Shown here: positions 1-64,000 of the stretch, piece by piece
Layout: each line of letters begins with the position of its first letter
Position numbering within the stretch: the first letter of the stretch is position 1
DNA from: an uncultured Candidatus Poseidoniales archaeon
Lineage (GTDB): Archaea; Thermoplasmatota; Poseidoniia; Poseidoniales; Poseidoniaceae
Assembly: GCA_905182715.1 (NCBI GenBank)
Contig: CAJJCP010000015.1
Coordinates: 11,170 to 75,169 of the forward strand
Length of the DNA: 64,000 bases
Direction: 5' to 3'
Program-made: the position numbers and the translations under genes
Notes under the pieces: generated by a model
Seen by the model: the letters and a program-made list of their open reading frames with translations, nothing else
Told to the model about the DNA's origin: nothing
Database searches by the model: none

Positions 1-3000
1 CCGGTCCAAATGACGTTCTGGCCATCTTGTTGCATTCCAAGCAACGTTGAACCAGCACCAATTGTTACTGTTCGGGTCGCATCTCGCATAACCCAATGCA
101 CCATCTGACTCGAACCAGTGAGGTCGGCATCTTCAGTTCCATGGAATTCGACTGGGACATAACTGAGGTCATTGTTTGCCGAAATATCGATGATATTGAG
201 AGGAGATATTCGTCGAACTACACGAGGTGCAGCATCATCGACAACAACTTGTAATGTGGTAGAAACCAATGTTCCAGTCATGTCTTCTCCTCTTCCTGGG
301 ATATTGGTGATGGAGATGAGACAAGTTCGGGTTGGAGATGATTGAAGGGTTGTAGCAGAGGATAAGGGGACTTCAACAGAGAACTCTCCGGAAGAACTGA
401 TCGAACCATCGCTCCACATCTTTTCACCATCGAACACTTCGATAAGAATACCTACATCCCGAGGTGCAGCGACTGTGCTGCCTTCATAGACGACACGGCC
501 AGTAAATGCCAAACGGTCGTCCTTTCGTACACGACTTCCATCGGCTACAATCCCAGTTCTTGGCTCAGATACATCTTCTACGAAGTATTCTGTCGGCGAG
601 AGCATCAAATCATTTTCGACTCGGAAGGTATGTTCAAGTAACAAGATTTGTGAATCATCCATCGAACCTCTTTCTTTGAACACTAAGGCAACATCGCCCA
701 TTTCTTCATCTGGCCAATCCCAGCCGATGACAAATTCAAACGTAACAATAATCCAAGGGAGTCCTGATTCATTCGTCGTTTCTTGCATGGTACTCGATGT
801 CATCAAGGTGATGAAATCACTTTCAGACCAAAACGTATTGTTCATTCCAGAATATGAAATGCGTTGTGCATCCCGCATGGGATTCGGCCCTTCGAAATCA
901 AACACCAAGGAAATGTGTTCAAAGTCAATAGCGGTGTTTGCATCAATGAAACCAAGAGTGATGACTTGCTTCATGCCAGCGAAAACCGGTCCATCATCGA
1001 CATGTCCGAACCATTCTAATCCAGTGAATACAGCTGTCGAATCTTTGCGAGTACGGAATGTAGCATCATCGTAAAGGAAGCCTGGTCCAGATTGGAATTC
1101 TAGAACGATACCATCTTCATCCATATGCGTGTAATGCAATGGATTACCTGCTTGGTCTCCTCCAGTCCAGTAGTAAGATACACGTCCCATATTCGGGTTT
1201 CGAGTATGGTCAATCGTAGTGATGAACCACTTGTTCTTTGCTTCGGTTGTGTTGTAAACTGTTTTGCTCACATATTCTTCTGGGTCTGCCTCACCATTGC
1301 GGTTGAGGTCATGGTCTGCTTCAACCCAATACATCAATTCAAGAGCCATTGGATGGCCAACATCATCGTTGACTAAGACCTTGACCTCTTGGACTTGGCT
1401 TGCTGCTTCATAGCCATCATCAACCGGTACGAAATCGTTACGGTGAGGTGATGTAGCATCGACCAAGAAAGTACGTTGCCAGTCAAGATTTGGCTGCATA
1501 ACATGCGTTGGTTCCTTTTCGTTATAGGTTTGAACTTCGTAGGTTAAACCAGATTCGACATCAATATCTGGAAGGTCAACTGAGATGAAGAAACTACCAT
1601 TGTTGTTGGTCGTATCTCGTGCAGTACTTTCGACCCAGCCATTACGTGATACTCGGACATCGAACGCGCTGTCTCTTGGAGCATCTTCGGTGTTTTGGAA
1701 CCACATTGCACCTTGGAAATGAAGTGTTTCACCTGCGGCAACCCACGAATTTGTGGGGACATCATCCATAATCAATGCGCCATCATTGTCGCGAACTTTC
1801 AACCATCCAAGTCCAAAGGTGCGGTTGACTTCCAATCCAGTAACACTCGTAAGGTCGAGTGGTGAATATCCTGCTGAGCCAGAGTTATCTAAACATCCGG
1901 TTCTGAATCGGACGTTACTTTGGTCAGGGAATTCTGAAGTTACATGGAAGATCCAATGAATTTCGAGAATTCCATTGTTTTCAGACGACCATGAACTTAT
2001 GTCCAGTTCGATGTAATCTTCCGGATCATTCGGTTGAGGGAAGACATCTCCATTTTGCCAATAAAAAGTCGGGTTCTTCGCAATGGAATTTGTCACAAGT
2101 GTAAGTGTTGCTTCGGTCATGGCGGAGGCATCTTCGCCGATGATGTGCCGAGTTACTACTTCGTAAGGAGCCAACCGTTCATGGAGGATTTCGCCTTCGG
2201 GTATATCGATGTCAAGATTGACCGTGTTCATGGTGTAGGTGACTGCGAAAGATTCGAGAATTAAGATTCCCGAGGATGCAGCGACCAAATCAATAGAAAT
2301 GTTACTGAAACCAGTACCAGTATCTGGAATCGCATCGTTAAAACGTTTGAGTAGATTGTTGCTCCCACTCGTCTGATGCGTAATGGTCAACGGCCCGAGC
2401 AATGCACCATCTTGTGATGCACGCGACCAGCCTGATTTTCCATCAATGTTGATTCCTGGTTGAGTTGGAGCATTCGAATGTTGGGCAATAGAAATGTTCG
2501 ATATGGAGGGTGTTGCACCAGAATTAGAAGTTCCGAGTACAACACGCATGCAGAGATAGTACCCCGTCCCAGTCACTGATTTGGTTTGATTTGATTGAGT
2601 GAACGTCAAAACTCCAGCACTACCGGGTGTACATGTGCTCGAAGTTGTGTATCCAAAGTAGACACGAATCGAAGTACTCGGAGGCAAGACTTCATCCCAT
2701 GTAATCGTTGCAGCAACGACATTCTTTATTCCAGAACCTACATACTGGTAGGTATACATATTCGCTGAAGAAACATAAGAGGTGATGTATTGAATGCCAA
2801 CTCCATCGAGGATTGGTGCTTTATTCGTGGTTCCATTGAGGCTTGCTCGCCAGACGAACGTTGTACTAGTTTGAGCAAAATTAACAGTTTGCCCAGCATT
2901 CACGTGCCTCCAAGTCGTACCTCCATCGTTGGAAATGTCCACATCGATACTGGTTCCAGTAGGCATGTATCCAAGGATGCTGCTGATCTTCAAGGTATCA

Positions 3001-4346
3001 ATTGCCTTCGAAGTGGTGAACGAAGTCCCCATAATTGTTGCACTTGTGGAAGAGTGGCTCCGTTCATCATACAAAGCTCCGTCTCCAAAGTTGTTGATTT
3101 TGTGGCGTGTACTCGTGCTGCAATAGGCTGTGCTGTAGTAGTGGCAAGAGAAACTAAATTGCCCAAGTTCCGATTCAACCATTCCATAATGACCACCTTC
3201 TGGCACAGGCACTTCACCCATATGTTCGATGAAGTTTCCATTCATAGTGAAAAAATGATGGTATGAGTCGTAGGTATACCCGACTCCACTTACGTATTGC
3301 TGGTCATATTCGTTGTAGATAATGGTCGGCATGTTGACAATCATTCCAGCCCCATAACGGGAGACAGTTGAGCCGGTGGCTAAGGTCCATGTGCCCTGGA
3401 TTGACGATGGAGAACTCTTGCTTACTTCATTGAGGTAATGTGCGTTTGCTGAATAGGAATACGTTGCGACATACAGTTTGCCAGTCGCATCATCGATGTC
3501 GACTCCAGTGACGTAATTACTGCTGTACTGCCATGAACTGTCACATCGCCACGACTTTGCAGTGCCTGTTGTGATAATGGACCATTTTGTCATGTAATAG
3601 CTGGTATAATGGGCGGTGTAAACTGTACTTCCATCAACGGTGGCATCGACCATATTGTAGTATTGAGACGTACTGCAACCGTTGGTACTGAGTGAGGCTG
3701 TACCAATATAGGCCCCAGTCGTCGAGTTAATTCGAAGAATTGTTGGGGTATTGTACAAACTCGAAGATGAATATTTCATGATGTGGTATTCGTAGTCAAC
3801 CAAGACAACTACGCCGATGTAGCCCCATGAGGCGCTTGTGCTGACCGTTGATTGTGAGAATTTTTTCGTTAGGCCGGTGTATCCTTGATCGACTAAAGAA
3901 ACGAATTGGCCGGTGGTGTTTTGATGAGCGCCGATTTTTGATTGAACCTGTGAAGTACGACCAAAATCAATTGATTGAAGAGACGGGTTGCCTTTGAGTG
4001 ACATCGTCTGTGAAGCAACATCCACATTTGAACGACTTCCTGAGGTGAACGGTGAAGGTGCAGAGCCAGACCAGAGGCCGTCGCCCGCTCCGCCGAAATG
4101 TGAATTCGTCGTGAAATTGGTATACGATGTTGAACTTGCTTCCCCTTTCAAGTTAAATTGCGCTGCGGTGACTTCTGCTCCGAATGGAATCGTAAGATAA
4201 CCGGCTGTGCCATTGCCGGTACCAGCAAAGGTGTGACTGTAGGAAGAAGTACCGTCCGAAAACTGAGTCTCAACCGTGGCACTGGATGCCATTGGTCCGA
4301 ATAACGATACTGTGAATATGAGAATTAAAAAGATTGCTTTTTGCAT
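1..4346 (-). CDS. Large secreted repeat-rich surface protein, 3' end cut by the window edge (>1448 aa)
   Basis: Absent from the ORF track because no stop lies in the window. The reverse-strand ATG at 4346-4344 gives MQKAIFLILIFTVSLFGPMASSA..., which looks like a signal peptide. I spot-translated this frame at 4346-3360, 2459-2400 and 59-1 and saw no stops. Only short ORFs occur in the other frames across 4.3 kb. Composition is S/T/Y/G-rich with beta-strand-like repeats such as YVTGVDIDDATGKLYVATYSYS. Confidence 0.75.
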   Translation of the reverse strand, partial: MQKAIFLILIFTVSLFGPMASSATVETQFSDGTSSYSHTFAGTGNGTAGYLTIPFGAEVTAAQFNLKGEASSTSYTNFTTNSHFGGAGDGLWSGSAPSPFTSGSRSNVDVASQTMSLKGNPSLQSIDFGRTSQVQSKIGAHQNTTGQFVSLVDQGYTGLTKKFSQSTVSTSASWGYIGVVVLVDYEYHIMKYSSSSLYNTPTILRINSTTGAYIGTASLSTNGCSTSQYYNMVDATVDGSTVYTAHYTSYYMTKWSIITTGTAKSWRCDSSWQYSSNYVTGVDIDDATGKLYVATYSYSANAHYLNEVSKSSPSSIQGTWTLATGSTVSRYGAGMIVNMPTIIYNEYDQQYVSGVGYTYDSYHHFFTMNGNFIEHMGEVPVPEGGHYGMVESELGQFSFSCHYYSTAYCSTSTRHKINNFGDGALYDERSHSSTSATIMGTSFTTSKAIDTLKISSILGYMPTGTSIDVDISNDGGTTWRHVNAGQTVNFAQTSTTFVWRASLNGTTNKAPILDGVGIQYITSYVSSANMYTYQYVGSGIKNVVAATITWDEVLPPSTSIRVYFGYTTSSTCTPGSAGVLTFTQSNQTKSVTGTGYYLCMRVVLGTSNSGATPSISNISIAQHSNAPTQPGINIDGKSGWSRASQDGALLGPLTITHQTSGSNNLLKRFNDAIPDTGTGFSNISIDLVAASSGILILESFAVTYTMNTVNLDIDIPEGEILHERLAPYEVVTRHIIGEDASAMTEATLTLVTNSIAKNPTFYWQNGDVFPQPNDPEDYIELDISSWSSENNGILEIHWIFHVTSEFPDQSNVRFRTGCLDNSGSAGYSPLDLTSVTGLEVNRTFGLGWLKVRDNDGALIMDDVPTNSWVAAGETLHFQGAMWFQNTEDAPRDSAFDVRVSRNGWVESTARDTTNNNGSFFISVDLPDIDVESGLTYEVQTYNEKEPTHVMQPNLDWQRTFLVDATSPHRNDFVPVDDGYEAASQVQEVKVLVNDDVGHPMALELMYWVEADHDLNRNGEADPEEYVSKTVYNTTEAKNKWFITTIDHTRNPNMGRVSYYWTGGDQAGNPLHYTHMDEDGIVLEFQSGPGFLYDDATFRTRKDSTAVFTGLEWFGHVDDGPVFAGMKQVITLGFIDANTAIDFEHISLVFDFEGPNPMRDAQRISYSGMNNTFWSESDFITLMTSSTMQETTNESGLPWIIVTFEFVIGWDWPDEEMGDVALVFKERGSMDDSQILLLEHTFRVENDLMLSPTEYFVEDVSEPRTGIVADGSRVRKDDRLAFTGRVVYEGSTVAAPRDVGILIEVFDGEKMWSDGSISSSGEFSVEVPLSSATTLQSSPTRTCLISITNIPGRGEDMTGTLVSTTLQVVVDDAAPRVVRRISPLNIIDISANNDLSYVPVEFHGTEDADLTGSSQMVHWVMRDATRTVTIGAGSTLLGMQQDGQNVIWT

Positions 4347-4482
4347 TTAAATCACCGTTGTCCCTCAATGGGCCTTTGGCCCACACGCTGCAAAGCATTT
4401 GAACTTCGCCCCGTCAGGTCACTCATCCAAGCGATAGGAAAAAGAAGGCCAGCGTCCCTGCTACCACTGAGGGGAGAAGCAT

Positions 4483-4863
4483 ATGGGTCTAATTTCAAAC
4501 TGGTGGAAAAAACAACACGGGCGGCAATTAGGCATCACTGCGACGCTTTCAGGTGCTCTAGGAATCCTTCTTGGCATCTCTGCATATCAATTACTTTTCC
4601 TTCCAGACCATGTTTCCTGGGGAGATTATACCGGGCAATCAATAGGATTAGCATTTTTTTCATCCATTGCTCTGTTAATTGTGCTCCCAGAATTTCTTTC
4701 ATTGCGTGGTCATGTCAGCACTCTTGAAGAACTCCAATCGATTGATTCGACCTCTGAACTTCGTCGACGTAAAGAAGAAGGGAATGAAGCAGCAGATGTC
4801 TTAGGAGCTGGACATGCACTTACATGGACGGCATTCCTTGAAAGCAAAGGACTTCGACGGTGA
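4483..4863 (+). CDS. Small membrane protein, unknown function
   Basis: The ATG is preceded by GAGGGGAG. Hydrophobic segments are LGITATLSGALGILLGISAYQLLFL and GLAFFSSIALLIVLPEF. Its stop overlaps the GTG start of the next gene (GTGA). Confidence 0.5.
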   Translation: MGLISNWWKKQHGRQLGITATLSGALGILLGISAYQLLFLPDHVSWGDYTGQSIGLAFFSSIALLIVLPEFLSLRGHVSTLEELQSIDSTSELRRRKEEGNEAADVLGAGHALTWTAFLESKGLRR

Positions 4864-5945
4864 ACTTGAGGGGAGAAGGCTTGAGTGACAGTGACCCGCT
4901 GAAGACTTTGTTCCGAGAACTTCTTCTTGCAGCCGGAATGATTGGTCTACTCATTTTAGCATTATATGCACACACCGGTTCAATGCCGCCTTTAGTTGTC
5001 GTTGAATCCTCGTCAATGATTCATGATATCGATGGAGAAGTCGGTAGTATCGACGCAGGTGATTTAGTTTTAGTTCATAATCAAGAGTTTGATACTATCG
5101 TTACCTTTGCTGAAGCCACCGACCCTGATAATTCAAAATATGGATATTCACAACACGGGCTTGGAGGAGATGTCATCATTTACAAGAAGAATGGTGAGGC
5201 AGGAACCCCGATTATTCATCGAGCAATTATGGAGGTGGTTCCGAATGAAATCATCACACCGGACCGAAGTGCGCCTTCGAATGCGTCGGACAGTGAACGT
5301 TGCCCTGAAGGCGGAACATTCGACGCGGAGTCCTATGATGGAGAAGGTGTTCTCGGCGTTTGTGTCTTGACCTGGGATGTTCCGGGTACCGATGTTCGAA
5401 ATGTGGAGACAGTCACCGTTCACTTTGATGGTATTCAGGCTGGATTTTACGATTGCAATCGTCCAGTACATGCCAATGTAGAGACCCATTTGGTTGTCTG
5501 GCAATGGCAACCACGGCACGCAGGTATCCTTACTCTTGGAGATAACAACAATTGTTCAGTCGATCAAGGGTCACAAGCAGTGAACGGTTCTTCAGGCGTA
5601 CACAGTGCATCTGGCACGGTAGGGCCAATACGAGGCTCTTGGCTCATTGGAGTTGGTGGTGGAGAAATCCCTTGGCTTGGAACGGTTAAACTGATGGTTA
5701 GTGGTGAAGGCACTCCCGGGACGACATATGTTCCGAGTTCATCGTTTTTGATTTTATTCACTTTGGTGGGGGGTGTTCTTGTTTTACCCATGGTTCTTGA
5801 ACCAGCGGTTCGCAGATTCATGTCCAAAGCACCTGAATTCGAGCAAGCAATGTCCGAACATAAGAAGAAAAAGCCCGGTCGCAAAATTTTGGAAGACGAT
5901 TCAGCGGGGGATGGTCTAAATGCGCCCGATTATGAATCAGAATAA
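4860..5945 (+). CDS. Signal peptidase I, archaeal/eukaryal Sec11 (S26B) type, with a large internal insertion
   Basis: It has an N-terminal TM segment, the motif VVVESSSMIHD...GDLVLV (catalytic Ser box), IIHRAI (His box) and LTLGDNN (the GDNN box). A C-terminal TM segment is followed by a charged tail. Confidence 0.75.
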   Translation: MNLRGEGLSDSDPLKTLFRELLLAAGMIGLLILALYAHTGSMPPLVVVESSSMIHDIDGEVGSIDAGDLVLVHNQEFDTIVTFAEATDPDNSKYGYSQHGLGGDVIIYKKNGEAGTPIIHRAIMEVVPNEIITPDRSAPSNASDSERCPEGGTFDAESYDGEGVLGVCVLTWDVPGTDVRNVETVTVHFDGIQAGFYDCNRPVHANVETHLVVWQWQPRHAGILTLGDNNNCSVDQGSQAVNGSSGVHSASGTVGPIRGSWLIGVGGGEIPWLGTVKLMVSGEGTPGTTYVPSSSFLILFTLVGGVLVLPMVLEPAVRRFMSKAPEFEQAMSEHKKKKPGRKILEDDSAGDGLNAPDYESE

Positions 5946-6683
5946 TTATTCTTGAATCGCTTCTTCCAGTGTCAATTCACCACATGCAACTTCATATGCT
6001 ACATTTGAGGAAATTGTTTTTCTTCCGTTACTTCTTTTTCGACTTTGTCTTTGAATTTCTCTGATTTCACCTATAGTCGGTTGAATTTCTCTGAACTCCC
6101 AGACATGTTCTCCAGAAAGTAGCGCGATTCTTATCGCTGAAATGACATGGTTGTGCCGAAGTAAACCCCGTGAGGTTTTGGCTTCATTCACTATTTCGAC
6201 CTCAAGTTGGTGAGTGAGGCAATCGTTAATGATTTGATCACGACTCAACGGAGCCCCATCGCCAATTCGTATGACCATTCGTTTAAATTCAAGAGCGGAT
6301 GAGATTCCAATTATTTGTGCTGCAATATTTTCGATACGTTCAAACTGTGCAACACCTAAAACGACGCCATCGGCTAACCAAGCAATACCTGGGCGTGGAC
6401 CGGGGTCAACCCCAAAGCAAAGTTGGTGTACTTCTGTGATGCCTCTCTGAAGGCGTACTGCATTGTCGACCGCCGCTTTGACAGAGACACTTGACGCTGC
6501 AATTGGTTTTCCTTCATCGCGGTATGTAGCGACCTCAATGTCATTGCCAAACCAAATCATATCCTGTTCCGGAAGTACAGCATCATGTTCGAGAAGAATA
6601 AACCTCAGTCCTCGACGCTTGAGTTCAGTCATTAGCCGAAAAGCCAATTTGAAGTCGATGGTGCGAATTGCGAGGCGAGGCAC
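5946..6683 (-). CDS. RNase H-fold (RuvC/YqgF-like) putative nuclease
   Basis: CFGVDPGPRPGIAWLADGVVLGV resembles the first strand-turn-strand of RNase H-fold nucleases (G.DPG...GiA). The basic C-terminal tail is REIQRQSRKRSNGRK. The family assignment is from memory of COG2433/DUF460-like archaeal proteins and has not been verified. Confidence 0.4.
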   Translation of the reverse strand: MPRLAIRTIDFKLAFRLMTELKRRGLRFILLEHDAVLPEQDMIWFGNDIEVATYRDEGKPIAASSVSVKAAVDNAVRLQRGITEVHQLCFGVDPGPRPGIAWLADGVVLGVAQFERIENIAAQIIGISSALEFKRMVIRIGDGAPLSRDQIINDCLTHQLEVEIVNEAKTSRGLLRHNHVISAIRIALLSGEHVWEFREIQPTIGEIREIQRQSRKRSNGRKTISSNVAYEVACGELTLEEAIQE

Positions 6684-6814
6684 AATGGAAAGTGTATGTT
6701 CCGCGATTAACTATCCTTCCGCTCTTACGGGCTTGATTTGGGGTTGTCATAAACCTTGATTGTTGTGGGACTTCTACCGAAGTCATCAAGAACGATTGAC
6801 GGTGATGAAGGGTT

Positions 6815-7492
6815 GTGTCGAGCCAGTATGAGCGGGAATTGAGACAGGTTCTTGCTGGAGTTCCAAAAGGTGTTGAAGCGGTCATTCGTTCTTGTAATCC
6901 TCTTGAGAAGCAAAAGATGCGTCAGGTGTTACAACGCCCTTTCTTAGTGGTACGAGCCGCAGGTTCTGGAATGGAAGGTACCGGTGATTTACTCGCTTTA
7001 CGCGGAGATTTATGTTTTCCTATTGAAGTGAAATCGACCCGTCCGAAGAAACTCTACCTCTCTGGTCGAACCAAACTTCAGTATGAAGCGATGGTCACTG
7101 AAGGTGAACGATGTAATTTGATGCCGCTCTACGCACACCGACAAAAAGGAATGCGAGGTGATTCATGGCGTATTTTCAGAGTCGAAACCAGTAATCTTTC
7201 AGGCAGACTTCGCCAACTGGAAAAATCAATTCCACCATTCCCTACCACGAGAAACGGTTCTGTCTACCTCAATTGGGAAGATGGCATGCCACTGCATGCC
7301 TTTATCGCCTTAGTCTGCTCTTCTGCTGGTGCTGAGAATCATGCTTTACACAACTTAGAGGTTCGAACACTTCGAACGAATGTTTTTGCAAAACCCCTCC
7401 CGACAACACAACTTGAAGACATTCTTCCCGCACAGACCATCTCCGAAAAACCACTCGATGTTCTGGCAGAACTAGCGCGACGTCGTTCTTAA
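6815..7492 (+). CDS. hjc: Holliday junction resolvase Hjc (archaeal type) with a ~100 aa C-terminal extension
   Basis: YERELRQVL...VVRAAGSG...GDLLALRGDLCFPIEVKS carries the E...D...E.K nuclease motif typical of Hjc. The start codon is GTG. Confidence 0.7.
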   Translation: MSSQYERELRQVLAGVPKGVEAVIRSCNPLEKQKMRQVLQRPFLVVRAAGSGMEGTGDLLALRGDLCFPIEVKSTRPKKLYLSGRTKLQYEAMVTEGERCNLMPLYAHRQKGMRGDSWRIFRVETSNLSGRLRQLEKSIPPFPTTRNGSVYLNWEDGMPLHAFIALVCSSAGAENHALHNLEVRTLRTNVFAKPLPTTQLEDILPAQTISEKPLDVLAELARRRS

Positions 7493-8950
7493 TCAGAAAT
7501 AAGGTATGACGAGTACGAACAATAGCATGATCAAAAGAACAACTGATGACAGGCTCGATGCTTTGTTTGAAACATGGTCAATCCACATTGGATGGAGGTT
7601 CCATAATTTTGTTTTCTTTCCAATCCTTTTCACTCGATTAAGCGTACCTTTAATCCAATCTTTGAACAAATGACCGCCATCAAACGGTACCATCGGAATG
7701 AGGTTGGTAAATCCGAGTAGAATATTCACCCACATCAGCCAAAAGAAAAAATTAACGAAGAACAGCAGCCCACTCAGCCCGAGTGTGTCTCCAAGTATAC
7801 CGTCAGTTGGTGTAAGCATGGCCTCCTCTACAGGATACATCGAAACACCTTGAAGTTCAAACGGAATGATCATCATGTTGACGATATGAACCGGAGTATA
7901 GGCTACCTGGAAAAGAACGCCTCCGTCAAAGCGAGGTGAAAAAGGTCCCGCAAGTCGGTCGATTCCTTCAGTTCCTTCACTGATTCCTTCTACGCCGACA
8001 AAAGCATCTCCTTGCTTTATTCCAATCGTCTCGAGATTGGAAGGGCTCCAGCCGAGTTGAATATAGTAATCGTACTTGTCAGAAAGTAGGAGTTCAATAC
8101 TTTCCAATGACCCATTTTCGTGTTTGACATCGACAATGATGGTGTCGTTTGCTTGGTAATTTTGAAGGATCGATTGAAACCCTTCAACGCCATCCACTTC
8201 TTCGCCATCAATCTGAAGAATAGTGTCCCATGGTTGCATTCCAGCATCATCTGCACCCGCATCCTTGATGACGCCGCGTACGTGAGGGTTGTCAGAAGTT
8301 GAAGTGAAATTAGCTGCAAGTCCTCCTAAAAGCATCAAACAAATGAATGCTGCAAATAAATTGGTGGCAGGCCCTGCGGCAAACATTCGCATACGCTCCT
8401 TTCGAGGCGCTTTGTGCAATTCTTGGTATTGAGGTTCAGCAAATGCACCAAGTGGGAGTGGGCCTAATTGGAGAAGTCCAAACGAACGAATACGCATACC
8501 ATGCGCTCGAGCCAGTAATCCGTGTCCAAATTCATGTATGACTAATGCGATGATGAATGCCATCGCTCCCCAGCCCAATGGAATCATTGGATTTATCCCT
8601 GGTATGGCTACAAGTTCACTGGCTGTGGGTGGACTTGCAGTTGGAGGATTGAGCAGGCTCGTGACGAAAGCCAGTATCATCAAGAGAGCGACTAAAAACA
8701 TGGAAAAGAGGCAAACCCATAGAGCGACTTCTCCATAGATTCTCCAAAACCGACGTGGTCGTGCGATACGGTCAAGTGTTTTCAGACCCCAATTGCTCCG
8801 TACCATCAACACGACACCAAAGACTCGTGTGGCGTTCCAGCGGTCAAGTGTGCCATTTCGTTCCCAAACACGTAGCATAAGATACCATGCCAAGATGAGG
8901 ATGAGCACGACTTTCCAGTCGGCTTCAACTGAACCCCATGCACCATCCAT
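7493..8950 (-). CDS. M50 family site-2 metalloprotease with PDZ domain (RseP/S2P-like)
   Basis: Motifs are HEFGHGLLARAHG (HExxH), NLIPMVPFDGGH (the second metal-binding motif) and a PDZ-like insert (GVIKDAGADDAGMQPWDTILQIDGEEV). The protein has multiple TM segments. The longest ORF reaches 9217, but I prefer the ATG at 8950 (MDGAWGS...). That start removes the overlap with the divergent gene and matches typical N-termini of this family. Confidence 0.85.
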   Translation of the reverse strand: MDGAWGSVEADWKVVLILILAWYLMLRVWERNGTLDRWNATRVFGVVLMVRSNWGLKTLDRIARPRRFWRIYGEVALWVCLFSMFLVALLMILAFVTSLLNPPTASPPTASELVAIPGINPMIPLGWGAMAFIIALVIHEFGHGLLARAHGMRIRSFGLLQLGPLPLGAFAEPQYQELHKAPRKERMRMFAAGPATNLFAAFICLMLLGGLAANFTSTSDNPHVRGVIKDAGADDAGMQPWDTILQIDGEEVDGVEGFQSILQNYQANDTIIVDVKHENGSLESIELLLSDKYDYYIQLGWSPSNLETIGIKQGDAFVGVEGISEGTEGIDRLAGPFSPRFDGGVLFQVAYTPVHIVNMMIIPFELQGVSMYPVEEAMLTPTDGILGDTLGLSGLLFFVNFFFWLMWVNILLGFTNLIPMVPFDGGHLFKDWIKGTLNRVKRIGKKTKLWNLHPMWIDHVSNKASSLSSVVLLIMLLFVLVIPYF

Positions 8951-9034
8951 GGTTGGGGCAAACGGTCCTTCTCCTTGAATCTTGACAGGCCCCCTCTCAA
9001 CAAAGTTGATGATGGTTCGCCAAAACCCACTGTC

Positions 9035-9577
9035 ATGGACACCTATCGAGCGGCGCTGGAACAATGGTGTGAAAAGGAATGGGGCCAGTCTCCGGAAGCC
9101 ATTTGCGAATGGTGTGCAGATGAAGATATTGCTCAGGTATTTATGCGCCTCAAACAAAGTGTACTCATTGCCGACTTTGTCGTCGAAGACGACGGCTCTT
9201 TGACTTGTAAAGAACATCTACAAGTTCCTCAAGATCGTTGGAACCCCGGTTCAATCCAAGCCATTCGAACCGCAGATGGTCGTGTTCGCTTTCGTCATCG
9301 GAACTTGGAAATTCACCTTGCAGCTCGACTACGTGCCCCTGAATGGGGGCAGGCCATGCTCGAAGAATGGTTGATGGGTCAACGTGGAGAGGTGCTCCGA
9401 CCTAAAGACCGAACACAACGTATCGCATCCATTAATCGCGCTAAAATGAGCATAGAGCGGAATTTAAATCATTCAAATCTCGATGCCGTTCGAATGGATT
9501 TTCTAGCAACCACGGTATCTTTGCAATCAATAGAGAATAAATTGAATTCTCGAACTCGTTCCGACGAATCAGAGTGA
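9035..9577 (+). CDS. Hypothetical protein
   Basis: The ORF is 8975-9577. I prefer the ATG at 9035 (MDTYRAALEQW...). I recognised no domain. Cys pairs occur at CEWC and CKEH. Confidence 0.4.
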   Translation: MDTYRAALEQWCEKEWGQSPEAICEWCADEDIAQVFMRLKQSVLIADFVVEDDGSLTCKEHLQVPQDRWNPGSIQAIRTADGRVRFRHRNLEIHLAARLRAPEWGQAMLEEWLMGQRGEVLRPKDRTQRIASINRAKMSIERNLNHSNLDAVRMDFLATTVSLQSIENKLNSRTRSDESE

Positions 9578-9578
9578 A

Positions 9579-10427
9579 TCAATTGAGTTTCACTTTGTAG
9601 CGGTCTCTTCCATTGGCATACATCGTGATTGTTCCCGATGAAGAAACACAAACTGCGATTCCTTCCACCAGTTGAGATATTGCACGAGCAGCCAAATGAC
9701 GTCCACCTTCACCGGCTTTTGGAGTAATGCCAGCGGGAACCTGAATGTATCGTCCAGCATCACTTGCCACACCATCACGGTTGAACAAAATGGCTCCGTC
9801 AAGCCAAGCAAATTCTGCTAAAGTCTCATGATTCGCATCATCCAATACACTTCGCTTTTCCGAAGGGTGACCTTTGAATGGATTCAAAACAAGCGCAGTT
9901 GAATGCTTCCTCAATGCCGGTAGTGGACCAATGGCGAACAACGCTCCAATTGAGTGCCCCTCTCTCCCTCTTGATCCAATATGGCGGGCAAGTTGCATGA
10001 CTTTCGTGAGGACTCCCAAATCAATATGGAAATCCTGTGCCAAGGACGCAAAACGATTTGAATTCAAGGTTGATGTGTCGATGACAAAAACTCCATCAAT
10101 CGGTTCTGCTAAGACAACCAACATTCGTTCACCACTGGAAAGATTCCCTTCACCAATCGCTTGCAGTACCAAATCATGCATGTGTGTGAGGACGCTCAAC
10201 CCTTGTGAGGTAAGGTTTTCTTCGAGTAAAGAACATGCAATGCCACTTTCAGTCAATGATTCAACCACACGGTTTTGGCTTGAAAGAACGGTTAATTGAA
10301 GATCAGAAGGTAATACTTCTACAACTAATTTCACTTTCCGTACACTGTTTGCAAGCATCAAGACCGATTGAAAGGAGCGTCTGTCATTCGACAGAGTGGT
10401 CGTGACCATCGCAGCGAGGTCGACCAT
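9579..10427 (-). CDS. dacZ: Diadenylate cyclase, archaeal DacZ type (c-di-AMP synthase)
   Basis: The C-terminal DAC domain shows GALFAIGP...DGAILFNRDG...AGRYIQV...GGRHLAARAISQ...VCVSSSGTITMY. An N-terminal regulatory-like domain fits the DacZ architecture. Confidence 0.8.
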   Translation of the reverse strand: MVDLAAMVTTTLSNDRRSFQSVLMLANSVRKVKLVVEVLPSDLQLTVLSSQNRVVESLTESGIACSLLEENLTSQGLSVLTHMHDLVLQAIGEGNLSSGERMLVVLAEPIDGVFVIDTSTLNSNRFASLAQDFHIDLGVLTKVMQLARHIGSRGREGHSIGALFAIGPLPALRKHSTALVLNPFKGHPSEKRSVLDDANHETLAEFAWLDGAILFNRDGVASDAGRYIQVPAGITPKAGEGGRHLAARAISQLVEGIAVCVSSSGTITMYANGRDRYKVKLN

Positions 10428-10437
10428 GGAATGAGCC

Positions 10438-11106
10438 TCAAGCAGAAGTTGAGTCGATTCCAGGCAATTGGTCTTCAGTTTCTCTGTACACAGTTCTCAT
10501 GTTCGAGATGAAGTTCTTTTCCTTTACGACAATAGTATATTCTGAAAATCCAGGGTCTTCATGCCCATCAAGCTTACCGAGGATGATTTCCAAGGTGAGT
10601 CGAGCTCCTTCACGGTGCGGATATGCGAAAATACCCATTGAAAGAGGTGGCGAAATGATCGACGTAACATCTTTCATTTCTGCGAGTGTAGCAAAGAGGT
10701 TGTCATAGGTTTCTGGAAGTAAATCCCGTCGAGCCTCATCTTGGTTCGGACGGCGACAGTCAGGGCCTACAACGTGGATGATGTGTTTGTAATTGGCTGC
10801 AAGTTCAAAGGGCTCAGTGACGACATTCTTGGTGACTGCACAAGGTGGAGCGTTGATTTTCCGCATATCGAGGCAGATATTCCGAGTCACTTGTGTGAGT
10901 TCAGGGCCGGCTTTGCCATGGATGAGAGCATCCAAACCTTCACGGCCAGAGAGTCGATTGTTCGCAGGTGTGATTAAGACATCACCGCTATGATTCCATA
11001 CATCGCCACCGACGACTCGAAGAATACCCCATTTGCATGTTCGTGCCATATAGAGTTCGGCCATCAACCATCGAAGAGGGGCCACCTTACTTATCAAGTT
11101 CGCCAT
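10438..11106 (-). CDS. Macro domain protein (ADP-ribose / O-acetyl-ADP-ribose binding or hydrolysing)
   Basis: GGDVWNHSGDVLITPANNRLSGREGLDALIHGKAGPEL matches the GD...D.IVN.AN..L..GgGvdgAIh.aaG core. IIHVVGP and ISPPLSMGIFAYP are also present. Confidence 0.8.
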   Translation of the reverse strand: MANLISKVAPLRWLMAELYMARTCKWGILRVVGGDVWNHSGDVLITPANNRLSGREGLDALIHGKAGPELTQVTRNICLDMRKINAPPCAVTKNVVTEPFELAANYKHIIHVVGPDCRRPNQDEARRDLLPETYDNLFATLAEMKDVTSIISPPLSMGIFAYPHREGARLTLEIILGKLDGHEDPGFSEYTIVVKEKNFISNMRTVYRETEDQLPGIDSTSA

Positions 11107-11224
11107 TTCGGGATGAAAATACCTTCAAATCGAGAATTTAGAACATCTTCTTTCAAAGCCGAGAGCCATCTACGCTTCACTTCATGGCGGTATTGCTAAA
11201 CCCTATCGATGTTAGCCGAAATTC

Positions 11225-12103
11225 ATGGACAGAAGGAGGTCAAGTCTTCTTTTAACATTTATTTTTGTTTTGAGTAGTCTTGGCACTCCATTTCTTGATG
11301 GTCTTACCCAAGATTCATCTGAACATACTTTCACTGAGCAAGCAGCGTTAAGCGAACTCTTTGCAGGTTTTTCCAGCGAAGATGAGGCTGACTTTTGGAA
11401 TCAAACTCCATGGTCTTCCCGTGCTCAACCCGAAGGTTTTGATTTTCTTACCGTTTACGATTATTCAGATGTTGGCATACTGATCAATAATAATTCAGAA
11501 GCGAGTAAAACCATTGGCTGGACGTTTGTCAATGCTAGAAACATTTCCGATGAAAACATCTTCTTTTTCAACGATTCAGATACACCAACCAAAGAAACCA
11601 TCAACAGAAATGAATTTGATGTTTATTTTGCAGGCCCTTTCTTAGAAATGCTGTCGAATCGTTCTTCAGTTACCGAACTCAACTATTTGGTTTCTACCAA
11701 AGGAATCCCACTTCGTATAAATGGCGGGAATGATAAGGCCAGTTTTGATCAAGAATTTTCTTTACTCGGTGGTACCTATAATTCAAGCATAGGTTCGGAT
11801 TATTGGATAGACCATGGATATGGTCCGCTTGCTGGAAGTGGGATGAAAGCCTTTTCTCGAGATATCTACGGCTTTTTTCTCGTGACAAGGTTGACAGGAT
11901 ATACGGTTGAAACAGCGCTTGGGTTAATTGAAAAAGCAAATAACAGTCTTGGCCAACGTGGTCTTTTTGCCTTAGACTTAGCAACGAACCGTAACGATTC
12001 GGGTTACAAATTTTGGAACGATGACCTCTATACAACTGAGGCCGAACTCAATGGCAGTATGGGGCTGCCAACCATGTTTTCGACCAAACTTCGGAATTCT
12101 TAA
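11225..12103 (+). CDS. Surface protein fragment 1 (signal peptide + N-terminal part of a TIGR03790-like module)
   Basis: MDRRRSSLLLTFIFVLSSLGTP looks like a signal peptide. VGILINNNSEASKTIGWTFVNARNIS, YLVSTKGIPLRI and FLVTRLTGYTVETALGLIEKA are module motifs, recognised from memory. Confidence 0.7.
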   Translation: MDRRRSSLLLTFIFVLSSLGTPFLDGLTQDSSEHTFTEQAALSELFAGFSSEDEADFWNQTPWSSRAQPEGFDFLTVYDYSDVGILINNNSEASKTIGWTFVNARNISDENIFFFNDSDTPTKETINRNEFDVYFAGPFLEMLSNRSSVTELNYLVSTKGIPLRINGGNDKASFDQEFSLLGGTYNSSIGSDYWIDHGYGPLAGSGMKAFSRDIYGFFLVTRLTGYTVETALGLIEKANNSLGQRGLFALDLATNRNDSGYKFWNDDLYTTEAELNGSMGLPTMFSTKLRNS

Positions 12104-12117
12104 CGAATATTTCCAAT

Positions 12118-13521
12118 GTGATGGGTTATGCATCATGGGGTTCAAATGACGGGAACTGGGACTATAATTGGCTTCCAAATGCCGGATTCAATACGCAAGA
12201 CAGCTCGTATTCAAGCGGAGCACAATATTGGAATGCCACTTTGCCAAATCTCTCGTCAGGTGATTCGTTTAATTGGACGACCCAAACAGAAATAAAACGC
12301 GATGGGGCATCAGCTATCGAAGCATCAATATCGGCAGTATGTACTCAAGAATCTGGAAATGGTACTTCAGGGATTCTGGCGGAGTTTTTCGATAACGCAG
12401 GAATAAGTTTCAATGCCGCTTCCATGCCTACACTCATCGATCGGGTTCCCGATCATGTGCGGCTTGAGAGTTCCTTTCAAAATCCATCTTCTTCTCAGGC
12501 CTATCCTGGTTTGGATAACCGATTCCAAAACGATTGGGGCGCTCGATTTAGTGGTTTAATTGATGTGCCAGAAACAGGTAATTGGACTTTTTATCTTACC
12601 TCAGATGATGGTTCAGAATTATGGTTTGGCGGACAGAGTTTCGTTACCAATTACGGCTCGCATGGAATGAGAGAACGTTCAAACTCTGCTCAATTTGATG
12701 CCGGTAAGCATGATTTCAAAATTGAATTCTTCCAAGGAGGTGGACCACATGGATTGGAACTTTCATGGTCTGGACCAAATCAAAGTAAAGCCCCAGTGCC
12801 TCCTTCAGTCTTCTCATTAGCCGATACGTATATTCCATCGGAAAGCAATTTAATTCACCATTGGGATTTTGAAGAAGCTTCAGGTTCGATTGCTCATGAT
12901 TCAGTGAATTCAAGTACGAATTTCACTCTCAATAACATGAATTCGACCAATTGGCGTACATGCGTTGATGGCTCATGCCTATGGTATGACGGCGTTGATG
13001 ATTGGTTAGAAGTTGAGGTTGACGATTGGGCTGGAAACTTTACCGTAAGTCAATGGGTTTGGGCCAATTCTACAACTTTGCCGACCTATGCATCGGTTTT
13101 TGCAGTAGATGATAACGCAGGTTCCAACTCATCGTTTCAACATGCACTGATCGGTGGTGAATGGCGCCTGCACAACAACCAATCCTATGCCTTTGGTGAT
13201 GTTGAGGCTCAAGAGTGGACGCACCTCGTGACTGTATTCGATAACGGTTCAGCACGACAATACCTTGATGGCGTCTTGGTTCGAACGACAGCATTCAATT
13301 CAGGTTCATTGAATAATTTCGATATCTACAAATTAGGGGTGAACCGAGGCGGAACTTCCTATTTCCAAGGGATGATCGATAATGTTATGATTTGGAACAC
13401 TTCCTTACAAGACCATGAAATCACGACATTACATCGTGATATCTACAAAGATTGTTCAGCATATTCAGGCAATGGGCAGACCGCTGCATCCATTGAACAA
13501 ACCTATCAAATTCCCAGTTGA
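12118..13521 (+). CDS. Surface protein fragment 2 (PA14 domain + LamG/concanavalin-like domain)
   Basis: This frame is open from 12040, reading ...FDQTSEFLTNISNVMGYASWGSND. The PA14 signature is GLIDVPETGNWTFYLTSDDGSELWFGG...HDFKIEFFQGGGPHGLELSWSGP. The LamG_3-like signature is HWDFEEASGS...WYDGVDDWLEV...FQGMIDNVMIWNTSL. Confidence 0.75.
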   Translation: MMGYASWGSNDGNWDYNWLPNAGFNTQDSSYSSGAQYWNATLPNLSSGDSFNWTTQTEIKRDGASAIEASISAVCTQESGNGTSGILAEFFDNAGISFNAASMPTLIDRVPDHVRLESSFQNPSSSQAYPGLDNRFQNDWGARFSGLIDVPETGNWTFYLTSDDGSELWFGGQSFVTNYGSHGMRERSNSAQFDAGKHDFKIEFFQGGGPHGLELSWSGPNQSKAPVPPSVFSLADTYIPSESNLIHHWDFEEASGSIAHDSVNSSTNFTLNNMNSTNWRTCVDGSCLWYDGVDDWLEVEVDDWAGNFTVSQWVWANSTTLPTYASVFAVDDNAGSNSSFQHALIGGEWRLHNNQSYAFGDVEAQEWTHLVTVFDNGSARQYLDGVLVRTTAFNSGSLNNFDIYKLGVNRGGTSYFQGMIDNVMIWNTSLQDHEITTLHRDIYKDCSAYSGNGQTAASIEQTYQIPS

Positions 13522-16486
13522 ATTAGAAGACCACGCTTGGATCATTTACCTTTATGGGCAACGTACTGGTGATGTCTACGGTGATTTTACGATAGAAGTT
13601 GAAGGTCTTGATGAGAATGGAACCGTTCTTTCGAGTAACCAATCGAATAGCAAAAGTTTTGCTTCTACATGGGAGTCTCGAACATTGCGTTTTCGCCCAC
13701 ACAGCAATGCGACTTCATTCCGAATACGAATTCCTCTCGACATTGTAGCGACTTCAACTGACGGTTCGGTTTATCTTGATACTATGAATTTACATGCGAT
13801 ACGGCCGCATAATACATGGGTGAACGGTTCGATTGCAGAAACCGCAGTTTCGACGAGCGGGCGTTCTTTTAATTGGGATACAAGTTATGGACAATCGTTG
13901 ATTGCTGACTTACTTGAAGACGGCGTCTCGGGTGCGAAAGGTTACGTCTACGAACCATACCTCACAGCAGTTGGATCTCCAAGTACGCTGATGAGTATGT
14001 ATGCATCTGGATATAATTTAGCGGAATCACATGCAGCTGCAAATCTGCAAACCGGATGGATGGGAGTTACAGTTGGCGACCCGAAAATGGCGCCGTATGC
14101 TGATCTTTACCATGACATCAACCTCATTGGAATTCGCCAGATTGGTGACGCCTCGTATATGCAACCGAATCAACTTCAACTTGCTGTTGAAAATTTGGGG
14201 ATGTCCTCTTCAAATGGCACTCTTTTGATACAGGATATCCAAGGGAATATCGAAATGTACAGTTCGAATCTTTCTCTGCCAAGTGGAGACCTCAATGGTT
14301 CTAGAATCATCTTTAATCTCAGTATTATCCCTGAAAAAACAGGTTGGATGGATTTGCGTATTCGATATTCAAACGCAAGTCTTGATTTTCCTGAACGTAA
14401 TTTAGCAAATAATATTCTCACGCTACGAATTTGGGTGAATGCACCTCCTACGGTCGATGAGATCTATTGTGATGCTGAAATCTATTCGCGTGGAGACAAC
14501 TTCATCTGCACGATTGAAGCCAGTGACGAGGTTAATGTTTCATCAGTGGAAGTTGAGTGGGCGATTGCACAGAATATCTCGAACCTTTCTGGTTTGAATT
14601 GGAACCTTGATTCTGCGAACCGAGTAGATTCTGTACGTTGGCGAGTCTTAATTTCCCTGCCGGCTTCTATGCCACTCGGACATTTCGTTTTACGAGCAAC
14701 GGCGTTCGATGAGAGCCAACAAACTGGACAATTACTTGAGACGGATATCGCCATCGTTATCGATGCACCTGCTCAATGGTTTGGTCCACATTTTTCTGGA
14801 ATTGACTCTTCATCTTGGTCTGGTGCAAATCAACTCTCCTCTAATCCACCACAAGGTTTGTTCCGTGGCGAACCCTCGAATTTTACAATGTGTGTGTTAG
14901 ATAATGACCACGATATTTTGAATCAACAGCCGAACCTATCCGCTTCTCAAGGCCAAATTTCCAATCTCAGTTACGAGCCCCGGTTTGATTTCAACCATCA
15001 TTGTTACACCGGTTTCTATACGCGAAATGTGAGTGATTCACTCGATGATGTTCTTTTTGAAATCCGAGATGATGTTGGAACTTTACTCAATTCACGGGTT
15101 CTTTCAATGGACGACCGTTCTCCTTTTGCAGCAATTGACATTGTAGATGGGGAGGGGAATCTCCTCGATAGCGTCCGTGGTGGAGGCAATGAGTTTGCTC
15201 GGATTACGATTATAGATCCGGATGACCCCTCATCTTCCGCAACTGGTGATTTACTCGTGGAATGGCCTGGTGCAGCTTCCCTGACGGTTCCCGTCGGCGC
15301 GGCGAACATCAGTTCTCCAGTGCTGATCGAATTGCCACACATACCGTCAGCTCTTGAAAGTGGAGAACTTGAGCTTCAGTTAGCGATGACTGGCCAACAC
15401 GCTGCAGTGTTCAGCCAACAGTATAATCTCCCCCTTCTCTTAACCACACCAATTCTTGTTTCCTCATATCTTTGTGATGAGCAAGGTTCACTTGATTCCT
15501 TACGTTTTGGAAACACTGGATATTTAGTGGTACGGATTCAAAGTGAACGCCCCCTCCAATCGATGCAAACGACATTGAACCAACTTGGTTGGTCGGTATT
15601 GGCACCTTCTCTTGGTGAAATTGACAGTTCAAATTCCATGTTTGAAAATTGTTCATCAGAAACCCCATCTCTCGGTATGCATGAGCAACTCCAACAATTC
15701 CGATTGAGATTGGATGGGACTTTTATTGATGGTGAAGGGCAAATATCGATTACAGTTCGTGATGTTGATGGATTATCTAAATCGTTAGATATTGCTCTCG
15801 ACTTTTATCATGCATCACCACAAACAACGCTCGAACCGAATCAGAACATGACTGCTGGAGAGCTGTTGTCGTTCGGAGGGACGGTCTCAGATGCAGATGG
15901 GGTGGATGACGTGTCTTGTTCCGCAATAATATCGAACAATCAGTCTCAATTGGCTCAATTACAAGTTCTCCTCCAACCAGTGAATCCTACATCGGCAATT
16001 TTGGAGTTCCAATACCCTACAACGGGTACATTGAGTAATGTGACCTTAGATGTAGAAGTGACGTGCATTGATTCATGGTCACAGTCAAATTCCTCGGTTC
16101 TCCGATTTACTTTACTCCCTGAACCTGTTTGCGACTCATGCCAACAGACAGATGCGGATGGTGAGGCTGTTGAAGCAGCATCCTACCCACTTCTTCCATT
16201 GATCATTGGAATTGTTCTTCTTCTACTCGCACTGGGGGTTGGTCTGATTATGAGGAAGCCGAAAGAGGCTGAAGTTTCACAGTGGGATTCTGACCAACAA
16301 ACGGAAGAAGAATTCATTTCAAATGAACTCGATAAACCTCTTACAGAACTAAAAATACCTTCTGGTTGGTCTCAAGAACAGTATCGTATTTGGCTTGAAG
16401 GTGAAATGCCTGATGGATGGACACCCGACCAATGGATTGAATTTACAAGTGAACAAATCGAATTACTTTCGAATGAAGACTTTTGA
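13415..16486 (+). CDS. Surface protein fragment 3 (rest of the TIGR03790-like module, Ig-like repeats, TM anchor, cytoplasmic tail)
   Basis: The real entry into this frame is near 13515 (..VELEDHAWIIYLYG). GAKGYVYEPYLTAVGSP...GWMGVTVGDPKMAPY closes the module. The TM segment is PLLPLIIGIVLLLLALGVGLIM, followed by a Trp-rich tail. Confidence 0.75.
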   Translation: MKSRHYIVISTKIVQHIQAMGRPLHPLNKPIKFPVELEDHAWIIYLYGQRTGDVYGDFTIEVEGLDENGTVLSSNQSNSKSFASTWESRTLRFRPHSNATSFRIRIPLDIVATSTDGSVYLDTMNLHAIRPHNTWVNGSIAETAVSTSGRSFNWDTSYGQSLIADLLEDGVSGAKGYVYEPYLTAVGSPSTLMSMYASGYNLAESHAAANLQTGWMGVTVGDPKMAPYADLYHDINLIGIRQIGDASYMQPNQLQLAVENLGMSSSNGTLLIQDIQGNIEMYSSNLSLPSGDLNGSRIIFNLSIIPEKTGWMDLRIRYSNASLDFPERNLANNILTLRIWVNAPPTVDEIYCDAEIYSRGDNFICTIEASDEVNVSSVEVEWAIAQNISNLSGLNWNLDSANRVDSVRWRVLISLPASMPLGHFVLRATAFDESQQTGQLLETDIAIVIDAPAQWFGPHFSGIDSSSWSGANQLSSNPPQGLFRGEPSNFTMCVLDNDHDILNQQPNLSASQGQISNLSYEPRFDFNHHCYTGFYTRNVSDSLDDVLFEIRDDVGTLLNSRVLSMDDRSPFAAIDIVDGEGNLLDSVRGGGNEFARITIIDPDDPSSSATGDLLVEWPGAASLTVPVGAANISSPVLIELPHIPSALESGELELQLAMTGQHAAVFSQQYNLPLLLTTPILVSSYLCDEQGSLDSLRFGNTGYLVVRIQSERPLQSMQTTLNQLGWSVLAPSLGEIDSSNSMFENCSSETPSLGMHEQLQQFRLRLDGTFIDGEGQISITVRDVDGLSKSLDIALDFYHASPQTTLEPNQNMTAGELLSFGGTVSDADGVDDVSCSAIISNNQSQLAQLQVLLQPVNPTSAILEFQYPTTGTLSNVTLDVEVTCIDSWSQSNSSVLRFTLLPEPVCDSCQQTDADGEAVEAASYPLLPLIIGIVLLLLALGVGLIMRKPKEAEVSQWDSDQQTEEEFISNELDKPLTELKIPSGWSQEQYRIWLEGEMPDGWTPDQWIEFTSEQIELLSNEDF

Positions 16487-16499
16487 TGGAGAAGGGTTG

Positions 16500-16766
16500 A
16501 TGTGCTTTGAGCACTTGGTATGTACGAGTGCTATGGCAGTAGGATATGTTTTGATTAATGTTGCACCTGGAAAGGAGCATGAAGTTTACCTCGCTGTCAG
16601 AGATATGCCTTTTGTTGACGATGCTACACTTCTTTTTGGCGATCACGACCTTATTGTAAAACTGGTTGCAGATAGCCTTACCATTATCGCTCAATCCGTT
16701 GTTGAATCGATCCGCCAAATCCCCGGAATCGTAGATACTAAGACACTCGCAGGCGCTGAGTTGTAA
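16500..16766 (+). CDS. Stand-alone Lrp/AsnC-type ligand-binding (RAM) domain protein
   Basis: AVGYVLINVAPGKEHEVYLAVRDMPFVDDATLLFGDHDLIVKLVADSLTIIAQSVVESIRQIPGIVDTKTL fits the AsnC_trans_reg pattern. The start is uncertain: ATG 16500 or 16533, with the ORF open from 16395. Confidence 0.6.
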   Translation: MCFEHLVCTSAMAVGYVLINVAPGKEHEVYLAVRDMPFVDDATLLFGDHDLIVKLVADSLTIIAQSVVESIRQIPGIVDTKTLAGAEL

Positions 16767-16941
16767 CCGTGCTTTTTTCACGAATAACATTTGATGATTT
16801 CTATTCGATGCACTGAGGCTTTGACCTCAAAAAAGCGTTTTGGAAAGGGCCACTGCGGGGCCTATAGGGCGCAGTAAGGCGTTTAATTGGAGCAAATACT
16901 ATATACTTGGCGGGGGTGTCAAGTATCGGAGGTAATCCAAA

Positions 16942-17205
16942 ATGTCTGATAAAAAATACTTTGTTCTCATGGAGAACGGAAAAGATACGAGCCAGGTTTT
17001 TGCTAGCAAACAACCCCGTGGTGCGGCCCTCAAGGCAGCAACCCGCGGACATACGAACATACGCCTACGAGAGCGTGGCACCAAGCGTGTCCACGTTTTC
17101 TCCGGTAGCATTAGCATGGTTCCAAAGCCAGCCAATGGACCAGCTTGGCTTCCTGATAAGATCAAGAAGGCAAACGTCAAGAAGTCCGGAATCGAACACC
17201 TTTGA
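16942..17205 (+). CDS. Archaeal chromatin protein MC1
   Basis: KYFVLMENGKDTSQVFASKQPRGAALKAATRGHTNIRLRERGTKRVHVFSG...PAWLPDKIKKANVKK closely parallels the Methanosarcina MC1 sequence as I remember it (FTGKQPRQAALKAA...IRLRERGTKKVHVF). GGAGGT lies 8 nt upstream, and a TATA-like CTATATA lies about 35 nt upstream. Confidence 0.85.
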   Translation: MSDKKYFVLMENGKDTSQVFASKQPRGAALKAATRGHTNIRLRERGTKRVHVFSGSISMVPKPANGPAWLPDKIKKANVKKSGIEHL

Positions 17206-17267
17206 TTCCATAACAACTTGATTGTCCGTTTTTCAAATTTGAAATTTCAAATTTGTTCCCGAAAGGG

Positions 17268-17708
17268 TCACCGCTTCACTTCCTTCTTCGGAGGGATTTG
17301 AGGCCTCACATTTCTTTCTTTAACAGGCCATTCAGCAATCCATAGCGAAAGCCATATCATCACGATTTGTGCTGATGCACGAAGAATATGCCCTGACGTG
17401 CTAAAATTAGTGTCTCCGATGGAGATGTCATGAATCCACATGTTCAAATTTGCCCAATAGACTATGACCAGAAAAACCGCAGTTGAGAAAGCAGCCCTTC
17501 TTCTTGATACAGGTGCAATCATTCCAAGACCAAGAATTACTTCAACAAGCCCACTGACATAAACCCAAAATTCAGGTACACCGAGAACTTCGGGAACGAT
17601 CGGCAAGAAAAAGGTCGGATTGGTAAAATGTTGTACGCCAACTGAAACGAATGCCATACCGAATACAAGCGCTGAAAGTTGACGTATTTTCTGCATTGCC
17701 GACGGCAA
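17268..17708 (-). CDS. DoxX-like integral membrane protein
   Basis: There are four hydrophobic segments. HFTNPTFFLPIVPEVLGVPEFWVYVSGLVEVILGLGMIAPVSRR resembles the DoxX-like family pattern. Confidence 0.45.
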   Translation of the reverse strand: MPSAMQKIRQLSALVFGMAFVSVGVQHFTNPTFFLPIVPEVLGVPEFWVYVSGLVEVILGLGMIAPVSRRRAAFSTAVFLVIVYWANLNMWIHDISIGDTNFSTSGHILRASAQIVMIWLSLWIAEWPVKERNVRPQIPPKKEVKR

Positions 17709-17717
17709 AAAATCGCC

Positions 17718-18485
17718 TCAGTAACGGACTTTTTGCCGAGTAAGGGTTCGCCAAATACGCTGTAGAGGATCATAGTAACGGTCAACGACTCGTTCTTTTA
17801 ATTGGATAATCGCATCATCGGTAATTTGAATCCCAGCAGGACAAACCTCAGTGCAACATCGAGTAATGTTACAATATTCAATTCCAAAGTCTTTCTTTAT
17901 CTCAGGTATTCGATCTTCAGTATCCATTGGATGCATTTCGTATTGAGCGAGTCGAACTAAGTTTCGGGGACCGGCAAATTCGTTGAACAAAGCGTGGTCT
18001 CGAAGTACGTGGCATGTATTCACACACAGGAAACACTCGATGCATTCACGGAATTGTTGCACCCTGTCTGCTTCCATTTGATTGAATTCCCAATTCATTT
18101 CTTCAGGGCCTTTAATCGGTTTAATTTTTTGAGCCATCTCGTAATTCCAAGATACATCAGTCACGAGATCTTTGACGTGAGGAAATGCCTGCATTGGACG
18201 AATTTCAATAGCTTGTCCTTCCGGAGTCTCTGCAACAACATCGCTCATACGTGTCATGCACATTAAACGTGGTCGACCGTTAATCTCTGCAGAACAAGAA
18301 CCGCACTTTCCAGCTTTACAATTCCACCGAACAGCCAAATCTGGTTGTTGTTCATGTTGAATACGATGGACACAATCGAGAACAACCATGCCTTCATCCA
18401 GTTCGATGCTGAATTCTTCAAGAGCGGCCTCGTCACCTTCACCGCGAAGTATTTTGAAATCTTGTGTCTTACCTTTGAGTGACAT
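17718..18485 (-). CDS. sdhB: Succinate dehydrogenase/fumarate reductase iron-sulfur subunit
   Basis: Cys clusters are CKAGKCGSCSAEINGRPRLMC (2Fe-2S), CIECFLCVNTC (4Fe-4S) and CCTEVCPAGI (3Fe-4S). Confidence 0.9.
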   Translation of the reverse strand: MSLKGKTQDFKILRGEGDEAALEEFSIELDEGMVVLDCVHRIQHEQQPDLAVRWNCKAGKCGSCSAEINGRPRLMCMTRMSDVVAETPEGQAIEIRPMQAFPHVKDLVTDVSWNYEMAQKIKPIKGPEEMNWEFNQMEADRVQQFRECIECFLCVNTCHVLRDHALFNEFAGPRNLVRLAQYEMHPMDTEDRIPEIKKDFGIEYCNITRCCTEVCPAGIQITDDAIIQLKERVVDRYYDPLQRIWRTLTRQKVRY

Positions 18486-20347
18486 TACTGACCGCCTCCT
18501 GCTTGTTCTGATGCTCGTTCAGCAATCATTGCCTTCACTTCATTAATTGCATCATTCAGATCAGAACGCATCTCTTCAAGAGGTTCTTGGCGGACTTTTA
18601 TTTCGCCATCTTCCATGTAAATGATGTTTAGAATCTTACCCCATTCTTCAAGTTCGCCAGGGAAATCCTCACGAGTGTGTCCGCCTCTGCTCTCTTCACG
18701 GGTAAGGGCAGCGAGTGTTGCAGCAATTGACACATCGACCATGTTTTTGAGGTCCAATGCTTGGTGCCATCCAGAATTGTATTTACGAGATGCACCTGGG
18801 AAACAGGCTTCTTGACGTTCATCGAATGCTTTCAAATCCTCTATGGCTTCTTGCATTTCTTCCTTTGTTCGAATAATACCAACTTTCGCTTGCATCATAT
18901 CTCTCATTTCATCATAAATACGCCCAGGATTTTCTCCTTCTTCTCTTTGAAGAGGTGCAATCATTACTTTGATTGCTGATTGAACTTGTGCATCATCGAT
19001 ATTTGGTTGTGCAAGATCCTCTGCTCGCTTTGAAGCAAATTCCCCAGCACGCTTACCAAAAGTAATCAGGTCAGACAACGAATTTCCGCCAAGACGGTTC
19101 GCTCCATGCAATCCAGAAGCAACTTCTCCACACGCATACAAGCCGGGGACATTGCTTTCTTGAGTTTCAGCATTGACACGAACACCACCCATCACATAGT
19201 GGGCAGTTGGGCCAACTTCCATAGGCTCGTTGGCAATATCGACACCTGCTAATTCTTTGAATTGATGATGCATCGATGGAAGTTTCTTCAAAATCGCTTC
19301 TTCCCCTCGGTAGGAGATGTCCAAGAATACGCCGCCGTGAGGCGAGCCCCTTCCTGCTTTCACCTCAGTATTGATTGCTTTTGCAACCACGTCACGTGTG
19401 AGTAATTCCGGAGGTCGACGAACAGTCGCCAGTTTGCCAGAGACAACTTCTTCGACCCATTGATCTGATTCTTCAATTGTATCTGCATGGTCTCCAGCAA
19501 ATCTCTCAGGAACATAATCGAACATGAAACGATCACCTTCAGAATTGGTTAACCTTCCACCTTCGCCCCGAACACCTTCAGTGACCAAAATACCACGAAC
19601 AGAAGGTGGCCATACCATTCCAGTTGGATGGAATTGAACAAATTCCATATCTCGAAGTTCAGCGCCAGCCCAGAGAGCAAGTGCATGACCGTCACCGGTG
19701 TATTCCCAAGAACCCGAGCAAACGGACCAACATCGAGTAATTCCGCCGGTAGCAAGAATTACAGATTTACCTGAGAATGCATGAAATTCACCGTCAACAC
19801 GCGTATATGCTACGCAACCGGTGACTCTATCACCTTCTTTGAGAAGATGCCGAACCGTATATTCCATGAAAATATCAATGCCTTCGTGGATGCCTCTTTC
19901 TTGGAGGGTGCGAATCAATTCCAAACCTGTAGCATCGCCAACGTGAGCGAGTCGAGGGAATGTGTGCCCTCCGAAATTCCGTTGATTGATTCTGTTTTCA
20001 GGAGTTCGGTCAAAGACGGCTCCCCACTGTTCGAGTTCACGAACACGGTCAGGTGCTTCTTTGGCATGGAATTCAGCCATTCGCCAATCAGCAAGCCATT
20101 TACTTCCCTTCATGGTGTCGTGAAAGTGTACTTTCCAACCGTCTCGAGGGTCTGCGTTTTGCAATGCAGCAGCACAACCACCTTCGGCCATAACTGTGTG
20201 AGCTTTGCCAAGCAAAGATTTGGTAATAATTGCAGTTTTTGCACCACTTCGTGCCGCTTCAATCGCAGCACGTAGACCAGCACCACCTGCTCCGATGACA
20301 ATAACGTCGTATTCGTGTTTCATGTATTCTTCTGTCATCATCATCAC
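18485..20347 (-). CDS. sdhA: Succinate dehydrogenase/fumarate reductase flavoprotein subunit
   Basis: Motifs are YDVIVIGAGGAGLRAAIEA (FAD fold), HTVMAEGG (FAD-attachment His region), FVQFHPTG and GLHGANRLGGNSL. The gene overlaps sdhB by 1 nt. Confidence 0.9.
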   Translation of the reverse strand: MMMMTEEYMKHEYDVIVIGAGGAGLRAAIEAARSGAKTAIITKSLLGKAHTVMAEGGCAAALQNADPRDGWKVHFHDTMKGSKWLADWRMAEFHAKEAPDRVRELEQWGAVFDRTPENRINQRNFGGHTFPRLAHVGDATGLELIRTLQERGIHEGIDIFMEYTVRHLLKEGDRVTGCVAYTRVDGEFHAFSGKSVILATGGITRCWSVCSGSWEYTGDGHALALWAGAELRDMEFVQFHPTGMVWPPSVRGILVTEGVRGEGGRLTNSEGDRFMFDYVPERFAGDHADTIEESDQWVEEVVSGKLATVRRPPELLTRDVVAKAINTEVKAGRGSPHGGVFLDISYRGEEAILKKLPSMHHQFKELAGVDIANEPMEVGPTAHYVMGGVRVNAETQESNVPGLYACGEVASGLHGANRLGGNSLSDLITFGKRAGEFASKRAEDLAQPNIDDAQVQSAIKVMIAPLQREEGENPGRIYDEMRDMMQAKVGIIRTKEEMQEAIEDLKAFDERQEACFPGASRKYNSGWHQALDLKNMVDVSIAATLAALTREESRGGHTREDFPGELEEWGKILNIIYMEDGEIKVRQEPLEEMRSDLNDAINEVKAMIAERASEQAGGGQ

Positions 20348-20348
20348 C

Positions 20349-21170
20349 TCAAATCACAAACAGCGCCATATCGCTCAAATATCCTTCACGTACAGCTAAG
20401 ACCCAAAGGTCGCCTAAGAATACAAAGGTCAATGATGTCCAGAACCAAAATCCATGGGAACGGTTGAGTACACTGATGCGTCCAAACAACTTGCCACGGA
20501 TTTTACTGATTCCAGTCGTCCATCGGTCTAACGCACCACCGGCAAAGTGACGAAGAGCGTGGCAAGAGGTAACATACATGGTCAAGAGAAATGCTTCAAC
20601 ACCCATCACTAATGTTCCAATTGACATCCCATAACCATCTGTAAAGTGGAGGGTGTGAGTGACATCCCACCATTTAATGGCAAGAATAATCATGGCAGCG
20701 TAGAGGAAATAGCGATGTAGATTGTTAATGATGAATAATCTCTTTTCACCCTTGTAACCAAGTTTCTTGTTGATCTCAGGTTCATCAACCCAACAAGCAG
20801 TAGGGCTAGCAAAGAAAGTACGGTAGTAGACCCGTCGCATGTAGTAACAGGTTCCCCTAAATCCAAAAGGAATCCAAAGGACCAATACCGCTGCATTGAC
20901 CCATGAGGGGTGATTCCATTCATTGAGTCCAAACAAATCCCATTCAAGAACATTCGGAGAGAAGATCGGTGACATCACAGTACTGCCCTCAAGCTCATAT
21001 GAGATTGACTCAGGATAAAGGAAAAGTCGCCATCCAGTATAGAGCATAGCGGCCGTTAATCCGAGCGCCATAGCTAACGGTTGCCTAAGCCAATTGTCGA
21101 TTCGATTCGTACGTCCCAGACCGTTAAGAACTGGAAGTTTTATCCCTTCACCCATGGAATTCACCAGCAA
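20349..21170 (-). CDS. Putative membrane anchor (cytochrome b-like) subunit of the Sdh/Frd complex
   Basis: This polytopic membrane protein with conserved His residues lies immediately upstream of, and co-directional with, sdhA/sdhB. No second small anchor subunit is present. Confidence 0.5.
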   Translation of the reverse strand: MLVNSMGEGIKLPVLNGLGRTNRIDNWLRQPLAMALGLTAAMLYTGWRLFLYPESISYELEGSTVMSPIFSPNVLEWDLFGLNEWNHPSWVNAAVLVLWIPFGFRGTCYYMRRVYYRTFFASPTACWVDEPEINKKLGYKGEKRLFIINNLHRYFLYAAMIILAIKWWDVTHTLHFTDGYGMSIGTLVMGVEAFLLTMYVTSCHALRHFAGGALDRWTTGISKIRGKLFGRISVLNRSHGFWFWTSLTFVFLGDLWVLAVREGYLSDMALFVI

Positions 21171-21216
21171 CCGCTACGGCTGCTATCTACATCGAGTCGA
21201 CCAAGGTCTTTGAGGT

Positions 21217-21852
21217 TCACGCTTCAACCACCTGTTGCTGGAAGAAAGAGAATCCGTCATTAAAGACAGTTTCATTCGCCCAATAAGTTTTCGATTGCCA
21301 CGCCATAACGCCATTTTCGGCAATGAGTTGGAGGGTCGGCGTTCCTGGATTTCCGTAGGCAGAATAAATCGATGTTCCCGTTTTTTCACCTGTTTCCAAA
21401 TCATATGCTTGTGTTTCTTCAGTAGGGATCACGATTTTCCATGGAGTGTAATGTGACGATTCATTGGCAGTTCCAAAGACATTCATCATTTCATCCTTCG
21501 ATTCCAATTCTGCCCATCGGTGTACGCTGATGATGGTTATGTTGGAGTCATTAAAAACGCCAGAGTCTACTTTTTCCCGTATCATGTCCGTCCAATCATG
21601 GCAACCAGTACACCCTGCTCCTACCCAAAGAAGCATAACAGGTCCATTCTCAAGTTCATCTTTCAAATCAAACTGAATGCCTTCATCTTCAGCTCTGTTC
21701 AGAGTTTCGGATTTGAATGCCAATTCAAAGGGGAGGGGTTCTGTCTCTGAAGTATTTTCAGACTCATTATTCTGAATTTCGATGCATCCTGGAGTTAGGA
21801 GAACAACCGTAACCAATGTGAAAAGAAGTTCACGCAGCATTTCCGTCACCAT
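21217..21852 (-). CDS. Thioredoxin-fold (TlpA/redoxin-like) lipoprotein
   Basis: The leader ends in LLTPGC, which looks like a lipobox. A CxxC active site sits in LLWVGAGCTGCHDW. Confidence 0.55.
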   Translation of the reverse strand: MVTEMLRELLFTLVTVVLLTPGCIEIQNNESENTSETEPLPFELAFKSETLNRAEDEGIQFDLKDELENGPVMLLWVGAGCTGCHDWTDMIREKVDSGVFNDSNITIISVHRWAELESKDEMMNVFGTANESSHYTPWKIVIPTEETQAYDLETGEKTGTSIYSAYGNPGTPTLQLIAENGVMAWQSKTYWANETVFNDGFSFFQQQVVEA

Positions 21853-23440
21853 GGGCGATGGTTTTTGCTTTCACTGGAGTTGGTGATTGTTTCTTCACCT
21901 TCGGACGTCGTACGTCCTTGAACCATGAATCAACACCGTTCCAATCTGCACGGATTCCAAGGTCTGCGAGTAGAAGTTTACTGCTGATTCGAGCACTTTC
22001 AAAAATGGTTGGCAATCCACTACCGGGGTGGGTTCCGCCTCCGACGATGTAGAGGTTCTTTGCTTCTTCAAAACGATTGTTCGGACGTCGCCAAAGCATT
22101 TGTTTGAGGTCATGAGTTAGGTTGAATACAGCACCTCGATAAATATCGGATGCGCCCCAATCATCAGGCGTCATAATCGTTTCCGAAACAATGTGGTCTG
22201 CGATATCATCGTAGCCAAGTTTGGCGAGTTGCTTAATGATTAAATCACGGAAATCGTCTTTGATATCGTCCCATACAATCGACTCATGGGTATTTGGGAC
22301 CGGTACGAGGACATAAACCGTAGAATGGCCTTCTGGCGCAAGACTGTCATCAGTGATGCTGGCGTTTTGAACATACACGGAAGGATCATCCCAAGTCAAA
22401 CGGTGATTGGTAATATCTTCGAGGTTTTGTTCGTAGGAAGAAGATGCGTAGATTTGATGATGATGAAGATCATACTTCTTGTCGACGCCCAAGTAGAGCA
22501 TAAATGTCGAACACGAGTATCCTTTCTTCTCGAGTTTTTTATTCGACCACTTCTTTCTCTTTTCATCAGGAACAAGCGTAGTCATTGCATGAGCAAAGTC
22601 AGCATTCATAACGACTTTATCAACAAGAATATCTTCGCCTTCTGCGCGAACTCCAACAACGGTTTTGCCTTCATAAATCAGCGATGTAACAGGGGTGCTG
22701 CAACGAATCTTAACACCCATTTCTTCCGCAATCTCACCCATTCGGGCAGTAATACTTCCGAGGCCACCTTTCGCATGGAAGATTCCATGTTCGTATTCCA
22801 AGAATGCGAGAATAGTAAACAGTGAAGGGGCATGAAATGGGCTCATTCCAAGATACTTCGTTTGAAATGACATTGCCAAACGTACTCGCTCATCGTCAAA
22901 GTGTCTGCTAAGGTCACTTGCAACACTGGACCACGGCTTTAGAACAGTCGCAACACGTATGGCGCGCTTTGACAATACATCAAGTGGACTTGTCCAAGGA
23001 GTCTGTAAGCATTGTTTGGAAAAATCAAGTTTCTTACGGTTTTGAGTGACGTAGTTTTTGAAACCGTTTGCATTCTTTTCACCCGCCAATTCATGAATAC
23101 GTTGAGTCATTGCTTCAAGGTCGCTTGTAGCATCGATGTGTCCGCCTGCTCCAAATACCAAACGATACATTGGGTCGAGTGGCATCAAACCGAGCTCTTT
23201 GTGTGCATCTCGCCCGATTGCTTGAAAAATCTGTTCGATGACTTCAGGGTAGTGGAAAAAAGTAGGTCCACGGTCAAATGTAAATCCGTCCTTGTGAACC
23301 AGTTTTGTTCGGCCGCCGACTTTCTCTTCTTTCTCCAGAACAGTTACATCAACGCCAGAATGGGCGAGCAGTAGTGCACTTGCTAGGCCTCCGGGGCCGG
23401 AACCTACAATCACTGCAGTGGGCTTGTTTACTTCTGTCAT
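21830..23440 (-). CDS. CrtI-family (phytoene desaturase-like) FAD-dependent oxidoreductase
   Basis: AVIVGSGPGGLASALLLAHSGVDVTVLEKEEKVGGR is a dinucleotide-binding fold. The C-terminal signature is YIVGGGTHPGSGLPTIFESARISSKL. I prefer the ATG at 23440 (MTEVNKP...); the ORF is open to 23518. Confidence 0.75.
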   Translation of the reverse strand: MTEVNKPTAVIVGSGPGGLASALLLAHSGVDVTVLEKEEKVGGRTKLVHKDGFTFDRGPTFFHYPEVIEQIFQAIGRDAHKELGLMPLDPMYRLVFGAGGHIDATSDLEAMTQRIHELAGEKNANGFKNYVTQNRKKLDFSKQCLQTPWTSPLDVLSKRAIRVATVLKPWSSVASDLSRHFDDERVRLAMSFQTKYLGMSPFHAPSLFTILAFLEYEHGIFHAKGGLGSITARMGEIAEEMGVKIRCSTPVTSLIYEGKTVVGVRAEGEDILVDKVVMNADFAHAMTTLVPDEKRKKWSNKKLEKKGYSCSTFMLYLGVDKKYDLHHHQIYASSSYEQNLEDITNHRLTWDDPSVYVQNASITDDSLAPEGHSTVYVLVPVPNTHESIVWDDIKDDFRDLIIKQLAKLGYDDIADHIVSETIMTPDDWGASDIYRGAVFNLTHDLKQMLWRRPNNRFEEAKNLYIVGGGTHPGSGLPTIFESARISSKLLLADLGIRADWNGVDSWFKDVRRPKVKKQSPTPVKAKTIAHGDGNAA

Positions 23441-23605
23441 GTTCCCTACTCCTCGGGTGACCATATAAAAGACCGTTTGTATCCCTATTTGGGTGGCGAA
23501 TAAATTCGTATCACTCAATTTAATTTCATCAACGCATCATCATTCATAAGCATCTTAAGTCACCCCATGGTGGACTGGACACAGCCTTAGGTTGGTAGTG
23601 ATATT

Positions 23606-24856
23606 ATGGCCGATTGGAGTTCAAAAAACCCATACCAAACTCAAATTACTGAGAATTACGTTCTTAACGGTGAAGGTTCACGCAAAGAAACTCGCCACAT
23701 TGTCTTCGCACTCGGCGATTCAGGCTTAGACTACAAGGTTGGTGATGCTCTTGGTATCGTATCAGAAAACCCCCCTCATATTGTTGAAGAATTGATTGAA
23801 GTTCAAGGTTGGGACAGAGATCAAAGAGTCGAGACTCACAACGGGGAGCGCGACCTCTACACTGCTCTCAAGAAAGATTTCGAAGTCCACATGGCGAATA
23901 AGAAATTCGTTCAATCACTCGCCGGTAAAGTTGTCTCTTCGGGCATGAAGATTTCATTAAAAATCGTCGCACGAAGCCGCTCTGATGAAGATTGGCAATC
24001 CTCCGAATCTTCATCTCTACCACCTGGCTTGGCATCGAGTAAACCATCCGATGACCCTGCAGCAAAGGTCGAAGCACTTCTTGGCGATGAAAAGGCAGTC
24101 GTCGATTATCTATGGACTCGTGATTATGTCGACATCATGCGCGAATTTGGTGCTAAGTACTCTCCAGAAGAATTCTTTGAATTAGCATCACGGCTCAAAC
24201 CGCGATTGTACTCAATTGCTTCATCCCATGACGCTCACCCAGGTTTCGTTGAATTAACCGTCGGTATCGTTCGTTTCGAGTACCATAACCGCGCCCGTGG
24301 TGGATTGTGTACACAATATATGGCTGATGAGATTAAGACCAATGGCCAACCAATTGGCGTCTTTATGTCACCAACGAAATCATTTATTCTTCCTGAAGAC
24401 AAAGATGTCGACATCATCATGGTTGGACCGGGTACAGGTATCGCTCCATTCCGTGCATTCATGGAACAGCGAGTTTTCGATGGTGGCAAAGGAAAGAACT
24501 GGCTCTTCTTTGGTGACCAATCATCAAAAACTGAATTTTATTATCAAGAACAAATAGAGGGATGGATGGACTCAGGTAGTCTGTATAGATTCACGACTGC
24601 ATGGTCCCGAGACCAAGAAAAGAAGATCTATGTTCAACATCGCCTCAAAGAACACGGGGAAGAGATTTGGCAATGGTTTGAGAACGGCGCTTACTTCTAC
24701 ATTTGTGGTGATAAAACCTACATGGCAAAGGATGTTCATCGAGCATTGATTGAAATCGCGATGGAACATGGTGGGATGTCCGAAGAAGATGCGACTCACT
24801 TTATTGGAACGACAATGATGCGTGAAGAGAAGCGTTACTTACGTGACGTCTACTGA
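23606..24856 (+). CDS. FNR-type FAD/NAD(P)H oxidoreductase, CysJ / diflavin-reductase C-terminal-like (no flavodoxin domain)
   Basis: Motifs are RLYSIASS (RxYS FAD motif), IIMVGPGTGIAPFRAF (NADPH site), YFYICGD and the terminal YLRDVY. Confidence 0.75.
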   Translation: MADWSSKNPYQTQITENYVLNGEGSRKETRHIVFALGDSGLDYKVGDALGIVSENPPHIVEELIEVQGWDRDQRVETHNGERDLYTALKKDFEVHMANKKFVQSLAGKVVSSGMKISLKIVARSRSDEDWQSSESSSLPPGLASSKPSDDPAAKVEALLGDEKAVVDYLWTRDYVDIMREFGAKYSPEEFFELASRLKPRLYSIASSHDAHPGFVELTVGIVRFEYHNRARGGLCTQYMADEIKTNGQPIGVFMSPTKSFILPEDKDVDIIMVGPGTGIAPFRAFMEQRVFDGGKGKNWLFFGDQSSKTEFYYQEQIEGWMDSGSLYRFTTAWSRDQEKKIYVQHRLKEHGEEIWQWFENGAYFYICGDKTYMAKDVHRALIEIAMEHGGMSEEDATHFIGTTMMREEKRYLRDVY

Positions 24857-24961
24857 TCGACCTTCTAAAAATGGAAAAAGCCCCTCTTCCTTCCAAGGGC
24901 CATCAGACTGAATGCAGAAGCCCACTCCGATTCACATCGTGTGTGGATTTGCTTCTTGGAC

Positions 24962-25435
24962 TTATTCAAGTCCTTCAGTTGGCAATGGAACGCTGGTTAC
25001 GGGGATGCCCTGTTCAATCGCTCGTTCTTCCATACGCTTTGTCCAAATCGAGTCCGGTCCAGGGAACGAGAGCATGTGTGTCGCACGTTCGAGCATGGTT
25101 CGAGCTAAAGTCGCAACCGCCTCTGGGCGTCCGGAGTCATGTGCAGAATGAGGGCGAGGTGCAGTCCAAGCCTCGCTAAATACGGCCAGTTGAATGTTGT
25201 TGTTATCTGACCATCGCTCGGCGAGATAATCGACTCCACTCGCCCCTCCAAGAATGATAAGATCCGGATAACCATTGGCTTCTACCCACAGTTCAATTTG
25301 TTCTTCTAACCAAGCATAGTCATAAAATTTTGAATTACCGCAAATGATTAGATTCACAATTCTTCCGTCTTTGTTCAAATCAATTCCTGCTAATCGGTTG
25401 AGGGCCTCTGCTCCGGTCTGAGTGTTACGCATCAT
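24962..25435 (-). CDS. DUF2493 / SLOG-superfamily protein (YspA-like)
   Basis: NLIICGNSKFYDY...DLIILGGASGVDYLAERWSDNNNIQLAVFSEAW...MLERATHMLSFPGPDS...AIEQGIPV matches the DUF2493 pattern as I remember it (GsR...vhGGa.GaD..a..wA......f.A.W). Confidence 0.55.
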   Translation of the reverse strand: MMRNTQTGAEALNRLAGIDLNKDGRIVNLIICGNSKFYDYAWLEEQIELWVEANGYPDLIILGGASGVDYLAERWSDNNNIQLAVFSEAWTAPRPHSAHDSGRPEAVATLARTMLERATHMLSFPGPDSIWTKRMEERAIEQGIPVTSVPLPTEGLE

Positions 25436-25483
25436 GTTACCGAATCGCAGTCATGTGATATTAAACTTGTGCGTTTTTTCTAG

Positions 25484-25507
25484 ATAATGGATGCAAAAAT
25501 CCATTAT
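25484..25507. promoter_or_regulatory. Perfect 9-bp inverted repeat with 6-nt spacer in a divergent promoter region
   Basis: ATAATGGAT-gcaaaa-ATCCATTAT lies in the AT-rich spacer between the DUF2493 gene (-) and accC (+). Confidence 0.3.
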
Positions 25508-25635
25508 TCTACCGTTTTCTGTAAAAATTTCTCAATATATTAAGAATTCCAAGAAGAAGAATGGGTTCAAAAAAGGTCACTTTCTACAATTCTTGAACCG
25601 TTGGCATCATAGAGTAATTACTCTTCGACTCATCT

Positions 25636-26976
25636 ATGGGATTCAAGCGTGTCCTCATTGCTAACCGCGGTGAAATTGCTCTACGAATACTTCGAACCTT
25701 GCGTGACATGGGTATTGAAGCGGCGATTATCCATGGGAGAGAGGACCGATTATCACTCCCTGTACGATTTGCAGACATTGCTTATGCAAACTACAAACAA
25801 AACCCCTTGGACTCTTACTTGGATATCGAATCCGTAATCAAAGCAGCCAAAGAAATGGGTTGTGATGCTGTACATCCAGGCTACGGGTTTCTTGCCGAAA
25901 ACGCGACGTTTGTTCGACGATTAAAGGAGGAGGGCATTACATTCATTGGCCCCTCTTCAGATGTAATCACTCTACTCGGCGATAAAATTGAAGCAAGAGC
26001 AGCAATGGAAGCTGCGGGATTACCTACGGCTAAAGGTTCATCAGAATCTATTTCAGATGCGATTGTTGCATCGGCATTGGCAGAGGATATTGGCTACCCT
26101 GTGATCATTAAAGCCGCTGCAGGTGGTGGGGGTATCGGTATGCAAATCGTTGAAGAATCCAGCGAATTCGAAAATGCTTTGAAACTCTGTCAATCCCGAG
26201 CCCGTTCTGCTTTTGGCGATGAAAGAGTCTTCGTGGAAAAGTACATTCAAGGTGCTCAACATATTGAATTCCAGGTACTCGGGGATGGCAAAAAGGCCAT
26301 TCATTTTGGTGAACGGTTCTGTTCTATTCAACGTCGCCATCAAAAGTTGGTCGAAGAGGGCCCTTGGCTCAGCGATGAAAAGCGAGAGGAAATCGGTGCA
26401 TTGGTATGCAAGGGCGCAGAGTCCGTAGGATACAAGGGTTTAGCGACATTTGAGTTTTTACGTGATGCAAACGGTGACTTCTACTTCCTTGAGGTGAACC
26501 CTCGTGTCCAGGTTGAACATACGGTGACCGAGTTAATCACAGGGCATAATTTAGTCGAACTTGGTATTCGGGTGGCTCAAGGAGAACCTCTTCCTCTTGA
26601 ACAAAAGGATATCGTTCTGAGAGGCCATGCAATCCAATGCCGCCTCAATGCTGAAGACCCTCGAAATTTCATCCCAAGCCCTGGTCGCCTATGGGAGTGT
26701 CACTTCCCTTCAGGATACGGCGTTCGAGTTGATACACATGCTTATCCTGGGTACGAAATGCCTGGATGCTTTGATTCACTGCTGGCCAAATTACTGGTTT
26801 GGGGTAAAGATCGAGAAGATGCCGTGAAGCGTATGCGGACCGCTTTGGATGAAACAACAATCTCTGGCGTTGAACACTTGATTCCACTCCATCGCAGAAT
26901 AATGGATGAAGCCGATTTCCTTCAAAAGGACATCACGATTCAATATATCGACATGCATCAAGAATTGCTTGGTTGA
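25636..26976 (+). CDS. accC: Biotin carboxylase subunit of an acyl-CoA carboxylase
   Basis: FKRVLIANRGEIALRILRTLRDMGIE and the ATP-grasp motif GYPVIIKAAAGGGGIGMQIV are present, along with HIEFQVLGD, FLEVNPRVQVEHTVTE and RLNAEDP. Confidence 0.9.
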   Translation: MGFKRVLIANRGEIALRILRTLRDMGIEAAIIHGREDRLSLPVRFADIAYANYKQNPLDSYLDIESVIKAAKEMGCDAVHPGYGFLAENATFVRRLKEEGITFIGPSSDVITLLGDKIEARAAMEAAGLPTAKGSSESISDAIVASALAEDIGYPVIIKAAAGGGGIGMQIVEESSEFENALKLCQSRARSAFGDERVFVEKYIQGAQHIEFQVLGDGKKAIHFGERFCSIQRRHQKLVEEGPWLSDEKREEIGALVCKGAESVGYKGLATFEFLRDANGDFYFLEVNPRVQVEHTVTELITGHNLVELGIRVAQGEPLPLEQKDIVLRGHAIQCRLNAEDPRNFIPSPGRLWECHFPSGYGVRVDTHAYPGYEMPGCFDSLLAKLLVWGKDREDAVKRMRTALDETTISGVEHLIPLHRRIMDEADFLQKDITIQYIDMHQELLG

Positions 26977-27947
26977 GCACTCGGGCGAAACGAAAGGGAG
27001 AAGTAGCGATTTCTACTGGCCCAATCATGGATGTCTTAATCGTTGGAAGTATTGCTTACGACAGTGTTGCTTCTCCGATTGGTAATGTGAAAGATGCACT
27101 CGGTGGTTCAGCGACGTATGCAGGTCTTGCCTGTTCATTTCACGCCAAGCGCCTCTCATTGAAGCAAGTAGGGCTTGTGGGCGTCGTAGGCGAGGATTTT
27201 ACTGAGAAAGACCGAACCCTCTTAGCAGATTGCGGTTTGGATTTAACTGGTATTGAAACAGCAGAGGGCGAGACGTTCCGATGGTCAGGTTCGTACCATG
27301 GTTCGATGGCTGAAGCACAAACTCATGAGACGCATCTCAACGTGTTTGAACATTTTGAACCAAAGGTCCCAGCATCTCATCAGTCTCCTCAGATTACATT
27401 CTGTGCAAATCTCCACCCTGCTCTGCAAGCCAGTGTACTGCAACAAGCTACACCGCAACGTCTTTCAATGCTTGATTCTATGAATTTGTGGATCAACATA
27501 GCTCGTGATTCCTTAATTGAAGTCATGAAAGAAGTTGACCTCGTCATCATCAATGACGGAGAAGTCCGAATGTTGGCTGATGACGAAAATTTGATTCGAG
27601 CAGCTCGAAAAGTTATCCAAATGATAGGGGCGGAAACTCTCGTCATCAAACGCGGTGAGCATGGGGTAATTGCGTTTCATGGCTCTGATATCATCTCTCT
27701 CCCGGCCTTCCCAACTGAAAAAGTAGTCGATCCAACTGGATGCGGTGACACCTTCGCCGGCTCAATTGCTGCACACTTGGCGTCAGGCAATGGCCCCTTA
27801 ACTCGAGATGAACTGCGCCAAGCGTTACTTGCTGCAACAGTAAGTGCAAGCTTTACCCTTGAGTCATTTGGCATCGAAGGCTTACAGTCGATGACAGAAG
27901 AACGATTTAATCAGCGCTTGTCTCTGTTTGGGCAGATGCTTAATTGA
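26973..27947 (+). CDS. PfkB-family carbohydrate/nucleoside kinase
   Basis: MDVLIVGSIAYDSV is a typical N-terminus for the family, and DPTGCGDTFAGS is the PfkB signature 2. The longest ORF starts at TTG 26973, overlapping the accC stop. ATG 27027 is a plausible true start. Confidence 0.75.
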   Translation: MSTRAKRKGEVAISTGPIMDVLIVGSIAYDSVASPIGNVKDALGGSATYAGLACSFHAKRLSLKQVGLVGVVGEDFTEKDRTLLADCGLDLTGIETAEGETFRWSGSYHGSMAEAQTHETHLNVFEHFEPKVPASHQSPQITFCANLHPALQASVLQQATPQRLSMLDSMNLWINIARDSLIEVMKEVDLVIINDGEVRMLADDENLIRAARKVIQMIGAETLVIKRGEHGVIAFHGSDIISLPAFPTEKVVDPTGCGDTFAGSIAAHLASGNGPLTRDELRQALLAATVSASFTLESFGIEGLQSMTEERFNQRLSLFGQMLN

Positions 27948-27948
27948 T

Positions 27949-29625
27949 TCAAAGGTCAATTCGAGGAAGACCTGCTTCCCCAGCATGTTCTGCGTGGTGG
28001 GTTTTACTGTCTTTCAATTCATCGAATGAGACATCCTCGAGCACAGGTGTATATTCTTCTGTTTCTTGTACTTCCTGTTCTACAAAAGTGTGCCTTCGTT
28101 CCATACGTGCAAGCCTACGCTGAACTTCACTGTCAGGTAATTTCCCTCCACGGCTTGCAGAGAGATTACGAATAGATTCAATTGCTTCTGAATGGTGATT
28201 CTGAGCCGAACGCTGGCGGAGTTCTTGTGCTGAAGAGGAGCCACTGTCTTGTTGATTCGTTGAGCGGCCGTTGAGTACGCGATTTGCCAAATGAGTTGCA
28301 CTTTCCATAAATTGTGCTGCAGCAGGGGCGACGATTTCACGAATTTTACTTGTTTGTATAGATTGGTTCCGAATCTTCGGGCGAAGACGTGATTCTGAAC
28401 GAGGTCCAGTTTTAGGACGTAATCGAGTGTTCACTTTATGGCCACGGGTTTTATTTTGAATTGGGGCCTCTAGAACCTCTGGAGTTTGACGACGTGCCTT
28501 TTCAATGAGTGAAGTTTGTTCTTCCTTCTCAAGATCTAGAAGTTCGGCATCCGGTGAACGGAACGCACTGAAATCGGAATGAACCTCCCTGTTGGTAGCG
28601 GAGGAATGGCCAGGGACATGGGCTCCTTCCTTTCCAACAAAACTCGGCAAATACATACCGGGGATTTCTGTCGGTTGGTTTGCTTGGTTTTCGTGAGGCA
28701 TCTCGGCATGAGATACTTGGGCAATGTGTTGATACGATGATACTGGTGATGGGCCCGAATACACTGGGTGAGGTGCGTAAGAGTGAGGGTCTACTTGTTG
28801 AGATTGAGGTATGTGTGGATGAGGTGAAGATTCAAATGAGCCACGACGACTATGAGCATTCTCAATGCCCCTTTGGATAAGTCCATGTTCCGTAGTTGAG
28901 CGATTCGGTTCCTGTGCACGATGGCCTCTATGCATCCGATTAGCGACAGTCTGCTCCATTTCATCAAAGTCTAATTCGATACCTTTGTCCATTCCATTGG
29001 AAGAAAAAGTAGGCTCAGGTCGTTCATTATCTGTAATTTCATCTGTAAGGAAAGACGCGATTGAGGTCGATGAACTCAAATGAATTGGTTCAACAGGTAC
29101 TTCTTGAAGATTCAGTAAGGCGGTTCGCGGATACTCTAAATCTCTGTTCAATATATCCAAACCTATTCTTGCTTCTTCAAGCCCCATTCCACTTTCGAGA
29201 CGCTTGAGTAATGTTGACAACCGCATCAATGAAGCATCATTGCCGGTAAGTGTGTGGCAATCACCAACATCTGTATCGAGGGTAAGTGTTGGTTTACGCG
29301 TTCCAAGCCAGCCGAAGATCATGGCACACCCTAAGATTGCAGACAAGATCTGAAGCGTGTCTGAAATCCATATGCGTTTAGCAGCATAAATCAACGCGCA
29401 ACCAAATAACGCATAGGTGAAAGATACGAGCCGCGTATGGTGGTGGTGGACTCTGGTTATGTTGGAGAGGCGTAAATCCAATGCGTGACCGCGTCGAGTT
29501 TCGAGAGAAAGCATACGCTCATCAACAGAAGCTCGTACTTTACCCGAACCTGCTAAGTGCAACGCTCTGAAGACCTCGTGGTCTTCCGCACTTACAGGTC
29601 CTTCGCCCTCGACATTAATGCGCAT
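27949..29625 (-). CDS. Hypothetical membrane protein with a long low-complexity (likely disordered) C-terminal region
   Basis: Two TM segments are FTYALFGCALIYAA and ILSAILGCAMIFGWL. They are followed by about 400 aa rich in S/P/Q/H/R/E. Confidence 0.5.
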   Translation of the reverse strand: MRINVEGEGPVSAEDHEVFRALHLAGSGKVRASVDERMLSLETRRGHALDLRLSNITRVHHHHTRLVSFTYALFGCALIYAAKRIWISDTLQILSAILGCAMIFGWLGTRKPTLTLDTDVGDCHTLTGNDASLMRLSTLLKRLESGMGLEEARIGLDILNRDLEYPRTALLNLQEVPVEPIHLSSSTSIASFLTDEITDNERPEPTFSSNGMDKGIELDFDEMEQTVANRMHRGHRAQEPNRSTTEHGLIQRGIENAHSRRGSFESSPHPHIPQSQQVDPHSYAPHPVYSGPSPVSSYQHIAQVSHAEMPHENQANQPTEIPGMYLPSFVGKEGAHVPGHSSATNREVHSDFSAFRSPDAELLDLEKEEQTSLIEKARRQTPEVLEAPIQNKTRGHKVNTRLRPKTGPRSESRLRPKIRNQSIQTSKIREIVAPAAAQFMESATHLANRVLNGRSTNQQDSGSSSAQELRQRSAQNHHSEAIESIRNLSASRGGKLPDSEVQRRLARMERRHTFVEQEVQETEEYTPVLEDVSFDELKDSKTHHAEHAGEAGLPRIDL

Positions 29626-29708
29626 CCCAGCGCGTAAACCAACTGTGCTGGGTTATCAAACCACCGATTGTTCAGTGTATTTTGACGGCGATAATACTAC
29701 CATTCATT

Positions 29709-30767
29709 CTACGCCGACTTCTCGCTTGAAAGAGTGAGTGTCGCGTTTCCCATGATGCGTGGCTTTGAATCCAATTGAGCAATCAATGTCGCCTCTGGAT
29801 TTTCTCTGCGAATAAATAACGGTGCTTCCCAAATCACTTCCATTTCCTCTCCATTCACAGCGCCTATTCGTCCAACGACAAATTGTAAATCGACACTTGC
29901 GTGTATGACATCACCTTCAGCTAAAATACGCTTCTGGAAAGGAGAGCGATTCAACTTCATTATCGAACGCTCATGAGCGACGACTGCTAGAGGAATATTG
30001 GTATTTGTTTTCTTATCTTCAACTGCAGGTCGAACCAAAAGTGTCCCACTGCCGAGGTGGTCTTCCTTGGCATTACGCAGAGCAAGTCCAACCCGATCAC
30101 CTGCTACAGCTGCAGCCACATCATCATCCATAACTTGCAAAGATTTGGCGTTTCCAGTTCCATTCGCAGGTAATAAAACGAGTTCATCATGAACATTCAC
30201 AGTACCAGATTGAACATAGCCAATAGCAACTAAGCCAATGCCTTTGACGTTGAAATGTTGGTCGATCGGAATAACCAGTGGTGCCGCTGCATTCAAAGAC
30301 AATACTTCCGACATGTTTTCCATGTGTTGGTACAAAGTATTGCGTAGTTGAATGCCATCATTCGAACCGAACGTCCATTTCCCTAGGCCTGCTTGTTTGA
30401 ACAACATCTTCACTTGATCTTCATCCACCCATTCGCCTTGTGGTGCATTGATTACTGCAACTCCTTCAATGATATTGGCGCTGGCAAAAGCAACCAATGA
30501 TTCACCGAGTGTCGCATCTATTCCAGTAATTTCGAGAAGACCGACGCGAGCGGCTGAAAGTGCATTCAAAAAGGGCCGAAGGCGTTCTGGGTATTTCGCC
30601 GGCCGGATAATCGAAAGAATACGTGAGCCCTCTTGACCTGGCTCTTTGTGTACATAGGTGTGTACGTCTCTTTGGTCTGTCGCTTTCGCAATCTCACGGG
30701 CTAACTCATCGGTTCCGATCATAGCAATATTGAGGACAGGCATGCCTCGTCCACCTATGTGGGTCAC
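29709..30767 (-). CDS. EF-Tu/EF-1A-like protein with a degenerate G domain (translation-GTPase paralog)
   Basis: Domain-2 beta-barrel signatures are FNVKGIGLVAIGYVQSGTVNVHDELVLLP and VAGDRVGLALRN. The N-terminal region (IAMIGTDELAREIAK) lacks a P-loop GxxxxGK[ST]. The alternative start at 30743 gives MPVLNIAMIG. This is the only gene in the window that ends in TAG. Confidence 0.55.
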   Translation of the reverse strand: MTHIGGRGMPVLNIAMIGTDELAREIAKATDQRDVHTYVHKEPGQEGSRILSIIRPAKYPERLRPFLNALSAARVGLLEITGIDATLGESLVAFASANIIEGVAVINAPQGEWVDEDQVKMLFKQAGLGKWTFGSNDGIQLRNTLYQHMENMSEVLSLNAAAPLVIPIDQHFNVKGIGLVAIGYVQSGTVNVHDELVLLPANGTGNAKSLQVMDDDVAAAVAGDRVGLALRNAKEDHLGSGTLLVRPAVEDKKTNTNIPLAVVAHERSIMKLNRSPFQKRILAEGDVIHASVDLQFVVGRIGAVNGEEMEVIWEAPLFIRRENPEATLIAQLDSKPRIMGNATLTLSSEKSA

Positions 30768-30785
30768 ATGAAGGTAGGGGTAAAT

Positions 30786-31247
30786 TCACTTCTTCCGTTT
30801 TGCCAACATTTGTTCACGGATATTTTTGGCATGATCCCAATCCTCTTGTTCGGCTTCATCCTCAATAACAAATTGCGGAATTGGAATGGGGCGCATCATT
30901 GAGTCAATAGCGACGAAAAAGAAGAAACCTTCGCAGATTTTCTTCTTTTCCCAATTCGCCTTATTCACTGCTACTGCGGTAACTTTGGTACAGGCTGTAT
31001 GGCTGCTGGTGAACACGACTTTTCCAGTTACTTCAAGCAAATCTCCTTGACGTGCTGGGGCAATGAATGTTAATGCATCAATCGAAATAGTTACGAATTC
31101 TCTGTGAGCAAATTTAGCACACGCAATCCCGCCGGCTTTATCCATGAGAGAAAGTAACCTTCCGCCGAACAATGTATCGTATGCATTCGTATCACCTGGG
31201 AAAACATGCTCAATGAGCATAGCGGCCTCTTTTGAGTAAGGTTCCAT
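30786..31247 (-). CDS. Hotdog-fold acyl-CoA thioesterase (YciA/Acot-like)
   Basis: VFPGDTNAYDTLFGGRLLSLMDKAGGIACAKF...FVTISIDALTFIAPARQGDLLEV is the typical acyl-CoA hydrolase pattern. Confidence 0.75.
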   Translation of the reverse strand: MEPYSKEAAMLIEHVFPGDTNAYDTLFGGRLLSLMDKAGGIACAKFAHREFVTISIDALTFIAPARQGDLLEVTGKVVFTSSHTACTKVTAVAVNKANWEKKKICEGFFFFVAIDSMMRPIPIPQFVIEDEAEQEDWDHAKNIREQMLAKRKK

Positions 31248-31518
31248 GGTTGTGCGATAAGGTTCTCCCTCAAGAACTCATGTGGGGTTCATCTGGTCCG
31301 GAGGTGGTTTCCAGACCTTGAGGCTGTGGGACTTGTTATGGACGATAAGGACTGTATCGATTTAGTTCAAATTGTCCAGAATGCTTGGAGTCAAAGACGA
31401 GTGATTCAACTTTGAATCCTCGATATCTCAATTTATCCCTCCGTAGGAGGGGCTCATGGGGCAAGTGTCCGTTGCGATTATAGGTGAAGGAAACCTCGGG
31501 TAAAAGGTAGGTGAGTTT

Positions 31519-34500
31519 ATGACCCATAATAATCGACAATTGAAAACCCCATTGTTCCTCGTTCTCCTGATGATTTTGGCACCTTTTGCTGCAGCAGCAA
31601 ATGTGACCACTTTTGGTAACGGAAACGAAACCACGGATATTGAATTGCGTGACGGTACTGCGTTTGTCGATAACGATTCTGGTACAATTCATCTTCCCGC
31701 TTCTGAAACCGTAACAAGTGCTTCACTCGATATTTCAACCAGCATGGTTGAACACAGTGCACATACTCGAGTTGACCTGGAAACAATGCCTCGTGTGTGG
31801 AATCCAATGTATAACAATCAACTTACCAAATTTTCGAATAACACCCATTTTACGTATGAAGAAGGTTCCAATGCGGTCCCTGTCAAATTGAAATCAGAAG
31901 GCTTCCTTACAGACTTTGAAGAAACTGAAGCAGGTTTCATCGACCATCGCGATTTCACTCAAGACTACGTCGGTTGGGACCATGGAACGATCGATTCCAC
32001 GACAGTTGGCGCAAACTCGAATGTACCCGACTGTTCCAGTGGAACAGATTGCTGGGGTACAGGATTGACTGACGACGATTATACCAGTGATTCAGCGACA
32101 GGTTCATCCGCAATCTCATACCGAATGACTTCGGAGACCATTTATGTTGATCCATCTTTGAAGGACCATATGGCTTTCTTTGATTCATGGCATGACCTTG
32201 ACATCGATACTGGAACGGGTACGAACCCCCCAGTTTACTATCGAGATTGTGCATATTTGCAAATCCGAGGCTCCTTTAACGACGATTTTGTCGACACTGA
32301 CCCAGCCGGCTTCTCTTCAATTGATATCGACCTTTCAAATTCCTCTGGCGTTGGATATGGTAACGGATACTATGCTGTAGGTTCCGGTTCTTCAAATGCA
32401 GGTCAAATTGACTCACGATGCCAAGGTATCACTCAAGGCGACTACGGGCTCGCTGGTTCTTCTACTTCGGTTTCCAACCCAACAGGATGGGCTAATATTG
32501 CAGTCGACTTGTACCAATATATCGGTCAATACATCCAATTCCGTTTCGTTATGGAAGACAATAATATTGCTGGAACTGATGGTGGAAAAGCAGGATGGTA
32601 TGTCGACAACTTTCGAGTTGGCGAACCATTGCCGCAATCAGCAGACATGTCGATTAACGGTTTCATACCTTACGTATCCAACGGTTTGAATCAACCGAAT
32701 GGCTTCGGATTACTCACTCTTGAATCTGAAACAACCAGTTCAGCAACTATTTCGGTGACCGTTCTTGATTCTGCAACAGGCCAAACTGTTGTCGATCGAA
32801 ACGGAAAGACCATGACCAATCTGAAAGGAAAAATAATTGAGTTATGGGACATTAATTCAACAATGTATCCTTCAATTAATTTTAAATTAACTTTTGATTC
32901 GGGTCCCAGTCGCCTTTCTTCGCCAATATTCCACGGTTTAAGTATTGGGACGCGAGTTGGAACTGGATTCAATCAAACTACCGGGCTCGGGGGAGTGGAA
33001 AATGTCTTCGATGGAGTTTGGGAAACTCCGGGTAATGGTAGACCGCTAATGTACTCCCCTCTTATCACCGACACCACCTACACTCCAGTGGTTGAACGAA
33101 GTAATTTTAATCGTCCAATCACCCGTATTACACCTTTTATTCAAGATGACTGTTCTGAAGTTCCAAGATTAGATTTCTATGGCATTGGAGGCGCAGGCGT
33201 CATCGGTCTTGAAAGCGGTACCGAGTTCATTCTTTCAGAGCCAGTGTTCGGTTTTGAGTCTATTCTCTCTTACCAAAATGCGTGTAACGTAGGCGGCCTT
33301 TGGTTTGATTTAACCTTTGGACATCATACTGAATCTGTCCAACTCGATGTGGCAAACGATGGCCACGTGGACTGGGGCTTTGAAGAACCAGCCTTCGGTG
33401 GATTTGGCCGTCAAACTAATTTCTTACAGAGCAAAATCAATGGCATCAATTATGGCCAATCGTCATCTGTACTGACTGTTGACAGCAGCGGTGTTGCAGA
33501 AGGTGCTATGTTTATGCTTCCAAAGGGAGCAGAAGTCACCTCGGTTGACTATGCCTTTGACCAAATTGAAATTCACTCAAGTAATGACCAGAGCGAAGGA
33601 TTTGACCTCACTCTTTTGTCAGGGACCCAAGAAGTGTCCCTCAATTCAATCTTCAATACCACCAGATTCTTTCCGGAGTATCTCGGTGAATCACTCGATA
33701 TGAAGGGAGCAATTAATTCCCTTCTTGGTAATGCTTTGGTTCCAGTGAGCCACTATGATGCGTATGGCAATGAATGGCATACGTTCCGATTGAGGGCAGA
33801 TTCCCCAAATGCATCTACGGGCGCTCAAATGACTGTCCGAGACCTTGATATTGTGTATAACTACTCAGTTTCGATGAATAATGCCGATGGATTAGATCGT
33901 GAACTGAACAAAGGTGTTGCTCTATGGAGCGGCGGTTCTACTGCAGAAGTGGAACTGAAGGTGAGCGGTTCGATCGGTGGAGGGCTCACTCTTTCAAATC
34001 TCGATATTACAACTTCAAGTGGTTATGATAATTCCATTAGTTTAGTCGGTAATCCAATTGGATTATATCCGAATGGAGGGATTTATGAAATTGTAACAAC
34101 ACATACTGTTAGCCCTCTTACAGGTGCAGGTTTGGCTGAAGCCACTTTGACGTTTGAATCAAAAACTGGGGATGTGGTCTTGAGTTACAGCGACGCTTTA
34201 CTCTTCTCCGAAGCATCCGATGTTGACGATCTCCTCAGTCTCGAATCCTCAAGCGTCGTCGATATTAACAACGGTAAACAAATTACATGGAGATTTGTTG
34301 TTAATTCCAATTGGGAAGATACCGATGAAGTCCGTATCTACTCCGGCCTTATCGCATCAAATGGGGTCAATGGGTTGCCAGATGCTACTCTACTCGCTCC
34401 AGCTGGTGGGAATGCAGTTGAAAACGATGCTATCATCACCTCGTTCCAAGTCCTCAACAACATTGGTGCTGTTCAAGACCTTGACGACGGAACCTCTGGT

Positions 34501-37446
34501 CAAACGGTGACAGTTACTGGCTCCATCCGCCTCGAAGATTTATCCATTTCACCAAACCCGAGTGGATACTTCATGGTTCTCGAACAAAAAATAATCAACA
34601 ATACAGGTGGAAATATCTCCATCGAATGGATTTCTGTAGCGAACCAATCAGGTATTCCAAGTGGTGATTTCAACTGGGCAATTGACCTTGGAATGGCTGC
34701 AGGTCAAGATACATACCGATTCCGTATCGACGGATACGAAGGTGGAGACACCCTCTGTCCTGCGGCTGAATACCGGCCTGACAGTGCATGTGGCATTCCA
34801 TTTAATCTGTCAATCGATACTCTTGACCCGAACTTGCTTGATGTCCGTATTCTCAACGGACAAGTCGACCCGTCTCTCGACAGTAACTGGCGAGTTATGG
34901 TCGATGATACATGGGTAGTGCCTTCCGCAACCCAACAAATTCGCTTGAATGCAAGTGATTTACCAAATCCTCCAGAATCTCTCGACCTGAAGATTTGGGT
35001 TGAATACGATCATGACAGCAATTCGAATGGTCAAGCAGATACCGATGAATACATCACAGTTACCGCTTACAGCGATGGTGCAGCACCTTTTGCTAATTAT
35101 TCAGCAGTTTACAACGATTATGCTAACGTTGGCCAAGACCCTGTTGGTAAAGTCAGTGTTTGGATTGAAGGATTCGATAAAGCTGGAAACCCGATTAACG
35201 GCGGTGCCCCAGGATTTGAGAATGACCATTTCACATATGTCTCGATGAACTCGAAAGCTCCGGTTATTCGCAATTTCTTTATTGAGGATTCTCAAGACAG
35301 TCGTTTCTTGAAGTCAAATCAACAACAATACAATGGGAAATGGAATCATACAATGTATGCTGGTAACGAATACCACCTCATCGTTGAAGCAAGTGATGAC
35401 AACGGTTGGCGAGATGTTGATTATTTCCGCATTGACTTGGCTGATGACCGAAATGATATGACCGTGTATTATTCTCCTCGAAATGATACTGCATGGACCA
35501 ACAGTCCTTACATTGAAATCCTTCTTGAAGACGGTGATTCCGATGGGCCACAAGTACTTCGTATGAGTGGTAATGTACTCATTGACCCCTTCGAATCCGA
35601 TTTCTACCTCGATTTACCGATTCGTATGGCATGGGGACTACCTGGTGCTACGACTTCTCTCAACAATCCTATTTTGTACATGCAAGATCTTGACAATCCT
35701 CGATACAGAATGCTTCCTGCCTCCGGACGACACATTCAAGATTGGCATTACAGTGATGGAATCCAACTTGATTTCCGTGCAGATTCAGCAAACAACCAGA
35801 TGATTACACCTTTGTTTTCCGACTTACTTACTCCGATTACACAAGATGTTCGAAACGGATTTGTTTATCCAGGTGACATCATCTCGTTCCAAGGCCAATA
35901 TGCTTACCTCGATGGGATTCTCAACGAAGTTTACATTAAACCTGAAATCGAATTGACTCTTGAAGTGACCCGCCAACCAGGTTTGATGGACGGTTCTAAG
36001 GGATACATCGCTTATCCTGGTGAAGTTACCTATCATACCTTTACAGGTGGTGCCTTTGATATCAATCTCACCGCGCCTCCAGTGACCAATGATTACACCT
36101 ACACGTTCCGTTTGTGTCCATACGATGCAACCGGCGGCGATGGTGGCTCCAATGGTGAATGTGGTAACGACATTGAAGGATTGCCATTCGGTGCAGTTGA
36201 TACAACAGCAGCAATTTGTTCTTCATCCTCTACCTATGGATGTCAAACGTTTAACCTCAAAATTGACGGAACAGCCCCTCGAGTTGTTTCCAACACCTGG
36301 ACGCTCAAGAATGGAAAGGGCGACGGTGGAGTTCTTGCGAATGTTTTGCCAACCTCAACTTTCCACTGCGTCGATGTCGAAGTAATTCTCGAAGAGCAAG
36401 AAGCCTTGTTCCAGGGAGATGTTTCCGTTGCTTGGAGTTTCTATACAGACCCAACCAATAACATCACATGGCCAATATACCGTTCGACCTTTGGCGACAT
36501 GCCATTAACCCAAGAATTGACCCTTAATCCAAGCGGCGGTTCTTACTTTGCTTCTGCACAATGTGTTGACTTGTGGCCAATCACGGAAGGTCAGACTGAT
36601 CCTGATGCATCGCAAATTGACAGCGTCGATGTTGTCTTTTGGATTGATGCAACCGACTCTGCAGGGACACAAGCCATTTTGGGCGGTGGACCTACGGATG
36701 AAGGCGGAATTGGGCCAATCTTTTCGAGCAACCCAGAGCACAAATCCATGTATGAATTGATTCATGAAGAAGCGTCCTTTACCATTACAGATGTTGTGAT
36801 GAGACCGGCTCGACCTGAAGTAGGTCAAGACATGGATTTAGAAATCAAAGTGTTGAACACTGGAACGATGGACGGGTCAACCGTTCTCAATATTCGTTCA
36901 GTCGTCAACAGTGGCGTACCTGTACTCGAAAACAGTATTCCTACCGGCATCATCACTGTTGGCGATTCTACTTGGGTTAAGGTGACGCTTACAGAATTCA
37001 ATTTAGCAACGACAGGTATGTATTATCTGATTTCCGACAATACGACCGATGAATTGCTCTACAACGGTTCATCCGAGGGAGAATCATTCAACGTCAAGGT
37101 AGAAAGTGAATCCTCAGATTCCTCTGGGTTTATGCTCATCCTTGCTATTCTCGGTATTGCTGTAGCAGTTCTGGGAACCTTGGTGTTTGTATTGTCTCGT
37201 CGCGGTGACGGATCTGACCTTTTCAATGAATATGAAGAAGAAGGTGGGAAAACGTATGTCGAATTACCTGGTCAACCAAAACCATCCGGTGGTCCACCTC
37301 AAGCAGCAGGACCTGCTGCCAATGTTTCGCCTGAAATGGCGCATGCAATGACACAATTCCCTCAATGGACTCAAGAAGAAATCCAAGGTTACTTTGACCA
37401 AGGATGGAGCGTTGATGCTCTTCGCGAATGGGTTAACAGTCAGTGA
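31519..37446 (+). CDS. Giant (1975 aa) secreted surface protein with C-terminal TM anchor and cytoplasmic tail
   Basis: TAGGTGAG lies 4 nt upstream of the ATG. The signal peptide is KTPLFLVLLMILAPFAAAANV. There are many N-x-S/T sequons. A jelly-roll-like module ends in GKAGWYVDNFRVGEP, and a CARDB-like module is PEVGQDMDLEIKVLNTGTMDGS. The TM segment is FMLILAILGIAVAVLGTLVFVL. Confidence 0.85.
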   Translation: MTHNNRQLKTPLFLVLLMILAPFAAAANVTTFGNGNETTDIELRDGTAFVDNDSGTIHLPASETVTSASLDISTSMVEHSAHTRVDLETMPRVWNPMYNNQLTKFSNNTHFTYEEGSNAVPVKLKSEGFLTDFEETEAGFIDHRDFTQDYVGWDHGTIDSTTVGANSNVPDCSSGTDCWGTGLTDDDYTSDSATGSSAISYRMTSETIYVDPSLKDHMAFFDSWHDLDIDTGTGTNPPVYYRDCAYLQIRGSFNDDFVDTDPAGFSSIDIDLSNSSGVGYGNGYYAVGSGSSNAGQIDSRCQGITQGDYGLAGSSTSVSNPTGWANIAVDLYQYIGQYIQFRFVMEDNNIAGTDGGKAGWYVDNFRVGEPLPQSADMSINGFIPYVSNGLNQPNGFGLLTLESETTSSATISVTVLDSATGQTVVDRNGKTMTNLKGKIIELWDINSTMYPSINFKLTFDSGPSRLSSPIFHGLSIGTRVGTGFNQTTGLGGVENVFDGVWETPGNGRPLMYSPLITDTTYTPVVERSNFNRPITRITPFIQDDCSEVPRLDFYGIGGAGVIGLESGTEFILSEPVFGFESILSYQNACNVGGLWFDLTFGHHTESVQLDVANDGHVDWGFEEPAFGGFGRQTNFLQSKINGINYGQSSSVLTVDSSGVAEGAMFMLPKGAEVTSVDYAFDQIEIHSSNDQSEGFDLTLLSGTQEVSLNSIFNTTRFFPEYLGESLDMKGAINSLLGNALVPVSHYDAYGNEWHTFRLRADSPNASTGAQMTVRDLDIVYNYSVSMNNADGLDRELNKGVALWSGGSTAEVELKVSGSIGGGLTLSNLDITTSSGYDNSISLVGNPIGLYPNGGIYEIVTTHTVSPLTGAGLAEATLTFESKTGDVVLSYSDALLFSEASDVDDLLSLESSSVVDINNGKQITWRFVVNSNWEDTDEVRIYSGLIASNGVNGLPDATLLAPAGGNAVENDAIITSFQVLNNIGAVQDLDDGTSGQTVTVTGSIRLEDLSISPNPSGYFMVLEQKIINNTGGNISIEWISVANQSGIPSGDFNWAIDLGMAAGQDTYRFRIDGYEGGDTLCPAAEYRPDSACGIPFNLSIDTLDPNLLDVRILNGQVDPSLDSNWRVMVDDTWVVPSATQQIRLNASDLPNPPESLDLKIWVEYDHDSNSNGQADTDEYITVTAYSDGAAPFANYSAVYNDYANVGQDPVGKVSVWIEGFDKAGNPINGGAPGFENDHFTYVSMNSKAPVIRNFFIEDSQDSRFLKSNQQQYNGKWNHTMYAGNEYHLIVEASDDNGWRDVDYFRIDLADDRNDMTVYYSPRNDTAWTNSPYIEILLEDGDSDGPQVLRMSGNVLIDPFESDFYLDLPIRMAWGLPGATTSLNNPILYMQDLDNPRYRMLPASGRHIQDWHYSDGIQLDFRADSANNQMITPLFSDLLTPITQDVRNGFVYPGDIISFQGQYAYLDGILNEVYIKPEIELTLEVTRQPGLMDGSKGYIAYPGEVTYHTFTGGAFDINLTAPPVTNDYTYTFRLCPYDATGGDGGSNGECGNDIEGLPFGAVDTTAAICSSSSTYGCQTFNLKIDGTAPRVVSNTWTLKNGKGDGGVLANVLPTSTFHCVDVEVILEEQEALFQGDVSVAWSFYTDPTNNITWPIYRSTFGDMPLTQELTLNPSGGSYFASAQCVDLWPITEGQTDPDASQIDSVDVVFWIDATDSAGTQAILGGGPTDEGGIGPIFSSNPEHKSMYELIHEEASFTITDVVMRPARPEVGQDMDLEIKVLNTGTMDGSTVLNIRSVVNSGVPVLENSIPTGIITVGDSTWVKVTLTEFNLATTGMYYLISDNTTDELLYNGSSEGESFNVKVESESSDSSGFMLILAILGIAVAVLGTLVFVLSRRGDGSDLFNEYEEEGGKTYVELPGQPKPSGGPPQAAGPAANVSPEMAHAMTQFPQWTQEEIQGYFDQGWSVDALREWVNSQ

Positions 37447-38264
37447 GCGTGAAAGGTGTGCCCGCTCGACTTGATTGGGAAGACCATGTTTGGGAAGATC
37501 CAGATGGTGGCCAGATTGTACTCCATGGCGTGTTGCCTACGATTGTTTATCCACGTACAATGCGTCCGAGGGACTCTTGGAACGGTTTGGCCTTACTCGA
37601 ATCTCCCGATGTTGTCGATTTATGGGTGCAAGAAGAGAAGGATGAGGCAGAATCACCAGGCGTTAACCTCTCTCATGGTTTGATTTCTGGTGGTGCATTC
37701 GGGATTTTCTTAGATGAAATCACACGCGTAGAAGACATACCCGGAGGTCGATTCCCAGACCCTGAACCACGACGATTACATCGCAATGCAGCACGCCATG
37801 AGAGGCCGATTTTCTTCATAGAACCGACCGCAGATGACGAAGAATGGAGCGCCCATCTTACTCTTGAAGCTAAAGCAGCCTCACACTGGAAGAAATTACT
37901 CGGAATGATTTCTATCGGCGGCAAATGGAGGAAACGTGTCAAAAAGAATATCTTTGATGCCCAAAAACCACCAAAAGGAGTTTCCAGTAACTTCGGTTCT
38001 GCCGCAGTTTTGTCTGCAACATGGTGGGATTTGAGTGAATGGGTCGTCGGACCCCAAGTCTGTTCTTCCCGTGACCTACGGTTCGCAGCTCGCCTAAGAG
38101 GGGCTCTCGCTCTGCTTCGGAAGGACTTTGGTGACGAGGCTACGTTGTTACTGCCGTTGTATTTACCTCATCGAAATGCCATTCTTGAAGCCTTGAACTC
38201 TCTTCCAAAACAAGAGGAGATTAGTTTAGACACTACTTCATCCGATAGATTAGAGGAGGAATGA
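37443..38264 (+). CDS. Hypothetical protein, translationally coupled to the giant surface protein gene
   Basis: The GTG start overlaps the upstream stop (GTGA). I recognised no domain. Confidence 0.5.
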   Translation: MSVKGVPARLDWEDHVWEDPDGGQIVLHGVLPTIVYPRTMRPRDSWNGLALLESPDVVDLWVQEEKDEAESPGVNLSHGLISGGAFGIFLDEITRVEDIPGGRFPDPEPRRLHRNAARHERPIFFIEPTADDEEWSAHLTLEAKAASHWKKLLGMISIGGKWRKRVKKNIFDAQKPPKGVSSNFGSAAVLSATWWDLSEWVVGPQVCSSRDLRFAARLRGALALLRKDFGDEATLLLPLYLPHRNAILEALNSLPKQEEISLDTTSSDRLEEE

Positions 38265-38800
38265 GTTTGTCGGGTACAGCCATAGCAGTTCGAATCGAAA
38301 ACCAATTGGTTCGTTTTATTCCTCCGTCTCCAATCGACCAACAAGCCGTTATTTCACAAGTCGGTGGTCAAGAGACCAGCGGAGTTGTCATCAAAGTACT
38401 CGATAGCCCTCGTGCAACACTTGTAATCGACAGAGAAGGTCGTATCACCGTCCATGGCACGCATCGCGTTGAAGCGGCTCGTGCTGCTGCAAAGGAATTG
38501 ATGCTCCGTCTTGGTTTGAACGATTCCGGTTTGGAAACCGAATTAGGCCCCGTAGTTGCTTCTTTTGATTTCGGTCAACCATTGAATGTTCAACAATTGG
38601 TCGGAAACTTCGGCGCAGGTACAGCATCTTTCGATGAACGACTTGGATGCAGTGTTCTTGAAGACACTCGGCACAATCTTACCATCCATGTGTGGCCAAA
38701 TGGCCGTTGTATCGTTCCTGATGCACGTCAACAAAATATTGTGGCTATGGCTGCAGTGTATTGGAGAAACAAATTGAAAGAACAGAATCTCTTCATTTAA
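38261..38800 (+). CDS. Highly divergent TBP-fold (TATA-box-binding-protein-like) two-repeat protein
   Basis: At 179 aa it has two tandem repeats that align by eye to archaeal TBP. Repeat 1 is VRIENQLVRF...ATLVIDREGRITVHGTHRVEAARAAAKEL. Repeat 2 is PVVASFDFGQPLNVQQL...LTIHVWPNGRCIVPDARQQNIVAMAAVYWRNKL. The canonical FPG(L/V)I motifs are missing. The ATG overlaps the upstream stop (ATGA). Confidence 0.4.
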   Translation: MSLSGTAIAVRIENQLVRFIPPSPIDQQAVISQVGGQETSGVVIKVLDSPRATLVIDREGRITVHGTHRVEAARAAAKELMLRLGLNDSGLETELGPVVASFDFGQPLNVQQLVGNFGAGTASFDERLGCSVLEDTRHNLTIHVWPNGRCIVPDARQQNIVAMAAVYWRNKLKEQNLFI

Positions 38801-38881
38801 ATCCCGAATGAGCACTCATATTGTAATTTCTCCCCATGCGTTGAAATTGCATGAACTCCAGCGTTTGAATGAGGGTCGTCT

Positions 38882-39769
38882 ATGCAAGAGAGTGTGAATT
38901 GGACTGGCCCGATACTGGACAATCATTTCCACTTGAACCGAAATGGTCGTTTTCTTGAAGCAGCTCGTGACTTCAAGCATGCAGGTGGCACCGACATTGT
39001 CTTGGTTCACTGCCCTGACTTTTCAGCCCCTCCTACAACGAAAAAAGGCCATACTGAAACGTATGCAGATACTGTGAAAATGGCGGAAGAGGTGCGCAAG
39101 GAAGTTGAACTTGGAGTACGTGTTGTTCTCGGGCCGCATCCTGCTGCATTCGCCCATCAATTTACAGCTTGGTTAGAGGAGTCCGGTGAACATGGGGCTG
39201 AACGTGCGGTGGAGAATTACCGAGAAAGTATTGATGCAGCCTTGGATTTTGTTCACGAAGGTAAAGCCCATGCCATTGGCGAAGTCGGTCGCCCACATTG
39301 GCCGGTTAGTGAGGACATTTGGGAATTGTCAAATACGCTCTTATTGGAAACAATGCATATGGCTCAACAAGAGGGTATTGCTCTTCAATTACATGTTGAA
39401 GGTGAACTTGAAACTACGTACCGTGACCTTGCGTCCATGGCTGAAAAAGCCGGGCTTGAGAAAAACCGATTAGTACGCCATTACGCTCCCGCTAATGTCT
39501 CCAAAGAAATTACACAAGGCCTTACTCCAAGTGTATTAATCGGTAAGGGGGCTCTTGAAGAATTGATGTCCACTGTCGAATCCTGCTCCCATGGTTTTCT
39601 CTTAGAAACCGATTACATGGATGACTTGCGACGGCCAGGCGCAGTCTTAGGTCCAAAAACCGTACCGAAGCGCACACACCAATTATTGGAAGCCGGTTTA
39701 GATGAAGAATATCTTTGGAAGGCTCACCAAGATATCGCTGAAGAACTGTACGGGCCTAGCGTGAATTGA
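38882..39769 (+). CDS. TatD-related metal-dependent hydrolase/DNase (archaeal type)
   Basis: ILDNHFHLNRNG is the H.H metal site. IGEVGRPHW, LQLHVEGE and LLETDY are also present. Confidence 0.65.
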   Translation: MQESVNWTGPILDNHFHLNRNGRFLEAARDFKHAGGTDIVLVHCPDFSAPPTTKKGHTETYADTVKMAEEVRKEVELGVRVVLGPHPAAFAHQFTAWLEESGEHGAERAVENYRESIDAALDFVHEGKAHAIGEVGRPHWPVSEDIWELSNTLLLETMHMAQQEGIALQLHVEGELETTYRDLASMAEKAGLEKNRLVRHYAPANVSKEITQGLTPSVLIGKGALEELMSTVESCSHGFLLETDYMDDLRRPGAVLGPKTVPKRTHQLLEAGLDEEYLWKAHQDIAEELYGPSVN

Positions 39770-39809
39770 TAGGAGTCGTGGCTTTTGACTGCATAATGCC
39801 ATCACCTTC

Positions 39810-40418
39810 ATGTGTGAAAGCATATACCGACCACCGGTGGCAACTATTCGAAAGGCATTGATTCTTGGACTTGTCCTCAGTCTCTTTTTGGCACCTTGCC
39901 TTGTGACACCCGCCGCAGCACAAGGCTCACCGCTTCCCGCTGTCGAGTTAGATTGCGGTTCAGATCCAATCATGGATGTCCATCCTACATCGGATGCTGA
40001 GGCCTCAGTGATCTGCACCGTTACCAACCCGACTTCAGCAAGCGAAGAGATCAGTATTTCAGAAGTTGAATGGGATGGGGTATTGGTGGAAATGTCCTTG
40101 AGCGAAGATAGTTTCACGCTTGGTGCTGGTGAAGAAGATACTTTCGAGATTCGTTTTATCGGTCAGACGAAAATCCCAGCAACAGTCCAACATTCCTTCG
40201 AGATTGAAGCCAAGGTAGAATCTTGGAATGGTCTTCCTTACGGACAATTGCCTGAAGATGGATTTTGGGTTGTCAATACCTCTCATATTGGCGACTTAAA
40301 GATACAAAGTTACGGTATGGTCGAGTTACTGCTCTCCGATGTTACAACACGTTACATGGACACCAATGATGAAGTTGAATTCAGTTTTCAGGTGACCAAC
40401 AAGGGGAACTGCCGATGA
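39810..40418 (+). CDS. Surface protein fragment (signal peptide + beta-sandwich, CARDB-like end)
   Basis: This is the longest intact ORF of the disrupted gene. It ends ..VEFSFQVTNKGNCR*. Confidence 0.6.
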   Translation: MCESIYRPPVATIRKALILGLVLSLFLAPCLVTPAAAQGSPLPAVELDCGSDPIMDVHPTSDAEASVICTVTNPTSASEEISISEVEWDGVLVEMSLSEDSFTLGAGEEDTFEIRFIGQTKIPATVQHSFEIEAKVESWNGLPYGQLPEDGFWVVNTSHIGDLKIQSYGMVELLLSDVTTRYMDTNDEVEFSFQVTNKGNCR

Positions 40419-40690
40419 CAAATTGGAAGTTGTATTTCGCGAATGCTGCTGAACTTGAAGCGATGGGTTTCTCGTTCCCAGGGGGGAAACTCGTCAGTGA
40501 AAATGTCGATTACCAAGGAACTTCTTCTGTCAAAACACTCACTATCCGGGCACCTTCTGATGTGAGTTCAGACCTCCGAATGCCGTTATAGATCCGTGCT
40601 CAGAGTACAATTGATGATTCTGCTCCTTTCAGCGAGATAAATATCCAAATCGACATCAAAGCCTCCAGTAAATCTGGTGGTATCGATGGG

Positions 40691-40879
40691 TTGGACGCCT
40701 TAAGTTCGGATGATACCTTACTGTATGCTTCAATTGCAGGAGGGGCGATACTGGTCATTCTTTTCCTTGTTGTATTGGTCCGAGTCGTTTCCAAGAAGAA
40801 ACCAAAGAAGCAATCCAAGCCTAAACTGCATCAACCGATTATTCTGCCCGATGAACCTGTTCGAACTCTCTGGGGATGA
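40691..40879 (+). CDS. Surface protein fragment (TM anchor + basic stop-transfer)
   Basis: LLYASIAGGAILVILFLVVLVRVVSKKKPKK. The same frame is open upstream back to the TAG at 40589-40591. Confidence 0.5.
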   Translation: MDALSSDDTLLYASIAGGAILVILFLVVLVRVVSKKKPKKQSKPKLHQPIILPDEPVRTLWG

Positions 40880-41076
40880 AGAATTTGATGATTTCTTTTC
40901 AGACCTCGACGAGGAAACAGTCGAACGTGGATGAATTTGACGATTTATTGGATGAATTCTAACGGCTTCGGCTCTCGAAAGAGGGTTGCTGAACAACGGT
41001 TTTCATCGACTCAACTTAGGCAACAGTCATAGGTTGGGTGTGACGGCCAACACTTGCCCATTGGGTAGGTGCATTT

Positions 41077-41871
41077 ATGCTCAAATTACAAGGAAAGACT
41101 GCCTTCGTCTTCGGCGTTGCTAGTGAAGACTCCATCGCATGGGCTATTTGCCAACAACTTGCAGCAGCAGGCGTCACTTTGTACCTCGGATATCAGAAGC
41201 GTTTCATGAGTCGAGTTTTCCAGTTGAAGGATAAATTGCCTCAAATTGGTGGATTCTATCCTCTCGATGTGGCTGAAGATGCTTCAACCAGTGAGTTCTT
41301 TGAAGCATTTGAAAAAGAACACCCAGGGGTGAAAGCAGATATTCTGGTCCACGCAATTGGCTTTGCCCCACGGGCTTGTTTCGACCGGCCTATTCTTTTC
41401 GTTGAAAACGAGGACATCAATACAGCGATGACCATCTCAGCCAATTCCCTACAACGTTGTTTGAAGTATGCCTTGCCTTACCTCAATCCTGGTTCATCGA
41501 CCATCACGCTCACCTATGCTGCCTCAAATCGATTTGTACCAAATTATGGAATCATGTCGATGGCGAAAGCAGCACTCGAATGTTGGACGCGGGAATTGGC
41601 CTGCCACCTTGGGCCAGAAGGGCACCGAGTGAATGCCATCTCTTCAGGCCCTATACGGACCATTGCTGCAGGAGGAGTGCCTGGATTTGATAATATTCTC
41701 GACCATGTCGAAGCCAACTCCCCCCTCCGACGAAACGTCAGCCAAGAGGATGTAGCAGGTGCAGCTCTTTGGCTTGCAAGTTCTCTTTCGAGTGGCGTAA
41801 CGGGTCAATGCATCTATGTCGACGGTGGTTATTCCATCACGATGGTACCGCAAAGTATCATGAATGAATGA
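41077..41871 (+). CDS. fabI: Enoyl-[acyl-carrier-protein] reductase, FabI type (SDR)
   Basis: GKTAFVFGVASEDSIAWAICQQLAAAGVTLYLGY matches the FabI N-terminus. NYGIMSMAKAALE carries the Y..M..AK catalytic motif, and RVNAISSGPIRT is present. TAGGTG lies 5 nt upstream. Confidence 0.85.
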   Translation: MLKLQGKTAFVFGVASEDSIAWAICQQLAAAGVTLYLGYQKRFMSRVFQLKDKLPQIGGFYPLDVAEDASTSEFFEAFEKEHPGVKADILVHAIGFAPRACFDRPILFVENEDINTAMTISANSLQRCLKYALPYLNPGSSTITLTYAASNRFVPNYGIMSMAKAALECWTRELACHLGPEGHRVNAISSGPIRTIAAGGVPGFDNILDHVEANSPLRRNVSQEDVAGAALWLASSLSSGVTGQCIYVDGGYSITMVPQSIMNE

Positions 41872-41880
41872 GGTGAACAA

Positions 41881-42084
41881 ATGGTCAAAGATGCGAAAGG
41901 AAACGAAGTCGGAGGGCTTGAACAAGGTCCGTTTGAACCCATTGCAGTCATTGGCGTATCTGCATTGATGCCCGATGCTCCCGACATTGATGCATTTTGG
42001 CAGAACATTATCGACGCTAAAGTAAGTATTCGAACGATACCTGAGCATCGTTGGATTGGACCGGCTGAGCACTTTTTTCCGTGA
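41881..42084 (+). CDS. Ketosynthase fragment 1 (N-terminus)
   Basis: GGTGA lies 4 nt upstream. EPIAVIGVSALMPDAPDIDAFWQNIIDAKVSIRTIPEHRW is a typical type-I KS N-terminus. Confidence 0.7.
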   Translation: MVKDAKGNEVGGLEQGPFEPIAVIGVSALMPDAPDIDAFWQNIIDAKVSIRTIPEHRWIGPAEHFFP

Positions 42085-42481
42085 AGGCGGACCAGGGGAT
42101 ATCGAAGAAGGATTCACCTATGCACGTATTGGTGCGGTTGTTGAAGGCTATGATTTCGATTGGCGTCGTTGGAGATTACCTCCGGGGACATTACCTCAAA
42201 TTGACCTTGCTCAACAATGGGCTGTTTCAGTTGCTGCCTCAGCCATTGAACACGCTGGATATGATGGAGAATCCAAAGACATCGACCGACTACGTACAGG
42301 TGTTGCTTTTGCAAATGCGCTTGGCGGGGAAAACCGTAATTTGTCGAATATTCGAATTTATTCAAATCATACCAAAGAATTAGCGAAATCTCAAGGTATG
42401 CCCGAAGAAAACAGTGCTGCTTTTATCGACTCCATCGTAGAGGGAGCCCCTCGTATCAATGAAGACACAATGCCCTGGTGA
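42056..42481 (+). CDS. Ketosynthase fragment 2
   Basis: DFDWRRWRLPPGTLPQIDLAQQWAVSVAASAIEHAGY. Entry into this frame is at the T6 run at 42074-42079. Confidence 0.7.
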   Translation: MDRLSTFFREGGPGDIEEGFTYARIGAVVEGYDFDWRRWRLPPGTLPQIDLAQQWAVSVAASAIEHAGYDGESKDIDRLRTGVAFANALGGENRNLSNIRIYSNHTKELAKSQGMPEENSAAFIDSIVEGAPRINEDTMPW

Positions 42482-43427
42482 ACTTGCCAATGTTGTAGCA
42501 GGCCGTGTCTCGAATCTTCTCGACCTTCAAGGTCCAAATTTCGCCATGGATGCTGCATGTGCTTCATCGTTAGCAACGTTGATGGAAGCATGCCGGTTGC
42601 TGCAAATGCGCCAAGTCGATGTCATGATTGCTGGAGCTACAGATCGGAGTATGGATGCTCCAACCTTTGCTAAGTTTAGCGCAATAGGCGCTCTTTCTGC
42701 CTCTCACTCCACTCCCTTCGATGCTGGGGCCAACGGTTTCGTGATGGGGGAAGGTGCTGGAGCATTTGTCCTCAAGCGTCTTTCTGATGCAATCCGAGAT
42801 GGTGACGAAGTCCATGCTGTTATTCGCGGCGTTGGAGGCTCATCCGACGGTCGTGGCAAAGGTATCACGGCACCGAGTCAACGAGGTCAGATTCAGGCGA
42901 TTGCCCGTGCCTATTCACAAGCAGAATACGATGCTACAACCGTCGAATTAATCGAGGCTCACGGAACATCAACCAAAGTCGGCGATGCAACTGAACTTGG
43001 GACTCTTTCTTTGCTTTGGGATGGGATGCCAGCAGGCGATAACGTCGCCGTTGGCTCAATCAAGTCACAAGTCGGCCATTTGAAGGCTGCAGCCGGTATT
43101 GCCGGTCTCATCAAAGCGGTAATGGCACTCCACCACCGGACAATACCTCCGTCTGCAGGTTTCAACACTCCAAATCCTACAGTTGATTGGGACAGTAATC
43201 CATTCTTCGTTCCGACACAGGCGCGAGAATGGCCCCGTCCTACCGCACATCCACGCCGAGCAGGAGTTTCTGCTTTCGGATTTGGAGGAACGAATTATCA
43301 CGTTGCACTCGAAGGATTCGAACCTGAATACCATTCTGAATTAGCCCAACAATGGGACTTGCGATGGGATGCTTATTCGAAAACGAATCCTCTTCCATCA
43401 CAAAATCAATGCTGCCTCAATTCTTGA
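42459..43427 (+). CDS. Ketosynthase fragment 3 (catalytic core)
   Basis: PGELANVVAGRVSNLLDLQGPNFAMDAACASSLATL carries the active-site Cys (codon 42558-42560). EAHGTSTKVGD, SIKSQVGHLKAAAG and VSAFGFGGTNYH are also present. Confidence 0.85.
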   Translation: MKTQCPGELANVVAGRVSNLLDLQGPNFAMDAACASSLATLMEACRLLQMRQVDVMIAGATDRSMDAPTFAKFSAIGALSASHSTPFDAGANGFVMGEGAGAFVLKRLSDAIRDGDEVHAVIRGVGGSSDGRGKGITAPSQRGQIQAIARAYSQAEYDATTVELIEAHGTSTKVGDATELGTLSLLWDGMPAGDNVAVGSIKSQVGHLKAAAGIAGLIKAVMALHHRTIPPSAGFNTPNPTVDWDSNPFFVPTQAREWPRPTAHPRRAGVSAFGFGGTNYHVALEGFEPEYHSELAQQWDLRWDAYSKTNPLPSQNQCCLNS

Positions 43428-43477
43428 TGCTTCAGCCACCCCTTCAATGTCACATGAGGAAATGAAAGCGGTCGAAG

Positions 43478-44179
43478 GTGGAATTCTTCTCCTCTCTGCA
43501 GCGCGACCTTTCTTCTCTTCAAACGAAATTAGAAGCGGTTGGATTTACTGGGGCTCATTTCGATGAAGACCCTCGCGGATTGCGGCTCTCTTCTGCTTTG
43601 AATGCAGCCTCTTCTCATTACGATGCGTCAGAGGCATTTCGCATGTGCATCGTTGCTACTTCTTGGAATGAATATCACAAGCGCATCGAACTCGCGAGTA
43701 AAGCGATGAACGATCCTGAGAAATGGGGCTTCTTACAGGCTCAAGGCATTCTTTTGACCAACGACCCAGCACTCCATCCGAAAGCCAAAGTTGCGCACAT
43801 GTATCCTGGTCAAGGAAGTCAATATGTTGGGATGACGCATGATTTGCATCAGCGTTACACTGCAGTTCAGAAAGTATGGGCTCAAGCCGATGAAACAATG
43901 GTCGAGGTTCTCGACGGAGAGAGTTTGTCGAGTTTCGTTCTGCGTTCGAATCTCTCAAAAGAGCAACGAGTAGAGGCGGAACATAAACTCAAGCAAACCG
44001 AATATACTCAACCAGCCATGCTTACTGCTGATTTGGCAATAGAACGCGCACTCAATGACCATGGGCAGATGCCTGATATGGTTGCTGGGCATTCACTTGG
44101 GGAATATGCCGCGCTTGATGTCTGCAGGAATCTTAGACATGGACGGCGCCCTACGTGCTTCCGCAGCGCGAGGTACTGA
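43478..44179 (+). CDS. Acyltransferase fragment 1
   Basis: AHMYPGQGSQYVGM and MVAGHSLGEYAAL carry the active-site Ser. Confidence 0.8.
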   Translation: MEFFSSLQRDLSSLQTKLEAVGFTGAHFDEDPRGLRLSSALNAASSHYDASEAFRMCIVATSWNEYHKRIELASKAMNDPEKWGFLQAQGILLTNDPALHPKAKVAHMYPGQGSQYVGMTHDLHQRYTAVQKVWAQADETMVEVLDGESLSSFVLRSNLSKEQRVEAEHKLKQTEYTQPAMLTADLAIERALNDHGQMPDMVAGHSLGEYAALDVCRNLRHGRRPTCFRSARY

Positions 44180-44810
44180 AATGGGTTCAGTTGTCATTGA
44201 TGACAAGGGCTTGATGGCCAGTGTGATGGCGCCATACGATGACGTTGCATCTATCCTCGAATCAATAGATGGCTATGTTATTGCTGCCAACAAAAATTCA
44301 CCAAAAATGACCGTTATTGCAGGCGAAACTGAACCTGTTCAACAAGCGATGGTTTTGTTTGAAGAGAAGGGTTTCCAATGCGTACCTTTGGCAACATCAC
44401 ATGCTTTCCACTCCCGTATTGTTGCACCAGCCAATGAACCACTGCGCCGATTCCTCGAAAGTCTTGAGATCCGTTGGCCTTCAATTCCAATCACTGCCAA
44501 CGTTGATGGTTCATTCTATCCGATGGAAGGGGAAGATTCCAAAGCAGGAATCTTAGGGAAACTGGCACCTCAAATGGCTTCGGCAGTCGAATGGACGACA
44601 CAGATTGAAACCATGTATGCAGCAGGAGCACGTGCCTTCATTGAAGTCGGTCCAAAGCGAGCATTAACCATGTTTGCAGTTCAAATTCTAGAAGACCAAC
44701 CACATTTGCCAATTATGTCGAATCATCCAAAACAAGGTGGAATTGCAACATTCCTGAGCTGCACTTGGAACTTTGGCATTAGCAGGCCGTCAACCTCAAT
44801 GGCCAGCTGA
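44055..44810 (+). CDS. Acyltransferase fragment 2
   Basis: MSAGILDMDGALRASAARGTEM continues directly from GHSLGEYAAL. ATSHAFHSRIV is the HAFH motif associated with malonyl specificity. Confidence 0.8.
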   Translation: MTMGRCLIWLLGIHLGNMPRLMSAGILDMDGALRASAARGTEMGSVVIDDKGLMASVMAPYDDVASILESIDGYVIAANKNSPKMTVIAGETEPVQQAMVLFEEKGFQCVPLATSHAFHSRIVAPANEPLRRFLESLEIRWPSIPITANVDGSFYPMEGEDSKAGILGKLAPQMASAVEWTTQIETMYAAGARAFIEVGPKRALTMFAVQILEDQPHLPIMSNHPKQGGIATFLSCTWNFGISRPSTSMAS

Positions 44811-45204
44811 TGATTCATCAGTTCTAACTGAAGCCTTCCGTGCAGGCCCAATGGAGGCATACTACGCCACCTCGACACCTGTACATTCAACTGCTGAAAT
44901 GGATGACTTGAGGACACGTTCACGCCCCTTGCCTTCTACGGCAAGTCCAGTGCCAATTGTACAACAAGTCGTTGTTCAATCTGCAACGACTCAACCACTC
45001 GACCCTGAAGTGGCTGCTGCCAAAGCCAAGACTGCTTACATCGGCGACCGTCTTGCCGCAATAAGTGGTTATCCTGCCGGATTCTGTCATGGGATGGTCA
45101 ATCTCCGTCTTGGACTCGGCATGAGTGATGCAGAAGTTTCGTCTGTGATTCAAACGCTTTCAAGTGAAACACAAACCGATGCGCGATTGATATTTCAACA
45201 GTAG
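44773..45204 (+). CDS. Post-AT linker plus degenerate carrier-like domain
   Basis: LAAISGYPAGFCHGMVNLRLGLGMSDAEVSSVIQTL aligns to the downstream ACP repeats ([33 protein letters not shown]). It has no Ser or Thr at the attachment position. It ends at TAG 45202-45204. Confidence 0.55.
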   Translation: MALAGRQPQWPADDSSVLTEAFRAGPMEAYYATSTPVHSTAEMDDLRTRSRPLPSTASPVPIVQQVVVQSATTQPLDPEVAAAKAKTAYIGDRLAAISGYPAGFCHGMVNLRLGLGMSDAEVSSVIQTLSSETQTDARLIFQQ

Positions 45205-45235
45205 TTACGGCGAGCTGATTTGACGAAATGGGTCG

Positions 45236-46744
45236 TTGCTGCACCGTCTTCTTGGATTCCAAAAACCTCAGTACTTCAAGCAACAAAGACCCAAGTCGAA
45301 CCGGCTACAAGTCTCTGCTTCTGCAGGTTATGCAGACCGCCGCCTCACTGACCCGTATGTGATTACAGGTATTTCTCTTGGCCTTCCAGGTGGTGAACGT
45401 GTCTTCGATGAAGATACCTTTGAGCGATTGGTTCGTGGCGAAACTTGCCTTTCTGAAGTGAGTGATGAATACAAACAACGTCTTCTCGACAAAAACATTG
45501 TACGTCTCATCAAAGGCCGAGATGGTTCGGTAAATATGGACCAAGCCACAGAGTTTGGTGACATACCGCAACTTGCAGGTATTAAATCGGCATTTGACAT
45601 TTCTGAAGAATTCGGAATCGACCCAAAGGTTGTACTCGCCTGGGATATCACGACTCAACTTGCTGTGGCTGCAGGCCTTCTTGCACTTCGCGATGCAGCA
45701 ATTCCTCTTACGCCAGTTGAACAAATTGGCAAAGGCGGATTGCGTCTGATTCGTAATTGGCAAGTGCCTCAAATTCATCGTGAACGAACTGGAATTGTAT
45801 TTGCTTCTTGTTTCCCCGGACTTCAAATGGCTATGAAACACGCAAAGAGTAACGGCGATGATGGTGAAGGCCGATTCGACCGGCGATATTTATTCCAAAC
45901 CTTGAACATGGGCCATTCCCAATTCGCTCAATATTCCGGAATACGTGGGCCAAATACAACCATCAATCTTGCATGTGCTTCAACAACTGCAGCTTTTGGT
46001 GTGGCTGAAGATTGGCTCAACAGTGACCGTGTTGACCGAGTTGTAATTCTTTCAGCAGATGATGTCACAGGTGAAGATTTGTGGGAATGGATTGGAGGCG
46101 GATTTGCTGCTTCCGGTGCGGCTGCTACAGGCAATGTCATCGAAGAAGCAGCGTTACCATTTGACCGACGCCGTAATGGATTGGTGCTTGGCATGGGGGC
46201 GGCAGCATTCGTCATTGAACGCCATTCAGAAGCAAAAGCACGCGGTGTTCAACCGATTGCTGAACTTCTTGGAACCCGTACAGCTAATTCCGCGTTCCAT
46301 GGTACACGACTTGATGTTGACCACGTTGCAGAAACTGTCAATTCTTTTATGAGTTCAATGGAGCAACAATGGGGTATTAACCGGCATGTAATGGCACCAG
46401 ACACGGTCTTCTTTTCACATGAAACCTATACACCTGCCCGTGGAGGTTCGGCTCAATCCGAAGTACGAGCCTTGCGTGAAACGTTTGGAGAAAGTACTGA
46501 CAGTTTGGTTATTGCGAACACGAAAGGATTCACTGGCCATCCAATGGGTGTTGGAATCGAAGACGCGAGTATGTTCCATGGCATGAAGACAGGACGAATC
46601 CCTCCGATTGCCAATCATAAGGAAACGGATCCAGAACTTGGAAATCTCAACCTCTCCAAGGGTGGCGATTATTCAGACATTCCAATATGGATTACGCTTT
46701 GCAGCAGGTTTTGGTTCTCAAATGGCTCTTTCCTTGGTCCGTAA
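45236..46744 (+). CDS. Second ketosynthase (catalytically complete C-H-H, not a chain-length-factor)
   Basis: Motifs are VITGISLGLPGG, TINLACASTTAAFG (Cys), FFSHETYTPARGG (His) and NTKGFTGHPMGVG (His). The C-terminal end of the KS (YGLRFAAGFGSQMALSLVRKW) is read in the next frame, after a +1 shift near 46682. Confidence 0.8.
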   Translation: MLHRLLGFQKPQYFKQQRPKSNRLQVSASAGYADRRLTDPYVITGISLGLPGGERVFDEDTFERLVRGETCLSEVSDEYKQRLLDKNIVRLIKGRDGSVNMDQATEFGDIPQLAGIKSAFDISEEFGIDPKVVLAWDITTQLAVAAGLLALRDAAIPLTPVEQIGKGGLRLIRNWQVPQIHRERTGIVFASCFPGLQMAMKHAKSNGDDGEGRFDRRYLFQTLNMGHSQFAQYSGIRGPNTTINLACASTTAAFGVAEDWLNSDRVDRVVILSADDVTGEDLWEWIGGGFAASGAAATGNVIEEAALPFDRRRNGLVLGMGAAAFVIERHSEAKARGVQPIAELLGTRTANSAFHGTRLDVDHVAETVNSFMSSMEQQWGINRHVMAPDTVFFSHETYTPARGGSAQSEVRALRETFGESTDSLVIANTKGFTGHPMGVGIEDASMFHGMKTGRIPPIANHKETDPELGNLNLSKGGDYSDIPIWITLCSRFWFSNGSFLGP

Positions 46745-49700
46745 ATGGCCCGTAGTTGGAGAACGAATCGACGGGCAACGTTTCCTTGCATGGAATCGTT
46801 CTCTGGCCAATACTGAGGATGTTGTGATGCGTATTCTCGATAACAAACTTGTTGCTTACATCAATGGTGATGACCGTCTTCATGGAGGTGTACAAGGTGA
46901 ACCCTGGCCGATTACTGCGGCATGGGAAGGCAAACCTTCCGAAATTCTCCCTCCGCCTCTACCGGACCCTGTTCAAGCAACTCCACTCGTTGTAGAACCG
47001 ACTGTCCAACCCGTATCTGTAGTTCCTTCACCTGCTTCAAACGATGTAGATTTGGTTTCAACAGTGATTGAAGTCGTCGTCAATCACACTGGATATCCGG
47101 CAGATTTCGTTGAATTAGACCAAGACCTCGAGGGGGAGTTGGGCATTGATACTGTCAAGCAGGCAGAAATTATGGCGGACATCCGTGAACGGTTTGCCCT
47201 TCCTCTTGATGAAGAATTTGTCCTTTCAGACTATCCAACCCTCACTCATATGATTGGCTATATCCAAAAGATGACAACGGGCGGCATACCTCTTCCTATC
47301 GTAACCCCACTCCTCGCATCAGCAGTGAGTGAAGCCTCTGCTGCACCAACTCCCATCGACATTCCAGTTGAAGTTCCGCAGATTGAAAGCAATGAGCAAC
47401 TGGTGAACTTAGTTGTGGAAGTCGTCGTCCAGCATACCGGTTATCCTGCAGACTTTGTTGAACTTGACCAAGATCTCGAAGGTGAACTGGGCATTGATAC
47501 TGTGAAGCAGGCGGAAATTATGGCTGATATCCGAGAACAATTTACACTTCCATTGGATGAAGACTTTGTGCTTTCAGACTATCCTACATTGAACCATATG
47601 ATTGGTTACATTCAACGTATGCAAGGTGGCTCGCCAATGGTGAAACCAACTCCCACTTCATCCGTAGCCGCTCCTTCACCAATGCCAGCACAACCAATAA
47701 CGGTTCCATCACCATCACCAGCAGTTGAAGTTATTGAAGACTCAGATCTAACCTCGATTGTCGTTGAGGTCGTTGTCCAGCATACGGGTTATCCGAGCGA
47801 TTTCATTGAACTTGACCAAGACCTCGAAGGGGAATTAGGCATTGATACTGTGAAGCAGGCGGAAATTATGGCGGATATCCGAGAACGATTTACGCTTCCA
47901 CTCGATGAAGATTTCGTTCTTTCGGATTACCCAACGCTCAATCACATGATTGGTTACATTCGAAGAATGAAAGGAGGGACTTCAGCACCGATTGCGACAG
48001 TTGCGCCTGCACCAGTTGCTCCAGTACAACCAGCCACGGTAACTCCTCAACCGAGTACACCAACTGTTGTTGCACTTGCTCCTTCGACCGCAGATTCTAA
48101 CATCCAAGAACAATTAATTGAAGTTGTAGTTCGGCATACTGGCTATCCAAATGATTTCATTGAATTAGATCAAGACCTTGAAGGTGAACTGGGCATTGAT
48201 ACAGTGAAGCAGGCAGAAATTATGGCGGATGTTCGAGATATATTCGAACTTCCTCTCGATGAAGATTTTGTTCTTTCGGACCATCCTACCTTGAATCATT
48301 TCACTGCTTACATTCATCGAATGAAAGGTGGTTCGGCTGTTGAAGCTCCATCTGCGTCTGCAGTAGCCGAAGCCGCACCTGTTGCTGTGGCGCCCGTTGT
48401 TGAGCCAGTAGTGGCTGAAATTGAACGTCAAGAGAATTGTCGCCGATGGCAAGTTGAGGTAGAAGGCTGCCCCGGTACCAGTTCTTTGTTAGCACTCGAA
48501 GGAACCATCGTAGTTACTGATGATGGCTGGGGAATCGCAGAAGCCTTTTGCCAACGCGTAGAAGCACGTGGAATGCGTGCAGTGCGTATCGGGTTTGAAA
48601 GTGAAATACGGGACATGTCAAGCCATCAAGAAGCAGGCCGTACCGTTTATCGAGCAGACCCTGCAAATCCAGAACACCTCGCATTGGTCTGCAAAGAACT
48701 CGAACAATTGAATGTAGCGGGATTGGTTCACATGGCTCCTATGAAGCTCGCAGGAGCATCATGGGGTGATGACACACAGCCTTCGTCACAGATTGCATTA
48801 TCTGCACATGGGTATTTCTCTCTCCTCCAAGGATTAGATGCTCACCTTGCATCACGTAAAGATGGTCTTGTAGCCTCTGTGACTGCCATGGATGGACGGC
48901 ACGGAAACATCGGAGAGCGGTTCAACTCAGTTCAATGCGCTGCATCTGGCGTGACGAAATCATATTACTTTGAACAAACACATTTACGAATGCGTGCTCT
49001 CGACTTACATCCAGAACTTATTCTCGATGCAGACCAAGCCGCTGAACACATTGACTCAGACCTGTTTGAAATCGGTGGCGAAATTGAAATTGGATTAGAC
49101 CGCGATGGTCGCCGGTGGACACTTGTCGCCTTTGCTGAAGATCTTGAAAAGGAGATGACTCCATTGCAATCGGATGATACCTGGATTGTTTCAGGAGGTG
49201 GCTCTGGAGTTACTGCAGCCTCAATCATCGGCGTTGCATGCAACTCCCTCAATGCAGGGGCCCACTTTGCCCTCCTTGGACGTTCAACTCTGTTGGAAGA
49301 AACTGAAACGTGGGTTGAATGGTCTCCTTCTCGATTAGATGAGCAAAAGAACGCTCTTCGTGAAGAACTGATGGCAGCCAGTGAATCGGGTAAGGTTACG
49401 ATGGTTGAATGGAATACAGCTTGGCAAAAATATTCTCGCAGTCGAGACGTCTACATCACCATCAAAACGATTCAAGAAACTGGAAATGATGCATCGTATC
49501 ACTCAGTTGATGTCATGGACACCGATGGTTTGAAACAACTTGGTGCCTCTCTAGGCCGTCCTATTACCGGAATTATTCATGGTGCAGGTCTCGAAGATTC
49601 AAAGCTAGTTGCTTCGAAAGATTACAATGTATTTGACAAAGTTATCCGAGTGAAAATCGACGGATGGCACTCTCTTTTGTCGGCAGTAGAAGCCTCAAGT

Positions 49701-51056
49701 GGTGAACTTCGTTTTGCTTCATGCTTTACCAGTGTTTCAGGACGGTTTGGTAATAATGGTCAAACTGATTATTCTGCAGCAAACAGCGTTCTTGATGCAG
49801 AAATGGCTCGATTGACTGCAAGCGGCTCATGTCGCGCTGTTGCTATTGCATGGACAGGCTGGAGAGATGTCGGTATGGCAACTCGTGGCTCATTCCAAGC
49901 AGTATTTGATGCTGCAGGAATTGATACTATCTCCGTAGAAAAGGGTGTTGAAATCTTTGTTGATGAGGCACTACGTGGCGGTAAACGCCGAGTGCTTGGC
50001 TGTGGGAACCTTGGGACAATGGATGCATTTGACGCATTCCGCGAAGCCCCTCTCCGCCTTCCTGCAGAGATGACGAGCATTATCGCTGACCCGTTTCGCT
50101 TCCCTTTTATCGACAAAGTACTCTCCGTTGATGAACGACAATCATTGACGACCCAAACGACTCTTTCAGTTGCCGAACATCCATTCCTCTCAGACCATGC
50201 CATCGACGGAGTTCCGTATCATCCCGGTGTTATGGCTTTGGAGATGTTTGCAGAGAACGCCCTTTTGCTACGCCCATCAGCCTGCCTTGCCGGATTCGAA
50301 GATGTGTCGTTCGGTCTTCCTGTAAAACTCTTGAAAGGTGAAATGGCAGTTCGTGTTCATGCGGAATTGATTCGAGGTGACGGTGAGATGAGTTGGATTG
50401 CATGCCGTTTACTGTCCGATTTGTCAAATTCAAAGGGAGAGGTGTTTGGAGAACGAGAACACCACAAGGCCATTGTCCGAGTTGTTGAACGTCGAGAAGA
50501 CCTTGGTCCATTCTTGCAATCTGAAGTCGAGGCTTTGCCACAACTTGGCACGCCGGCACTTGGTGAATTAGTCGAACTACCATCGTTCATTTACCGACGT
50601 TATTTCCACGGCCCTCGTTTCCAATCTCACGGAGGAGTCCTTCGCGGCATAGGTGATGCAGAAACCCCTGGGGCAGATGGAATTGCTCTTATGCGTCACC
50701 AACTGCCAATATTGGACCAATTTGCCCTTGAGGCACAAGGCGAAGTCGTTCTTTTGGAATCGCTTCCAATGCTGATTGAGGCAGGTTTCCAAAACGCAGG
50801 TTTAGTCGCAATGGAATCCGAAGGTTTCTCTTCACTACCCGTCGGTATTGAATGGTCGTCGATGCTCCGAGTTCCAGAACGCAATGAAGTTCTTCGAATG
50901 AGAAGTCTTCGAACTGCAGTTGAAGATGCAGGTATCACAGTCCACGATGTAGTCGTGGTTGGTGATGACGATGCACCAGTTATTGCGCTCAAAGGATTAC
51001 GTCTCAAGAGCATGGCTCCTGTACCTGAGGGTGAGTCCTTTACCCTTGAGAGGTGA
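46608..51056 (+). CDS. ACP x4 - ketoreductase - PKS-type dehydratase (continuation of the second KS after a frameshift)
   Basis: There are four tandem carrier domains. The KR shows WIVSGGGSGVTAASIIG, IIHGAGLEDS and GQTDYSAANSVLD. The PS-DH shows HPFLSDHAIDGVPYHPGV (HxxxGxxxxP). The TTG at 46608 is only an ORF-caller artefact; meaningful sequence begins at about 46683. Confidence 0.85.
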   Translation: MPIIRKRIQNLEISTSPRVAIIQTFQYGLRFAAGFGSQMALSLVRKWPVVGERIDGQRFLAWNRSLANTEDVVMRILDNKLVAYINGDDRLHGGVQGEPWPITAAWEGKPSEILPPPLPDPVQATPLVVEPTVQPVSVVPSPASNDVDLVSTVIEVVVNHTGYPADFVELDQDLEGELGIDTVKQAEIMADIRERFALPLDEEFVLSDYPTLTHMIGYIQKMTTGGIPLPIVTPLLASAVSEASAAPTPIDIPVEVPQIESNEQLVNLVVEVVVQHTGYPADFVELDQDLEGELGIDTVKQAEIMADIREQFTLPLDEDFVLSDYPTLNHMIGYIQRMQGGSPMVKPTPTSSVAAPSPMPAQPITVPSPSPAVEVIEDSDLTSIVVEVVVQHTGYPSDFIELDQDLEGELGIDTVKQAEIMADIRERFTLPLDEDFVLSDYPTLNHMIGYIRRMKGGTSAPIATVAPAPVAPVQPATVTPQPSTPTVVALAPSTADSNIQEQLIEVVVRHTGYPNDFIELDQDLEGELGIDTVKQAEIMADVRDIFELPLDEDFVLSDHPTLNHFTAYIHRMKGGSAVEAPSASAVAEAAPVAVAPVVEPVVAEIERQENCRRWQVEVEGCPGTSSLLALEGTIVVTDDGWGIAEAFCQRVEARGMRAVRIGFESEIRDMSSHQEAGRTVYRADPANPEHLALVCKELEQLNVAGLVHMAPMKLAGASWGDDTQPSSQIALSAHGYFSLLQGLDAHLASRKDGLVASVTAMDGRHGNIGERFNSVQCAASGVTKSYYFEQTHLRMRALDLHPELILDADQAAEHIDSDLFEIGGEIEIGLDRDGRRWTLVAFAEDLEKEMTPLQSDDTWIVSGGGSGVTAASIIGVACNSLNAGAHFALLGRSTLLEETETWVEWSPSRLDEQKNALREELMAASESGKVTMVEWNTAWQKYSRSRDVYITIKTIQETGNDASYHSVDVMDTDGLKQLGASLGRPITGIIHGAGLEDSKLVASKDYNVFDKVIRVKIDGWHSLLSAVEASSGELRFASCFTSVSGRFGNNGQTDYSAANSVLDAEMARLTASGSCRAVAIAWTGWRDVGMATRGSFQAVFDAAGIDTISVEKGVEIFVDEALRGGKRRVLGCGNLGTMDAFDAFREAPLRLPAEMTSIIADPFRFPFIDKVLSVDERQSLTTQTTLSVAEHPFLSDHAIDGVPYHPGVMALEMFAENALLLRPSACLAGFEDVSFGLPVKLLKGEMAVRVHAELIRGDGEMSWIACRLLSDLSNSKGEVFGEREHHKAIVRVVERREDLGPFLQSEVEALPQLGTPALGELVELPSFIYRRYFHGPRFQSHGGVLRGIGDAETPGADGIALMRHQLPILDQFALEAQGEVVLLESLPMLIEAGFQNAGLVAMESEGFSSLPVGIEWSSMLRVPERNEVLRMRSLRTAVEDAGITVHDVVVVGDDDAPVIALKGLRLKSMAPVPEGESFTLER
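47043..48325 (+). repeat. Four in-frame tandem repeats (period about 348-354 bp) encoding carrier-protein domains separated by Pro/Ala/Val/Ser-rich linkers
   Basis: A near-identical DNA core, ..GACCAAGA(C/T)CT(C/T)GA(A/G)GG(G/T)GA..GGGCATTGATAC(T/A)GT(C/G)AAGCAGGC(A/G)GAAATTATGGC.., begins at about 47121, 47469, 47817 and 48171. Confidence 0.9.
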
Positions 51057-51057
51057 G

Positions 51058-51816
51058 ATGATGGCATTTGAGGAAATTTTTCCTCCACATCAACTCCCAG
51101 TCCGGTCTCTGTGCTTTCGTTGCCCTGTTGAAGCACGTGAGCTCGAACAGGTAACGCTTGCTTCTGTTGATGAAGTCGCTACTTTCGCCGTTGATAAACG
51201 GCGTGATGAGCATTTGTCTGGACGTTGGCTTTTGGCACAAGCGCTCGATCGTTGGGGTCTTGACCCCACTCAACTCGAAGTACGTCGGACTGAATTGCGT
51301 GCTCCAGTTCTCGCCTACCTCTCCGGAATCTGGGTCAATACCCCTCTTCCTTCGATGAGTATTGGCCATGCCGGAGGCTGGGCTTATGTTGCGTTAATCG
51401 AACCTGGTTGGTCTATTGGGATTGATGCTGAACCAGCCGAACGTGGAATCGCTTCAAACGCGTTTGATATGATGGCGAAAGGGGATGAATTACTTTGGTT
51501 ACAGAAAAACCCTGAGCAAGCGATTCAGCTTTGGACAGCAAAGGAATCTGTTCAAAAGGCCATGCAAATGGGGATGCACCTCAACCCTCGTAAAATTGAA
51601 ATTCCAATTGGACTAGGTGTTGTAAATATTTCAATTGAAAATTCAAAAATTCAATTGCAAAGTTGGGCTTTTCTAGGTTCAAGGATTGCGCTTGCATGGC
51701 GCCAAGGTTCAGTCGGTTTAAGAACCTCTGAAGATGATCTGTTAGATGTGACGAAAAAAGCGATGAGTGAACAAGAATGGGGTGTCGGCTGTAAAACCAG
51801 TCGAGGGAATGTCTGA
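51058..51816 (+). CDS. Sfp-type 4'-phosphopantetheinyl transferase
   Basis: Motifs are SIGHAGGWAYVAL, IGIDAEP and LWTAKESVQKAMQMG (the W/F..KES..K motif). AGGTGA sits just upstream of ATGATG at 51058. The ORF is open from 50959 and overlaps the megasynthase end. Confidence 0.8.
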   Translation: MMAFEEIFPPHQLPVRSLCFRCPVEARELEQVTLASVDEVATFAVDKRRDEHLSGRWLLAQALDRWGLDPTQLEVRRTELRAPVLAYLSGIWVNTPLPSMSIGHAGGWAYVALIEPGWSIGIDAEPAERGIASNAFDMMAKGDELLWLQKNPEQAIQLWTAKESVQKAMQMGMHLNPRKIEIPIGLGVVNISIENSKIQLQSWAFLGSRIALAWRQGSVGLRTSEDDLLDVTKKAMSEQEWGVGCKTSRGNV

Positions 51817-52266
51817 TTACTTCCAGAACATGTATGCATCTCGACTTGATTCCCATGGCAGTCCAACTGCAATGCCCAGTTCGGTTAAGATCACATAATT
51901 GAATAACAAATACAGTAGGTATGCGGTGCTCAACACGAGGAGTGAAGTGTTGATGACCTTTCTCCGATTTCGTTTTGCTTCATCAAAGGTGCAAATCCCT
52001 TGTTCGCGAAAATACACAACAAGGCCCACAATCACACTAATTGCAGCTACCAAAAGCATGGTGCCACGGAACCAACCAAAACCGTCTCCACCCCAATACA
52101 GTGTATCTGAGAGGGCTGCGCCTGTCGAAACAGTAGCGAGGCCGAGCATAACCATCACTACAGATGGCAGGCAACACAAGGAAGCAACCAATGTGGACCC
52201 GGCGATATACTTCCATAATGAGGAAAAAACTCCGGTTGATTTGACTCCCGCATCACCGCCTTCCAT
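51817..52266 (-). CDS. Small membrane protein with a Cys-Cys motif in TM1 (MerT/MerF-like putative metal transporter)
   Basis: LVASLCCLPSVVMVMLGL resembles the vicinal-Cys TM1 of mercury transporters. There are three or four TM segments and an additional Cys in GICTFDE. Confidence 0.35.
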   Translation of the reverse strand: MEGGDAGVKSTGVFSSLWKYIAGSTLVASLCCLPSVVMVMLGLATVSTGAALSDTLYWGGDGFGWFRGTMLLVAAISVIVGLVVYFREQGICTFDEAKRNRRKVINTSLLVLSTAYLLYLLFNYVILTELGIAVGLPWESSRDAYMFWK

Positions 52267-52346
52267 ACATAACGATAATGCGTTGTGCTTTTGAAACCCT
52301 GCATGAGTCCTTAGGATTTGTATCCTTCAACATGGGTCGGTATTCT

Positions 52347-53756
52347 TTACGCAGTGTTCGTGTTACGGATTTCGGGGGTTTGGTCTGATATCAAAAATTC
52401 AAGCATTGCAGCCCACATGACAAATTCGATTGATTTTTCGAGTTCATCTTGCCCTCCGACAACAGATACCATGTTGTCGAGAGTATCACTCGGTGAATGG
52501 TAGGCATCATAGTCATCATCATATGCTCCGAGGTGGAATATCGTTTGGGCTCCTAAGTCACGGAACGTCACGTGGTCTGAACGTCCAAAAGTATCCTCGT
52601 GGACATCCATGACAAGGTTGTAATGTTCGTCCCAGTGTTGGTCACATCCTGCGCCGTAGGTCCCATCGATGGTGAGGTTCATTGGTGCTTTCAATATGTT
52701 ACGATGCACATGGTCCATGACGGCGGAAATCTCCACATCATCCACTTCAGGGTCTAAGTCTGGGCCGGACCATGCGTGGTATGGAAACGGTTCGCCGGAC
52801 TCTTTCATGGCAGGCCATGAGATGCCCATCATATCCATGTTGATGTAAAATCGTAATTCTTTGTCTTGAGGAAGGCAGTAGTCGCAATCGTTGTTGGCAA
52901 ATGCGTTTGATCCTCGCAGTCCTTCTTCTTCAGACGACCAGAGGGCGAGGAATGTATCGCATTCAAACTCGATATCGACAAAGGCTCGTGCAAACAGCAT
53001 CATGGCGACGGTGCCAGCATTGTTGTCGTAGGCTCCTTCGTAAGTGCCGCCACCGGGGGGCCCGCCTGGTGGTGCAATGTCCATGTGTGCTCCCATGCCT
53101 TGTACGCAATCGCTGCTTCGACCGTCCTTCCAAGCGATGATGTTGAGTGATTCAGGTTGTGTTGGGTTCAAGTGGTCTGTGACTCGCATGATGTTTGCTT
53201 CATACCCCAGTCCTTCGAAGTGACCGTGGAAGTAGCTTGCTGCACGTTCAAACGCAGGATTTGGTGAACCCATCCAACGGTTGACATATCCGCCGCATTG
53301 GCTGGAATCAGTGCAAACGGACAGAATGAAGTCCATCTTGTCATACCAATCTTGGCCGTTAACTATGGGTGTTCCATTTTCGACTTCAAGGTCCACTGAG
53401 GCTCCGGTTCCATCGGCAAACACGAGAATGAGTGTGGTTGAGGTGACGTAGGGGGTAGTGAGGATTTTACCATTGAGTAACTTATCACCTTGTACTTGGA
53501 TCACGCCGAGTGGCACAATGCTGTCGTTCACGAACAGTAATACATCTTCTGGCACGACCAGTCGATTTCCTTCGCCTTCAAGTGTGAATGTATGCCATTC
53601 GCCGCTCCTTAGAGCAATATCTCCCGCAGGTTCGAAATCGATGAATAAAATTTCACCGGCATCTTGGACTTCTTTTTCATTTTCACCAAAGCAACCAGCA
53701 AGCGGCGCCAGGAGCATCAAAGTGATGAGCGAGAAAGCGCGTAGAGAGTTGAACAT
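52347..53756 (-). CDS. Secreted/lipoprotein M28-family metallo-aminopeptidase
   Basis: The leader is LLAPLAGCFG. Motifs are GAHMDIAPPG, GAYDNNAGTVAMMLFARAF, ALWSSEEEGLRGSNAF and RSDHVTF. Confidence 0.75.
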   Translation of the reverse strand: MFNSLRAFSLITLMLLAPLAGCFGENEKEVQDAGEILFIDFEPAGDIALRSGEWHTFTLEGEGNRLVVPEDVLLFVNDSIVPLGVIQVQGDKLLNGKILTTPYVTSTTLILVFADGTGASVDLEVENGTPIVNGQDWYDKMDFILSVCTDSSQCGGYVNRWMGSPNPAFERAASYFHGHFEGLGYEANIMRVTDHLNPTQPESLNIIAWKDGRSSDCVQGMGAHMDIAPPGGPPGGGTYEGAYDNNAGTVAMMLFARAFVDIEFECDTFLALWSSEEEGLRGSNAFANNDCDYCLPQDKELRFYINMDMMGISWPAMKESGEPFPYHAWSGPDLDPEVDDVEISAVMDHVHRNILKAPMNLTIDGTYGAGCDQHWDEHYNLVMDVHEDTFGRSDHVTFRDLGAQTIFHLGAYDDDYDAYHSPSDTLDNMVSVVGGQDELEKSIEFVMWAAMLEFLISDQTPEIRNTNTA

Positions 53757-53907
53757 GGTGACCAGTAGAACATGGCCACTCCTTTCTGTTCTTAGGGCTT
53801 CGCCTTTCGTGGTAAGATTCGAAGGCTCCGATGCAATGCAGGGAGTTTTTCATTCCGTCGTAAAAGGCAGGTAGCCAGGTTCATTAACCGATGTTCAAGG
53901 CAACACT

Positions 53908-54165
53908 ATGGAACGTAAACAATGGGGGATTTTCTTCATTGCGCTTTCTTGTTTCTTCTACGCTGCTCTCTTCACGATTCCTTTTCTCTCAATGACGAAG
54001 GCGCAAAGTGGAGTTCTTGCAACCTGCCTGGTCATTCTAGGTGAAGTCTCATTTGCAGTTGGAGGCATCATTGCTGGAAAGAGCCTTGTGGCAGATTTCC
54101 GAAGCAAATTTATACCTAAGCGCTTTCAAAAGAGAAGCGAACCTCATTTGTTCGAGGAAGAGTAA
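53908..54165 (+). CDS. Small two-TM membrane protein, unknown function
   Basis: Hydrophobic segments are GIFFIALSCFFYAALFTIPFL and VLATCLVILGEVSFAVGGIIAG. Confidence 0.4.
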   Translation: MERKQWGIFFIALSCFFYAALFTIPFLSMTKAQSGVLATCLVILGEVSFAVGGIIAGKSLVADFRSKFIPKRFQKRSEPHLFEEE

Positions 54166-54246
54166 CTGCTTCGCTTTCGTGAACTTCATATAGGGTAACC
54201 CAATCCGCAGTATGTAACCGATGGTTAAGTAGTCGAGGTGAAGAAG

Positions 54247-54966
54247 ATGTCAGGTAACGATGATTTCGAGGAAAAATTGATTGAACAGATCACGGAATTG
54301 TTCCGGAATATGGGCATGAACCTCGATAAAAAGCAGATTCGGGCATTGATGGAGCAATTCCGTTCTCAATTCGAAAGTCTTGGTCTCGATGCTGAAAAAA
54401 TCGCCAAAGGTGATGTTAATTTCAATTTCGACCTGTCACAACTGAGTAAGATGTTTGAAAAAGGAAAGTCCATGGAGGATATTTTGAAAAATTTAGGTGT
54501 CGATGTTCAAGTTGATGCGAATCCAATCGAAGTTGACATGCCAGAGATTGCTGAGTTAACCGACAACCTCTACAAATTACCGGCCGACGATGTCTATCTC
54601 GATGGATGGAACATGTCTGTGACCATCGACATCACGCTCAAAGAAGATGTCGAAGAACCCGAACTCGAACTTTCTCTCATCCACGATGGCCATCAATTAG
54701 AAATCTTGAAGCAAACACAAACCTCTCCGTTAGCCCGTGTAGAATTACCTCATCCATGTGATGAAGTGGTTGAATGGTCTCTTAACAATGGCATTCTCGA
54801 CGTCACACTCAAACTCACGCCCCAAGGCTCTGCCGTACCTGAACTCGATGATGGCGACGAAGACGAAGGCGATGATGCCGATGAAGTACCGGATACCCCT
54901 GACGTACATCTCGACCTTGGTGAAGACCGAGATGATGATGACGACGGTGGAATTCCAATTTTTTGA
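54247..54966 (+). CDS. Hsp20/alpha-crystallin-like domain protein with N-terminal helical region and poly-acidic tail ending in an I-x-I motif
   Basis: [26 protein letters not shown] resembles the LP..vd...i.A...nGvL.i.lpk strand pair of small HSPs. The terminus is ..[14 protein letters not shown] 54247 is preceded by GAGGTG; the ORF is open from GTG 54238. Confidence 0.5.
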
Positions 54967-54986
54967 AGAAAAAGGAAGTGAAATAT

Positions 54987-56879
54987 ATGAGCAAAGTGAT
55001 AGGAATAGATCTTGGAACAACGAACAGTTGTGTAGCGACCATTGAGAACGGCGAACCCGTTGTCATTGCGAATGCAGAAGGTGCACGAACAACCCCCTCG
55101 GTTGTCGCTTTTGCTAAAGACGGTAGTGAACGTATGATTGGTGTAACTGCAAAGAGACAAGCGGTAACCAACATTGACCGAACTTTGCTTTCAGTAAAGC
55201 GTCATATGGGTACCGATTGGAAAACGACCATTGACGATGTTGATTATACTCCACAAGAGATTTCAGCCTTTATTCTTCAAAAGTTGAAGGCAGATGCTGA
55301 AGCTTACCTCGGACACGAAGTCAAGCAAGCGGTCATCACCTGCCCTGCATATTTCACAGATGCACAACGAACTGCAACCAAAGATGCAGGACGTATTGCT
55401 GGACTTGAAGTTCTACGAATCATCAACGAACCAACTGCAGCAGCTCTCGCCTATGGCGTCGACAAAGGAGAAGACCAAACGATTCTGGTTTACGACCTGG
55501 GTGGTGGAACCTTTGACGTATCAGTTTTGGAGATTTATCAAGTCGATGGCCAACCTCAAATTGAAGTCAAAGCCACAGCGGGTAACAACAAACTCGGTGG
55601 AGATGATTTCGATGACCTTGTCATCGAATGGATGGTCGCTGAATTCAAGCGTGATACTGGTATCGATCTGTCAAAAGATGTTCAAGCAATGTCACGACTT
55701 AAGGAAGCAGCTGAAAAAGCGAAGATTGAACTTTCTGGTACTCAACAAACTCAGATTAATCTTCCGTTCATTACCATGCGAGACGGTCAACCAGAACATA
55801 TGGACATGACCTTGAGCCGTGCGAAATTCGAAGACCTTGTCTCGAAGTTGATTGAAAAAACAATGGGTCCAACCCGTCAAGCAATGAAAGACGCTGGTGT
55901 CAAGAAAGGCGATGTTGACAAAGTGATTCTTGTCGGTGGTTCAACCCGTGTACCTGCAGTTCAAGAAGCAGTTGAAAAAGAAGCTGGAAAGGCACCTTAC
56001 AAAGGAATCAACCCTGACGAAGCAGTGGCAATGGGTGCTGCGCTCCAAGCAGGTATCATTTCCGGTGATGAAGGAGTTTCTGACATCTTGTTACTCGACG
56101 TCACACCTCTTACGCTCGGAATTGAAACGCTCGGTGGTGTTATGACGACAATGATTGAACGAAATACCACCATTCCCGCTCGTCGCTCAGAGATTTACTC
56201 AACAGCAAGCGACAACCAACCGGCAGTTACCATTCACGTTCTACAAGGCGAACGAAACTTTGCTAAGGACAACGTAACACTCGGAGAATTCACTCTCATG
56301 GGAATTCCAGCAGCACCACGTGGAACTCCACAAATCGAAGTTACCTTCGATATCGATGCGAACGGAATTGTCGATGTCAGTGCCAAAGATATGGGGACTG
56401 GTAAGGAACAGTCAGTGAAGATTGAAGCTCAAACCTCACTTTCTGAAGATGAAATTCAAGCAAAGATCAGTGAAGCAGAAAAGTTTGCGGAAGAAGATCA
56501 ATTGCGCAAGGCGAAAGTTGAACTCCGAAACATGGCAGACCAAGTTGTCTATCAAACCCGTCGAACTCTCGACGAATCAGCAGACAAACTCGATGATGCA
56601 GATGTAGATCCAGTGAAGGAACACCTTGATGCATTGGAAAAGATGGTTCAAGATGATGACGGTAAACCTCTTGAAATCGATGATATCGATGACGCTGCAA
56701 TTCAAGCGAAAGTCAAGGAAGTTGAAGAAGCAATGCATGCAGTTTCCGCAAAACTCTACGAAGCTGCTGCTGCTGAAATGGCTGAACAAGACGGTTCATC
56801 GGAAGATGGCGATATCGATGTCGGTGGCGATGATGTGGTCGATGCAGACTTTGAAGTCGTCGAAGATGACGAAGATTGA
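54987..56879 (+). CDS. dnaK: Molecular chaperone DnaK (Hsp70)
   Basis: Motifs are [43 protein letters not shown] and an acidic C-terminus. GGAAGTGA lies 5 nt upstream of the ATG at 54987. Confidence 0.95.
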
Positions 56880-56930
56880 GTCAACCTCGACTATCGTTGA
56901 ACTTATGGCGAAGAGTTTGGTGGCTGTGCT

Positions 56931-58520
56931 ATGAGCGATGCCCCCATTCTCAAGGACACCGAGCGTACTTCGGGACGCAGTGCTCTTCAGAACAACATTC
57001 AGGCGGCAATGGCTCTGGCTGGCGCAGTACGTTCAACTCTTGGCCCTCGAGGACTTGATAAATTACTGATTGACGATGACGGACGAACTCTTGTTACCAA
57101 CGATGGTGTTACGGTTCTTGAATCTGCGAAAGTGGAACACCCTGTCGCTCGTATGATGATTAATGCCTCTTCAGTTCAGGATAAGATCGCTCGAGATGGA
57201 ACAACTTCAACCGTTCTTATGTCGGCTGAAATGTTGCAAAATGCTTGGCATTTAGTCACACAAGATGTCCATCCAGCCATTATCGCACGCGGATTTAGAA
57301 TGGCAGAGGCCTATGCCCATGAAGTTCTTATTGAATTGGCCCTTCATTCCGAACATCACCACCGCTTACTTGCTGCACAAACTTCACTTGCAGGTAAAGG
57401 GCATCAGTCTATGCAATTATTACTTGCTCAACTTGCCGTTGATGCTGCTGAAGCCATTCAAATGACCACTCCTGCTGGTATTGTGGCAGATCCAACTCGT
57501 GTCAAAATATTACCCCAATCCGGTGGTAGCATTAACGATACACGATTGGTGACTGGATTGGTTTTGGCAAAAAACCGAATCCATGAAGATATGCCTCGTG
57601 TGGCAGGTGCTGGAAAAGTTCTTCTCGTCGATGGCGGAATCGAACGTCGTTCAATGAAAAACGATATGAAAATCAATGTCACCTCTCAAGGCGTCTTTGA
57701 AAGTTTCCGAGCCAAGGAAGTCGAATTGCTTCAACAACAAGTCGAACATCTCAAAGAACTCGGAATTGGACTCCTTGCTTGCAAAGAAGGTATTGATGAA
57801 GAAGCCCGAGTTCTTCTTGCTAAAGCTGGAATTCAAGCCTTCCGCAGAGTCGCCCGGTCCGATTTAGATCTTCTTGCACGGGGCTGTGGCGCGACCCTTG
57901 TCTCTGAAGTAAAGCGTTCCAAAGAATCCGATTTAGGCGCTTTTATTTCGAGTAAAAACGAAACATGGGGTAGCGTAGCACATTGGATTGTTGAGACCGA
58001 GGAAGGCGGTGCTACACTGATTGCCTGTGGAAGCACTGAAACAGTACTGGGTGAAGTTGAGCGAAGTTTTGCAGATGCCTTAGGAGTTGCATGCCGGATG
58101 TTAGAAGACCCACGTTTGATGGCAGGTGGAGGTGCGACACACGTTGCTTTAGCACGTCGACTACGTCGCTTTGCTGAATCAATTCCTGGCCGTGAACAAC
58201 TCGGGGCAGAGGCCTTTGCAGATGCCCTTGAAGTCATCCCGAGAGTTTTGGCAGAAAATGCAGGTCTGGACCCAATCGATACTCTGTTACAATTGGTTGC
58301 AGCACAGGTGAACGGTGGAGAAGATTCCCATTATCTTGGATTAGACCTGTTGAACCGTAGGCCTGCAAACATGGTCGAACAAGGCATTCTCGAACCTTAT
58401 TTGATTGCTCGTCAATCTATCGCTGGCGCAACCGAAGCAGCCATTTCTATTCTTCGAATCGATGATGTGTTGTGGGCAAGACAAGACCCCACAATGGCCG
58501 AAGTCCCAGAAATGGAATAA
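56931..58520 (+). CDS. ths: Thermosome subunit (group II chaperonin)
   Basis: Motifs are LGPRGLDKLL, TNDGVTVLESAKVEHPVARMM, ARDGTTSTV (a variant of GDGTTT) and GGGATHVALA. Confidence 0.9.
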   Translation: MSDAPILKDTERTSGRSALQNNIQAAMALAGAVRSTLGPRGLDKLLIDDDGRTLVTNDGVTVLESAKVEHPVARMMINASSVQDKIARDGTTSTVLMSAEMLQNAWHLVTQDVHPAIIARGFRMAEAYAHEVLIELALHSEHHHRLLAAQTSLAGKGHQSMQLLLAQLAVDAAEAIQMTTPAGIVADPTRVKILPQSGGSINDTRLVTGLVLAKNRIHEDMPRVAGAGKVLLVDGGIERRSMKNDMKINVTSQGVFESFRAKEVELLQQQVEHLKELGIGLLACKEGIDEEARVLLAKAGIQAFRRVARSDLDLLARGCGATLVSEVKRSKESDLGAFISSKNETWGSVAHWIVETEEGGATLIACGSTETVLGEVERSFADALGVACRMLEDPRLMAGGGATHVALARRLRRFAESIPGREQLGAEAFADALEVIPRVLAENAGLDPIDTLLQLVAAQVNGGEDSHYLGLDLLNRRPANMVEQGILEPYLIARQSIAGATEAAISILRIDDVLWARQDPTMAEVPEME

Positions 58521-60164
58521 GTGTCCAAACGTTATCCTTCTCCTGATGAAGGGGTAGTTGTTTCAAATAGGGGTCGAAAAGAACAACATCTGATGGGAAC
58601 TGATAGTCAAACCTGCGTTGGTATCGATGACATTGCCATTCACTTCCCACGTTTGTACATGGATATGAGGGATTTCGCAGAATTGCGAGGTGCCGACTTT
58701 GGCAAGTTAAACAAGGGGCTCGGTCTTGAAGCCATGTCTATTCCTGATGTTCACGAGGATACTGCAACGATGGGCGCTATGGCGGTCATGCAAATCATTG
58801 ACCGTAATGGGCTTGACCCAAATACGATAGGTCGTATGTATCTTGGAACTGAATCTGCTTTGGATGGTGCCAAACCCACCGCTACATACATTGTGGACAT
58901 GCTCACTCAACGCTATGAAGAACGCTATGGCTCCGATTGCTTCAGAAACTGTGATGTCGTCGACATGACCTTCGCTTGTATTGGTGCTGTAGACGCCTTA
59001 CATACGACCCTTGACTGGGTCGCTCGCTCAAACGAAAACGATGAACGAATCGGAATTGTGATCTTCTCAGACAATGCCAAATATGCTTTGGAATCTTCTG
59101 GCGAATACACACAAGGTGCCGGTGGCGGTGCGTTACTCATTCGTAGAAATCCTCGACTTCTCGAGATTCCAGATTGCTTTGGCGTCTCGACAACACCGGT
59201 TCACGATTTCTTCAAACCTCGGCGAGAAGTTAGCATTCGTTCTGTGATTACGAACGTCATGCAACTTGCTCAAGAAACCGGTCAAACAATGAAGAAAGGC
59301 CTCATTGAAAGAATGATTCGTCATTTACCAGAATCAACAGTTCGGAAATTAGGAATCTTTGCTCACGGTGAACAAAAAGTCAGCGTTCACCGAGATGACC
59401 CAATTTTCGATGGCCAATACTCCAATCGCTGTTACCAAGACGCCGTCCGACAAGCTTTCCACAATTTCTCTATGAAATCAGAAAAGCAAGGCCGATATAA
59501 TCACCAAAAAGATATCCGCCTTACGGAGCAATGGTCACGCATCATCATGCATTTACCGTATGCTTTCCAAGCGAAGCGGATGTTCCCTGACATCTTTAGG
59601 CACGACCGCCAAGATACAGAATATTGGAAGTCGATTGCTGAACAACTTGGCCCTATGCCTGCGGAACATAACTCCGAAGACCCTCTCATCATCGAGATTT
59701 GGGAGAAAGCCATGGATGGTTATCGTCGAGCCATTTCCAAAACTCCAGAATACCTTGATTTCCATGCGAGCCGAATTGAAAAGGGACAGCGAGCAAGTAG
59801 CTTGATTGGAAACCAATACACCGGCTCAATCTTCCTTGCACTGATGTCCACCTTTGAGTCAGATTTGGAAGAGAACAGCAACCTTGACAATGAATTGTTC
59901 GGTCTATGTGGCTACGGTTCTGGCGCTAAAGCAAAAGTATTCGAAGGAAAAGTAAGTCCACGTTGGAGAGAAGTTGTTTCTCGGTGGCATTTGTTTGAAC
60001 GTCTTGGTGGCCGTGTTGCCATTGACCATATCACCTATGAGAATCTCCACAAGGGCTTGCAAGACGACAGTGTCGTCACTCCAAAGAGTGAGTTTGCTCT
60101 CATTGAGATCGGTGATGAAGGTGTCGATGAAGGCGCACGTCGTTACAAATGGATTGGCGCTTAA
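58521..60164 (+). CDS. Hydroxymethylglutaryl-CoA synthase, long bacterial/eukaryal-like form
   Basis: Motifs are VGIDDIAIHFPRLYMDMRDFAELRG, YLGTESALDGAKP (catalytic Glu region), MTFACIGAV (Cys), QGAGGGALLI, GNQYTGSIFL and GYGSGAKA. The start is either GTG 58521 or ATG 58593. Confidence 0.85.
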   Translation: MSKRYPSPDEGVVVSNRGRKEQHLMGTDSQTCVGIDDIAIHFPRLYMDMRDFAELRGADFGKLNKGLGLEAMSIPDVHEDTATMGAMAVMQIIDRNGLDPNTIGRMYLGTESALDGAKPTATYIVDMLTQRYEERYGSDCFRNCDVVDMTFACIGAVDALHTTLDWVARSNENDERIGIVIFSDNAKYALESSGEYTQGAGGGALLIRRNPRLLEIPDCFGVSTTPVHDFFKPRREVSIRSVITNVMQLAQETGQTMKKGLIERMIRHLPESTVRKLGIFAHGEQKVSVHRDDPIFDGQYSNRCYQDAVRQAFHNFSMKSEKQGRYNHQKDIRLTEQWSRIIMHLPYAFQAKRMFPDIFRHDRQDTEYWKSIAEQLGPMPAEHNSEDPLIIEIWEKAMDGYRRAISKTPEYLDFHASRIEKGQRASSLIGNQYTGSIFLALMSTFESDLEENSNLDNELFGLCGYGSGAKAKVFEGKVSPRWREVVSRWHLFERLGGRVAIDHITYENLHKGLQDDSVVTPKSEFALIEIGDEGVDEGARRYKWIGA

Positions 60165-61216
60165 GCAAAATCCAAGACGACCTTTCCGCATTTGCCAGAA
60201 ATTGCTAATTCTACAGCTTGTTCAAAGTCATCAATTGACATTCGGTGAGTGAGAACGGCATTGACATCGATAAGTCCTTGCTCAAGTAAATCGTGCATTG
60301 TATCCCAAGTCGACCACATCTTTCGCCCATTGATACCCTTGATGTGGAGATAACGGAACACAACTTCGTTCATTGGAACTTCTGGCATTGAGTTTCCATA
60401 CACGGAGAGGATGTTGACATAACCGCCCATGCGAGTACTATGAACAGTATTCGCCAATGCTTGTGGTGAGCCTGAGAACTCACACGAGTTGTCCACGCCT
60501 CTTCCATCAGTTGCTGCCAAGATTTCTGAAACAACATCATCATCCTTTCCGAGAACAAGATCTGCACCTAAGTCCCTTGCCAATTCCATACGGTAGGTAT
60601 TGTCCCAATCCACGGCAATGATTTTTTTGGCTCCCATCGCTTTTGCAGCATTGACAGCAAACAACCCAATTGGTCCAAGACCATGAATCGCAACGGTAGC
60701 CCCATCTATTGGTCCGCCGGTTAATGTGTGTATTGCATTCCCTAAAGGGTCCTGGATTGAAGCATGCCCGGGGTCGAGGCCTTTCGGAATGTGACGTGCA
60801 TTGACAGATGGGATGACGAAGTATGGGCCAAAAGCCCCGTGGTTGTGAACTCCAAAGATTGAACCATTTTCACAAATATGTGCGTTTCCTTCATCGCACC
60901 GAGGGCAATTCCAACAGGCGAGATGACATTCAATAGCAACCAAATCTCCTATTTTATGAGTATTCACACCTTCTCCTAAGCCAACGACTTCTCCACATGT
61001 TTCATGTCCAGTAATTGTGCCAAGTGGCACATTTTCACGGCTCCATTGGTCCCACTTCCAAATATGGATGTCAGTACCGCATACTGAAGTTGAATGTGTT
61101 TTGACTAAGACTTCGCCGTTCGAAGGGGCAGGGACTGGGTGCTCGATTCGAGTAAAACCCCCAGGCGTATCCGCCGTTTTAGTCCAAGCGAACATGGTTG
61201 TTGGAACTTCGTTCAT
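60161..61216 (-). CDS. tdh: L-threonine 3-dehydrogenase (Zn-dependent MDR family)
   Basis: VCGTDIHIWKWDQWS parallels the E. coli Tdh region. GHETCGEVVGLG, CWNCPRCDEGNAHIC (structural Zn site) and HGLGPIGL are present. I prefer the ATG at 61216; the ORF is open to 61291. Its stop overlaps the HMG-CoA synthase stop (TTAA). Confidence 0.8.
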   Translation of the reverse strand: MNEVPTTMFAWTKTADTPGGFTRIEHPVPAPSNGEVLVKTHSTSVCGTDIHIWKWDQWSRENVPLGTITGHETCGEVVGLGEGVNTHKIGDLVAIECHLACWNCPRCDEGNAHICENGSIFGVHNHGAFGPYFVIPSVNARHIPKGLDPGHASIQDPLGNAIHTLTGGPIDGATVAIHGLGPIGLFAVNAAKAMGAKKIIAVDWDNTYRMELARDLGADLVLGKDDDVVSEILAATDGRGVDNSCEFSGSPQALANTVHSTRMGGYVNILSVYGNSMPEVPMNEVVFRYLHIKGINGRKMWSTWDTMHDLLEQGLIDVNAVLTHRMSIDDFEQAVELAISGKCGKVVLDFA

Positions 61217-61345
61217 ACTTCCCCTCTCTTTGGTTTCAGTGCACCCACCCTTTGATTCTTCGCTCATTTCGTCATGCTCGAAAATTCTCATTCGAGAGGT
61301 ATGTTGATATGGGAGGCGCGACGGCCTAAAAGCCCGTTGATGTGC

Positions 61346-62977
61346 ATGAAGTACGTTGTTGTAAGCGGGGGAGTCCTTTCTGGTTTAGGGAAAGGCGTAA
61401 CCGCAAGCAGTATCGGTGTGCTCTTGAAAAGCGCTGGACTGCGAGTCACTTCTTTGAAAATAGATCCCTATCTTAACAGCGATGCTGGGACAATGTCACC
61501 GTTTGAACACGGCGAAGTTTTCGTTTTAGATGACGGTGGCGAGGTTGACCTTGACCTCGGAAACTATGAACGATTTTTGGACATCAATCTTGGTCGAGAC
61601 AACAATGTGACCACGGGGAAAATCTATTCTAAAGTAATCGAAGCAGAACGTCGTGGAGATTATCTTGGAAAAACAGTTCAAGTGATTCCTCATATTACCG
61701 GGGCTGTTCAAGATTGGCTGGAAGAAGTCGCTCATCGTCCTGCTGATGGTAGCGATGAAGCGCCCGATGCATGTATTATCGAATTGGGTGGGACCGTTGG
61801 CGACATCGAATCGGCACCTTACATCGAGGCTCTCCGACAATTCCAATTCCGAGTCGGCCGTGAAAACATCACTTTTGTCCATGTCTCATTGGTTCCAGTT
61901 ATGGGGCCGGTCGGTGAACAGAAGACGAAACCAACCCAGCACACAGTCAAAGAATTACGAGGCCTGGGCATTACTCCTGACATCCTCGTTTGTCGTTCAT
62001 CTGCACCTTTGAACGATGAAACGCGAGAAAAGTTGGCTGCATTTTGCCATGTATCTCCAGCAGCAGTCATGTCAACTCACGATGTCCCTAACATCTACCA
62101 TGTTCCCTTGATGCTGCATGAGCAAGGCTTGTGTGATATCCTCAAGGTCGATTGCGAGGTAACAGACCTCCTTCAGCGTTGGAGAGTCATGGCTCACCAT
62201 CTCGATACGTTGTCTGAAGAAGTTCATATTGCCATGGTTGGGAAATACACCAATTTGTCGGATGCCTATCTTTCAGTCATCAAGAGTTTACAGCATGCAG
62301 CAATGGCAGTTGACAGGAAATTGGTCATCGATTGGATTGAAGCAAGTCACCTTGAATCCGATTGGGAGAATGTAGATGAGCGAAAACAAGCTTGGGACTC
62401 ACTCAAGCAAGCTGCTGGAGTTTTGGTGCCAGGTGGCTTTGGCGACCGAGGTGTTGAAGGCAAGATTTTGGCGGCAGAGTATGCTCGAACATCTTCAACA
62501 CCCTACTTAGGAATCTGTCTCGGATTGCAAGTTGCAACCATTGAATTTTGTCGCAACGTGCTTGGTTTTGAGGACTCGAATTCCACAGAATTTGATGAGA
62601 ACTGCAAAAACCCAGCCGTGGTGTTCATGCCAGAAATTTCCAAAACCCATCTCGGTGGGACCATGCGACTGGGAAGTCGCCCTACGATATGGCAAGTTGA
62701 AGATTGTAAAATTCGAACTCTTTACGGAGAAGGTGAATCCGTTGATGAACGTCATCGCCATCGATATGAAGTCAATCCAGATATGATCGAATCTATTGAA
62801 TCAGCAGGTCTTGTCTTTGTTGGCAAAGATGAAACAGGTCAACGGTGTGAAATCTTTGAACTTGAAGGACATCCGTATTATGTTGGTGTACAATACCATC
62901 CAGAATTCAAGAGTCGTCCTGGCCGTCCAAGTCCGCCTTTCCTCGGCTTACTCAAGGCAGCAACTGGTCAGTTGTGA
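61346..62977 (+). CDS. pyrG: CTP synthase
   Basis: [24 protein letters not shown] is the canonical N-terminus. GICLGLQ carries the GATase Cys, and HRHRYEVN is present. The ORF is open from 61274. Confidence 0.95.
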
Positions 62978-62978
62978 A

Positions 62979-64000
62979 TCAAGCCTCTTCGATTCGAATC
63001 AGTCTCGTTGTTCTGAAACCTTGCAATATTTTGATAAAACGTTTGGCTTGGAATACTTGGTCGAGTTCAACTTCGCCCGTATCGATGCGAACAGCATTGA
63101 GTCCAATCAATTTCGCAGGCGTGGCTACACCGAGAATGTTGTCAATACCAATCATACGCAAAACGTCGGGGGAGAGTTGAAGATTTCCGCGCCCGATGAG
63201 GAAACCTTGTCCACCCATAGGAGAAAGTAGCAGTAAACATGGCCGCTGCTCACCCTTTTCATCGACATGATGAGAGATCGTTTGGAGAAGTTGTTGTTCA
63301 TTCAAATCACTGAAAAGTTGACGCTTTCCATTTTCAACGGGCCCAAGAACATCAATTCCAAGTAAGGTGAGTTCCTCTCCACAAAAGTCACCCATTCGAC
63401 GTAATGTCCCACCGCTTCCCCAAATAACCATTAAATCTGGCTGGTCTTGAAGCAGTGATTGAACATGATTAGCAAGTCCTTCGATGGTGTCGGATTCACT
63501 TGTTCGTTCGACCTGTTCCTTTGCCCCTTGCATGAATCGAGGACTGGAAGGGGTCCACGCCTCTCCATACATCCGAACCTTCCACACGCCTTCTTGGTAA
63601 ACTTCTTCATCCAAATCCATAACTTCGGTAATGGCACATCGCAAATCCCCGATAAGGAACGCTAAGGTGACTTCAGCAGCAGCTTTTGGCGTAGTTGCAA
63701 AACAACCCGAATGCATCTTTACTCCGCCAGGGACGCCGATAAGTGGAATTTCTTGTGCTTCTTTGTTGATGCTCTCAAGTGTGTTTGCGATATCCCGAGT
63801 TGTGCCATCTCCACCAGCGTAGAGAATGGCTTCAGCACCTGCATCGACAAGTGCCGCAACCAGTTGACCTGTTTCAGTCACTGAAGTTTCTTTGGGAGTT
63901 TCTCCAATCTCTGTAAAAAACATTTTTTCATTTGCTGAAGGTACCCAAGCACCACCCATTCGTCCCTTCCAACCGATGCATTCGAGTTCTACATTGGAAC
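62979..64000 (-). CDS. ATP-NAD kinase-like protein (COG3199-type), 5' end beyond the window
   Basis: LYAGGDGTTRDI is the GGDGT motif. The frame stays open upstream of the listed ATG (63959) to the window edge, reading ..SNVELECIGWKGRMGGAW. Confidence 0.6.
   Translation of the reverse strand, partial: SNVELECIGWKGRMGGAWVPSANEKMFFTEIGETPKETSVTETGQLVAALVDAGAEAILYAGGDGTTRDIANTLESINKEAQEIPLIGVPGGVKMHSGCFATTPKAAAEVTLAFLIGDLRCAITEVMDLDEEVYQEGVWKVRMYGEAWTPSSPRFMQGAKEQVERTSESDTIEGLANHVQSLLQDQPDLMVIWGSGGTLRRMGDFCGEELTLLGIDVLGPVENGKRQLFSDLNEQQLLQTISHHVDEKGEQRPCLLLLSPMGGQGFLIGRGNLQLSPDVLRMIGIDNILGVATPAKLIGLNAVRIDTGEVELDQVFQAKRFIKILQGFRTTRLIRIEEA

What the first reader, a model, noticed from the sequence alone, without database searches (positions are those of the whole stretch)
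41077..51816. Complete ACP-dependent type-I FAS/PKS (pfa/hgl-like) cluster with its own FabI and PPTase inside an archaeal gene neighbourhood
The genes are co-directional and tightly spaced. They are a FabI enoyl reductase, then a KS (DAACASS / EAHGTST / SQVGHLK) with a malonyl-type AT (GQGSQ, GHSLGEY, HAFH). Next comes a second, catalytically intact KS fused to four tandem carrier domains, a KR and a PKS-type DH (HxxxGxxxxP). An Sfp-type PPTase (GIDAEP, WTAKESVQK) closes the cluster. Together these supply every activity needed for iterative ACP-dependent acyl-chain synthesis. The multi-ACP layout is the one known from bacterial PUFA (pfa) and heterocyst-glycolipid (hgl) secondary-lipid synthases. 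Both flanks carry archaeal-type genes (TatD-like and TBP-fold upstream; thermosome, and further away Hjc, MC1 and DacZ). Archaea build isoprenoid ether lipids and generally lack ACP, PPTases and type I/II FAS. A self-contained ACP megasynthase here is therefore unexpected, and its product is unknown. The domain order does not match canonical PfaABCD: KS-AT / KS-ACP4-KR-DH with a trans FabI, no FabA-type DH/isomerase, and no TE or reductase release domain.
Basis: partly seen in the sequence, partly recalled or inferred. Interest (0 to 1): 0.88.

Follow-up and report, generated by a model that had tools for sequence, protein, structure and literature searches.

The report
PfaA-like fatty-acyl synthase in marine archaeon
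This is a bacterial-style, carrier-protein-dependent fatty-acyl chain synthase with its own reductase and activating enzyme, conserved at one chromosomal spot across the abundant Marine Group II archaea; it matters because archaea are thought to lack such machinery, although this particular copy carries 11 single-base frameshifts that are probably assembly errors.

Summary
The domain calls hold: FabI (41077-41871), KS, malonyl-type AT, a second KS with an intact Cys-His-His triad, four ACPs, KR, PKS-type DH, and an Sfp-type PPTase (51061-51816).

1. KS-AT-KS-ACP4-KR-DH is one gene of about 3,056 codons (41881-51056), not two. It is a single ORF in 28 of 29 related genomes.
2. In this window the gene is broken by 11 one-base indels. 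The gene upstream has 4 more plus a stop codon. None of these occur in three related assemblies. Substitutions on the window lineage are mostly synonymous (130 against 32). All indels are 1 bp and 12 of 15 are insertions, so consensus error is the likelier cause (about 80%) and decay the less likely.
3. The layout is not unprecedented. It matches the "Type R" secondary lipid synthase of Shulse & Allen 2011 (KS-MAT-CLF-ACP3-6-KR plus PPTase), whose product is unknown.

The host is a Poseidoniales (Marine Group II) archaeon. At least 59 species genomes, including a single-cell genome and Mb-scale contigs, carry the cluster in the same synteny. Their KS2 sequences form one clade beside the bacterial homologues, which fits one old transfer. 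The archaeal version pairs the synthase with FabI, whereas bacterial loci carry an acyl-CoA-dehydrogenase/ETF set.

Family-wide, the ACP attachment serine is a threonine.

The parts
41077..41871 (+). FabI-type enoyl-ACP reductase (264 aa, intact). It is the stand-alone trans-acting ER of the system.
   Evidence: Pfam PF13561 scores 238 bits. NCBIfam FabI models score about 228 bits, below their equivalog cut-offs. The Y-x6-K motif (YGIMSMAK) is visible in the translation. The protein is 72-95% identical and sits directly upstream of the synthase in every archaeal locus that reaches that far upstream. It is absent from 21 bacterial loci.
41881..51056 (+). One megasynthase gene, KS1-AT-KS2-ACP x4-KR-DH. 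It would be 3,056 codons, but here it is interrupted by 8 one-base insertions and 3 one-base deletions.
   Evidence: Removing or padding the 11 sites gives one open frame with no stop codon. That frame is 84% identical end to end with the 3,045-aa ORF of L014. The gene is a single ORF of 2,809-3,095 aa in 28 of 29 full-coverage Poseidoniales loci. The best NCBIfam hit is TIGR02813 PfaA at 932.8 bits for L014, against a cut-off of 1010.1.
41935..43326 (+). KS1 domain (DAACASS / EAHGTST / SQVGHLK).
   Evidence: Pfam ketoacyl-synt, Ketoacyl-synt_C and KAsynt_C_assoc hit three ORF pieces. The Cys-His-His triad aligns with FabF.
43799..44697 (+). Acyltransferase domain with malonyl-type motifs (GQGSQ, GHSLGEY, HAFH).
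   Evidence: Pfam Acyl_transf_1 hits two ORF pieces. NCBIfam fabD scores 208 bits on the intact L001 orthologue.
45311..46678 (+). KS2, a divergent FabF-like ketosynthase at the position Shulse & Allen call CLF. It keeps Cys, His and His.
   Evidence: The best PDB sequence matches are FabF (E = 7e-26). C222, H370 and H410 are invariant across archaeal and bacterial members and align with the FabF triad. KS2 is 47-54% identical to the bacterial homologues.
47049..48332 (+). Four tandem ACP domains, each with the motif LGIDTVKQAE. A Thr sits where the phosphopantetheinylated Ser normally is.
   Evidence: Pfam PP-binding gives 4 stretches. The DNA repeats are about 83% identical. The Thr aligns with the Ser of PigH and S. 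coelicolor ACPs. Thr is found in 140 of 142 archaeal and 64 of 64 bacterial ACPs of the family.
49443..49868 (+). Ketoreductase catalytic subdomain.
   Evidence: Pfam KR scores 87 bits.
50103..51017 (+). PKS-type double-hotdog dehydratase (HxxxGxxxxP).
   Evidence: Pfam PKS_DH_N (34.6 bits) and PS-DH hit this stretch. The motif HAIDGVPYHP is in the translation.
51061..51816 (+). Sfp-type 4'-phosphopantetheinyl transferase (251 aa).
   Evidence: Pfam ACPS and 4PPT_N hit it. The start was set by the 251-aa gene in L001. The motif MSIGH fits the hShxH (P1b') motif that PMC3098273 reports for Types M-T.
40411..46680 (.). A patch of 15 window-specific one-base indels. The insertions are at 40411, 40438, 40862, 40926, 42072, 42473, 43500, 44114, 44757, 45212, 45305 and 46680. 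The deletions come after 43384, 43399 and 45183. There is also one nonsense codon at about 40589.
   Evidence: L001, L002 and L087 agree with one another against the window at every site they cover (L087 spans only 38738-43336, seven of the 15). There are no other uncompensated indels anywhere in 37068-61056. A codon-usage frame scan shows the frame hopping.

Best explanation
**What it is.** The locus is the Marine Group II (Poseidoniales) copy of a PfaA-family, Type R iterative type I fatty-acyl/polyketide synthase. It was acquired once from bacteria before the MGIIa/MGIIb split and has been kept at a fixed chromosomal site since.

**Shown here:**
- One giant protein carries KS1-AT-KS2-ACP(1-4)-KR-DH.
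- A FabI gene lies immediately upstream and an Sfp-type PPTase gene immediately downstream.

**Inferred mechanism:**
- The PPTase primes the tandem ACPs. The attachment residue is a Thr.
- The AT loads malonyl units.
- The two catalytically equipped KS domains carry out decarboxylative condensations, probably dividing the work by chain length as the two KS domains of PUFA synthases do.
- KR and DH process the beta-carbon, and FabI acting in trans reduces the enoyl intermediate.
- Repeated cycles therefore build a long, largely saturated acyl chain on the ACPs.
- No release domain is encoded. The chain is presumably passed directly from ACP to an unlinked acyltransferase (PlsC-like homologues are reported in MGII) or to a thioesterase.
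- The product would then feed ester-linked or mixed lipids, or a specialised lipid.

**The frameshifts.** The 11 frameshifts in this window's copy are most likely consensus errors in the contig (about 80%) and not biological inactivation.
For: **Domains and motifs.**

**Single ORF.**

**Type R layout and PPTase motif.** PMC3098273.

**Archaeal host and vertical inheritance.**
- Named Poseidoniaceae, Thalassarchaeaceae and Thermoplasmatota homologues appear.
- 59 Poseidoniales species loci, including SAG AG-404-K16, share the synteny big ORF-p273-TBP-like-TatD-FabI-synthase-PPTase.
- An 837-kb contig has PCNA, TFS, Nop and fibrillarin next door.
- 58 of 59 archaeal KS2 sequences are monophyletic beside the bacterial ones.
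- Tetranucleotide correlation with the rest of the window is 0.918, against 0.924-0.963 for control segments, so the region is compositionally ameliorated.

**Selection.** Window-lineage substitutions in the synthase are 130 synonymous to 32 non-synonymous. FabI shows 25 to 1.

**Artefact reading of the indels.**
- All 15 are exactly 1 bp, and 12 are insertions.
- They are absent from L001, L002 and the Tara scaffold L087 over the stretches those contigs cover.
- There are none in the 3' 4.4 kb of the same ORF, nor elsewhere in 24 kb.
- Some look like two alleles merged, as at 44757 and 46680.
- Other long-read 'pilon' contigs each split the same gene at a different point.

**Substrate supply.** An accC-type biotin carboxylase lies in the window at 25636-26976.

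**Literature context.** MGII lack G1P dehydrogenase, have G3P dehydrogenase, and are reported to have PlsC homologues (PMC6461757, PMC6962369).
Against: - No product, expression or phosphopantetheinylation data exist for any Type R member.
- The carrier domains have Thr where every characterised ACP has Ser. Whether they can be primed is unproven.
- No release enzyme or acyltransferase is linked to the cluster.
- The degraded patch also holds a nonsense substitution and a slightly raised N/S ratio (0.25 against 0.15). It is the only such patch in the 64-kb window. Strain-specific decay is therefore not excluded.
- No contig from the same strain was found to test the indels directly.
- The NJ tree has no support values, and only the top 21 bacterial sequences were sampled.
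- How universal the cluster is within Poseidoniales was not measured.
Confidence: 0.75

Rival explanations
1. The frameshifts are real. In this strain the synthase gene and the gene upstream of it are pseudogenes in the course of decay.
For: The 15 indels plus a TAG nonsense codon cluster in two adjacent genes. The window-lineage N/S ratio is somewhat higher than in the relatives, 0.25 against 0.15, and 0.41 in the upstream gene. This is the only such patch in the window.
Against: - Substitutions on the same lineage are still 80% synonymous.
- The indel-to-neutral-substitution ratio is close to 1:1. All indels are exactly 1 bp and 12 of 15 are insertions. From general knowledge, this is the opposite of the multi-base deletion bias seen in prokaryotic pseudogenes.
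- The 3' 4.4 kb of the same ORF, the PPTase and FabI carry none, where about 10 would be expected in the 3' part.
- The repaired frame has no stop codon in 3,056 codons.
Confidence: 0.18
2. The cluster is a secondary-metabolite synthase. It would make a specialised lipid or polyketide such as a signalling, protective or surface lipid, not a supplier of membrane fatty acids.
For: All bacterial relatives are 'secondary lipid' synthases that coexist with FAS II, and the characterised types make glycolipid or phenolic-lipid tails (PMC3098273, PMC13291983). No acyltransferase is linked. Genome-mining tools classify it as T1PKS/hglE-KS.
Against: The cluster holds a fixed position in both MGII families and is under strong purifying selection. 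FabI is the best-conserved gene of the neighbourhood at 72-95% identity. Reported MGII genomics (G3P backbone, PlsC homologues) leaves a gap that fatty acids could fill. This rival concerns only the fate of the product and is compatible with the mechanism given above.
Confidence: 0.4
3. The cluster is bacterial DNA wrongly joined or binned to archaeal sequence, or a recent island.
For: GC content is 2.3 points higher and the tetranucleotide correlation slightly lower than for the rest of the window. Divergence from L001 changes sharply at about 47.0 kb, and short-read contigs break near 46.5 kb.
Against: The gene order is identical, including archaeal neighbours on both sides, in 59 species genomes from many studies, in a single-cell genome, and on contigs of up to 1.5 Mb. 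The nearest bacterial proteins are only 30-54% identical. The divergence step lies inside the synthase gene, between two archaeal alleles.
Confidence: 0.02

Closest known systems
Type R secondary lipid synthase (Shulse & Allen 2011, PLoS One 6:e20146), found in Koribacter, Solibacter, Elusimicrobium and Roseiflexus
   Same: Both have one pfaA homologue with KS-MAT-(KS-like 'CLF')-ACP3-6-KR followed by a PPTase gene. The PPTase carries the hShxH motif. The nearest non-archaeal relatives found here are Acidobacteriota (Terriglobales, Bryobacteraceae), Elusimicrobia, Acidimicrobiales and Myxococcales. The ACP motif DTVKQAE is shared.
   Different: The host here is an archaeon with no known FAS II. 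A FabI gene is fused into the operon. Most of the bacterial loci examined here (11 of 14) instead carry an acyl-CoA-dehydrogenase-like gene directly upstream of the synthase; in the one locus annotated by Pfam (L070) ETF alpha/beta and an Fe-S/CCG protein precede it and a biotin carboxylase/BCCP protein follows the synthase. The 'CLF' keeps a full Cys-His-His triad. No product is known for any member.
PfaA of the omega-3 PUFA synthase PfaABCDE (TIGR02813)
   Same: PfaA is the best-scoring curated family. The KS-AT part matches profile positions 8-891 and the ACP-KR-DH part matches positions 1301-2343. Both have tandem ACPs with an LGID(S/T) motif and a dedicated Sfp-type PPTase, the PfaE equivalent.
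   Different: An extra KS is inserted between AT and the ACPs. There is no PfaB, no PfaC (KS-CLF plus FabA-type DH/isomerases) and no PfaD (FMN-type ER). FabI is present instead, so cis double bonds are not expected. The score is 932.8 bits, below the 1010.1 cut-off.
Heterocyst glycolipid synthase (Hgl, Type F)
   Same: Both are pfa-like multi-ACP iterative synthases that lack FabA-type DH/isomerases and are expected to make a long saturated or hydroxylated chain.
   Different: There is no HglC-type KS-CLF-AT protein, no PfaD-type ER, and no linked reductase or glycosyltransferase genes.
ACP-independent archaeal fatty acid synthesis (bioRxiv 10.1101/2024.07.05.601840)
   Same: Both would give an archaeon de novo fatty acids.
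   Different: That system is ACP-independent and built from archaeal enzymes. This one is ACP- and PPTase-dependent and of bacterial origin.

Membership tests
Type R secondary lipid synthase (Shulse & Allen 2011) | A single pfaA homologue with the domain order KS-MAT-CLF(KS-like)-ACP(3-6)-KR | tested here: met
   The order is KS-AT-KS2-ACP4-KR(-DH) in one ORF once the 11 indels are repaired. The gene is a single ORF in 28 of 29 relatives.
Type R secondary lipid synthase (Shulse & Allen 2011) | A PPTase gene directly downstream, carrying the P1b' motif hShxH | tested here: met
   The PPTase lies at 51061-51816. The motif MSIGH was read from the translation, and the motif definition comes.
Type R secondary lipid synthase (Shulse & Allen 2011) | The proximal KS groups with the Type R reference sequences in a KS phylogeny | not tested
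   The reference sequences (Koribacter, Solibacter, Elusimicrobium, Roseiflexus) were not available here. Indirect support: the nearest bacterial homologues come from Acidobacteriota and Elusimicrobia and share the architecture.
Type R secondary lipid synthase (Shulse & Allen 2011) | 'Secondary' status, meaning it coexists with a primary FAS II in the host | not testable with these tools
   Only loci of 27 kb or less were held, so whole-genome content of FAS II genes could not be checked. The literature states that archaea lack FAS I/II and ACP.
PfaA subfamily (NCBIfam TIGR02813) | A whole-protein score of at least 1010.1 bits | tested here: not met
   The intact orthologue L014 scores 932.8 bits. 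The window fragments score 535.6 and 392.6 bits. The bacterial relative L070 scores 1099.4 bits.
PUFA synthase system PfaABCDE | The companions PfaB (AT), PfaC (KS-CLF plus two FabA-type DH) and PfaD (ER) | tested here: not met
   No such domains were found in the cluster or within 8 kb in any archaeal locus. FabI is the only ER.
FabI enoyl-ACP reductase | An SDR fold of the FabI type with the Tyr-x6-Lys motif, and a score above the equivalog cut-off | tested here: inconclusive
   Pfam PF13561 scores 238 bits, above its cut-off. The motif YGIMSMAK is present. The top 12 NCBIfam hits are all FabI models, but at 166-228 bits they fall below their cut-offs of 299-477.
Sfp-type PPTase | The ACPS domain plus the N-terminal 4PPT_N domain, with the (W/F)xxKE(S/A)xxK motif | tested here: met
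   PF01648 scores 33.6 bits and PF17837 scores 27.6 bits, both above their cut-offs. The motifs WTAKESVQK and GIDAEP are present.
Canonical acyl carrier protein domain | A Ser in the (D/G)xDS motif at the start of helix II, as the phosphopantetheine attachment site | tested here: not met
   All four domains have Thr (GIDTV), aligned with the Ser of solved ACPs. The same holds in 204 of 206 family ACPs, and a few MGIIb members have Ser.

The most novel reading that the evidence does not exclude
Marine Group II archaea, whose membrane lipids are still unknown, may make their own fatty acids with this bacterial-derived synthase and build them into G3P-based ester or mixed ether/ester membranes. 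That would be a natural crossing of the 'lipid divide' in one of the ocean's most abundant archaeal groups. In addition, the whole Type R family (at least 597 species genomes) may carry its growing chains on phosphopantetheine attached to threonine, a linkage I know of no precedent for.
Probability: 0.3. Interest if true: 0.85.

Novelty: new variant of a known kind. Interest (0 to 1): 0.62.

Why it matters
Current reviews and a 2024 preprint state that archaea lack FAS I, FAS II, ACP and ACP synthase. MGII genomes are known to lack G1P dehydrogenase and to have G3P dehydrogenase and PlsC-like genes. No culture and no lipid assignment exist for the group.

A conserved, self-sufficient, ACP-dependent acyl-chain synthase gives the mixed-membrane hypothesis a concrete, testable enzyme. 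The intact orthologues are three genes that can be expressed directly.

The cluster also gives the uncharacterised Type R family a natural 'minimal' version. FabI replaces the ACAD/ETF module, which could help assign that family's chemistry. It raises a clear biochemical question as well: can the cognate PPTase modify a threonine?

For annotation, the finding shows that the fragmented genes in this contig should not be read as two separate genes or as loss of function without read-level support.

Tried and rejected
1. **A second degraded patch at 1-4860.** I suspected one because the region holds only short plus-strand ORFs, none with a Pfam hit. The codon-usage scan and a direct translation showed instead a minus-strand ORF of at least 1,448 aa that runs off the window start, which ORF listing does not list. 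Rejected.
2. **A same-strain contig to test the indels directly.**
   - The P0003 and P0005 contigs start just downstream of the patch.
   - L014 and L050 are only 75-78% identical at DNA level.
   - The one metagenome pattern scan returned a Tara scaffold that is 99.8% L001-like.

   No same-strain test was possible.
3. **Sub-rows.** The 'AT part' and 'KS2 part' rows were started out of frame and should be ignored. They only show what out-of-frame counts look like.
4. **Gene splits in other assemblies.** L001 splits between KS2 and the ACPs. L003 and L004 split between KS and AT. L037 also splits. I considered these as real gene boundaries and rejected that, because 28 of 29 loci have one ORF and L001's split rests on two bases found only in L001.
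5. **Literature.** Ten searches found no paper dedicated to this cluster in MGII and none on Thr-linked phosphopantetheine. Villanueva et al. 2017 is not in the held library.
6. **tRNA scan.** It found none in the window.
7. **Canonical PUFA or hgl synthase membership.** Rejected; see the membership tests.

Full report
**1. What is in the sequence**

Between 41077 and 51816 all coding signal is on the plus strand.

- A FabI-type SDR lies at 41077-41871 (PF13561, 238 bits).
- Ketosynthase pieces lie at 41881-43427.
- Acyltransferase pieces lie at 43478-44810.
- A second ketosynthase lies at 45236-46744.
- Four PP-binding domains, a KR and a PKS-type dehydratase lie in 46608-51056.
- ACPS plus 4PPT_N lie in the last ORF.

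The quoted motifs are all present in the translations. An alignment with E. coli FabF shows that both ketosynthases keep the Cys-His-His triad. That triad is invariant in KS2 across archaeal and bacterial relatives.

The flanks carry these genes:

- a thermosome that passes its NCBIfam cut-off
- Hsp70
- HMG-CoA synthase
- an M28 peptidase
- TatD
- a very divergent TBP-fold protein
- further away, Hjc, a DacZ-like cyclase, succinate dehydrogenase and an accC-type biotin carboxylase

**2. The genes are fragmented here, and the true gene is a single ORF**

The KS-AT-KS region is seven ORF fragments in changing frames. Two syntenic contigs were retrieved, L001 (137 kb) and L002.

A three-way alignment shows 15 single-base indels unique to the window. 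L001 and L002 agree against the window at each one.

- Twelve are insertions, at 40411, 40438, 40862, 40926, 42072, 42473, 43500, 44114, 44757, 45212, 45305 and 46680.
- Three are deletions, after 43384, 43399 and 45183.
- A Tara Oceans scaffold, L087, also lacks the seven that fall within the stretch it covers (38738-43336).

Removing the eight insertions and padding the three deletions inside 41881-51056 gives one open frame of 3,056 codons with no stop. It is 84% identical end to end with the 3,045-aa ORF of the nearest species representative, L014.

In 28 of 29 Poseidoniales loci with full coverage, the synthase is one ORF of 2,809-3,095 aa. It lies between a FabI gene of about 270 aa and a PPTase gene of about 250 aa.

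The splits seen in some long-read 'pilon' contigs fall at different places. L001's split rests on two bases found only in L001.

**3. Error or decay?**

I polarised substitutions using L001 and L002. The window lineage has 130 synonymous and 32 non-synonymous changes in the synthase. That is a ratio of 0.25, against 0.15 in the other two lineages and about 13-27 for out-of-frame controls. FabI shows 25 to 1. The gene therefore evolved under strong purifying selection along essentially the whole branch.

Several features are hard to reconcile with natural decay:

- There are about as many indels as excess non-synonymous changes.
- Every indel is exactly 1 bp, and 12 of 15 are insertions.
- None fall in the 3' 4.4 kb of the same ORF, in the PPTase, or anywhere else in 37-61 kb.
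- Two sites, 44757 and 46680, look like two alleles merged into one.

From general knowledge, natural decay is deletion-biased and its indels vary in size. These features fit consensus errors in a stretch where strains differ.

Other observations show that this locus is strain-heterogeneous in the sampled populations:

- The window is 5-8% divergent from L001 up to about 47.0 kb and 0.3% divergent beyond.
- Short-read contigs end or have gaps at about 46.5 kb.

Some evidence points the other way. The upstream choice-of-anchor-T gene also carries a TAG nonsense change, and this is the only such patch in the window. I put artefact at about 80% and real strain-specific decay at about 18%. Only the reads can settle it.

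**4. Whose genome is it?**

A protein search with the 1,482-aa ORF returned hundreds of homologues. Where named, they come from Candidatus Poseidoniaceae, Poseidoniales, Thalassarchaeaceae or Thermoplasmatota MAGs. Some sit on contigs of up to 1.6 Mb.

A scan of one genome per GTDB species found at least 597 genomes that encode the KS2 hallmark.

- The top 59 are Poseidoniales. MGIIa are 72-92% identical and MGIIb are 57-61% identical.
- These include the single-cell genome AG-404-K16.
- Next come Acidobacteriota, Acidimicrobiales, Myxococcales and others at 47-54%.

In every archaeal locus the order big ORF-p273-TBP-like-TatD-(anchor-T)-FabI-synthase-PPTase is kept. On an 837-kb contig the neighbours are PCNA, TFS, Nop56/58 and fibrillarin.

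A neighbour-joining tree of KS2 puts 58 of 59 archaeal sequences in one clade, with MGIIa and MGIIb sub-clades, beside the sampled bacterial sequences. The cluster's composition is only slightly atypical: tetranucleotide r is 0.918 against 0.924-0.963 for controls, and GC is 2.3 points higher.

Contamination, misbinning and recent transfer are therefore excluded. A single old bacterial-to-archaeal transfer before the MGIIa/b split is the best reading.

**5. What it resembles**

NCBIfam's best model is PfaA (TIGR02813). KS-AT matches profile positions 8-891 and ACP-KR-DH matches positions 1301-2343, with KS2 as an insertion between them. The intact L014 protein scores 932.8 bits, just under the 1010.1 cut-off. 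An acidobacterial homologue scores 1099.

Shulse & Allen (2011) define a Type R secondary lipid synthase as one pfaA homologue, KS-MAT-CLF-ACP(3-6)-KR, followed by a PPTase gene. They found it in Acidobacteria, Elusimicrobia and Chloroflexi, with no known product. That is this layout. The PPTase also carries their hShxH motif (MSIGH). That paper mentions no archaea.

The archaeal version differs in its partner genes. FabI is always adjacent in archaea and never adjacent in the 21 bacterial loci. In 11 of 14 full-length bacterial loci an ORF of about 555 aa lies directly upstream of the synthase; Pfam identified it as acyl-CoA-dehydrogenase-like in the two loci tested, L070 and L082. In L070 it is preceded by ETF beta and alpha and an Fe-S/CCG protein, and the synthase is followed by a biotin-carboxylase/BCCP protein; ORFs of matching sizes recur in several other loci. 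I infer that FabI replaced an ACAD/ETF-type enoyl reduction module, or the host's FAS II FabI, when the system moved into a lineage without FAS II.

PfaB, PfaC and PfaD equivalents are absent, as are FabA-type dehydratases. It is therefore neither a PUFA synthase nor an hgl synthase.

**6. How it most likely works**

Shown here:

- the domain set
- intact catalytic motifs
- the single polypeptide
- the dedicated ER and PPTase genes
- purifying selection

Inferred mechanism:

- The PPTase primes the tandem ACPs.
- The malonyl-type AT (HAFH) loads extender units.
- KS1 and KS2 condense, and KR, DH and trans-acting FabI complete each cycle.
- This yields a long, mostly saturated acyl-ACP.

With no thioesterase or reductase domain, hand-off to an acyltransferase is the simplest release route. 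Bacterial FAS II hands acyl-ACP to PlsX/PlsC in that way. A YciA-like thioesterase lies 10 kb upstream and an accC-type biotin carboxylase 14 kb upstream, but neither is linked to the cluster.

The literature reports that no MGII genome encodes G1P dehydrogenase, that nearly all encode G3P dehydrogenase, and that PlsC homologues and a 'putative fatty-acid pathway' exist (PMC6461757, PMC6962369). A 2024 preprint states that archaea lack FAS I/II, ACP and ACP synthase.

Whether the product feeds membranes or a specialised lipid is open. I weight the two about evenly.

**7. An unexpected family trait**

In all four ACPs the residue aligned with the phosphopantetheinylated serine of solved ACPs is threonine (LGIDTVKQAE).

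- Threonine holds this position in 140 of 142 archaeal and 64 of 64 bacterial ACPs in the species loci.
- It also holds it in nearly all database homologues.
- A few Thalassarchaeaceae proteins have Ser at that position.

The Ser/Thr interchange at one position suggests that the hydroxyl is functional. I know of no documented Thr-linked phosphopantetheine, and one literature search found none. This remains untested.

**8. Novelty and score**

The cluster is present in public MAG annotations and is counted in antiSMASH surveys. Poseidoniaceae are reported with T1PKS and hglE-KS clusters, in a retracted paper. T1PKS is the second most common BGC class in marine archaeal genomes. Thermoplasmatota PKS transcripts have been detected. 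I found no study that analyses the cluster or links it to archaeal lipid biology.

I classify it as a new variant of a known kind: a Type R core with a FabI partner in an archaeal host.

The layout is published, the trait is order-wide and already visible in databases, and this particular copy is damaged.

Noticed in passing
window 47049-48332; also L007-L086 and P0001-P0120: The canonical phosphopantetheine-attachment Ser of every ACP domain is a Thr (GIDTVKQAE). This holds in 204 of 206 ACPs across archaeal and bacterial members. Only a few MGIIb proteins have Ser.
   Followed up: partly
L070 144-4922 and 14194-17448; L071, L072, L075-L077, L082-L086: In 11 of 14 bacterial Type R loci an ORF of about 555 aa lies just upstream of the synthase; Pfam showed it is acyl-CoA-dehydrogenase-like in L070 and L082. 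In L070 an Fe-S/CCG protein and ETF beta/alpha precede it, and a biotin-carboxylase/BCCP protein follows the synthase. None has FabI. In archaea FabI takes that place.
   Followed up: partly
window about 46500-47010: Divergence from L001 changes sharply here, from 5-8% upstream to 0.3% downstream. Three short-read assemblies end or have a gap at the same place (L002 N-run; L005 and L006 contig ends). This is either a recombination boundary between strains or an assembly switch, and it lies inside the synthase gene.
   Followed up: partly
window 39810-40960: The upstream secreted 'choice-of-anchor T' protein is 382 aa in L001. In the window it is broken by 4 one-base insertions and a TTG/CTG->TAG nonsense change at about 40589.
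   Followed up: yes
window 25636-26976, 30786-31247 (minus strand), 58521-60164: An accC-type biotin carboxylase (546-560 bits, just under the cut-offs), a YciA-like hotdog acyl-CoA thioesterase and an HMG-CoA synthase lie within 15 kb of the cluster. They could supply malonyl-CoA or release the product, but they are not linked to the cluster in other genomes as far as checked.
   Followed up: no
window 1-4344 (minus strand) and 31519-37446 (plus strand): Two very large ORFs have no Pfam hits. One is at least 1,448 aa and runs off the window start. The other is 1,975 aa. The second is conserved upstream of the cluster across Poseidoniales.
   Followed up: no
window 12118-13521 and 13415-16486: Two plus-strand ORFs overlap by about 100 nt in different frames. 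The first has PA14 and Laminin_G_3 domains. They may be one gene with a frameshift or two overlapping genes.
   Followed up: no
window 38261-38800: The 'TBP' next to the cluster is only a distant TBP-fold protein. It scores 23 bits against a cut-off of 181 in NCBIfam, and one Pfam repeat scores 36 bits. It is nevertheless syntenic with the cluster in all MGII loci.
   Followed up: no
L007-L064 and the window: ACP copy number varies by lineage. There are 4 in the window and its nearest relatives (L014, L050), 3 in most MGIIa, 1-2 in MGIIb, and 3-6 in bacteria.
   Followed up: partly
L065: A 1.8-kb contig binned as Poseidoniales carries a KS2 (54% identity) that falls outside the archaeal clade. 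It may be a misbinned fragment.
   Followed up: no

What the first reader, a model, noticed from the sequence alone, without database searches (positions are those of the whole stretch)
47043..48325. All four tandem carrier domains carry Thr instead of the phosphopantetheine-accepting Ser
Each repeat reads DQDLEGELGID-T-VKQAEIMAD. The Thr codons are at 47151-47153 (ACT), 47499-47501 (ACT), 47847-47849 (ACT) and 48201-48203 (ACA). In canonical ACP/PCP domains this position (LG.DS.., e.g. LGIDSIK in PfaA ACPs) is a nearly invariant Ser that receives 4'-phosphopantetheine. Four independent repeats agree, and one uses a different codon, so this is not a single-base error. A dedicated Sfp-type PPTase sits next door. 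Possible readings are O-phosphopantetheinylation on Thr, another prosthetic chemistry, or non-loadable scaffold domains.
Basis: partly seen in the sequence, partly recalled or inferred. Interest (0 to 1): 0.75.

Follow-up and report, generated by a model that had tools for sequence, protein, structure and literature searches.

The report
Carrier domains with threonine acceptor site
All four acyl-carrier domains of this marine archaeal fatty-acid/polyketide-type synthase have threonine where carrier proteins normally have the cofactor-bearing serine, and this is a conserved trait of a large, little-studied enzyme family whose chemistry has not been tested.

Summary
All four repeats read GELGIDTVKQAE, with Thr codons ACT, ACT, ACT and ACA at the stated coordinates. 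Sequence and structure alignments place the Thr at the start of helix II, where other carrier proteins have the phosphopantetheine-accepting Ser.

It is not a peculiarity of this gene. The gene is a "Type R secondary lipid synthase" (Shulse & Allen 2011): KS-AT-KS'-ACPn-KR-DH followed by a PPTase. Here it sits in a Poseidoniaceae (Marine Group II) archaeon. Across 385 fetched relatives the site is Thr 663-672 times, Ser 230-233 times and Ala once. The Thr motif occurs in at least 120 loci from species-representative genomes of many bacterial and archaeal phyla.

Inside the family, Ser and Thr have swapped in about four lineages. The layout stays the same and a PPTase is always adjacent or fused. 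No other Ser in the repeat is conserved. The most likely reading (about 0.65) is O-phosphopantetheinyl-threonine installed by the dedicated Sfp-type PPTase. This has not been tested.

Ten full-text literature searches found no report of it. E. coli ACP S36T is documented as unmodifiable.

Separately, the synthase's 5' half in this window carries about 15 window-specific single-base indels (about 20 including an upstream gene), probably assembly errors.

The parts
41077..41871 (+). FabI-like enoyl-ACP reductase, encoded directly upstream of the synthase
   Evidence: Pfam adh_short_C2 E 1.4e-70. NCBIfam FabI models score up to E 7.9e-68, below their equivalog cut-offs. It occupies the same position in L001, L002 and L004.
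41881..51056 (+). Whole Type R synthase gene (KS-AT-KS'-ACP4-KR-DH), about 3,050 aa once corrected. In this window it is broken into at least 7 reading-frame pieces between 41881 and 46744.
   Evidence: The start ATG at 41881 matches the start of the intact 1712-aa ORF in L002. ORF pieces are listed. The window-specific indels are listed. Full-length single-polypeptide relatives are P0121 (3278 aa) and P0124 (3076 aa).
41881..43427 (+). First ketosynthase (KS) domain, in three frame pieces
   Evidence: Pfam ketoacyl-synt, Ketoacyl-synt_C and KAsynt_C_assoc match ORFs 42056-42481 and 42459-43427.
43478..44810 (+). Acyltransferase (malonyl-CoA:ACP type) domain, in two frame pieces
   Evidence: Pfam Acyl_transf_1 matches both ORFs. 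FabD-like by NCBIfam in the intact L002 protein.
45236..46750 (+). Second KS-like domain (the 'CLF' of Shulse & Allen). It keeps the active-site Cys (INLACAST).
   Evidence: Pfam ketoacyl-synt E 2.4e-14. An ACAS/ACAT/ACSS Cys is present in 58 of 65 Thr-type relatives that have enough upstream sequence.
47043..47297 (+). ACP repeat 1; Thr codon ACT at 47151-47153
47391..47645 (+). ACP repeat 2; Thr codon ACT at 47499-47501
   Evidence: AlphaFold2 model and Foldseek matches.
47739..47993 (+). ACP repeat 3; Thr codon ACT at 47847-47849
48093..48347 (+). ACP repeat 4; Thr codon ACA at 48201-48203
49443..49868 (+). Ketoreductase (KR) core
   Evidence: Pfam KR E 1.8e-24, residues 946-1087 of ORF 46608-51056.
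50103..51017 (+). PKS-type dehydratase (DH)
   Evidence: Pfam PKS_DH_N residues 1166-1256 (above cut-off) and PS-DH residues 1387-1470 (18.9 bits, below its 23.7-bit cut-off).
51058..51816 (+). Sfp-type 4'-phosphopantetheinyl transferase; its start codon lies 2 nt after the synthase stop
   Evidence: Pfam ACPS and 4PPT_N. More than 400 Poseidoniales homologs. Invariant D123, E125, W159, K162, E163 and K167 align to the GIDIE and WsmKEsfiK motifs of Sfp in 1QR0/4MRT. AlphaFold2 pLDDT 88. Best Foldseek hits are AASDHPPT, Sfp, PptT and PcpS.

Best explanation
The four domains are genuine acyl carrier domains of a Type R secondary lipid synthase, a PfaA-like iterative KS-AT-KS'-ACPn-KR-DH megasynthase with a FabI-like reductase upstream and its own PPTase downstream. 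In this family the cofactor-accepting residue at the start of helix II is Thr rather than Ser. The most likely mechanism is that the co-encoded Sfp-type PPTase transfers 4'-phosphopantetheine from CoA to the Thr side-chain hydroxyl. The resulting holo-ACPs would carry malonyl and growing acyl thioesters between the KS, KR, DH and ER active sites, exactly as Ser-linked ACPs do. Shown here: the position, fold and conservation of the Thr, the Ser/Thr interchange, the PPTase linkage and the intact PPTase catalytic motifs. Inferred: that Thr is actually modified, and that the PPTase has adapted to a secondary alcohol. Unknown: the lipid product.
For: (1) The Thr occupies the canonical site by sequence and by predicted structure.
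(2) The site is under strict selection for a hydroxyl residue. Flank-anchored counts over 385 fetched proteins give Thr 663-672, Ser 230-233, Ala 1 and nothing else, and no protein mixes Ser and Thr. In the 120 genome loci, 277 of 277 motifs are Thr, using all four ACN codons.
(3) Ser and Thr are interchangeable within the family. Four Ser-bearing lineages (P0065; P0078/82/84; P0093-95/104; P0225) are each closer in their KR-DH region to a Thr-type protein (38-51% identity) than to any other Ser lineage. Two Ser-type archaeal loci keep the same layout, with the PPTase directly downstream. Their Ser codons, TCG and TCT, are one change away from ACG and ACT.
(4) A PPTase is tightly coupled to Thr-only synthases. 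It starts 2 nt after the stop in the window, overlaps the stop in L001, and lies directly downstream or is covalently fused in at least 24 loci from Elusimicrobium minutum, Heimdallarchaeota, Myxococcales, Anaerolineae, Acidobacteria and others. P0117 has the PPTase domains fused to a four-Thr-ACP protein.
(5) The PPTase keeps all catalytic residues of Sfp and an Sfp-type fold, and it is conserved in more than 400 Poseidoniales sequences.
(6) No alternative acceptor exists. In 582 unique Thr-type repeats no Ser is conserved, and the LSD serine is present in only 31%.
(7) The neighbouring residue covaries with the acceptor: TV 656 and TI 7, against SI 226 and SV 7. This is as expected if the extra methyl of Thr is compensated at a packed interface.
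Against: There is no biochemical evidence, and I found no precedent for phosphopantetheinyl-threonine in the literature I could search. In E. coli, ACP S36T cannot be modified with 4'-phosphopantetheine and is non-functional (PMC3340395), so Thr is not a trivially accepted substitute. I could not identify any PPTase feature that explains Thr acceptance. The synthase copy in this window is frameshifted upstream of the ACPs, so this particular copy may not be expressed as a whole. Whether the host genome holds other, Ser-type carrier proteins that the PPTase could serve was not testable from 64 kb.
Confidence: 0.65

Rival explanations
1. The Thr-ACPs are never loaded. They act as structural spacers or docking domains, and intermediates travel on CoA or on another carrier.
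For: E. coli ACP S36T is not modified. Archaea generally lack ACP-dependent fatty acid synthesis (general knowledge). No direct evidence of modification exists.
Against: Unloaded scaffolds would tolerate Ala, Gly or Asn at the site, yet only Thr or Ser is seen in about 900 repeats, with a single Ala. A catalytically intact PPTase is adjacent, overlapping or fused across phyla. The synthase contains no other carrier domain. Ser-type sister lineages with the same layout would then have to work differently.
Confidence: 0.12
2. The Thr hydroxyl carries something other than canonical 4'-phosphopantetheine. Examples are a different CoA-derived group or a direct O-acyl ester. Alternatively, Thr tunes the stability of the linkage, for instance resistance to beta-elimination or to ACP phosphodiesterase, as part of a regulatory scheme.
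For: Strict Thr conservation together with TV/SI covariation shows selection for Thr specifically in most lineages, not merely tolerance. The Poseidoniales PPTases carry a conserved extra C-terminal segment (...PEDxLLxATRxAM...WGVGCKT) that is absent from one Ser-type neighbour's PPTase.
Against: The PPTase has the standard Sfp catalytic motifs and fold, which argues for ordinary CoA chemistry. Ser-type relatives use the same layout. A direct O-ester on the ACP surface could not reach buried KS, KR or DH active sites (inference from known ACP mechanics).
Confidence: 0.1
3. Phosphopantetheine is attached to a different residue of each repeat, for example the Ser of VLSDYPT. The Thr would then be only a structural substitution.
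For: Each window repeat does contain a Ser in LSD(Y/H)PT.
Against: That Ser is present in only 31% of 582 Thr-type repeats (Arg 42%, Ala 13%), and no other Ser is conserved. It aligns with the Phe of the FDHPT-type motif before helix IV of PKS ACPs (my knowledge), which is not a PPTase-accessible site.
Confidence: 0.03
4. The Thr is an artefact or a sign of decay, arising from a sequencing error or a dead gene.
For: The 5' half of the same gene in this window carries many frameshifting indels.
Against: Four codons agree, and they use two different codons. Identical Thr motifs occur in near-identical independent assemblies (L002, L003, L004) and in hundreds of distant homologs. The ACP-KR-DH part has no indel in the window's reading frame. 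Against L002 it shows 14 synonymous and 2 non-synonymous codon differences, plus one indel-affected codon at the alignment edge.
Confidence: 0.01

Closest known systems
Type R secondary lipid synthase cluster (Shulse & Allen 2011, PLoS One 6:e20146; PMC3098273)
   Same: A single pfaA homolog with KS-MAT-CLF-ACP(3-6)-KR architecture, followed by a PPTase gene and with no pfaB/C/D. The window has the same order plus a DH and an upstream FabI-like ER. A genome of Elusimicrobium minutum, one of the species that define Type R, carries four Thr-type ACPs and a PPTase 13 nt downstream (L115).
   Different: The paper lists only bacteria (Acidobacteria, Elusimicrobia, Chloroflexi), whereas this locus is archaeal (Poseidoniaceae). 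The paper never mentions serine or threonine (0 occurrences), and the product is uncharacterised. Its 'CLF' keeps an active-site Cys here.
PfaA of bacterial and thraustochytrid PUFA synthases (TIGR02813)
   Same: Tandem ACPs followed by KR and a PKS-type DH, with KS and AT at the N-terminus and a dedicated Sfp-type PPTase (PfaE). PfaA is the best NCBIfam match. The TGYP...DLGID.(I/V)K framework of the ACP is shared.
   Different: PfaA ACPs read LGIDSIKRVE, with Ser. The window protein scores 392.6 bits and its intact N-terminal counterpart in L002 scores 535.6 bits, both below the 1010-bit cut-off. There is an extra KS-like domain between AT and the ACPs, and no PfaB/C/D partners are nearby.
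Canonical carrier proteins (E. coli AcpP, PKS/NRPS ACP/PCP; Pfam PF00550)
   Same: Four-helix fold, with an Asp-hydroxyl residue pair at the N-terminus of helix II.
   Different: The acceptor is Thr. In E. coli AcpP the S36T change abolishes modification and function (PMC3340395).
Sfp-type (group II) PPTases: Sfp, AASDHPPT, PptT, PcpS, PfaE
   Same: Two-lobed fold and the catalytic Asp/Glu/Glu/Lys motifs.
   Different: Very divergent: phmmer finds no PDB relative, and only a profile reaches Sfp, at E about 1e-4. It has a conserved C-terminal extension. Its only nearby clients carry Thr.

Membership tests
Carrier protein (Pfam PP-binding, PF00550) | Profile match above the gathering score | tested here: met
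   105 bits against a 20.8-bit cut-off, with four stretches.
Carrier protein (Pfam PP-binding, PF00550) | Four-helix-bundle ACP fold | tested here: met
   AlphaFold2 pLDDT 81 with helices 2-16, 37-51, 57-60 and 67-77. Foldseek TM 0.75-0.84 to solved ACPs.
Carrier protein (Pfam PP-binding, PF00550) | Serine acceptor at the N-terminus of helix II (the D-S-L/I motif) | tested here: not met
   Thr in all four repeats.
Carrier protein (Pfam PP-binding, PF00550) | Post-translational 4'-phosphopantetheinylation | not testable with these tools
   Needs mass spectrometry of expressed protein.
Type R secondary lipid synthase (Shulse & Allen 2011) | One pfaA homolog with KS-MAT-CLF-ACP(3-6)-KR | tested here: met
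   The domain order is seen in the window pieces. It is intact as one or two ORFs in L002 and as single polypeptides in P0121 and P0124. The window has 4 ACPs.
Type R secondary lipid synthase (Shulse & Allen 2011) | PPTase gene immediately downstream | tested here: met
   51058-51816, 2 nt after the synthase stop.
Type R secondary lipid synthase (Shulse & Allen 2011) | No pfaB/pfaC/pfaD partners in the cluster | tested here: met
   Neighbouring ORFs are TBP-like, TatD, a choice-of-anchor T protein, FabI, a small membrane protein and an M28 peptidase.
Type R secondary lipid synthase (Shulse & Allen 2011) | Common ancestry with the reference members | tested here: inconclusive
   The Elusimicrobium minutum locus L115 shares the Thr-ACP motif and the downstream PPTase. 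Terriglobales, Elusimicrobia and Chloroflexi homologs are found at about 30% identity over about 90% of the query. I made no formal tree that includes the named reference proteins.
Canonical PUFA synthase PfaA (TIGR02813) | Score above the curated cut-off (1010 bits) | tested here: not met
   392.6 bits for the window protein (C-terminal part) and 535.6 bits for the intact N-terminal counterpart in L002.
Canonical PUFA synthase PfaA (TIGR02813) | PfaB/C/D subunits encoded alongside | tested here: not met
   None within the window around the gene.
Sfp-type PPTase | ACPS and 4PPT_N domains, with the Mg/CoA-binding Asp-x-Glu and W..KE...K motifs | tested here: met
   Pfam hits are above their cut-offs. 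D123, E125, W159, K162, E163 and K167 are invariant and align to Sfp.
Sfp-type PPTase | Pseudo-dimeric two-lobe fold | tested here: met
   AlphaFold2 pLDDT 88. Foldseek E values 1e-11 to 1e-7 to AASDHPPT, Sfp, PptT and PcpS.
Sfp-type PPTase | Transfers Ppant to a carrier-protein Ser | not testable with these tools
   The only adjacent clients have Thr, so an enzyme assay is needed.

The most novel reading that the evidence does not exclude
O-(4'-phosphopantetheinyl)-threonine is a real, so far undescribed protein modification. It would be used by an entire, phylogenetically widespread family of PfaA-like lipid megasynthases, including those of the abundant marine Group II archaea and of Heimdallarchaeota. 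It would be installed by a PPTase lineage adapted to a Thr acceptor that housekeeping PPTases such as AcpS cannot use, making an insulated (orthogonal) carrier/PPTase pair.
Probability: 0.45. Interest if true: 0.8.

Novelty: new variant of a known kind. Interest (0 to 1): 0.62.

Why it matters
The acceptor serine is treated as invariant in carrier-protein biochemistry. Pattern- and rule-based annotation may therefore treat domains without it as inactive (my expectation; not tested here). If a whole family uses Thr, three things follow.

- A new protein modification would exist.
- Annotation rules would be miscalling hundreds of megasynthases.
- Thr-ACP/PPTase pairs could serve as orthogonal tagging or pathway-insulation tools.

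The locus is also a complete KS/AT/ACP/KR/DH/ER set in Marine Group II archaea. These organisms are suspected of making bacterial-type fatty-acid lipids (PMC6962369, citing Villanueva 2017), so it bears on the "lipid divide" question. If the Thr-ACPs turned out to be dead, the conserved PPTase and synthase would need another explanation.

Tried and rejected
- **Literature.** Ten full-text searches found no report of a Thr acceptor or of this motif. They covered the motif strings DTVKQ, GIDTVK and similar, threonine plus phosphopantetheine phrasings, S36T, MGII plus PKS, and secondary lipid. One hit concerned a KS active site and was irrelevant.
- **Alternative acceptor Ser (LSDYPT).** Rejected, because it is only 31% conserved.
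- **Programmed frameshift or natural gene split at the KS'/ACP junction.** I considered this because the window, L002, L003 and L004 all break there. I rejected it because the lesions differ. The window has an extra T at 46680. L002 has two private 1-bp insertions. L003 has a single TAG about 110 nt from the contig end. The L004 'break' is a run of N.
- **Pseudogene reading of the 5' half.** Not favoured. Against L002 there are 217 synonymous and 45 non-synonymous codon differences and no in-frame stops. The indels are absent from both L002 and L004.
- **phmmer of the PPTase against the PDB.** It found nothing meaningful, so a profile was needed.
- **Structure prediction with alignment A2.** I repeated it with A5.
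- **PPTase-adjacency scan of 8-kb genome blocks.** This script undercounts, because many synthase ORFs are cut or fragmented. Its result (25 loci flagged, which I report as at least 24) is a lower bound, not a frequency.
- **PPTase residue explaining Thr acceptance.** I did not find one. Too few Ser-type partners were available for a covariation test.
Full report
**1. The observation**

Translating 47043-48325 gives four tandem repeats of about 85 residues, joined by Pro/Ala/Val-rich linkers. Each repeat contains DQDLEGELGIDTVKQAEIMAD.

The repeats share only 67-75% nucleotide identity, with 25-31 synonymous codon differences per pair. They are old copies kept similar by selection on the protein, so the shared Thr is not a propagated error.

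Three lines of evidence put the Thr at the canonical acceptor site.
- Pfam PP-binding matches all four repeats (105 bits).
- phmmer against the PDB aligns the Thr to the acceptor Ser of PigH ACP1 and ACP2 (LGVDSI, LGIDSV) and of the S. coelicolor FAS ACP.
- An AlphaFold2 model of repeat 2 (pLDDT 81) is a four-helix bundle with Thr37 as the first residue of helix II. It superposes on solved apo-, holo- and acyl-ACPs at TM 0.75-0.84 and about 1.5 Å.

**2. What the gene is**

ORF 46608-51056 is ACP4-KR-DH. It is not a whole gene. Upstream, in other frames, lie pieces of a KS (41881-43427), an AT (43478-44810) and a second KS-like domain (45236-46750).

In a 97%-identical strain (L002) these pieces form one intact 1712-aa KS-AT-KS' ORF. 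In cluster representatives P0121 (3278 aa) and P0124 (3076 aa) the whole KS-AT-KS'-ACPn-KR-DH is a single polypeptide.

A FabI-like enoyl reductase sits directly upstream at 41077-41871. An Sfp-type PPTase starts 2 nt after the synthase stop, at 51058-51816.

The window is archaeal. It encodes a TBP-like protein (weak Pfam TBP match) and lies next to a group II chaperonin (Cpn60_TCP1) in the near-identical locus L002. Sources name the homologs Candidatus Poseidoniaceae, that is, Marine Group II.

The layout is exactly the "Type R secondary lipid synthase" of Shulse & Allen (2011). They describe one pfaA homolog, KS-MAT-CLF-ACP(3-6)-KR, plus a downstream PPTase, in Koribacter, Solibacter, Elusimicrobium minutum and Roseiflexus, with an unknown product (PMC3098273). 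That paper does not mention serine or threonine.

The best NCBIfam model is PfaA (TIGR02813), well below its cut-off. The second KS keeps its active-site Cys here and in most relatives.

**3. Thr is a family trait**

- Among the 120 best homologs of the ACP-KR-DH protein, nearly all carry LG(I/V)DTVKQAE. This includes bacterial proteins at about 30% identity, named Terriglobales, Kineosporiaceae, Bacteroidia and Elusimicrobia.
- phmmer of one repeat against 1.84 billion cluster representatives gave 4672 hits at E ≤ 0.001. Among the best 150 proteins I counted 353 Thr motifs and 223 Ser motifs. The Ser motifs belong to canonical PfaA (LGIDSIKRVE) and to a separate LGIDSIKKAQ group. This list is biased toward the query, so the ratio is not a census.
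- A back-translated GIDTVKQAE pattern hit its 120-locus limit in species-representative genomes. The hosts include Poseidoniales, Heimdallarchaeota, Elusimicrobia (including E. minutum), Acidobacteriota, Chloroflexota, Acidimicrobiia, Actinomycetes, Myxococcota, Gemmatimonadota, Rhodothermales and Spirochaetes. Three are isolate genomes: Planobispora takensis NBRC 109077, Amycolatopsis sp. NPDC021455 and Mycolicibacterium xanthum Y57.
- Counting with flank anchors only, the site is Thr 663-672 times, Ser 230-233 times and Ala once. No protein mixes Ser and Thr.
- All four Thr codons are used across the loci.

**4. Evidence on function**

(a) *Only hydroxyl residues occur at the site.* This argues against inert scaffold domains.

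(b) *Ser and Thr have swapped repeatedly inside the family.* Four Ser-bearing lineages are each closer, in the KR-DH region, to a Thr-type protein (38-51% identity) than to any other Ser lineage. Two archaeal Ser-type loci keep the same layout, with the PPTase immediately downstream. Their Ser codons, TCG and TCT, are one change from ACG and ACT.

(c) *The PPTase is bound to Thr-only synthases.*
- It overlaps or abuts the synthase stop codon.
- It lies directly downstream or is fused in at least 24 loci from many phyla.
- It is fused in P0117.
- It is conserved in more than 400 Poseidoniales sequences.
- It retains the residues aligned to the GIDIE and WsmKEsfiK motifs of Sfp, which by my knowledge contain Sfp D107, E109, E151 and K155.
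- It has an Sfp-type fold.

(d) *No other Ser in the repeat is conserved*.

(e) *The next residue covaries with the acceptor.* TV occurs 656 times against TI 7, and SI 226 times against SV 7. This suggests steric compensation for the Thr methyl at a packed interface.

Against this, E. coli ACP S36T cannot be phosphopantetheinylated and does not support growth (PMC3340395). Thr acceptance would therefore need an adapted PPTase. I could not show such adaptation.

**5. Mechanism proposed**

The PPTase transfers 4'-phosphopantetheine from CoA to the Thr hydroxyl of each ACP. The AT loads malonyl units. The KS pair, KR, DH and the trans FabI-like ER iterate to build a fatty acyl chain of unknown length and fate.

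- Shown: the domain inventory, the position of the Thr, its conservation, and the PPTase linkage.
- Inferred: the modification itself and the product.
- Speculative: why Thr is preferred. Greater stability of the phosphodiester, or insulation from housekeeping PPTases and hydrolases, are possibilities.

Confidence that Thr is phosphopantetheinylated is about 0.65.

**6. State of this copy**

Compared with both L002 (a different assembly) and L004 (a scaffolded assembly), the window carries about 20 private single-base indels, all between 40411 and 46681. They break the synthase 5' half and the upstream 382-aa gene. About 15 of them lie inside the synthase gene itself.

None occurs between 47005 and 58000. 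There the window is more than 99.5% identical to L002, against 92-95% upstream.

Substitutions in the broken part are overwhelmingly synonymous (217 against 45 codons), and there are no in-frame stops. I therefore read the indels as assembly or consensus errors, possibly in a strain-chimeric stretch, rather than as gene decay. Only the raw reads can settle this. The Thr conclusion does not depend on it.

**7. Novelty**

The synthase family has been described since 2011. The carrier fold and the PPTase are ordinary. What appears undescribed is the family-wide Thr acceptor. Ten full-text searches found nothing on it, though subscription literature was not covered. I rate it a new variant of a known kind.

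It also marks a complete type I FAS-like system in Marine Group II archaea. Their putative fatty-acid pathway has been noted in the lipid-divide discussion (PMC6962369). The Poseidoniales survey I read does not mention polyketide, acyl carrier or phosphopantetheinyl (PMC6461757).

Noticed in passing
window 40411-46681: About 20 single-base indels are private to this window: 16 fall at identical positions against both L002 and L004, and about 4 more within 1-3 nt. They fragment the synthase 5' half (KS, AT, KS') into at least 7 frame pieces and truncate the upstream 382-aa gene. Substitutions in the same stretch are mostly synonymous (217 against 45 codons), so sequencing or assembly error is more likely than pseudogenisation.
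   Followed up: yes
window ~47005 (compared with L002:9941): There is a sharp step in divergence from the sister strain L002: 5-8% mismatches per 500 nt upstream of about 47.0 kb, and under 0.5% downstream to 58 kb. The boundary lies at the start of the ACP repeats. This suggests either recombination or a strain-chimeric assembly joined at the repeats.
   Followed up: partly
window 31519-37446 (+): A 1975-aa ORF with no Pfam match. It is conserved in position and size (1959, 1955 and at least 1331 aa) upstream of the same TBP-like/TatD/synthase neighbourhood in L001, L002 and L004.
   Followed up: no
window 51058-51816, C-terminal ~30 residues (about 51727-51816); alignment A2: The Poseidoniales PPTases share a conserved C-terminal extension (PEDxLLxATRxAM...WGVGCKT(T/S)R) beyond the Sfp-like core. 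It is absent from the PPTase next to the Ser-type synthase in L125 and only partly present in L126. AlphaFold2 confidence drops in the last 10 residues.
   Followed up: partly
ACP repeats, residue after the acceptor (window 47154-47156 and equivalents): There is strong covariation between the acceptor and the next residue across about 900 repeats. Thr is followed by Val (656 of 663) and Ser by Ile (226 of 233).
   Followed up: partly
L019 (Ca. Heimdallarchaeum aukensis, CP084166.1) and L052 (Heimdallarchaeota): Asgard archaeal genomes also carry Thr-type ACP synthases, here with the PPTase motif fused at the C-terminus of the same ORF.
   Followed up: no
window 39810-40962 (+): This gene matches the NCBIfam 'choice-of-anchor T family protein' (E 3.3e-29 for the intact L002 copy). 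It lies between TatD and FabI, is broken by indels in the window, and is probably a surface protein unrelated to the lipid genes.
   Followed up: partly
window 58521-60164 (+), by near-identity to L002:21530-23101: An HMG-CoA synthase (mevalonate/isoprenoid pathway) lies about 7 kb downstream of the fatty-acid-type synthase. The same proximity is seen in the Ser-type archaeal locus L125.
   Followed up: no
proteins P0142, P0160, P0183 and others: A third large group of tandem-ACP megasynthases, with the Ser motif LGIDSIKKAQ and about 3,000-3,300 aa, turned up among the nearest relatives of the Thr-type ACPs. I did not identify it.
   Followed up: no
L001:8524-9963 and L001:10001-17311: In a 66%-identical Poseidoniales species the first KS is a separate 479-aa gene, and the rest (AT-KS'-ACP3-KR-DH, 2436 aa) is a second gene. 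The subunit split of this synthase therefore varies within the order.
   Followed up: partly
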